Part shown: in pieces, positions 1-16,733 of the stretch
Layout of the letters: every line of letters begins with the position of its first letter
Position numbering within the stretch: the first letter of the stretch is position 1
IMG/VR virus record: IMGVR_UViG_3300016476_000212
Span: 1-16,733 of that record
Reading direction: 5' to 3' (one strand)
Length of the DNA: 16,733 nucleotides
DNA from: a virus
Program-made: the position numbers and the translations under genes
The notes under the pieces: model-generated
Seen by the model: only the letters and a program-made list of their open reading frames with translations
What the model was told of the DNA's origin: nothing
Databases searched by the model: none

Positions 1-183
1 TGGACTTGTGCTTATTGTGGGGGTGAGGCTAACGAGGTAGATCACATCATTCCGCTTAAGCGTGGTGGTAGTGATGATCCAGATAACCTTACTGCAGCGT
101 GTAGGACGTGCAATATACGTAAGAAAGATGGGACTGTGGGCGTTTTTTTAGCACAATCTTCTACCCCCCCCTGTCTTTCGTGA
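1..183 (+). CDS. HNH endonuclease, 3' partial. This is a duplicate of 16483-16665 created by the terminal repeat, not a separate gene.
   Basis: Position 1 is in frame with the 16414 ORF (WTCAYCGGEANEVDHIIPLKRGG...). The TGA stop is at 181-183. Confidence 0.9.
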   Translation, partial: WTCAYCGGEANEVDHIIPLKRGGSDDPDNLTAACRTCNIRKKDGTVGVFLAQSSTPPCLS

Positions 184-251
184 TCGTCTCTCTCCAAAAC
201 AGTCCAAACCGGTGCAAAACGGACAGACAAAATCTATAACTCCGTCCTATT
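1..251. repeat. Left copy of a 251-bp direct terminal repeat (identical to 16483-16733). It indicates a circularly closed or terminally redundant complete genome.
   Basis: Direct comparison: the sequence from tggacttgtgcttattgtggggg to ctataactccgtcctatt occurs at 1-251 and again at 16483-16733, an offset of 16482. Confidence 0.95.
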
Positions 252-300
252 CGCCCTTTTTGTCCGATTCCAGTCCAGACCAGTCGGGGGCTAGCTGAGA
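184..300 (+). promoter_or_regulatory. Non-coding region between HNH and the large terminase; putative cos/terminase recognition region
   Basis: This is the largest gap upstream of the packaging genes. It contains two 11-mers, CAGTCCAAACC (200-210) and CAGTCCAGACC (271-281). It also has CAAAAC at 195-200 and 215-220, CAAAAT at 228-233, and the inverted pair CGGACA (220-225) / TGTCCG (261-266). In HK97-like cos phages the cos site lies next to the HNH and terminase genes. Confidence 0.4.
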
Positions 301-1704
301 ATGGCCAAAACCAAGGGCAAGACAACCCCGAGGCTTGAGACACCTAAGCGCAAAGGAAAATCCAAGGGCAAAGAGTTTGCCGAATGGGTAGCAAAATACA
401 GCGATCCGCTATTGCCGTGGCAAAAGTACGTCTCCGAGCGCATGATGGTCGTCAATAACAAAGGCGAGTACGTCCAGACCACGCAAGGGCTATTGATTGC
501 TCGCCAGCAGGGTAAGACCCACCTAGCCCGTATGCGTATCCTCTATGAGCTATTCGCTGAGCCACGTAAGAGCAGGGTTATCGGTCTATCCTCTAACCGC
601 AATATGGCCATTGATACCTTTCGGCAGGTGGTATCGGTTATTGAAGCCAACGACGAGCTTATGGCCATGGTCAAACAGATTCGCTATGCGAACGGCCAAG
701 AATCAGTAACCCTACTTGATGGCTCGATGTACGAGATTGCAGCAGCTACCCGAGATGGTGTCCGTGGTAAGACTGCCCATCTGGTATTCGTAGATGAGCT
801 TCGTGAGATCACCCGAGAAGCATGGGCAGCAATTAGACCGACGACCACAGCCACCAACGGAGTTTTGCTTACAGCCTCGAATGCTGGAGACGCATTCAGC
901 GAAGTCCTCAACACTCTACGCGAGACCGCATTGAGTTATCCGCCTAAGAGCCTCGGATGGTGGGAGTATTCGGCTGAGCCATTCTGCAAGCTCGACGACG
1001 TGAATCAGATATTGCAAGCAAACCCGGCCATTGGTTATACCACCAAGCTCGAGACGATTCAGGAATACATCAAAACCGCTAAGGCTGAGGATGCCAGGAC
1101 TGAGCATCTATGCCTCTGGGTGGACGCTATTGCTTCGCCGTGGCCTTATATGGCCTTTGAGAACCTTACTGTGCAAGACCTACAGCTCAACCCCGGGGCG
1201 CATACAGTCTTTGGCATAGATACATCCGTTACCAAGAAGAAAGCCTCGCTCGTAGCTGCTCAGATCATGCCCGACGGCAAGATAGGCGTGGGCATCATGC
1301 AACAATGGGAAAGCGACGTAGCCATAGACGAGTTGAAGGTGGCTGCCGAAATTAAGGCTTGGTGGGATAAGTATCGCCCTCGTATGCTATGTTACGACAA
1401 GTACGCGACCGCCAGCATCGCCTCTCGGCTCGAGCAATCTGGTTGTAAGGTCGTGGACATGTCGGGGCAGGTCTTCTATACAGCGTGTAGCGACCTTCTC
1501 GACGCGATAGTAAACAATCGAATAGTGCACTCTGGCCAGAGTGAGTTGGTCTCGTCAATGAATAATTGCGGAGCAAAGATCAACGATGCAGGCTGGCGAA
1601 TAGTTCGCCGACGATCCGCGGGGGATGTATCTGCTGCGATAGCTCTGGCCATGGTGGTACACCAACTTTTGAAGCCGGTCTCAAAACCTGCTATATTTGC
1701 GTAG
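301..1704 (+). CDS. terL: Terminase large subunit
   Basis: 467 aa. Walker A-like ARQQGKTHL and Walker B-like HLVFVDELRE are present. The C-terminal half has nuclease-like acidic motifs (VFGIDTS, LCYDKYA). The gene sits immediately upstream of the portal. The N-terminus is a Lys/Arg-rich tail (MAKTKGKTTPRLETPKRKGKSKGKE). Confidence 0.85.
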   Translation: MAKTKGKTTPRLETPKRKGKSKGKEFAEWVAKYSDPLLPWQKYVSERMMVVNNKGEYVQTTQGLLIARQQGKTHLARMRILYELFAEPRKSRVIGLSSNRNMAIDTFRQVVSVIEANDELMAMVKQIRYANGQESVTLLDGSMYEIAAATRDGVRGKTAHLVFVDELREITREAWAAIRPTTTATNGVLLTASNAGDAFSEVLNTLRETALSYPPKSLGWWEYSAEPFCKLDDVNQILQANPAIGYTTKLETIQEYIKTAKAEDARTEHLCLWVDAIASPWPYMAFENLTVQDLQLNPGAHTVFGIDTSVTKKKASLVAAQIMPDGKIGVGIMQQWESDVAIDELKVAAEIKAWWDKYRPRMLCYDKYATASIASRLEQSGCKVVDMSGQVFYTACSDLLDAIVNNRIVHSGQSELVSSMNNCGAKINDAGWRIVRRRSAGDVSAAIALAMVVHQLLKPVSKPAIFA

Positions 1705-1735
1705 AATGTCCGATTTGTGTGCTATCCTATAAGCC

Positions 1736-2869
1736 ATGGCATTCTGGGATCGCTTCCTCATTCAAGCACCTAAGGTAACTACAGAGGTTAAGGCTCAGTA
1801 TGCCCCTGCAGTCATGGGCGATGATTTTGGGTACTTTAACACCCAACTCATCACGAAAGTCTCCCGAGACGTTGCAATGTCTTTGCCAGCCGTCGTTAGA
1901 TCACGAAATCTTATCGCTGGCACGATCGCAAGCATTCCGCTGCATCTCTATCGTAAGTCCACCGAGGAGCGCATAGGTTCGCCTAAATGGGTTGAGCAAC
2001 CTTCACTCCACCAACCTCGCTCCGTCACGATGGCTTACACAGTAGATTCGCTGCTGTTTTATGGCGTAGCTTATTGGCAAGTTACTGAACTTTATGCAGA
2101 TGATGGCCGTCCAGCTCGATTCAACTGGATCGCGCCGACTCGCGTCACTCAACAAGTTTCACCGGACTCACAGTTCGTTACTCAGTATTACGTTGATGGA
2201 AGTCCAGTCCCCATGCAGGGTCTTGGATCACTTATTACTTTTCAGGGATTGAGCGAAGGTATTCTTAATACCGGAGCAACAATCATCCGCCAAGCATACG
2301 AATTACAAAACGCAGCACATCGCGCAGCAGTAGCACCAATCCCATCTGGCGTTATTAAAAACACCGGAGCAGACCTTAGCGAAACCGAAGTCTCTGCACT
2401 TCTTTCACAATGGAAGGCAGCGCGTCAAAAGGGATCAACTGCATATCTGACTTCAACTCTCGAGTATTCTCCGACGGCATTCTCACCCAAAGATATGGGT
2501 TATGCCGATCTCATCACTCAAGTAACAACGCAAATTGCTCGCCTGTGCAATATCCCAGCTTATTACCTTTCCGCCGATGAAAATAACAGCATGACCTATG
2601 CCAACGTGCAAGACGAAAGGAAACAGCTCATCTCGCTTGCTCTCCAGCCCTATATAACCGCTGTCGAGTCTCGCCTTAGCATGGACGATATTACAAACAG
2701 CCAAAACTATGTCCGTTTTTCGGTAGATGATACTTTCCTTCGTGCGGATACCCTCACGCGCCTTGCCGCGATTGAGAAGATGATTAACCTTGGCTTGATT
2801 ACAGTCGAGCAAGCTCAAGAAATGGAAGACCTTAGCCCGAACGGAATGAATAATGAAACTGACGTTTAA
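1736..2869 (+). CDS. Portal protein (HK97-type portal family by size and position)
   Basis: 377 aa, located between the terminase and the protease/capsid gene. The N-terminus (MAFWDRF...) and overall composition are typical of small portal proteins. Its 3' end overlaps the next gene by 17 nt. Confidence 0.75.
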   Translation: MAFWDRFLIQAPKVTTEVKAQYAPAVMGDDFGYFNTQLITKVSRDVAMSLPAVVRSRNLIAGTIASIPLHLYRKSTEERIGSPKWVEQPSLHQPRSVTMAYTVDSLLFYGVAYWQVTELYADDGRPARFNWIAPTRVTQQVSPDSQFVTQYYVDGSPVPMQGLGSLITFQGLSEGILNTGATIIRQAYELQNAAHRAAVAPIPSGVIKNTGADLSETEVSALLSQWKAARQKGSTAYLTSTLEYSPTAFSPKDMGYADLITQVTTQIARLCNIPAYYLSADENNSMTYANVQDERKQLISLALQPYITAVESRLSMDDITNSQNYVRFSVDDTFLRADTLTRLAAIEKMINLGLITVEQAQEMEDLSPNGMNNETDV

Positions 2870-4382
2870 CGCTACCGATATTCAGGCAGACGAAGGCCGT
2901 CGCCTTATCTCTGGCAAGATTCTGCCATTCAATAACGAAATTGGATATACCAACGTCGGGCGAGTCAAGTTTCGCGCCGGCTCAGTTCAATGGGACGACG
3001 CTAAGAAAGTCAAGTTTTTACTCGAGCATGATTCTAAGAAGCCACTAGGTCGCGCACAATCCATCATGGCGCAGGATGATGCCCTCTATGCCACATTCAA
3101 GGTATCCGCTACATCACGCGGCAATGATGCGCTTATTGAAGCATCTGAAGACCTTCGTAGTGGTCTATCCGTAGGAGTCGAGGTTATTGACTCCAAGCAA
3201 GTCGGAAACGTGCTTGAGATTATCAGCGCACGACTTGAAGAAGTTTCTCTAGTATCAAACCCGGCATTCAAGTCGGCAGAGGTACTCGAGGTTGCTGCAT
3301 CCGAAGGCGATGCAGTTGAAGAAACCAACAACGAAAGCGAGGCATCTCAAGTGGAAAACACCACCCCTGAGACCGTTGCGCCTGAGGCAGTAGATACTCC
3401 AGCAGTAGAAGCCTCGCGCCCAACAATCACCGCTGCCGTTGCTTACGCAAAGCCACGCATTGAGGTTACTCCGGGTGCATACCTTGAGAACACCATTCGC
3501 GCTTCCATGGGTGACGATTCATCTCGTCAATGGCTTGCAGCAGCTGCAGATACCACCGACAACGCTGGCTTGATTCCAACCCGTCAGCTCTCGGAAGTTA
3601 TCAACCCAATCGCAAACGCAGATCGTCCATTCATTGACGCAATCAGCCGTGGCACTTTGCCAGATGCCGGCATGAGCTTTGAGATTCCAAAGCTAACACA
3701 GGCTCCAACAGTTGCCGAGACAGCTGAAGGTGCTGCACCATCCGACACAGATCAAAACGTTTCTTTCTTGTCCGTATCGGTCAAGAAGTACGCCGGTCAG
3801 CAGACCTTCTCTGTCGAATTGCTCGATCGTTCAAGCCCTGCTTTCTTTGCTGAGCTTGCACGTCAAATGCAGTTCGCATATGCAAAGGCTACAAACGCAG
3901 CAGTTGGTACAGCTGTCGTAGCTGGTGCAACAGATGGCGGAAACCGCACAATGTCTGCCGCTAACCTTCTCGACTTCATTAGCGATGCCGCTGTATCGGT
4001 TTACACCAACACCCTCGGCTTTGCTACAAACGTAGTCGTATCTCCAGAGCAATGGGGTGCGATCATGGGTCTCGTTGATGGATCAAACCGCCCGGTTTAT
4101 GTCCAGACAATCAACCCACAGAATGCATCGGGTAACCTCACCCCTGTCGGTGTTCGCGGAAACGTTCACGGCTTGAACCTTTACGTTTCTCGCTCACTTT
4201 CAGGAACCGGAGACGGCTCAATCATCGTTATCAATCCAGAGTCATACACATGGTATGAGTCAAGCACTTTCCGCCTCGAGAGCAATGTCATCTCGACCGG
4301 ATCAGTAAACGTAGCACTCTACGGCTATGGTGCAATCGCTACCAAGGTCGCAGCAGGTGCGTACAAGTGGATGGTTGCATAA
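2853..4382 (+). CDS. Fusion of a prohead protease (HK97 S78/U35-like, aa 1 to about 145) and a major capsid protein (HK97 fold, aa about 190-509)
   Basis: The N-terminal part has protease-like motifs: FLLEHD (His59), GLSVGV (Ser106) and EVSLVSNPAF. An acidic Glu/Thr/Pro/Ala linker covers aa 146-190. The C-terminal part looks like an HK97-type capsid (AETAEGAAPSD...VSVKKYAGQQTFSVELLDRS...). No separate protease, scaffold or capsid ORF exists elsewhere in the window. Confidence 0.8.
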   Translation: MKLTFNATDIQADEGRRLISGKILPFNNEIGYTNVGRVKFRAGSVQWDDAKKVKFLLEHDSKKPLGRAQSIMAQDDALYATFKVSATSRGNDALIEASEDLRSGLSVGVEVIDSKQVGNVLEIISARLEEVSLVSNPAFKSAEVLEVAASEGDAVEETNNESEASQVENTTPETVAPEAVDTPAVEASRPTITAAVAYAKPRIEVTPGAYLENTIRASMGDDSSRQWLAAAADTTDNAGLIPTRQLSEVINPIANADRPFIDAISRGTLPDAGMSFEIPKLTQAPTVAETAEGAAPSDTDQNVSFLSVSVKKYAGQQTFSVELLDRSSPAFFAELARQMQFAYAKATNAAVGTAVVAGATDGGNRTMSAANLLDFISDAAVSVYTNTLGFATNVVVSPEQWGAIMGLVDGSNRPVYVQTINPQNASGNLTPVGVRGNVHGLNLYVSRSLSGTGDGSIIVINPESYTWYESSTFRLESNVISTGSVNVALYGYGAIATKVAAGAYKWMVA

Positions 4383-4396
4383 CCCATTCGTCAATA

Positions 4397-4428
4397 GTGA
4401 CCCCGGTACGAGGCTCGGCCGGGGTCAC
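4397..4428 (+). terminator. GC-rich stem-loop immediately after the capsid gene; a possible terminator or transcript stabiliser
   Basis: GTGACCCCGG (4397-4406) pairs perfectly with CCGGGGTCAC (4419-4428) around a 12-nt loop. No U-tract follows, so it is not a canonical intrinsic terminator. Confidence 0.45.
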
Positions 4429-4448
4429 CCCTAATAGAGAGGATTGAA

Positions 4449-5018
4449 ATGCCAGCAACATACGTAACAGTTGCCGAACTGCGTACGAACCTAGGCATTG
4501 GCACTCTCTATGCAGATGCAGTCATTGAGGAAGTCTGCCAAAGCGCAGAGGACATTATTAAGTCAAAACTATGGGTTAATAAGTACAATTTGGTCGCACA
4601 TTCAAACATCGGCACTACTGGAACCCTTTACACCGACGTTGTTCATGATCTTTATGTTGGTCAAACTGTGAACATTACCGGTGGTGGATCACACTTTAAC
4701 GGCAACAAAACAGTTTTGAAGGTAACACCCTACACATTCGACGTGACCACTAATCACGTCTCAGACACACCAAAGCATCGCTATGTCCCATATGCGACTG
4801 CAACGCTTTCCACCTATACCGATTATGCAACAGTCCCGGCAGTCCGTGAAGCATCTATGCTTATTGCCGTGGATATCTGGCAATCTCGCCAAATGAGCGC
4901 AACCGGTGGCATTAGCCCTGATTTTCAGCCCTCACCCTACAGAATGGGTAATACCCTACTTGCTCGCGTCCGTGGTCTCATTGCCGATTATCTTGCACCA
5001 GGCGGACTCGTAGGATGA
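4449..5018 (+). CDS. Head-tail adaptor/connector (gp6-like) with an internal extra beta-rich segment
   Basis: 189 aa. The SD GAGAGGA lies upstream. The N-terminus YVTVAELRTNLGI...AVIEEVCQSAEDIIKSKL matches the usual head-tail connector pattern. It is the first gene after the capsid. Confidence 0.6.
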   Translation: MPATYVTVAELRTNLGIGTLYADAVIEEVCQSAEDIIKSKLWVNKYNLVAHSNIGTTGTLYTDVVHDLYVGQTVNITGGGSHFNGNKTVLKVTPYTFDVTTNHVSDTPKHRYVPYATATLSTYTDYATVPAVREASMLIAVDIWQSRQMSATGGISPDFQPSPYRMGNTLLARVRGLIADYLAPGGLVG

Positions 5019-5404
5019 GCGCGATAACTACCCTACGGGGAACGCTAGCAACCGCACTAGCGAGCGCGTCGGTGTGGTCGGTGTTTTCCTTTCCGCCGGC
5101 TACACCGATTGCCAATAGCTGCGTAATTAGCCCGGATGATCCTTACATTACGCCAAGCAATGACGGCTATATAACTGTCGCGCCTTTGGTCAATTTTAAA
5201 ATTACTCTCATTAAGCCTATGCTCGACAATCAAGGCAACCTAAACGGCATGGAAGATTACATCTTAGAGCTTTACTCAAAGCTTGCCGCATCTACAGTAA
5301 AATACACCATAGGCGAAGTTTCATCACCGGCAGTTATGAACGCCGCTTCCGGCGACTTTCTGGCGTGTGATGTCCGGGTCTCAATTCTATCGAGTTGGAG
5401 TTAG
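5015..5404 (+). CDS. Neck / tail-terminator-like structural protein
   Basis: 129 aa with an ATGA overlap to the adaptor gene. It lies between the adaptor and the major tail protein. The assignment rests on synteny and size only. Confidence 0.45.
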   Translation: MSAITTLRGTLATALASASVWSVFSFPPATPIANSCVISPDDPYITPSNDGYITVAPLVNFKITLIKPMLDNQGNLNGMEDYILELYSKLAASTVKYTIGEVSSPAVMNAASGDFLACDVRVSILSSWS

Positions 5405-5406
5405 AC

Positions 5407-5514
5407 ATGGATAAGCGCACTAGATTTCTGGTCAAGATAGGCCAGATCGAGAAACCAAAACCAGCACCAAAACCAAAGAAGAAAGAAGAACCTAATGGCG
5501 ATCACGCTGAATAA
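5407..5514 (+). CDS. Small basic Pro/Lys-rich ORF (35 aa), hypothetical
   Basis: ATG at 5407 is preceded by GGAG (5397-5400) at 6-nt spacing. Translation: MDKRTRFLVKIGQIEKPKPAPKPKKKEEPNGDHAE. It overlaps the next gene by 20 nt and is below the ORF-track size cut-off. Confidence 0.3.
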   Translation: MDKRTRFLVKIGQIEKPKPAPKPKKKEEPNGDHAE

Positions 5515-5914
5515 CAAGGTAGGGGTCAAGATCGGTACTGTTGATTTCAGCGATCTCGTCACCGCCGCAACTCTCAACATGGCATTCGAGGAGCTTGAAG
5601 TTACTGCAATGGGCGACACCGCTCGGCAGTACGTCAAGGGTCTTGAGACTGCAACCCTTACGCTCTCATTCCTCAACGATCCAGCAAGCACCGAAATCCT
5701 CGACACACTTCTTACCGGCTATGGAACTACTGTCGCCGTCAAGATGATTCAGGATGCTGGCGCGGCTGTTGCAGACGGCAACAAGCTCTACACATTCGAC
5801 ATCTTGGTAAACAACCTCACGCCAATTAACGGCGCAACTGGCGACCTTTCTACTCAAGATGTTACCTTTACTGTAAACTCTGCCGTAACTGTAGCCGATA
5901 CCGGCTCATTCTAA
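5495..5914 (+). CDS. Major tail (tube) protein
   Basis: 139 aa, directly upstream of the chaperone/frameshift pair and the tape measure. The sequence pattern (VTAATLNMAFEELEVTAMGDTARQYVKGLETATLTLSF...) is typical of small siphoviral tail tube proteins. Confidence 0.65.
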   Translation: MAITLNNKVGVKIGTVDFSDLVTAATLNMAFEELEVTAMGDTARQYVKGLETATLTLSFLNDPASTEILDTLLTGYGTTVAVKMIQDAGAAVADGNKLYTFDILVNNLTPINGATGDLSTQDVTFTVNSAVTVADTGSF

Positions 5915-5924
5915 GGAGTTAAGC

Positions 5925-6182
5925 ATGGCGAGCCTCAAAATTGTCCAAACGGACGGAAATACAACTGAATGCAGGATTACCCCGGCTCTCGAGTACGCCT
6001 TCGAGAAATACCACAAAATTGGTTTTCTGAAGGCGTTTCGGGAAAGAGAACAGCAGACTGATCTCTATTGGCTGGCATGGGAAGCCCTACGGCGAAATGG
6101 CGTAACAGTCAAGCCGTTCGGTGACGAGTTCGTCTCTACCCTCGAATCGGTTGAAGTAGTCGAGGACTCAAACCCAAAATAG
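5925..6182 (+). CDS. Tail assembly chaperone (G-like, zero-frame product)
   Basis: 85 aa with SD AAGGAG upstream. It lies between the tail tube and tape measure genes and ends in a slippery heptamer. Confidence 0.7.
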   Translation: MASLKIVQTDGNTTECRITPALEYAFEKYHKIGFLKAFREREQQTDLYWLAWEALRRNGVTVKPFGDEFVSTLESVEVVEDSNPK

Positions 6183-6349
6183 ACCGGGATTCCGTAACTT
6201 ACTTGATAGCCCAATTATCAGTAGAGACAGGAATCCAGCCGAGCGAGTGGTTAGCGATGGATGAGACTCTATTCAGAGCCATCCTTGCTTACATGAAGGA
6301 GAAAGCGAGAAACACTCAAAATGCCCGTAGAAATCAAAGGCATCGTTGA
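5925..6349 (+). CDS. Tail assembly chaperone, -1 frameshift product (GT-like); join(5925..6179,6179..6349)
   Basis: The -1 frame is open from the slippery site to TGA at 6347-6349. It encodes ...NPKIDRDSVTYLIAQLSVETGIQPSEWLAMDETLFRAILAYMKEKARNTQNARRNQRHR. I read this frame codon by codon and found no stops. Confidence 0.6.
6173..6179 (+). promoter_or_regulatory. Programmed -1 ribosomal frameshift slippery heptamer C CCA AAA
   Basis: It is in the correct X XXY YYZ register relative to the 5925 ORF (aaC CCA AAA tag), one codon before the stop. This is the canonical position for siphovirus G/GT chaperones. Confidence 0.6.
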
Positions 6350-6923
6350 AGTTACTCGCGCCATGCGCCAACTTGCTCCAGATATCTTAAAAGAAATGCA
6401 AGCCGAGCTTAGGCCTTTGCTTCGTGAGACCACTAACGCGGCCAAGGCCAAGCTACCCCCTGAGATGGGCTACGAGCTACGCAATTTCAATAACCCCGGC
6501 TATGAGCGTAAATCAGCGACATCTAAGAGCCGAGCGTTTCCGTCCTATAATGTTTCTGAAGTACGCAAAGGTTTAACCTATTCTTTGGCAGCATCCCGGC
6601 CTAATCGCTCTGGCTACGTCTCGCTCGTTCGCATGATGAACAAATCAGCAACCGGAGCAATCATTGAAACAGCAGGACGCAAAGGGCTTTACGGATCAAA
6701 GCGCTCACAGTCCAATAATCCGGACGCTGGAGCGCAATTCATTCGCGCTTTGTCTAATAGCGAGATAGGGCCGCTCAAGCAATACGGAAAGAGCGACAAG
6801 ACAAAGGGGCGTTTACTTTTTGCCGCATGGTACGAACGTCAAAACCGCCTCATGCCAAAGGTGGTTGAGGCTTACGACAAGGCAGCGCGTAGGTTTAAGA
6901 GCAGATTGGACTTGGCAGCATAA
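6321..6923 (+). CDS. Structural protein with an HK97 gp10-like (neck/tail-completion) N-terminus
   Basis: 200 aa. MPVEIKGIVEVTRAMRQLAPDILKEMQAELRPLLRETTNAAKAKLP resembles the gp10-family start, and AIIETAGRKG...PDAGAQFIRAL resembles its core motif. This is recall-based and no search was run. It has a TAATG overlap with the tape measure gene. Confidence 0.4.
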   Translation: MPVEIKGIVEVTRAMRQLAPDILKEMQAELRPLLRETTNAAKAKLPPEMGYELRNFNNPGYERKSATSKSRAFPSYNVSEVRKGLTYSLAASRPNRSGYVSLVRMMNKSATGAIIETAGRKGLYGSKRSQSNNPDAGAQFIRALSNSEIGPLKQYGKSDKTKGRLLFAAWYERQNRLMPKVVEAYDKAARRFKSRLDLAA

Positions 6924-8524
6924 TGGCTATTGATACTTCACTATTTATCAACATCATAAGCCAGTTCAAAACCAAGGGCATCAAGGACGCTCAAAAGGGC
7001 TTTAGCACCCTTGACCGACGCACGGCATCACTTAATAAGAGCTTAGGCATCCTTGCCCGGCGTGTGGCTGTTTTTGAGACTTTGCGACGATCTTTTAACG
7101 CTTTTGTTGAGGACGACGCAGCAGCTCGCAGACTTAATACTACACTTAACAACCTTGGCTTATCTTTCTCGGCTTTAGGTGCTGAGTCCTATATAGCTAA
7201 CCTTGAGCGCACTACAGCCGTTTTAGACGATCAGTTACGCCCGGCCTTTGAGTCACTTGCTCGAGTTACTGGAGACTTTGAACAGACTCAAAGCATTCTT
7301 AACACGGCTTTAGATGTCGCTGCTGGTACTGGTCAGGATGTCGTTACAGTTTCCAAAGCCTTATCTCGGGCGTACGCAGGAAATACGACCTCGCTCTCAC
7401 GTCTAAATGCTGGTCTTACAAAAGCCGAATTAGCAACCGGAAACTTTGCCCTCATTCAAGACCGCCTTAACAGCTTATTCGCTGGCCAAGCAGCAGACCA
7501 GTTAGACACTTACCAAGGAAAAGTAAACCTTTTGCGCCTTGGCTTTAACAATGCGGCAGAGGCACTAGGCAAAGGCATCATTGACGGATTGACCGCACTT
7601 GGCGGCGGAGACGTTCGCAAGTCTGTTGATTTCATCGTAAAGGCAGCAGAAAAGATTGGTGATGCTTTCCGTTTTGTAGGCAAGAACATTGCTTTTCTCA
7701 AGGACATATTTACCACCAAAGACTTTTTCGGAGCCGAGACTCAATTAGAGTTGTTTGAGAAATACCGAAAGGCCGATGATCCTGCTCGAGTTAGGGCATC
7801 CGCTCGAGAGCGTCGCAAGGCACTTGAGGAAGAAAACAAGACGGCGGCCAAGCTAGCCCGGACACGCGCCAAGGACGCAGCAGCCCAAAAGAAGGCAGCA
7901 GCCGATCAAAAGAAAGCCGAGCAAGACAAGCTCAAGCTTCAGACTGCCGGACAACTATTTGATGATGAGCGAATCAGCATTGCAGCTGCTTTGCAGAATG
8001 AATCACTTGATCGCAACGAGATTCTTCGTCTTGAGCTTAAGAAAGCCCTGATTAATGAGAATGCAGACCGAGCAGAGAAGTTAGCCGGACAGCTGCGCGA
8101 TTCTCAACGTGAACTAGCAAGCCTTCAGGCGTTCAAGCTCGCTAACCCATTCCAAGAATGGGAAGACAGCCTTAACCGAGTCCGCGCTGGAGTTGCCAGC
8201 CTTGGGGTGCCGGTTGGTGGCGTTAGCTCGACCGGAACGTCACTTGGTCAGCAACAACCTTTAGCCGGTACTGGGCTAGATCCTTTTGCTGGAACTAATC
8301 TAGCTGGCGTAACAATGGACGACATTAGAGAAGGTTTCGGCGGCGGAGCTTTGGGGGACGTTATTGCCCAAAACGCACCACAGGCCAACGTAAACGTTTA
8401 TGTATCCGGAACCGGCGGCCTAGACGATCAAGCCAAGAAAGATGTAGTGGATGCTGTTATTGAGGCTTCATCGAATGGCTTTGCTACAGGCTGGTTTAGA
8501 ACGACCAACCGGGTGGCTCTGTGA
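6923..8524 (+). CDS. Tape measure protein
   Basis: 533 aa and the longest ORF, downstream of the chaperones. It is helical and Ala/Leu/Lys-rich with a coiled-coil stretch (AKDAAAQKKAAADQKKAEQDKLKLQ) and a Gly-rich C-terminal part. Confidence 0.8.
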   Translation: MAIDTSLFINIISQFKTKGIKDAQKGFSTLDRRTASLNKSLGILARRVAVFETLRRSFNAFVEDDAAARRLNTTLNNLGLSFSALGAESYIANLERTTAVLDDQLRPAFESLARVTGDFEQTQSILNTALDVAAGTGQDVVTVSKALSRAYAGNTTSLSRLNAGLTKAELATGNFALIQDRLNSLFAGQAADQLDTYQGKVNLLRLGFNNAAEALGKGIIDGLTALGGGDVRKSVDFIVKAAEKIGDAFRFVGKNIAFLKDIFTTKDFFGAETQLELFEKYRKADDPARVRASARERRKALEEENKTAAKLARTRAKDAAAQKKAAADQKKAEQDKLKLQTAGQLFDDERISIAAALQNESLDRNEILRLELKKALINENADRAEKLAGQLRDSQRELASLQAFKLANPFQEWEDSLNRVRAGVASLGVPVGGVSSTGTSLGQQQPLAGTGLDPFAGTNLAGVTMDDIREGFGGGALGDVIAQNAPQANVNVYVSGTGGLDDQAKKDVVDAVIEASSNGFATGWFRTTNRVAL

Positions 8525-9756
8525 CCTACCCAATAAGCCTTACAGTCTCGTTTGATTTCTCTAGCGGCCCTAACTTTGACCCACCTTTCCAGATTGGCAT
8601 TAGCCAACTTGGGATTGGTGTTATGGGTGCAGGTGGTACAGCCTCACAGGTAGTGGACTTAACGAGCCAGACCATCAGCATCAACATCAGGCGAGGCCGT
8701 GACCTTTCTCAAGACCGGTTTAACGCTGGCTCTTGCATCGTCCGCGTCGTTGATCCGAATGGCGACTGGAACCCTCAAAACCCATCAAGCCCTTATTTTG
8801 GCCTTCTACAGCCCCTTAGGAAGCTTATCGTTACCGGGACATATAACGGAACCCCCTACCCTCTATTCGCCGGTTATACGCTCTCCTATGCCTATTCTTA
8901 CCCTAAGAATGAGGAGTTCGGTTACGTTGATATTCAATGCACCGATGCCTTCACCTTGTTCAACAAGTCAGCCATTACCACAGTCACAGGCGGAACCGCT
9001 GGCCAGACCACCGGCGCACGCATCAACAAGATTCTCGACATGGTGGGATTCCCCGGCTCTCAGCGTGTTATTGATACCGGAGACGTAACAGTTCAAGCAG
9101 ACCCCGGAACCCTTCGCACAGTCCTTCAAGCCTTGCAGGATGTTGAGTTCACCGAGTATGGCGCAGTTTATGTAGATGCTCGAGGCGATGTCGTATTTCG
9201 TGAGCGCACCGATGCAGTCGAGACCTTAGGGGGTACGGCTACAGTCTTTGACCAGACGGGAAACATCCCCTACAAAGACCTCAAGTTTGCCTTTGACGAC
9301 AAGCTCATCTTCAATGTCGCCAATTTCCAGCGTGAAGGCGGCACAATGCAGACCGCTTTCGACCAAGACTCTATAGACACTTACTTTCCTCATGCCATCA
9401 CCAAAGAAAACCTCTTACATGAGACGGATGCGGACACCCTAGAACTGGCTCAGACCTATGTAGCCAACAGATCGGTGACCGATATCCGCATTGACTCCAT
9501 GACCCTCGACCTCACGACACCTAATTATCAGGCAGGTATTGAGGCGGCTTTGGGTCTAGATTTCTTCGCCCCGGTCGAAATCAGCAACATCCAGCCCGGC
9601 GGATCAACGATTACCAAAACCCTGCAAGTGTTCGGGGTTCAGCATCAAATCACGCCACGCAGCTGGCTTACTACCTTTACCACCGGGGAACCTATCCTCG
9701 AGGGTTTCATTATCGGAAATGCCGCCTATGGTATCCTAGGCGTTAGCAGATTATAG
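8521..9756 (+). CDS. Distal tail protein (Dit-like) / minor tail protein
   Basis: 411 aa. The GTG start overlaps the tape measure stop (GTGA). The N-terminal pattern INIRRGRDLSQDRFNAGSCIVRVVDPNGDWNP...LRKLIVTG...PLFAGY is typical of proteins encoded just after the tape measure. Confidence 0.6.
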   Translation: MTYPISLTVSFDFSSGPNFDPPFQIGISQLGIGVMGAGGTASQVVDLTSQTISINIRRGRDLSQDRFNAGSCIVRVVDPNGDWNPQNPSSPYFGLLQPLRKLIVTGTYNGTPYPLFAGYTLSYAYSYPKNEEFGYVDIQCTDAFTLFNKSAITTVTGGTAGQTTGARINKILDMVGFPGSQRVIDTGDVTVQADPGTLRTVLQALQDVEFTEYGAVYVDARGDVVFRERTDAVETLGGTATVFDQTGNIPYKDLKFAFDDKLIFNVANFQREGGTMQTAFDQDSIDTYFPHAITKENLLHETDADTLELAQTYVANRSVTDIRIDSMTLDLTTPNYQAGIEAALGLDFFAPVEISNIQPGGSTITKTLQVFGVQHQITPRSWLTTFTTGEPILEGFIIGNAAYGILGVSRL

Positions 9757-9765
9757 GAGAAATAC

Positions 9766-10155
9766 ATGGCAACAGGCTTTCCAGCATCTACCGGCGACGT
9801 TCTTACGGCGGCCATGTTCAATGAGCTTGTCGCGTACACCATTAACAGCCAGTCCGGTACGACCTATACCCTAGCCTCAACCGACCAATATCAAGCCCTT
9901 GTCGTTACCTCTAACGCATCTGCTAAGACTGTAAGCATCCCAACAGACGCAACTTATAACTTCCCTGTAGGCACAGCCATCACAATCCTCAATACCGGCA
10001 CAGCCGATACTACAGTCCAAGCCGTAACCTCTGGAACTACTACAGTCACCTCAGCCGGTGCGACTAGCGCACAGCCTAAGATTGGACAATATAAGGCAGC
10101 AGTAGCCATCAAGACCGCCGCTAACGCGTGGACAGTTGTCGGAGCTGTTGTCTAG
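9766..10155 (+). CDS. Small minor tail / fibre-like protein
   Basis: 129 aa with SD AGGAG upstream. The N-terminus GFPASTGDVLTAAMFNEL and the Thr/Ala/Ser-rich beta body ending AANAWTVVGAVV resemble short phage tail-tip proteins. Confidence 0.45.
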   Translation: MATGFPASTGDVLTAAMFNELVAYTINSQSGTTYTLASTDQYQALVVTSNASAKTVSIPTDATYNFPVGTAITILNTGTADTTVQAVTSGTTTVTSAGATSAQPKIGQYKAAVAIKTAANAWTVVGAVV

Positions 10156-10718
10156 TGATCGGAAATCTATCCGCTGCTATCTTTACGCCGGGAGCAACCA
10201 TTGGCGATTTTGAGTCTATTGCGACTGTAACCGCTACCGGTTCAAGCTCAACGATTTTATTTACAGGCATTCCAAACACCTTCCAGCACCTTCAAATGAG
10301 ATTTATTGTGCGAGACAACAACACATCGAGCGATAATGGTGTAAATGTTCGCGTTGGCAACGGCTCCATAGATTCAGGGGCTAATTACTCGTTTCACAGA
10401 TTACGAGGTAATGGAGCATCCGCCAGCGCAGACGGCTACGCTTCACAGACTGCTGGAAACCTTGTTACCGCATCAGCTAGTGCAACAGCAGACTCTTACT
10501 CGGTGGGTGTTATTGATTTCCTAGACTACCGCGATACAAACAAATATAAGACTTTTAGGAATCTTCATGGTTACGATTTTAACGGAAGCGGAAGCGTCTG
10601 GATGATTTCTAGCCTTTGGATGAGCACTAGCGCAATTAACCAAATTGAGTTTTCAATTGGTGGCGGCAAGGTATTTACCAATAAATCAGTTTTTGCCCTC
10701 TACGGAATCAAAGGTTAA
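10155..10718 (+). CDS. Putative receptor-binding/tail fibre protein, paralog 1 of 3
   Basis: The GTG start overlaps the upstream TAG (taGTG). The ORF track's longer start (GTG at 10128) is also possible. It shares with paralogs 2 and 3 the motifs (F/Y)ExIAT, F(T/S)xI(P/S)xx(F/Y)xxL, NYS..LRG(N/D)G, (D/N/S)Yxx(T/S)xxK and the C-terminal LYGIK. Confidence 0.6.
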   Translation: MIGNLSAAIFTPGATIGDFESIATVTATGSSSTILFTGIPNTFQHLQMRFIVRDNNTSSDNGVNVRVGNGSIDSGANYSFHRLRGNGASASADGYASQTAGNLVTASASATADSYSVGVIDFLDYRDTNKYKTFRNLHGYDFNGSGSVWMISSLWMSTSAINQIEFSIGGGKVFTNKSVFALYGIKG

Positions 10719-10721
10719 CCC

Positions 10722-11210
10722 ATGCCAGCTACCTATGAACCGATAGCGACGACGACGCTAACCAGCGCACAAAGCAGTGTGACTTTTTCTGCAATAAGTG
10801 GAAGCTATACGGATATTGTTTTAGTCTGGTCTGGCACTCTAACGACGGGAACTAGTGTCTGGGGTCTGCAATATAATTCAGACACAGCAAGCAACTATTC
10901 ATGGACTTCACTTCGTGGCGACGGATCAAGCGCAACTAGCGCACGCGATAGCGGCTCGACTCGTATCCTTTGCGGATGGATTGGAACTAGCCAGACCATC
11001 GAAATCGTGCAGATTATGAACTACTCAAACACGACGACAAACAAGACCAACATCGCACGCAATAACTCAACCGCCACCTCAACCTATGTAAGCGCGAATG
11101 TCGGGTTATGGCGTAGCACTTCCGCCATCACTTCCATCACAATTAAGACAGATTCCTCTACTTTTACCTCCGGCTCCACCTTCACCCTCTACGGAATCAA
11201 GGCGGCCTAA
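10722..11210 (+). CDS. Putative receptor-binding/tail fibre protein, paralog 2 of 3
   Basis: 162 aa. It starts MPATYEPIATTTLT and ends FTLYGIKAA. It is Ser/Thr/Asn-rich. Confidence 0.6.
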   Translation: MPATYEPIATTTLTSAQSSVTFSAISGSYTDIVLVWSGTLTTGTSVWGLQYNSDTASNYSWTSLRGDGSSATSARDSGSTRILCGWIGTSQTIEIVQIMNYSNTTTNKTNIARNNSTATSTYVSANVGLWRSTSAITSITIKTDSSTFTSGSTFTLYGIKAA

Positions 11211-11211
11211 C

Positions 11212-11724
11212 ATGCCAGTAACCTATAAGAAGATTGCGAGTGTTACAGTAACAGGGTCAACCGCCGCCAATATGGAATTTACGAGCATTCCGTCAACCTA
11301 TGATGATTTGATTTTACACATCTCAGCAAGATCAAACCGTGGAACAGCCGAGGATGGTCTAGGGCTCAGGCTGAATAGCATTACTACCGGATATACCTAC
11401 CGCAATTTGACTTCCAATGGTTCAACAGTTGCGAGCGCAAACACAAACTTTGAGCAAATCTGGGCGAGCCGAATTCCAGCATCAACCGTGACCGCGAACA
11501 CTTTCGGAAGCGTTATGGTTTATTTACCGTCCTACGCTGGTAGCACCGCAAAATCTTATTACACCGATGGCGTTACCGAAAACAACGGAACTGAGGCGTA
11601 TATGGTTTTGGAAGCAATTACAAACACTACCACCGCTGCCATTTCAAGCATCACGCTTACCTCGATCAATGCGAGCCTCGTTCAGTATTCCACCGCAACG
11701 CTTTACGGAATCAAACGATCCTAA
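11212..11724 (+). CDS. Putative receptor-binding/tail fibre protein, paralog 3 of 3
   Basis: The internal ATG at 11212, one nt after the paralog 2 stop, gives MPVTYKKIASVTVT...ATLYGIKRS (170 aa). The ORF-track start at 11098 would add a Pro-rich extension lying entirely inside paralog 2. Confidence 0.6.
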   Translation: MPVTYKKIASVTVTGSTAANMEFTSIPSTYDDLILHISARSNRGTAEDGLGLRLNSITTGYTYRNLTSNGSTVASANTNFEQIWASRIPASTVTANTFGSVMVYLPSYAGSTAKSYYTDGVTENNGTEAYMVLEAITNTTTAAISSITLTSINASLVQYSTATLYGIKRS

Positions 11725-11733
11725 GGAGACAAT

Positions 11734-11949
11734 ATGGAAACCAAGCTCGTAGTTGATTGCTCCACAGGAGTAGTCGAGGAAGTAGCACTTACCGAGGAAG
11801 AATTGGCACAGCGTGAAGCAGACCGCATCGCGTTTGAGGAAGCGGAAGCGGCTCGACTTGCTAAGGAAGCTGAGAAGGCGGCTAAGAAGGCTGAACTCCT
11901 CGCCAAGCTGGGATTGACGGAAGATGACGCGAAGCTTCTCCTCTCCTAA
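11734..11949 (+). CDS. Small acidic coiled-coil protein, hypothetical
   Basis: 71 aa with SD AAGGAG upstream. It contains the EEELAQREADRIAFEEAEAARLAKEAEKAAKKAELLAKLGLTEDDAKLLLS helix. It lies between the fibre genes and the lysin. Confidence 0.5.
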   Translation: METKLVVDCSTGVVEEVALTEEELAQREADRIAFEEAEAARLAKEAEKAAKKAELLAKLGLTEDDAKLLLS

Positions 11950-12364
11950 GCTGTGTAAAGCCGGAATTCAACTCAGAGAGCAATTAGATGACTCGTTTCC
12001 GGAGCGTCGAAGGCCGGATGGATGGGTTGCCGATGCCCGGCACTATCGCGACAATCCTAGCTCTGACCATATCCCGGATGCAGAGGGATGGGTTCGTGCC
12101 TTGGATGTATCAGCTGAGCTGGGATTCGGCGAGCAAATGCATGACTTGGCTAATCAGCTTCGAATACATGCCAAGCGAGGCGATAAGAGGATCGCTTACA
12201 TCATCTTCGACGGTCGAATATGTTCACCATTATTCAAGTGGCGATGGCGAAAGTACCGTGGGGCTAACCCTCATCGAGCCCACATGCACATAAGTTTCAC
12301 CAAAAAGGGCGACCAAGACGGCCGCTTCTTTAACGTACCAATGCTAGGGGGCGACCTTGTCTGA
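11924..12364 (+). CDS. Putative endolysin, LAS/M15-type zinc peptidase-like
   Basis: 146 aa. SSDHIPDAEGWVRALDVS (His...Asp) plus NPHRAHMHISF (HxH) resemble the metal-ligand motifs of the LAS (VanY / L-Ala-D-Glu peptidase) superfamily. A holin candidate follows directly. Confidence 0.55.
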   Translation: MTRSFSSPKLCKAGIQLREQLDDSFPERRRPDGWVADARHYRDNPSSDHIPDAEGWVRALDVSAELGFGEQMHDLANQLRIHAKRGDKRIAYIIFDGRICSPLFKWRWRKYRGANPHRAHMHISFTKKGDQDGRFFNVPMLGGDLV

Positions 12365-12518
12365 CCAGACAAAAACCTATTTACAACATCCGGCTGTTTT
12401 GGCCTCTGGAGCTTTCCTTGCTGCCTGGGCAGCTACTAACTTTGAGCTGGACTACCGAGCCGTCCTATGGGCTGTGGTATCAGGTGTCTTTGGATACGCC
12501 AAGCCCTATAAGAAGTGA
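12357..12518 (+). CDS. Putative holin (53 aa, two TM segments), TTG start
   Basis: This is my own translation. TTG at 12357 is preceded by AGGGGG (12345-12350) at 6-nt spacing. The product is LSDQTKTYLQHPAVLASGAFLAAWAATNFELDYRAVLWAVVSGVFGYAKPYKK. It has two hydrophobic stretches and a basic C-terminus. The stop TGA (12516-12518) overlaps the next GTG start. It is below the ORF-track size cut-off. Confidence 0.5.
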   Translation: MSDQTKTYLQHPAVLASGAFLAAWAATNFELDYRAVLWAVVSGVFGYAKPYKK

Positions 12519-12790
12519 GGGCGGCGGAATGGGTCGGACTGATTGCTGGTCTGACCGCGATACTTGGTGCGTTTGTAGCCGCCTTACGATGGACGGTTCA
12601 CCAATTTGTTTTAGAGCTCAGTCATCAGTTCACGACACGGATGGACAAAATCGAGTACGACATTAGCGTGTTGTCCTCAAGACAGTCAGACATCTATGGA
12701 AAACTTATGCACGAAAGGGGCGGACGTGGCTCGAAAGAAGACAAAAGCGCAAAAGCTCGCAAGCCTACGCGCAAAAGAGCGAGCCGCTAA
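12515..12790 (+). CDS. Membrane protein of the lysis cassette (N-terminal TM, basic C-terminus); second holin or lysis regulator candidate
   Basis: 91 aa with a GTG start in a GTGA overlap. WVGLIAGLTAILGAFVAALRW is a clear TM helix. The C-terminus is KEDKSAKARKPTRKRASR. Confidence 0.5.
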   Translation: MRAAEWVGLIAGLTAILGAFVAALRWTVHQFVLELSHQFTTRMDKIEYDISVLSSRQSDIYGKLMHERGGRGSKEDKSAKARKPTRKRASR

Positions 12791-12980
12791 ACGCACGAAA
12801 CCAATCACCAAGCTAGACGAGTGGGCGATCAGTCTTTACGAGATGGCTGAATCACTCAAGCGAGCAGGGTTTGACGAGGCAACCGTTCAGGGCTGGATTA
12901 TTGACCAGCGACTACCGGAATGGATTTCACCGCCACCCGACGATCTAGATGATGATTTCGAGGAAGAGGAAGACTATTAA
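12726..12980 (+). CDS. Small DNA-binding-like protein (HTH, excisionase/MerR-like pattern) with an acidic C-terminal tail
   Basis: GTG at 12726 is preceded by AAAGGGG (12714-12720) at 5-nt spacing. The ORF-track ATG at 12696 is the alternative start. Features are a basic N-terminus, then LDEWAISLYEMAESLKRAGFDEATVQGWIIDQRLPEW, then DDLDDDFEEEEDY. Confidence 0.45.
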   Translation: MARKKTKAQKLASLRAKERAAKRTKPITKLDEWAISLYEMAESLKRAGFDEATVQGWIIDQRLPEWISPPPDDLDDDFEEEEDY

Positions 12981-13716
12981 GCGAATAGCTTTCGTACCTG
13001 ATCTTCAAGTCCCATTCCACAGCGAGCCAATGGTTAATTCCATGGCTCGCTTTCTTGTTAAGTGGAAGCCTCACCGCACCATCCAAATCGGCGATGAGAT
13101 AGACCTACCACAGCTGCGTAACGGAGCCAATGCCCTCGAGGAAGCCATGGGCAACATTGACGACGATCGGGCTTGGACTCAGGAGATTCTTGAACAGCTC
13201 GGCGTTACCGATGTGGTCGGTAGCAACCATGGCGCTCGCGTCTATAAGAGCCTCATGAACCGCCTACCAGCCTTCACCAAGCTCCCAGAGATGGCCTACC
13301 ACCGCTTTATGGGCTACGACAAAATGGGCATTAACTACCACCCTCAGGGCGTGGGATTTGCTCCGGGTTGGGTGGCTATCCATGGCGACACGGCTCCGCT
13401 ATCCAATAAGCCCGGCCAGAGTGCCCTTAATTCGGCTTTAAGAGCCGGTAAGAGCGTGGTTCAAGGGCATACCCATAGATTAGGTCTATCTTCGCATTCT
13501 GAGGCGTACAAAGGCAATTATGGCCGTATTCTGTGGGGTGTCGAAGTGGGCAACCTCGTGGACTTGTCCAGCCCCGGAATGGGCTACACCCGAGGCTATG
13601 CGAACTGGCAACCCGGGTTTGTCGTGGGCTACCTAGACGGCTCCAAGTTTTACCCTGTCCTCGTACCAATGAATCCGGACGGAACTTTCATATTTGAGGG
13701 CAAGAAGTACCGCTAA
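12949..13716 (+). CDS. Calcineurin-like metallophosphoesterase
   Basis: 255 aa with the ordered motif set VPDLQVPFH, IGDEID, GSNHG, IHGD and QGHTHR. This is the signature of the metallophosphoesterase superfamily. Confidence 0.75.
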   Translation: MMISRKRKTIKRIAFVPDLQVPFHSEPMVNSMARFLVKWKPHRTIQIGDEIDLPQLRNGANALEEAMGNIDDDRAWTQEILEQLGVTDVVGSNHGARVYKSLMNRLPAFTKLPEMAYHRFMGYDKMGINYHPQGVGFAPGWVAIHGDTAPLSNKPGQSALNSALRAGKSVVQGHTHRLGLSSHSEAYKGNYGRILWGVEVGNLVDLSSPGMGYTRGYANWQPGFVVGYLDGSKFYPVLVPMNPDGTFIFEGKKYR

Positions 13717-13736
13717 TCGTTATCAAATCGTTATCA
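13715..13736 (+). repeat. Perfect tandem 11-bp direct repeat AATCGTTATCA x2
   Basis: Read directly: 13715-13725 equals 13726-13736. It starts at the stop codon of the phosphoesterase gene, at the head of a 92-bp intergenic gap. Confidence 0.85.
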
Positions 13737-13780
13737 ACACACCGGGGTATCCGCCATCCTTAGGGCGTAGCCTTTGCCTA

Positions 13781-13795
13781 GTCCGAGACTCGGAC
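13781..13795. promoter_or_regulatory. Perfect palindrome GTCCGAG-A-CTCGGAC (operator-like or small hairpin)
   Basis: Read directly. It lies 13 nt upstream of the ATG at 13809 and just before the SD AGGAAAGGA. Confidence 0.5.
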
Positions 13796-13808
13796 AGGAA
13801 AGGAAATT

Positions 13809-13979
13809 ATGACCGCTATTGGCTTTGATCCGTTAGCGATTTACTACATTATCGCACTTATAGCTATCCCAATTCTGGGATTGCTTTACACAGCCATAAC
13901 TGAGAACTGGTACTGGAAAGGATTTAAGGATGGAAAACGACTCGCCGAAAACAATCACAGCGCAAGAAATACTCGATGA
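13809..13979 (+). CDS. Small membrane protein (56 aa, one TM), hypothetical
   Basis: This is my own translation. The ATG is preceded by AGGAAAGGA. The product is MTAIGFDPLAIYYIIALIAIPILGLLYTAITENWYWKGFKDGKRLAENNHSARNTR. It overlaps the next gene by 50 nt and is below the ORF-track size cut-off. Confidence 0.4.
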   Translation: MTAIGFDPLAIYYIIALIAIPILGLLYTAITENWYWKGFKDGKRLAENNHSARNTR

Positions 13980-14244
13980 GGCCGGACATATACGAGCCTC
14001 AAGGGGTGCAGTTTATGGGCATCCTTACATTAACCATCTTCGAATCTCGAAGCTTTGGTCGGCATATTTGGATTTTCCGATTACGCCAGATCAAGCGGCG
14101 ATATGTATGGCACTCGTCAAAGTCTCACGACTTGCAGAGACTCCGGGTCATAGAGGAAAAGATGGATACATTGATGGTGTGGCCTATCTCTCACTTGCTG
14201 CCCAACTCGCGACAACCGATCCCACCGAGTTTGATGCCTATTAG
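13930..14244 (+). CDS. Conserved phage protein of unknown function (DUF6378-like pattern)
   Basis: 104 aa with SD GGAAAGGA 7 nt upstream. The pattern R..VYGHP..NH..IS.LWSAYL...ITP.Q...CM.LVK.SRL....GH..D.YID...Y matches my recollection of a widespread phage domain of unknown function. Confidence 0.55.
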   Translation: MENDSPKTITAQEILDEAGHIRASRGAVYGHPYINHLRISKLWSAYLDFPITPDQAAICMALVKVSRLAETPGHRGKDGYIDGVAYLSLAAQLATTDPTEFDAY

Positions 14245-14503
14245 AAAATTACAAGGGAAGTCGGTTTGGTGCGATGTCTGCAAGCTGGCGTACCCTCAAG
14301 GACATGTTAGACAACAGACCCCGGCCGTGTGGCAGGTTATCTCAGAGACACAAAAACACAAAGGCAGGACGCGAAACTACTGCCAGCCATGCGCTAACAA
14401 TGCTCAAATGTGGCACGATGGCTCTATATGGACATTCCGGCAACAGCTGGATTACGCACTAGGAAAGGAAGCAATAGATGGCATGGAACTTACAGGATTA
14501 TGA
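14234..14503 (+). CDS. Small Cys4 zinc-ribbon protein (89 aa)
   Basis: This is the ATG-initiated 3' part of the 13976-14503 track ORF. It contains WCDVCKLAY...NYCQPCANN (CxxC...CxxC). It overlaps the previous gene by 11 nt and the next by 26 nt. Confidence 0.45.
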   Translation: MPIRKLQGKSVWCDVCKLAYPQGHVRQQTPAVWQVISETQKHKGRTRNYCQPCANNAQMWHDGSIWTFRQQLDYALGKEAIDGMELTGL

Positions 14504-15143
14504 GGATGTGGCCAGCCTTAACCGCTGGTTTCAAGATAACTTCCCGACAGGCAGAATCTTGCCTACTTTTGTCTATCAAAACTACCAAGATCAAGAGGTA
14601 GTTATTGAATGTGCCTTGTTTAGGGATATCAATGACGAGCATCCAGCTGTGGTGAATGTGGCTCGAGGTAAAGCATCGGACTATCCAAAGAACATGCAGC
14701 GATGGTATGTCGAGGACACGGCTACGAGCGCAATCGGTAGGGCTATTTTGCTTATCAAGGGAGCCAATAAGACGGCTACGCAAGACTCGATGAGACAAGT
14801 CGCCGCAACTGATCCAGGGCACAAAGTAGAGCATCCATTCAAGCCCGAGGGAAAGCCAGTACCTAACGAGCCAGAAACAGTAGTTTGGGAAGACTTTGAG
14901 CCTAAGGCATTTAGCGAGCAAGACACCTTTATCGCAGACCTACAGGCACAGCTAGGAGCCACAGTAGAGGGCTTCAAGTGCAAGCATGGAGACATGATTA
15001 AGAAGGAAGGCGTGAGTGCCAAGACATCTAAGCCCTACTTTGGCTATGTCTGCGGAGCAAGGTCTAAGGCTGACCAATGCGAGGGCAAGTGGGCAAAGAT
15101 GGTTGGTGGTAAATGGGTCTTCGAGGGAAAGGCGACTGACTGA
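14478..15143 (+). CDS. DNA-binding protein; possibly a Rad52/Sak-like single-strand annealing core plus a C-terminal topoisomerase-type zinc ribbon
   Basis: 221 aa with a strong SD AGGAAAGGAAG. The N-terminal pattern YEDVASLNRWF...VVIECALF...VARG...VEDTATSAIGRAILLIKG loosely resembles the Rad52-family beta-beta-beta-alpha core (KEAVTDGLKRAL-type helix). The C-terminus FKCKHGDMIKKEGVSAKTSKPYFGYVCGARSKADQCEGKW resembles a Zn-ribbon. The function is tentative. Confidence 0.35.
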   Translation: MAWNLQDYEDVASLNRWFQDNFPTGRILPTFVYQNYQDQEVVIECALFRDINDEHPAVVNVARGKASDYPKNMQRWYVEDTATSAIGRAILLIKGANKTATQDSMRQVAATDPGHKVEHPFKPEGKPVPNEPETVVWEDFEPKAFSEQDTFIADLQAQLGATVEGFKCKHGDMIKKEGVSAKTSKPYFGYVCGARSKADQCEGKWAKMVGGKWVFEGKATD

Positions 15144-15304
15144 TGGAAGATCGAACAGGAGAGCCAAATGGCTACCCGGTGAACTGTGACTGGTGTGGCC
15201 TACGGCTGGCTAGTTATGCAGCCTATCGAGTGCAGATGGCAGCGCACGATCCCTTGGATTACAACTGGGCTTGTGATCAATGTTACGAAAGGGTTTGGAA
15301 ATGA
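15143..15304 (+). CDS. Tiny Cys4 zinc-ribbon protein (53 aa)
   Basis: This is my own translation from the TGATG overlap: MEDRTGEPNGYPVNCDWCGLRLASYAAYRVQMAAHDPLDYNWACDQCYERVWK. It is below the ORF-track size cut-off. Confidence 0.45.
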   Translation: MEDRTGEPNGYPVNCDWCGLRLASYAAYRVQMAAHDPLDYNWACDQCYERVWK

Positions 15305-15492
15305 GAGCAATTTGCCAAATAAAAAAATGTGAAGACACAGAAATCATGAAAAAAGTACACGAAGATTGGGAGGATTTGATTTATGGTGTTTGTTGGCAAT
15401 GCGGCGACAAACTAAACGAAATAATAGGTATTGACTTGCTGGATAATTTTCAATTTGTGTTGGGATTGGTTCGCGAGAATGTCCGGGACTAG
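15301..15492 (+). CDS. Small Cys4 protein (63 aa) in an AT-rich segment
   Basis: The ATG at 15301 forms an ATGA overlap with the previous ORF. The product is MRAICQIKKCEDTEIMKK...GVCWQCGDKLNEII... (Cx4C...CxxC). The ORF-track start at 15280 lies inside the previous ORF. Confidence 0.45.
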   Translation: MRAICQIKKCEDTEIMKKVHEDWEDLIYGVCWQCGDKLNEIIGIDLLDNFQFVLGLVRENVRD

Positions 15493-15817
15493 AAGGGAGC
15501 GAGGCCGTGAGACTGAGAAACTTGTGGCGAAATATCTGGTTGCTCACGGCTTTACAGGGGCACACGTCACCAGTATGGCGGCTAGTGGTAGCGACATCCT
15601 TGGTATTGAGGGTCTGGATATTGAGGTTAAAGCGAGGCGAGGATTTAATCCATCGGCTGCTATGGCACAACTTAGAGCCAGAGCCAAAGAAACAGGAATG
15701 GGAGTGGCCGTTATGAGGCTAGACGGACAAGGTGAGGCATCTATGGACGATTGGGTAGGCGTGATTCGCCTATCTGATCTGGTCTATCTATTAAAGGCGG
15801 CTGGTTATGGCTCTTGA
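15479..15817 (+). CDS. PD-(D/E)XK-type nuclease, Holliday-junction-resolvase-like
   Basis: The first ATG of the 15431 (TTG) track ORF is used. The product is MSGTRRERGRETEKLVAKYLVAHGF...GSDILGIEGLDIEVKARR. The pattern G..E......L..G...(G)xD....x..(I/V)EVK fits small archaeal-Hjc/YraN-like nucleases. Confidence 0.55.
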   Translation: MSGTRRERGRETEKLVAKYLVAHGFTGAHVTSMAASGSDILGIEGLDIEVKARRGFNPSAAMAQLRARAKETGMGVAVMRLDGQGEASMDDWVGVIRLSDLVYLLKAAGYGS

Positions 15818-15914
15818 GGATGATAAGAGAGTCAGCCGGTGCATAGCGTGTGGAGTCTATGTTTATGCTCGTGAGCTGTGTGAGCGTTGCTATCCAAAAG
15901 ACCAGGCTGCATAG
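15807..15914 (+). CDS. Mini Cys4 zinc-ribbon ORF (35 aa)
   Basis: This is my own translation: MALEDDKRVSRCIACGVYVYARELCERCYPKDQAA. AAAGGCGG lies 7 nt upstream of the ATG. It overlaps the nuclease gene by 11 nt. Confidence 0.35.
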   Translation: MALEDDKRVSRCIACGVYVYARELCERCYPKDQAA

Positions 15915-15958
15915 GCTCTGACCTGCGGTTATGTAAATGTGGCGTAAATCACTGTCCA

Positions 15959-15964
15959 TATAAT
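15959..15964 (+). promoter_or_regulatory. Candidate -10 hexamer TATAAT
   Basis: This is a perfect TATAAT in the AT-rich gap between 15914 and the ATG at 15989. It is preceded by two GTAAAT copies 10 bp apart (15934-15939, 15944-15949). No good -35 element was found. Confidence 0.25.
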
Positions 15965-15988
15965 GAGATTATTAGAAAGGCTACGCTC

Positions 15989-16414
15989 ATGAGACTTGAC
16001 TCGTTCGGTATGCTAAGTCGCAGCCCCGACACTATAGACGGTCGGGGACAAGCGTCTTCGCATTGGGCCCGACTATTACTATTTTCGGTAATAGTCTTTT
16101 GTCTATTTATGCTAAGTAGCAATATGTCGCATGCTCGACCAGCCAAAGACCCAATGAACTACAAACTATACGCTCATAATCAATTACAAGACTGGGATCA
16201 ATTCCTTTGCCTTGTAAGACTCTATGAGAAGGAAAGCAACTGGAGACCAGAGGCTAAGAATGGGTCTCACTATGGGATACCCCAAGGGCGTAGTAAGTGG
16301 CTGGCTACAGCTACACCCTATGAGCAGATTCGATGGGGTCTTAGGTACATAGAGAACAGACATAAGACACCATGTAAAGCATTACGTCACTTCAAGCGTG
16401 TAGGCTGGCACTAA
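15989..16414 (+). CDS. Signal-anchored/secreted lytic-transglycosylase-like (lysozyme-like) protein
   Basis: The ATG at 15989 has AGAAAGG 8 nt upstream. The product has a hydrophobic WARLLLFSVIVFCLFMLSS followed by SHA. Next comes DQFLCLVRLYEKESNWRPEAKNGSHYGIPQ...QIRWGLRYIENRHKTPCKALRHFKRVGWH. This matches my recollection of the actinobacterial transglycosylase-like domain (ES.W...A.N....YGI.Q...QI.WGL.YI..RY..PC.A......GWY). Confidence 0.6.
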   Translation: MRLDSFGMLSRSPDTIDGRGQASSHWARLLLFSVIVFCLFMLSSNMSHARPAKDPMNYKLYAHNQLQDWDQFLCLVRLYEKESNWRPEAKNGSHYGIPQGRSKWLATATPYEQIRWGLRYIENRHKTPCKALRHFKRVGWH

Positions 16415-16665
16415 TGGCCAAGGAATCAAAGCGCGATGGTAGGTGGAAGAAGCTGAGGTTGCAGATACTTAATCGCGATGCGTGGACTTGTGCTTATTGT
16501 GGGGGTGAGGCTAACGAGGTAGATCACATCATTCCGCTTAAGCGTGGTGGTAGTGATGATCCAGATAACCTTACTGCAGCGTGTAGGACGTGCAATATAC
16601 GTAAGAAAGATGGGACTGTGGGCGTTTTTTTAGCACAATCTTCTACCCCCCCCTGTCTTTCGTGA
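16414..16665 (+). CDS. HNH endonuclease
   Basis: 83 aa with a TAATG overlap to the upstream gene. It carries the classic motif W..LR..IL.RD...C.YCG....EVDHIIPL..GG.D..DNL...C..CN..K. Confidence 0.9.
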   Translation: MAKESKRDGRWKKLRLQILNRDAWTCAYCGGEANEVDHIIPLKRGGSDDPDNLTAACRTCNIRKKDGTVGVFLAQSSTPPCLS

Positions 16666-16733
16666 TCGTCTCTCTCCAAAACAGTCCAAACCGGTGCAAA
16701 ACGGACAGACAAAATCTATAACTCCGTCCTATT
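16483..16733. repeat. Right copy of the 251-bp direct terminal repeat
   Basis: Same string as 1-251. It covers the 3' two-thirds of the HNH gene plus 68 bp downstream. Confidence 0.95.

Follow-up and report, generated by a model that had tools for sequence, protein, structure and literature searches.

The window, by which we mean the whole stretch of 16,733 nucleotides that was analyzed, holds a phage genome of 16.5 kb with very few tail-tip genes. Its genes are arranged in the order TerL, portal, capsid, major tail, tape measure, a 411-aa protein (W411), W129, three genes that we call A, B, and C, W71, and a 146-aa protein that is a putative lysin. Of repeats 30 nt or longer, the window contained only a 251-nt terminal overlap, and a scan for promoters and terminators found nothing above chance. 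The genes that concern us here are the following.

9766–10155, plus strand: W129 (129 aa), a conserved domain that nearly always ends just 5′ of subunit A
10155–10718, plus strand: subunit A (187 aa), with a GTG start that overlaps the upstream stop and an N-terminal arm formed by residues 1–18
10722–11210, plus strand: subunit B (162 aa), which begins 4 residues ahead of strand 1
11212–11724, plus strand: subunit C (170 aa), a paralog of A and B
11734–11949, plus strand: W71, a 71-aa coiled-coil protein co-conserved directly 3′ of the last C

The initial annotation had described three consecutive ORFs of 187, 162, and 170 aa as the terminal genes of the tail module. The three ORFs are indeed present at these positions, encoded back to back, and the 187-aa start of A is backed both by a 94%-identical homologue of 187 aa and by conservation of the N-terminal arm in homologues. 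The triad also sits distally in the tail module, with the tape measure and tail-tip genes ahead of it and the lysis genes behind, as it does in relatives; however, it is not terminal, because the co-conserved 71-aa gene comes after it.

Pairwise BLASTP aligned the three proteins over nearly their full lengths, with 27% identity between A and B (E = 7e-12), 29% between A and C (E = 2e-10), and 31% between B and C (E = 5e-11), significant similarities that confirmed, at the level of sequence, the paralogy that had been proposed from motifs. Those motifs (YExIAT, NY...G.G.S, Y..T..K, S.AI.SI, and LYGIK) turned out to be invariant or near-invariant alignment columns, and the same pattern of conserved framework and variable segments was found within each class across 76 orthologues. 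In A, the variable segments span roughly residues 54–65, 93–116, and 166–175, and B and C have equivalent ones. When we looked for the best match of each subunit in other loci, position in the locus equaled orthologous class in 76 out of 76 cases for each position. The sequences clustered cleanly into three groups, in which 17, 8, and 8 conserved residues were specific to the class. As judged from these alignments, the three classes are orthologous groups of ancient origin and are not interchangeable. An 18–25-aa arm or an fn3 domain precedes strand 1 in class A only; B and C have no anchoring extension.

The composition of the triad proved nearly constant among 151 non-redundant related loci. 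Of the 120 that were complete, 113 had the arrangement ABC, 5 had ABCABC, and 2 had ABCABCABC, and the 27 loci interrupted by contig ends were all consistent with the A–B–C order. The remaining four comprised three in which one subunit was split by a frameshift and one (L045) with an extra, lone divergent copy. Apart from that lone copy, no complete locus lacked a class or had the classes in unequal numbers, and an extra A was always accompanied by its own B and C.

The genes on either side of the triad are part of the same cassette. PHROG searches matched W129 to 'tail fiber protein' and to the C terminus of 'minor tail protein' (phrog_8780, 7e-11, and phrog_16053, 6e-6, among the matches), and tblastn placed it within proteins of 122 Gordonia phages that are annotated as minor tail proteins; PDB sequence searches with W411 and W129 returned nothing useful. 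A W129-like domain ended no more than 100 nt from A in 65 of 83 evaluable loci, in which it formed the C terminus of proteins of 115–754 aa. Of 70 evaluable loci, 62 had W71 no more than 200 nt beyond the last C, and the other 8 had it farther downstream. The protein has conserved N-terminal (TK.VVDC.TGE..E.ELT.EE) and C-terminal (LG(L/I)T..EA.LLL) motifs, had no Pfam family and no PHROG or PDB sequence match, and gave no tblastn match among phages. The cassette, comprising the W129 domain, A, B, C, and W71, was found on both siphovirus-like (SPP1_Dit, Phage_tube_2) and podovirus-like (SU10_adaptor) backbones.

Comparison with the closest relative, L086, revealed how differently the triad and its surroundings have evolved. 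The flanking proteins were 80% (W411), 89% (W129), and 99% (W71) identical, whereas A, B, and C were 51%, 53%, and 35% identical, respectively. At the nucleotide level, an exchangeable core could be delimited within each gene, and a 26-nt direct repeat family, present in three copies, marked the junctions.

10309–10694, plus strand: exchangeable core of A; nucleotide similarity to L086 is absent, and the flanks align (blastn blocks stop at 10308 and restart at 10695)
10763–11153, plus strand: exchangeable core of B
11317–11676, plus strand: exchangeable core of C
10686–10711, plus strand: junction repeat copy 1, at the 3′ end of A, encoding ...FALYGIK; a proposed recombination joint
11175–11200, plus strand: junction repeat copy 2, at the 3′ end of B
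11689–11714, plus strand: junction repeat copy 3, at the 3′ end of C

Each junction repeat was an island of nucleotide similarity to 22–25 other loci, whereas the gene cores showed none. DNA breakpoints mapped inside the conserved junctions, and discordant identities of the three subunits between phages were seen (for example, A52/B97/C50 and A100/B99/C57). These patterns show, so far as sequence comparison can, that the A, B, and C cores have been swapped independently between phages by recombination at the conserved junction repeats. Such cassette-like exchange between well-conserved flanks bears out the receptor-binding type of evolution suggested for the triad. The 'hypervariable loops' of the initial annotation are thus variable and exchangeable, but mutational hypervariability is not what we found: the window contained no template/variable repeat of the kind associated with a DGR, and the larger ORFs, which were the ones scanned, contained no match to a reverse transcriptase. 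Mtd_N was confined to the gene upstream of the triad in some relatives and was absent from the window. In 4 loci, HNH_3 endonuclease genes were inserted between A and B. Independent core shuffling would also suit three functionally separate binders.

The initial annotation could not place the family by eye, and our searches fared no better. No Pfam family matched A, B, or C at E ≤ 1 or any of 115 family members at E ≤ 0.1, PHROG searches with A, B, and C found nothing, and a sequence profile search of the PDB gave no match at E ≤ 10; 5 of the 115 family members matched phrog_35103, which is of unknown function. A literature search found no paper on the A/B/C family or on PF21722. This family is nonetheless large: at 50% identity it comprises 36,956 cluster representatives, and 29,259 of these matched at E ≤ 1e-10. 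Blastn of the triad region against cultured phages gave no match, a phage collection contained only two matching records (both unannotated and uncultured), and the only matches in bacterial genomes were five short MAG contigs of mixed taxonomy, which are probably mis-binned phage DNA. Freshwater Actinobacteria are weakly suggested as candidate hosts.

AlphaFold2 modeled subunit A as a 12-strand beta-sandwich (pLDDT 91.9). In Foldseek searches of the PDB with the single domain, the best matches were the galectin-8 N-terminal CRD and the thrombospondin C-terminal domain, and these were weak (E 0.015–0.02, TM 0.32–0.38), as were the galectin- and thrombospondin-type lectin-like matches to a three-domain model (described below), which had per-domain target-normalized TM scores of 0.40–0.46. 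We therefore treat the predicted lectin-like nature of the fold as a lead, not a finding. TNF and C1q were missing from the top 50 PDB matches to the single-domain model, and C1q and TNF-like domains were likewise missing from the top matches to the three-domain model. Pfam searches at E ≤ 1 did not find PF07484, the phage tail collar domain, in A, B, or C, and T4 gp37 was absent among the Foldseek PDB matches. In the BFVD, structural relatives of the domain were found on proteins whose annotations include lambda Stf repeats, collagen repeats, fn3, and Gly-rich domains.

Some relatives have extended subunits. C can run on into an fn3 domain and the A of the next triad, or into Gly_rich_2, and the resulting C1–fn3–A2 is a genuine single polypeptide. 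Like C, B can also bear Gly_rich_2, as a C-terminal domain of 280 aa. A separate, genuine single-chain family, encoded at the same location in the tail module as the triad, has three such domains joined by 4-residue linkers. We modeled this family in place of an A–B–C chain, whose MAFFT alignments set paralogous domains out of register, and obtained one rigid unit (pLDDT 91.4, pTM 0.92). When the three domains of the single chains were matched to the A, B, and C classes, the commonest assignment was B–C–A; it was weak, with margins of 5–10 bits, and we set it aside. In giant proteins with 4–11 tandem copies of the domain, no period-3 similarity was found, which indicates that the domain can also serve as beads on a string and that a threefold axis is not required.

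We also considered the A–B, B–C, and A–B–C(+Gly_rich_2) 'fusions' present in databases as Rosetta-stone evidence and rejected them as gene-calling artifacts. For L083 P0270, table 11 puts stops at both junctions, and most other 'fusion' junctions have the sequence '...LYGIKGA-Q-xM...', suggestive of an in-frame stop that the gene caller took as Gln; the A–B stop was missing in L001 only. Such 'fusion' proteins of the family in databases should be read with this warning in mind.

With moderate confidence, we propose that A, B, and C assemble into a single complex at the distal end of the tail, most probably a 1:1:1 heterotrimeric, lectin-like beta-sandwich knob for host adhesion; the stoichiometry and a pseudo-threefold geometry are both inferred. 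The conserved framework would make the fold and the contacts between subunits, in which case alleles of A, B, and C should be compatible in any combination. The sole N-terminal arm, that of A, or the fn3 domain that takes its place, would anchor the knob to the tail protein encoded upstream through the W129-like domain of that protein, a domain that might act as a docking platform, and W71 could be an assembly factor, a cap, or a small structural partner. The variable cores would be exposed and would contact structures on the surface of the host (probably glycans), with the three cores serving as three independently exchangeable specificity slots. In relatives, further knobs might be chained through C–fn3–A, and B or C might bear distal Gly-rich domains.

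An observation that bears on the choice between this and other readings is that an extra A brings its own B and C and that C1–fn3–A2 is one chain, which implies that the members of a triad must assemble together rather than on three pre-existing sites of the tail. We accordingly regard as highly improbable that the three are independent receptor-binding proteins, each with its own oligomer, specificity, and site at the tail tip, even though their cores are exchanged separately between phages and each subunit has its own variable regions. Complete loci keep all classes in equal numbers (the lone copy in L045 excepted), and extra copies arrive only as whole A–B–C sets in which the new A is covalently attached to the previous C, so that their own triad is all that the added B and C can dock on. 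Neither B nor C has an anchor domain, and the divergence of the classes, with their class-specific conserved residues, is ancient. The initial annotation had raised, as one option, three alternative specificities: the independent exchange of each subunit's core agrees with that idea, but three separate binders fit poorly with copies that always number 3, 6, or 9 in a fixed order. Its other option, a heterotrimeric fiber, comes closer, in that a heterotrimer fits better than separate binders, but compact single beta-sandwich domains imply a knob rather than a fiber.

A fiber could instead be built serially, from homotrimers of A, B, and C stacked as A3–B3–C3 on the W129-like domain, with C or a Gly-rich extension as the distal tip. 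The fixed order and the multiples of three fit such a stack equally well, but neither B nor C carries any docking extension at its N terminus. The C–fn3–A chaining and the Gly_rich_2 domain on C do resemble a distal continuation; Gly_rich_2 on the product of the middle gene, B, nevertheless makes a linear A–B–C stack awkward, because a C-terminal domain of 280 aa there would block the stacking of C. Likewise, single chains with 4–11 tandem domains exist, and the collagen and Stf-repeat annotations on BFVD relatives suggest that the domain can homotrimerize, yet the single-chain homologue with three domains is modeled as one compact rigid unit with short linkers. On balance, we consider the serial fiber unlikely. 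We give little credence to the possibility that the triad is a structural scaffold or adaptor of the tail tip or baseplate, with no role in host binding and with variability that reflects compatibility between parts or immune evasion. Gly_rich_2 on B or C of many relatives could supply the real adhesins, with the triad as their platform, and in a 16.5-kb genome with few tail-tip genes the triad might fill a structural role; however, the window's triad carries no additional domain, and its cores have diverged and been exchanged no less than those of other loci. Tail modules ordinarily conserve their pure scaffolds, and here the conserved proteins are W411, W129, and W71, whereas the triad varies.

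Returning to the heterotrimeric knob, we tentatively suggest, with somewhat less assurance than for the knob itself, that it represents an undescribed but widespread class of adhesin, in which three swappable slots, junctions (sometimes occupied by HNH homing endonuclease genes) that serve as recombination joints, and C–fn3–A chaining would together permit a combinatorial A × B × C host range. A family this large that has no Pfam entry, functional PHROG, solved structure, or cultured carrier implies that much of the host-recognition hardware of aquatic phages is effectively unannotated. The order of the cassette (a W129-like domain, A–B–C in multiples of three, and finally the 71-aa protein) provides an annotation rule for host-recognition modules of metagenomic phages, and its junctions are natural splice points for engineering receptor-binding cassettes.

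Several known systems resemble the triad in part. ORF27 of Methanobacterium phage psiM2, the last gene of the tail module ahead of the lysin, is a remote homologue (BFVD TM-score 0.72) that has NGDTGSNY and C-terminal IYGLIK motifs in common with the family; because ORF27 was the sole clear homologue in psiM2 and ORF26 the sole further weak match, that phage has no ordered A–B–C set. The globular head of C1q is encoded by three tandem paralogous genes, whose beta-sandwich domains form a 1:1:1 pseudo-threefold head in which each chain has its own ligand preferences. As with the C1q domains, collagen repeats precede the phage domain in some of its structural relatives, but C1q and the phage domain have no detectable homology, and it is the assembly of the phage triad that we infer. 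In Alteromonas phages, a tail-fiber gene set and a small partner gene downstream of it travel as a unit between distant phage families (PMC10579305), much as the cassette described here occurs on both siphovirus-like and podovirus-like backbones; as summarized there, the Alteromonas module belongs to another protein family and consists of a single fiber gene and a chaperone, with no ordered triad of paralogs. The paralogs gp131–135 from the tail region of phiKZ co-assemble into one hetero-oligomeric host-binding fiber, although that fiber is a hetero-hexamer with propeller-type heads on a jumbo myovirus, unrelated in fold and architecture (PMC13250141).

By analogy, the closest functional precedent for the triad is the heterotrimer of the virophage DSLV2 and related Synechococcus phage proteins, in which three consecutive paralogous tail proteins of ~200 aa co-purify as a 1:1:1 complex and bind host LPS (PMC12724248). 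As in our loci, three co-oriented consecutive paralogs are conserved as a set. The DSLV2 proteins differ in family and shape, with A, B, and C lacking PF07484 and being modeled as compact beta-sandwiches, and independent shuffling of cores at conserved junctions is not described there (PMC12724248). If the triad is indeed a heterotrimer, it would be a second, unrelated example of a heterotrimeric phage adhesin after that 2025 virophage case, and the first whose genetic design clearly serves combinatorial specificity, with three slots shuffled at conserved junctions.

The initial annotation had drawn attention to three consecutive, related ORFs of 187, 162 and 170 amino acids at 10155–11724, and this triad (hereafter A, B and C) is a real feature of the window. 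Pairwise BLASTP alignments, each nearly full length, gave 27% identity for A and B (E = 7e-12), 29% for A and C (E = 2e-10) and 31% for B and C (E = 5e-11), so that the proposed paralogy holds far beyond chance, and the motifs that had been picked out by eye coincided with invariant columns of the alignment. The triad lies in a single plus-strand structural operon, at the tail end of the following order:

301–1704, + strand, large terminase
1736–2869, + strand, portal
2853–4382, + strand, capsid protein of 509 aa with protease-like matches
5495–5914, + strand, major tail protein
6923–8524, + strand, putative tape measure of 533 aa (from its size and position)
8521–9756, + strand, tail protein of 411 aa (W411)
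9766–10155, + strand, protein of 129 aa (W129)
10155–10718, + strand, A, 187 aa, with a GTG start overlapping the preceding stop
10722–11210, + strand, B, 162 aa
11212–11724, + strand, C, 170 aa
11734–11949, + strand, coiled-coil protein of 71 aa (W71)
11924–12364, ORF of 146 aa overlapping the end of the W71 gene by 26 nt

The window begins and ends with an identical 251-nt sequence (1–251 and 16483–16733), as is usual for a complete genome that has been assembled as a circle; the tailed-phage genome would then be only 16,482 bp long, and the triad would make up ~9.5% of it. Once the genome is circularised, an HNH endonuclease gene (16414–16665; Pfam HNH, 1.7e-14) falls just upstream of the large terminase; HNH genes adjoining the terminase have been linked to cos-type packaging. 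Along its full length the capsid ORF matches a major-head-protein PHROG, and its residues 50–175 also match head-maturation-protease PHROGs, which suggests a fused protease–capsid protein. The 146-aa ORF, kept directly after the 71-aa gene in ~30 loci, gave no match in a Pfam scan and matched only phrog_32486 (function unknown) among PHROGs; it contains SDHIPD and HRAHMH motifs that by eye resemble those of a zinc (LAS-type) peptidase, and it may encode an endolysin.

The initial annotation had also proposed comparing copy number across related phages, and there the triad occurred in whole A-B-C sets. We sampled 80 IMG/VR loci using A-like sequences as anchors and, independently, another 80 using C-like sequences (75 of them new), which, with a few extra contexts from other look-ups, left 151 loci (handles L001 and so on) after removal of duplicates. 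The set was complete as ABC in 113 of the 151, as ABCABC in 5 and as ABCABCABC in 2; it was cut by a contig end but consistent in order in 27, and had one subunit split by a frameshift in 3. A single locus (L045) departed from multiples of three, carrying ABC plus an extra lone, very divergent copy: a normal A-B-C-W71 array is followed there by the lone copy (8118–8561; class-HMM score of 39) and then by a second W71-like gene (8579–8785). One further locus, L109, in which a B fragment is preceded by low-complexity sequence, is probably a misassembly.

The three positions also proved distinct in sequence. For each of them, the best BLAST match outside the protein's own locus was a same-position protein in 76 out of 76 cases, and average-linkage clustering of 228 domains returned three clean groups that corresponded to the positions. 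Fifteen conserved columns were common to all classes, and classes A, B and C had a further 17, 8 and 8 conserved residues of their own, respectively. Proteins of one class had a median identity of 45–46% between phages; across classes the median was 33%, whether the comparison was made within or between phages. These results indicate that the triplication is ancient and that no subunit can substitute for another. The cassette was found on both siphovirus-like (SPP1_Dit, Phage_tube_2) and podovirus-like (SU10_adaptor) backbones.

Comparison with the closest relative, L086, indicated how the triad diversifies. At the amino-acid level the flanking proteins were 80% (W411), 89% (W129) and 99% (W71) identical between the two phages, and A, B and C were 51%, 53% and 35% identical. 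Their DNA aligned across the flanks and at three islands (10695–10762, 94%; 11154–11316, 84%; 11677–12058, 93.5%), with no alignment in the A, B and C cores. Among L001–L096, a nucleotide comparison set that includes a few unrelated context loci, similarity to the window peaked only at the junctions (22–25 loci at A/B, 13–29 at B/C and 23–26 at C/W71), and none matched the cores. A 26-nt direct repeat lies inside the islands, at the 3′ end of A, B and C. Identities of the three subunits between triads were only loosely correlated (r = 0.42–0.51), and all 11 of the non-identical triad pairs with any subunit at ≥70% identity were discordant (for example, A52/B97/C50, A100/B99/C57 and A88/B44/C53). 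The pair L062 and L056 were 96.8% identical in nucleotide sequence until 25 nt into C, lost similarity throughout the C core and regained it 38 nt before the C stop. Together, the junction-only similarity, discordant identities and breakpoints show that every core can be exchanged as a cassette independently of the other two, with the conserved junctions as joints. Four loci have a free-standing HNH_3 homing-endonuclease gene placed exactly in the A/B interval (L071, 6550–6912; L077, 2259–2624; L015, 6559–7101; L064, 6499–6981), and the encoded enzymes may promote the exchange of cassettes at that conserved junction. No repeat of the DGR type was found in the window. This genetic design, in which ancient paralogs form an ordered triad whose three cores are shuffled independently at conserved recombination joints, is unusual and well supported.

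The neighbors of the triad were conserved as well. In 65 of the 83 loci that could be evaluated, a W129-like domain ended within 100 nt ahead of A; it was in some cases a small protein by itself and in others the C-terminal part of a protein of up to 754 aa, some of these proteins also having an Mtd_N domain. In PHROGs this domain matches the C terminus of families annotated 'minor tail protein' and 'tail fiber protein', and it likewise matches annotated minor tail proteins in 122 Gordonia phages. Of 70 evaluable loci, 62 had a homolog of W71, which has no Pfam family, within 200 nt after the last C, and in the other 8 the homolog lay farther downstream. An N-terminal arm (18–25 residues, consensus M.xILGI.ASS...) or an fn3 domain occurred in class A only; B and C start 3–6 residues ahead of the first strand. 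A C-terminal Gly_rich_2 domain (PF21722, ~280 aa) can occur on B or C, and on both in L096. In two-triad phages the first C can be a single polypeptide with fn3 and the second A, as in L084 (A1, B1, C1-fn3-A2, B2, C2, W71-like gene). Such C-fn3-A proteins are genuine; their LYGIK motif is altered to LYGV(Y/F/W) and runs directly into fn3. We set aside the A-B, B-C and A-B-C 'fusions' in databases (P0270, P0271, P0121, P0144 and others) as apparent gene-calling artefacts: on the P0270 contig (L083, 1529–3979) the standard bacterial code (table 11) places stop codons exactly at both junctions, and most other junctions read '...LYGIKGA-Q-xM...', most likely in-frame stops that the gene caller read as glutamine.

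As the initial annotation had suspected, the family lacks a characterization. Neither A, B nor C matched Pfam or PHROGs, 115 homologs scanned singly gave no consistent Pfam family and only 5 matches among PHROGs, all to phrog_35103 (function unknown), a profile search run on every PDB sequence returned zero matches at E ≤ 10, and we found no paper on the family or on PF21722. The family is nonetheless very large and unannotated: >7,600 clusters at 90% identity matched among 8,000 candidates scored, and in a library of 50%-identity representatives 36,956 matched at E ≤ 1e-3 (29,259 at E ≤ 1e-10), almost all labelled 'hypothetical'. Among cultured or deposited phages, tblastn yielded only two matches, both unannotated uncultured records. 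A confident AlphaFold2 model of A (115-sequence alignment) was all-beta, with 12 strands and a pLDDT of 91.9. Foldseek turned up no solved structure that was convincingly related to it; the strongest matches, to the thrombospondin C-terminal domain and to the galectin-8 CRD, were weak (E ~0.015–0.02, TM <0.4). Predicted viral structures gave 97 matches at E ≤ 1e-3, all uncharacterised phage proteins, some annotated with lambda Stf repeats, collagen repeats, fn3 or a glycine-rich domain, and among them O80217 of the archaeal virus psiM2. This psiM2 protein, ORF27 of the Methanobacterium phage (L093, 21904–22524), is encoded by the final tail-module gene ahead of the lysin (pseudomurein endoisopeptidase) and is a remote homolog that retains NGDTGSNY and a C-terminal IYGLIK, so that the fold spans bacterial and archaeal tailed viruses.

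We consider it very probable from gene organization that A, B and C form one obligate three-subunit distal tail complex, because extra copies always arrive as whole sets, an extra A can ride covalently on the C before it, neither B nor C has its own anchor, and the genes are tightly packed, with no intergenic signals found between them. How the subunits are arranged is a closer call, in which we lean modestly toward a heterotrimeric adhesin. The three chains would then stand side by side at 1:1:1 rather than as stacked homotrimers, an arrangement favored by the lone tether on A, by the tolerance of the middle subunit B for a large C-terminal domain, and by a genuine family of single-chain proteins in which 4-residue linkers connect three such domains (43 members, 31–50% identity over full length), which occupies the same genomic position and was modeled as one rigid body (pLDDT 91.4, pTM 0.92). 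Pointing away from a heterotrimer, the domains of these single-chain proteins match the A, B and C classes weakly, and giant relatives with 4–11 tandem copies per chain (P0139, 2147 aa; P0123, 2087 aa; P0147, 1131 aa; P0124, 1730 aa) had no period-3 similarity, so that the domain is also used as beads on a string. In the side-by-side heterotrimer, independent shuffling would imply that inter-subunit contacts lie in the conserved framework and that the variable cores point outward. From its position, its fibre-type domain partners and the pattern of exchange, we infer that the triad binds a receptor.

Weak hints suggest that phages of this group may infect actinobacteria: the window encodes a Mycobacteriophage L5 gp49-like domain (14478–15143), L001 encodes WhiB (20536–20774), W129 resembles Gordonia-phage proteins, and a prophage copy of the single-chain form adjoins Mb0984/Rv0959-like genes (L094). 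Taxonomic assignments of MAGs were mutually contradictory.

In the C1q head, three tandem paralogs form a heterotrimeric beta-sandwich head with chain-specific ligands, an arrangement that the triad recalls by analogy only. The nearest precedent is the virophage DSLV2, in which three consecutive tail proteins, related to those of Synechococcus phage, co-purify as a heterotrimer and bind LPS (2025, PMC12724248). The DSLV2 proteins have a PF07484 tail collar domain and a gp37-tip-like needle fold, whereas A, B and C have neither; the triad would work in a similar way, yet it does not belong to that system. Paralogs of the phiKZ gp131 type build hetero-hexameric fibres (PMC13250141), and host-recognition modules common to different morphotypes are described for Alteromonas phages (PMC10579305).

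Follow-up and report, generated by a model that had tools for sequence, protein, structure and literature searches.

In phage endolysins such as P1 Lyz and P21 R, the SAR domain has a weak hydrophobicity and contains many Gly, Ala, Ser and Thr residues. SAR domains carry no likely signal-peptidase site and remain uncleaved (PMC8385771). Endolysins are divided into this SAR class and a signal-peptide (SP) class (PMC6116114, PMC8385771), and the prototype of the signal-peptide, i.e., Sec-exported endolysins is Lys44 from the Oenococcus phage fOg44 (reference in PMC6116114). In actinophages, peptidase and glycosidase lysins occur as separate genes (PMC9671378). The Apf-like putative transglycosylases of LAB share a C-terminus of the form GW(Y/H) (PMC3017865).

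Here we describe a gene residing on a 16,733-nt stretch of viral DNA (IMG/VR record IMGVR_UViG_3300016476_000212, positions 1 to 16,733, hereafter the window). Overall, its product is best explained as a small peptidoglycan glycosidase or lytic transglycosylase that is made as a precursor and secreted, a reading to which we assign a probability of roughly 0.55. It resembles Lys44 in being a muralytic enzyme with an N-terminal signal peptide, holin-independent Sec export and a Gram-positive host, all of which are predictions in the present case. As in Lys44-type enzymes, a tripartite signal peptide (n-region, h-region of 16 aa, c-region with small residues at -3/-1) precedes the muralytic domain, whereas the gene is not part of the lysis cassette. 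Lys44 is the sole endolysin of fOg44 and adjoins the holin, while the enzyme encoded in the window is a second one, located 3.2 kb away beside HNH and TerL. It also differs from Lys44 in that it would be a minimal (92-aa mature) glycosidase-type enzyme, whose n-region of 28-57 aa in the family appears to double as a structured RNA.

A second muralytic-type gene in a closed miniphage genome

The window has an exact 251-nt terminal repeat and represents a closed genome of 16,482 unique bp. The muralytic gene is the penultimate gene of this 16.48-kb miniphage genome, with HNH and then TerL directly downstream. Gene and product have the following features:

15989-16414, + strand: open reading frame for a 141-aa precursor of a putative exported lysozyme-fold muralytic enzyme (ATG at 15989; stop codon 16412-16414 included)
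15975-15980, + strand: Shine-Dalgarno-like GAAAGG, 8 nt upstream of the ATG; in relatives this position is occupied by GAAAGG, GGAGG or GGAAGG
15989-16135, + strand: signal-peptide coding part, predicted from hydrophobicity, composition, a small-x-small site and the open frame
15989-16072, + strand: n-region, aa 1-28, net charge +1, ending in R28
16073-16120, + strand: h-region, aa 29-44, LLLFSVIVFCLFMLSS, uncharged up to A49
16121-16135, + strand: c-region, aa 45-49, with S47-H48-A49; predicted cleavage after A49, between SHA and RP
16136-16411, + strand: mature catalytic domain, aa 50-141, from NCBIfam NF052397, PHROG 12661, invariant residues, AF2 and Foldseek
16232-16237, + strand: E82-S83, invariant in 51 sequences
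16208-16210 and 16373-16375, + strand: C74 and C129, an invariant cysteine pair
16414-16665, + strand: HNH endonuclease gene, its start codon overlapping with the muralytic stop codon (ATGA-type overlap)

On the circular map, TerL follows the HNH gene after a gap of 118 nt. The muralytic gene sits at the early/packaging boundary and forms the head of the HNH-TerL packaging block, which makes its former placement in an early-looking block doubtful. The lysis cassette is found at the opposite end of the replication block, and the distance to its lysin and holin-like genes (11924-12790) amounts to about 3.2-3.6 kb. The lysin of this cassette (11924-12364) is a putative cytoplasmic LAS/M15-type peptidase; a Pfam M15 match was not obtained for this lysin itself, only for its counterparts in relatives, and a Peptidase_M15_4 lysin is also present in three of the four relative loci examined. 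Small holin-like membrane proteins are encoded elsewhere in the genome, and neither a holin-like gene nor a pinholin gene was found adjacent to the muralytic gene. The 15-21-kb relatives likewise carry the gene in penultimate position beside HNH, and this position is maintained in hundreds of relatives. A search of the isolated-phage collection revealed no near-identical DNA, and the host search of genome contigs returned a single match, a 3.3-kb MAG contig that is probably phage. The sequence features listed in a first-pass annotation of this DNA were all found, and profile matches together with gene positions bear out its proposal of a second muralytic-type gene outside the lysis cassette.

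The catalytic domain and its relatives

The C-terminal ~90 residues constitute a transglycosylase-like domain of the lysozyme fold. Residues 71-140 match the NCBIfam family NF052397 (AggPromo_Cterm) with 67.0 bits (cut-off 40) over positions 1-79 of the 80 in the profile, and PHROG 12661 ('transglycosylase') is matched with E = 2e-15. All four motifs that had been read from the sequence earlier (ES.W, YGIPQ, QIRWGLRYI and PC.A...GW) are present, as KESNW (E82, S83, W85), HYGIPQG, QIRWGLRYI and PCKAL...VGWH. In 51 homologues, E82, S83, W85, S93, H94, G96, Q99, S102, Q113, Y120 and R124 are invariant along with C74 and C129. The C-terminus reads ...KRVGWH, and relatives end in GWH, GWY or NYH. 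In the AF2 model, in which the mature domain has a pLDDT of 85, E82-S83 ends helix 69-82. Enzymes of the lysozyme-like/SLT (GH23-type) superfamily usually have their catalytic glutamate in an E-S motif that terminates a helix, and E82 is the candidate for it here. Foldseek against BFVD yielded phage proteins annotated as SLT/LT_GEWL (E = 7e-8, TM 0.93), a Jay2Jay 'endolysin' and the Shocker 'endolysin, glycosyl hydrolase domain'. The top Foldseek matches in the PDB were lytic transglycosylases, a GH23 chitinase, T7 ejectosome proteins (presumably the LT domain of gp16) and RpfC; all of these are weak (E >= 0.45, TMq <= 0.54), and RpfC with an E of 6.6 is a weak structural neighbour only. A PDB sequence search with the single sequence and with a profile matched nothing. 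Pfam gave no match for the window protein, which does not reach the SLT (PF01464) threshold; sub-threshold SLT matches were seen in 12 of 51 relatives (E >= 0.014). Judged from sequence profiles and the structure model, the domain has the lysozyme/SLT fold and falls into its 'aggregation-promoting-factor C-terminal-like' branch, and its activity is a prediction. The transglycosylase-like domain postulated in the first reading was thus confirmed.

A close phage counterpart is Shocker gp39 ('endolysin, glycosyl hydrolase domain'), which has the same small domain (41% identity, Foldseek TM 0.87) and is likewise a gene of its own that complements a peptidase lysin (gp38, 'endolysin, peptidase domain') in an actinophage. 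Unlike the window protein, gp39 lacks both a hydrophobic segment and the cysteine pair and is encoded inside the lysis cassette; it therefore represents the classical holin-dependent form. Gp246 of Coruscant and gp42 of Jay2Jay, two Streptomyces phages, resemble the window protein in their hydrophobic N-terminus, in the same domain with the cysteine pair, in the GW(Y/H) end, and in a gene position outside the lysis cassette with an HNH endonuclease gene following it. They differ by a long Lys/Pro-rich linker, a length of 178-205 aa and genomes of 130 kb. That the TG-HNH pair is a mobile cassette shared with Streptomyces phages was considered and discarded, the HNH proteins being only generically similar. 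Among six homologues inspected, the cysteine pair is confined to those with a hydrophobic segment at the N-terminus (the window family, Coruscant and Jay2Jay) and is missing from the cytoplasmic Shocker gp39 and a tape-measure copy. Proteins of lactobacilli with an Apf C-terminal domain share the match to NF052397 above the curated cut-off and the GW(Y/H) C-terminus. In contrast to the window protein, they are encoded by cells, reside at the surface and possess LysM or other wall-binding modules, and their enzymology is largely inferred, too.

With the holin-like genes 3.2 kb away, only the type of enzyme speaks for a role in lysis. It is conceivable, though rather improbable, that the secreted enzyme is not a lysis protein but an accessory wall-remodelling factor, which might stimulate a slow-growing host in an Rpf-like manner, loosen the wall for assembly or release, or act on neighbouring cells or superinfecting phage. 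The location outside the lysis cassette, at the far end of the replication block, is consistent with such a function. So are the relatives of the domain, which include secreted 'transglycosylases' remote from lysis genes in large Streptomyces phages as well as entry domains in tape-measure proteins, the weak structural likeness to RpfC, and the roles of bacterial Apf-type proteins at the cell surface and in cell shape (PMC3017865). However, a 16.5-kb genome leaves little space for extras, and yet the position of the gene is kept in hundreds of relatives. Furthermore, Microbacterium phage Shocker has this domain annotated as the glycosidase partner in a two-gene endolysin, and the window protein has no match to Pfam Rpf (PF06737).

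A covariation-supported RNA within the translated N-terminal region

The 5' part of the reading frame contains these RNA features:

16010-16063, + strand: element P1, an extended hairpin with the loop ACTATAGACG, predicted from RNAalifold and pair counts
16010-16018 with 16055-16063, + strand: lower stem of P1
16019-16021 with 16052-16054, + strand: middle stem of P1, CGC/GCG
16024-16030 with 16041-16047, + strand: inner stem of P1 (hairpin 1), CCCCGAC/GTCGGGG
16071-16096, + strand: element P2 (hairpin 2), within the h-region codons; consensus register 16078-16083 with 16090-16095
16109-16117, + strand: second copy of ATGCTAAGT; copy 1 lies 99 nt (33 codons) further upstream, at 16010-16018, and M-L-S is read from each

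In the alignment of relatives, 94% of the structure cells were paired as compared with 26-43% in slid controls, 13 of the 20 pairs showed compensatory changes, and the covariation score reached 0.471 (slid controls, <=0.091). The RNA of the window itself (15971-16150) has a folding z of -3.5. The inner stem of P1 recurs as CCCCGAG/CTCGGGG, CCGGGC/GCCCGG and CGGCGGC/GCCGCCG, and as GGUCGG/CCGACC in a distant clade, while P2, which in the window consists of a 10-bp stem followed by TTTT, recurs as CTATTAC/GTAATAG, GCTAA/TTAGC, GTCAA/TTGAC and GUUGAU/AUCAAC. New compensatory stems preserve the structure even in clades at ~42% protein identity. Both hairpins, which had initially been noticed in the single sequence, are therefore real in the sense that covariation conserves them in relatives. 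As judged from the alignment, codons 8-36 form a covariation-supported RNA, and with P2 the conserved structure spans codons 8-43. Position entropies for codons 3-28 are 0.40/0.59/0.52 and the synonymous fraction is 24%, as opposed to 57% in the mature domain. These codons show no apparent coding signature, and the encoded peptide does not seem to be under purifying selection.

The pair 24-67 is standard in 24 of 24 sequences with four pair types, and the pair 67-123 covaries likewise. In line with this, copy 2 of the repeat is able to pair with 16055-16063 instead of copy 1, and the two copies carry an identical variable base in 25 of 26 distinct relatives. This three-way covariation suggests two mutually exclusive helices. 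Note that the alternative helix gains only ~1.4 kcal/mol in the window and that copy 2 is absent in L055 and other clades, so that the helix 'switch' may be clade-specific or spurious. A mutual-information scan for a trans partner of the repeat gave none beyond copy 2 and column 67/70, and the window contains no reverse-complement copy of the repeat. The loop sequence AUAGAC (16034-39) finds its complement GUCUAU at 16101-06 in about half of the relatives; as the loop is invariant, this loop-to-downstream pseudoknot is beyond the reach of covariation.

The identical GCTNAGT repeats were also considered as the take-off and landing sites of a translational bypass like that of T4 gene 60. Identical take-off and landing codons are indeed found (CTN AGT at codons 9-10 and again at 42-43, N agreeing between them in 25 of 26 relatives). 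This idea was rejected: the 33-codon gap is stop-free in all relatives and encodes the hydrophobic core, there is no stop after take-off, copy 2 is missing in L055 and other clades, and pairing with column 67 is the simpler account of the covariation.

The embedded RNA appears to be new. Against Rfam 15, no match at gathering score was obtained in the whole window, with chance-level matches only (E > 3) in 15700-16733. Cis-acting structured RNAs of phage operons, such as the put RNAs of HK022 and the RNase III sites of T7, are located in untranslated regions. The window element resembles them in its covariation-conserved hairpins, its location downstream of a promoter-like site and its place at the head of a co-directional operon. 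It differs in lying inside an open translated frame and shares no sequence or Rfam similarity with them.

Translation start

The available sequences indicate that the open reading frame 15989-16414 is a real gene with a translated N-terminal export signal. In 91 relatives, the reading frame contains 31 stops as compared with 493 and 327 in the other two frames, and a ribosome-binding site and ATG before codon 1 are kept in both upstream architectures. In principle, translation could instead initiate within repeat copy 2, at its ATG/TTG (16109). The ~120 nt upstream would then serve as a structured leader that is not translated, the hydrophobic segment would be incidental to the U-rich hairpin region, and the product would be a cytoplasmic, holin-dependent 101-aa endolysin; in a softer form, both isoforms would be made. 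Such a start would fit the missing coding signature of codons 3-28 and the existence of cytoplasmic homologues (Shocker gp39). Moreover, copy 2 always supplies an ATG or TTG, gene callers gave 101-aa versions starting with MLS(T/A)D.. in four clusters (P0057-60), and P1 and the alternative helix could hide one start or the other. We nevertheless consider it unlikely. The whole region is open in frame in all relatives while the other frames are stop-rich, and 16 core residues remain hydrophobic and uncharged despite numerous non-synonymous changes. In addition, no Shine-Dalgarno sequence lies upstream of the internal starts at 16109 or 16124, the cysteine pair suits an exported protein, and distant clades have unambiguous signal peptides. 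The reservation expressed in the first-pass annotation that translation may begin only at internal ATGs (16114-16136) is thus not borne out.

Upstream region and transcription signals

The region around the start codon contains the following elements:

15918-15938, + strand: remnant of the 'type B' upstream motif, CTGACCTGCGGTTATGTAAAT; here it does not code and lies out of frame (one in the window, none expected)
15938-15953, + strand: operator-like 16-bp near-palindrome TGTGG-N6-TCACT over the -35/spacer; consensus of relatives TGTGA-N6-TCACA
15959-15964, + strand: candidate -10 hexamer TATAAT; in relatives TATAAT, TATATT, TATAGT or CATATT, with A2 and T6 invariant
15996-16000, + strand: TTGAC, 8 nt upstream of the TAnnnT-like hexamer TATGCT (16009-16014)

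The cassette consisting of the 16-bp palindrome, the -10, the ribosome-binding site and the ATG is conserved in 15 of 91 relatives. Every type A relative has the palindrome, as does a distant clade (L102, L113, L118, L128); since the pattern at two mismatches is no rarer than chance in the window, the case for it rests on this conservation. The TATAAT hexamer occurs four times in the window versus 6.5 expected copies and by itself is not above chance; the copy at 15959-15964 is the only one in a gap between called genes. It lacks a good -35 and is not listed by the promoter scan. The proposal that the gene has its own promoter therefore stands only in part: the TATAAT is present and the cassette is conserved in a subset of relatives, but the hexamer alone is not significant. 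Cassette, hairpins and hydrophobic segment are considered more than chance because they are conserved in relatives from other metagenomes.

Type B relatives, which make up 58%, lack the promoter-like cassette and have another conserved upstream motif instead. In 53 of 91 relatives, CTGACCTGCGGTTATGTAAAT stands immediately upstream of (A/C)TTGAC and is there read as ..LTCGF/YV... The adjacent CGACACGCC is translated in two different frames among relatives, and its conservation is therefore at the nucleotide level. A small hairpin in CGACACGCC was dismissed because its pairing is inherent to the CG-ACA-CG palindrome and is not covariation. TTGAC is invariant, without synonymous variation, in all clades with a long n-region. 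Manual reading of TTGAC-N8-TAnnnT and of the type B motif as a sigma-70 promoter found no fitting spacing on either strand.

Hairpin 2 and its T-run had also been taken as an attenuator, i.e., an intrinsic terminator at which most transcripts would end at ~16100. In the window the 10-bp stem is followed by TTTTGTCTATTT, the element is on the terminator-scan list, and the hairpin is kept by covariation. As a general mechanism, however, attenuation is not borne out and we regard it as very unlikely. Only three of the ten pairs in the stem are G-C, terminator-like matches in the window are as frequent as expected from shuffling, and hydrophobic codons are T-rich anyway. Relatives conserve the hairpin but replace the U-tract by CGUAUUUAUAGG or CUUGAUCUAU. 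The alternative helix forms only past the putative termination point, so that an antiterminator role is not possible.

Signal peptide and export

As far as can be judged from sequence, the N-terminus resembles a Sec signal peptide of the cleavable type and not a SAR anchor. The hydrophobic core LLLFSVIVFCLFMLS is made of L/F/I/V, with a mean Kyte-Doolittle value of 2.87 over 15 aa and a G/A/S/T fraction of 0.13. A heuristic scan found a hydrophobic core with a small-x-small candidate in 51 of 51 homologues, and codons 47-56 at the candidate cleavage site are 83% synonymous, pointing to strong purifying selection. In the clade L022-24/27, a canonical short signal peptide, MRRSFLILVITAVSLAVPPASA with SK following the cleavage point, is preceded by a strong ribosome-binding site. 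The n-region, in contrast, comprises 28 aa in the window and 39-57 aa in type B relatives, which is far beyond the usual length. A long n-region of this kind could impair or delay Sec targeting, and the protein could stay anchored in the membrane if the candidate site is not cut. That the protein is a SAR endolysin, as the first-pass annotation had suggested, whose uncleaved anchor would keep the enzyme inactive in the membrane until depolarisation by a pinholin, is most improbable: it does share an N-terminal hydrophobic segment, a muralytic lysozyme-fold domain directly after it and (here predicted) Sec-dependent export with P1 Lyz and P21 R, and the genome does encode small holin-like membrane proteins elsewhere, but the core is strongly hydrophobic with only 13% G/A/S/T, a conserved candidate signal-peptidase-type site under strong purifying selection follows it in all 51 homologues, the signal peptide of a sister clade is of the plain short form and no pinholin gene adjoins.

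Discussion

Taken as an exported glycosidase or lytic transglycosylase, the protein would be transferred by the host Sec system during its synthesis, and signal peptidase I would cut after A49. This would free an enzyme of ~10.5 kDa at the wall-facing side of the membrane, in a host that is probably actinobacterial and monoderm; the export and lysis logic changes if the host is diderm. The exported enzyme would cleave glycan strands without needing a holin and so complement the cytoplasmic LAS/M15-type peptidase, which itself would depend on the holin-like proteins. The two genes would then make up a 'split endolysin' that reaches the wall by two routes, the exported partner being of the signal-peptide type exemplified by fOg44 Lys44 and not of the SAR type. 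The gene has a promoter-like cassette of its own here and in about one sixth of the relatives. As it heads the HNH-TerL-structural block of a circular genome, the gene is most likely carried on the late transcript or marks its beginning.

The peptide encoded by codons 3-28 is apparently not under purifying selection, and the unusual length of the n-region is best explained as the trace that an RNA element leaves in the translation product. In this RNA, 16055-16063 could pair either with repeat copy 1 (16010-18) or with copy 2 (16109-17), which are identical. Such a translation-coupled switch would tune the amount of a potentially dangerous exported enzyme and, hypothetically, might also hide or expose the internal in-frame start at 16109. 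We tentatively extend this to the idea, itself improbable as a whole, that ~15996-16117 (the 5' ~130 nt) is an undescribed cis-regulatory RNA within translated signal-peptide sequence that is widespread in ~16-kb metagenomic miniphages. It might act as a ribosome-sensitive two-helix switch (16010-18:16055-63 versus 16055-63:16109-17) that sets the output of the hydrolase or the ratio of exported and cytoplasmic isoforms, or alternatively late-operon read-through; the n-region would then be there for the RNA.

The muralytic enzyme appears to be of an already known kind, and the novelty appears to lie in the embedded RNA. If true, the combination of a Sec-type exported glycosidase with a cytoplasmic peptidase would mean that phages with very small actinophage-like genomes use a two-route strategy for lysis, and it would provide a minimal lysozyme-fold enzyme of ~92 aa. 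The RNA, if functional, would represent a clean natural overlap of RNA-level and protein-level codes, with an n-region peptide that is apparently unconstrained, and a new structured RNA class of uncultured phages.

Genome and gene neighbourhood

The first 251 nt of the window are identical to its last 251 nt (1-251 versus 16483-16733), and because of this exact repeat at both ends the sequence is a closed genome, circular or terminally redundant, with 16,482 unique bp and a G+C content of 49.8%. The window contains the HNH gene's C-terminal half twice. Every gene lies on the plus strand.

Assigned genes of the window
301-1704, plus strand, TerL
1736-2869, plus strand, portal
2853-4382, plus strand, protease-capsid fusion
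6923-8524, plus strand, tape measure (assignment by ORF list; family searches gave no match)
11924-12364, plus strand, LAS/M15-like lysin
12357-12518, plus strand, small membrane protein
12515-12790, plus strand, small membrane protein
12949-13716, plus strand, metallophosphoesterase
13930-14244, plus strand, DUF6378
14478-15143, plus strand, gp49-like
15431-15817, plus strand, RusA-like
15807-15914, plus strand, 35-aa CxxC..CxxC protein
15989-16414, plus strand, muralytic-type gene studied here
16414-16665, plus strand, HNH

Downstream of the muralytic-type gene, the circular map shows HNH, a 118-nt gap and TerL, which places the gene where the replication block meets the packaging-structural block. 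The gap (16666-16733 plus 184-300) is the sole sizeable non-coding one beside TerL and is likely the cos/packaging region; a small terminase subunit gene was not recognised anywhere in the window. Many related contigs stop 300-400 nt downstream of the muralytic-type gene, which hints at real physical ends. For TerL, the best matches in isolated phages are actinophages at about 30% identity, and no close DNA-level relative was found among isolated phages. Metagenomes supply 841 homologues of the muralytic-type protein, many on contigs of 16-17 kb. Freshwater "miniphage" actinophages down to 14 kb have been reported (PMC6802176).

Several further features were recorded. The 66-nt gap after the capsid gene holds a strong G+C-rich inverted repeat (4397-4428, GTGACCCCGG...CCGGGGTCAC), which lacks a T-run and may therefore serve to stabilise or process the transcript. 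The ORF at 13809 is preceded by a 92-nt gap in which ATCGTTATCAA stands twice as a perfect direct repeat in tandem (13716-13737), with the hairpin GTCCGAGACTCGGAC after it; this arrangement could be an early-region iteron or operator-like site. The consecutive ORFs 10128-10718, 10722-11210 and ~11212-11724 share an end motif (..F.LYGIKG, ..FTLYGIKAA, ..ATLYGIKRS) and look like tandem paralogues of tail-fibre or receptor-binding type. The presumed peptidase lysin (11924-12364) shows an H..D / HxH pattern (SDHIPDAEGWVRALD ... AHMHISF) and has no Pfam match even at E <= 10; its positional counterparts in the relatives L045-L047 match Peptidase_M15_4, while that of L048 has no Pfam match. ORFs 12515-12790 and 12696-12980 overlap by 95 nt in different frames, so that one start is probably mis-set; the 94-aa product of this pair has a very acidic C-terminus (DDLDDDFEEEEDY).

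A lysozyme-fold domain behind a predicted signal peptide

The first-pass annotation had described a signal-anchored transglycosylase-like protein preceded by a TATAAT and containing two inverted repeats in its coding part. ORF, motifs, TATAAT and both repeats were all found exactly at the positions it had assigned, and we call these features real because they are conserved in relatives. The ORF (141 aa) begins at ATG 15989 and ends with the stop codon 16412-16414; GAAAGG lies 8 nt before the ATG.

Residues 71-140 match NCBIfam NF052397 (aggregation-promoting factor C-terminal-like domain) with 67 bits at a cut-off of 40, and the protein matches PHROG 12661 "transglycosylase" (2e-15). A Pfam search with the window protein gave no match, SLT matches remained sub-threshold in 12 of 51 relatives, and PDB sequence searches found nothing. 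E82-S83, W85, S93, H94, G96, Q99, S102, Q113, Y120 and R124 are invariant in the 51-sequence alignment, as are the cysteines C74 and C129. AlphaFold gave a confident model of the mature part (pLDDT 85). The model's best match among predicted viral structures (E = 7e-8, TM 0.93) belongs to a set including proteins annotated "Transglycosylase SLT / LT_GEWL domain", tape-measure segments, the "Endolysin" of Streptomyces phage Jay2Jay and the "Endolysin, glycosyl hydrolase domain" of Microbacterium phage Shocker. Solved structures gave weak top matches (E >= 0.45), nearly all of them lytic transglycosylases or enzymes of GH23 (MltF, the phage lytic transglycosidase 9udh, Cj0843c, a GH23 chitinase, T7 gp16, RpfC). 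We conclude that the domain, which the earlier annotation had rightly likened to transglycosylases, belongs to a family already present in database annotations and represents a minimal enzyme of lysozyme fold, a putative glycosidase or lytic transglycosylase.

The N-terminus had been compared with the signal anchor of a SAR (signal-arrest-release) endolysin. SAR domains are weakly hydrophobic. In the window protein, the most hydrophobic 15-residue stretch (aa 29-43) reaches a mean Kyte-Doolittle value of 2.87 with 13% G/A/S/T. SAR domains also have no likely signal-peptidase site and are not efficiently cleaved (PMC8385771), whereas 51 of 51 homologues show a candidate small-x-small site (SHA|RP, ASA|RP, AVA|WK, ASA|SK and similar) a few residues past such a hydrophobic core. 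Since the protein departs from both defining features tested, we reject the SAR endolysin and regard the N-terminus as a predicted signal peptide. Purifying selection is strong over codons 47-56, which encode this site and the start of the mature protein: where codon pairs differ, 83% are synonymous. The clade L022-24, L027 carries a textbook signal peptide, MRRSFLILVITAVSLAVPPASA|SK, with a strong RBS in front. Direct reading of the protein revealed neither a twin-arginine motif beside the core nor a lipobox. Among six homologues inspected, the cysteine pair occurs only in forms with an N-terminal hydrophobic segment (the window's family, Coruscant gp246, Jay2Jay gp42) and is absent from the cytoplasmic Shocker gp39 and one tape-measure copy; Endor1 has the segment and lacks the pair.

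Translation from internal ATGs only, raised earlier as a counter-scenario, is unlikely, because the upstream frame is open and codon 1 is preceded by RBS and ATG in relatives. Counted over the 60 codons ahead of the mature part in 91 distinct relatives, stops number 31 in frame versus 493 and 327 in the other frames, and all 31 belong to clades with a later ORF start. No SD-like sequence precedes 16109 or 16124.

Translated RNA hairpins

Across 16 distinct close relatives, compared over all 141 codons without indels, the coding signature is absent in codons 3-28: position entropies are 0.40/0.59/0.52 versus 0.50/0.33/1.00 in the mature domain, and the synonymous fraction is 24% versus 57%. Compensatory changes in relatives keep both hairpins, confirming the structures that had been proposed from the single sequence. 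RNAalifold extends hairpin 1 to a 54-nt element, P1 (16010-16063). Its outer stem reads ATGC/GCAT, or ACGC/GCGT in several relatives; the middle stem, CGC/GCG with variants GCC/GGC and GGC/GCC, encloses the inner stem, and the loop, ACT(A/T)TAGACG, is nearly invariant. Hairpin 2 (P2) spans 16071-16096. In 24 distinct sequences, standard pairs fill 94% of cells versus 26-43% with slid partners, both sides change in 13 of 20 pairs versus 1-4 in slid versions, and the covariation score is 0.471 versus <= 0.091. Within IMG/VR the P1 pattern is confined to this gene, bar one chance match. A single copy in the window was detected by a covariance model, which also gives weaker matches at the same gene position in clades of about 42% protein identity, whose stems are rebuilt with other bases (GGUCGG/CCGACC, GUUGAU/AUCAAC); in clades further away, this place is occupied by other extended hairpins rich in G+C. 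Rfam gave no match to the hairpin region. On these comparative grounds, the unusually long n-region is best explained as a putative RNA element that is translated through.

The P1 loop AUAGAC (16034-16039) is complementary to GUCUAU (16101-16106), which ends shortly before the second copy of the 9-mer described below. Roughly half of the close relatives retain a complement to the loop (TCTAT or TATAG), in some cases with another codon phase. These segments, of which the loop is invariant, may form a pseudoknot.

The 9-mer ATGCTAAGT occurs twice, as copy 1 (16010-18) and copy 2 (16109-17), 33 codons apart and reading M-L-S each time. The variable base of the 9-mer, N (A, G or T), is the third base of a Leu codon, so that its changes are synonymous; both copies carry the same N in 25 of 26 distinct relatives, and one relative lacks copy 2. 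Copy 1 N pairs with alignment column 67 (16058) in 24 of 24 sequences (GC 10, AU 7, GU 4, UA 3), and copy 2 N can pair with the same column in 23 of 24 (CG 10, UA 6, UG 4, AU 3). The alternative helix 16055-63:16109-17 has 67% of cells paired versus 24-42% when slid. This three-way covariation is most simply explained by selection for both helices, only one of which can form at a time. Energies for the window put the P1 state at -36.1 kcal/mol, much more stable than the alternative at -29.2, with -27.8 for the core common to both; this suggests that the alternative would form mainly while copy 1 is occupied, e.g. by a ribosome. Attenuation by the hairpins near 16100, as proposed earlier, probably does not operate generally, since relatives do not conserve the U-tract; the number of terminator-like sites in the window equals the shuffle expectation.

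Upstream modules

The gene had also been credited with its own candidate promoter on the basis of a perfect TATAAT. That hexamer alone is unremarkable (4 in the window, 6.5 expected). It belongs to a conserved cassette, type A, present in the window and 14 other distinct sequences of 91, one distant clade included, so that what stands is a cassette of candidate promoter activity in a minority of relatives. Its order is TGTGA-N6-TCACA, N5, (T/C)ATA(A/T/G)T with A2 and T6 invariant, GAGAYKAT, RBS and ATG, and it contains no -35 hexamer. The centre of the palindrome falls some 25 nt before the predicted start (~15971), and we therefore infer an operator-like rather than a class II activator site.

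The alternative module, type B, occurs in 53 of the 91 sequences, without the type A cassette, and extends the ORF by M..T(T)RRLTCGFVNG, encoded by CGACACGCC-N2-3-CTGACCTGCGGTTWTGTAAATGG. Synonymous variation is absent, the first part is read in two frames among relatives, and the DNA is non-coding in L048 and in the window, all of which indicates a nucleotide-level element. The window retains a perfect 21-nt type B relic (15918-15938) directly before the type A cassette. The motif, CGACACGCC-N2-3-CTGACC(T/A)GC(G/A)(G/C)TT(T/A)T..AAATGG, lies directly upstream of an invariant TTGAC-N8-TAnnnT and was seen at 15918-15938 of the window, in L005, L006, L012, L013, L019-21, L028, L045, L046 and L048, and in many of L063-L126. 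None of the promoter spacings or RNA pairings tried accounts for it.

Comparison with known systems

In its predicted way of working the enzyme resembles the fOg44 Lys44 class of signal-peptide endolysins. It can be likened to the glycosidase half of the two-gene lysin gp38/gp39 of Shocker and of the two-gene M15 + GH25 lysins of Gordonia phages (PMC9671378). In architecture the enzyme comes closest to the secreted "transglycosylases" of large Streptomyces phages, also encoded outside the lysis cassette and beside an HNH gene. In the 130-kb phages Coruscant (3659-4970) and Jay2Jay (607-1644), the "transglycosylase" gene is followed by HNH and tRNA-Thr. The HNH proteins of these phages and the window share only generic similarity (23% identity over 60 aa).

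As a protein, the enzyme adds a member to a known kind. Its combination with a translated, covariation-supported RNA element, together with the evidence for alternative pairing, is not described in Rfam. Such a switch could act on the amount of exported enzyme, on an internal start (16109), on processing or on late-gene read-through.
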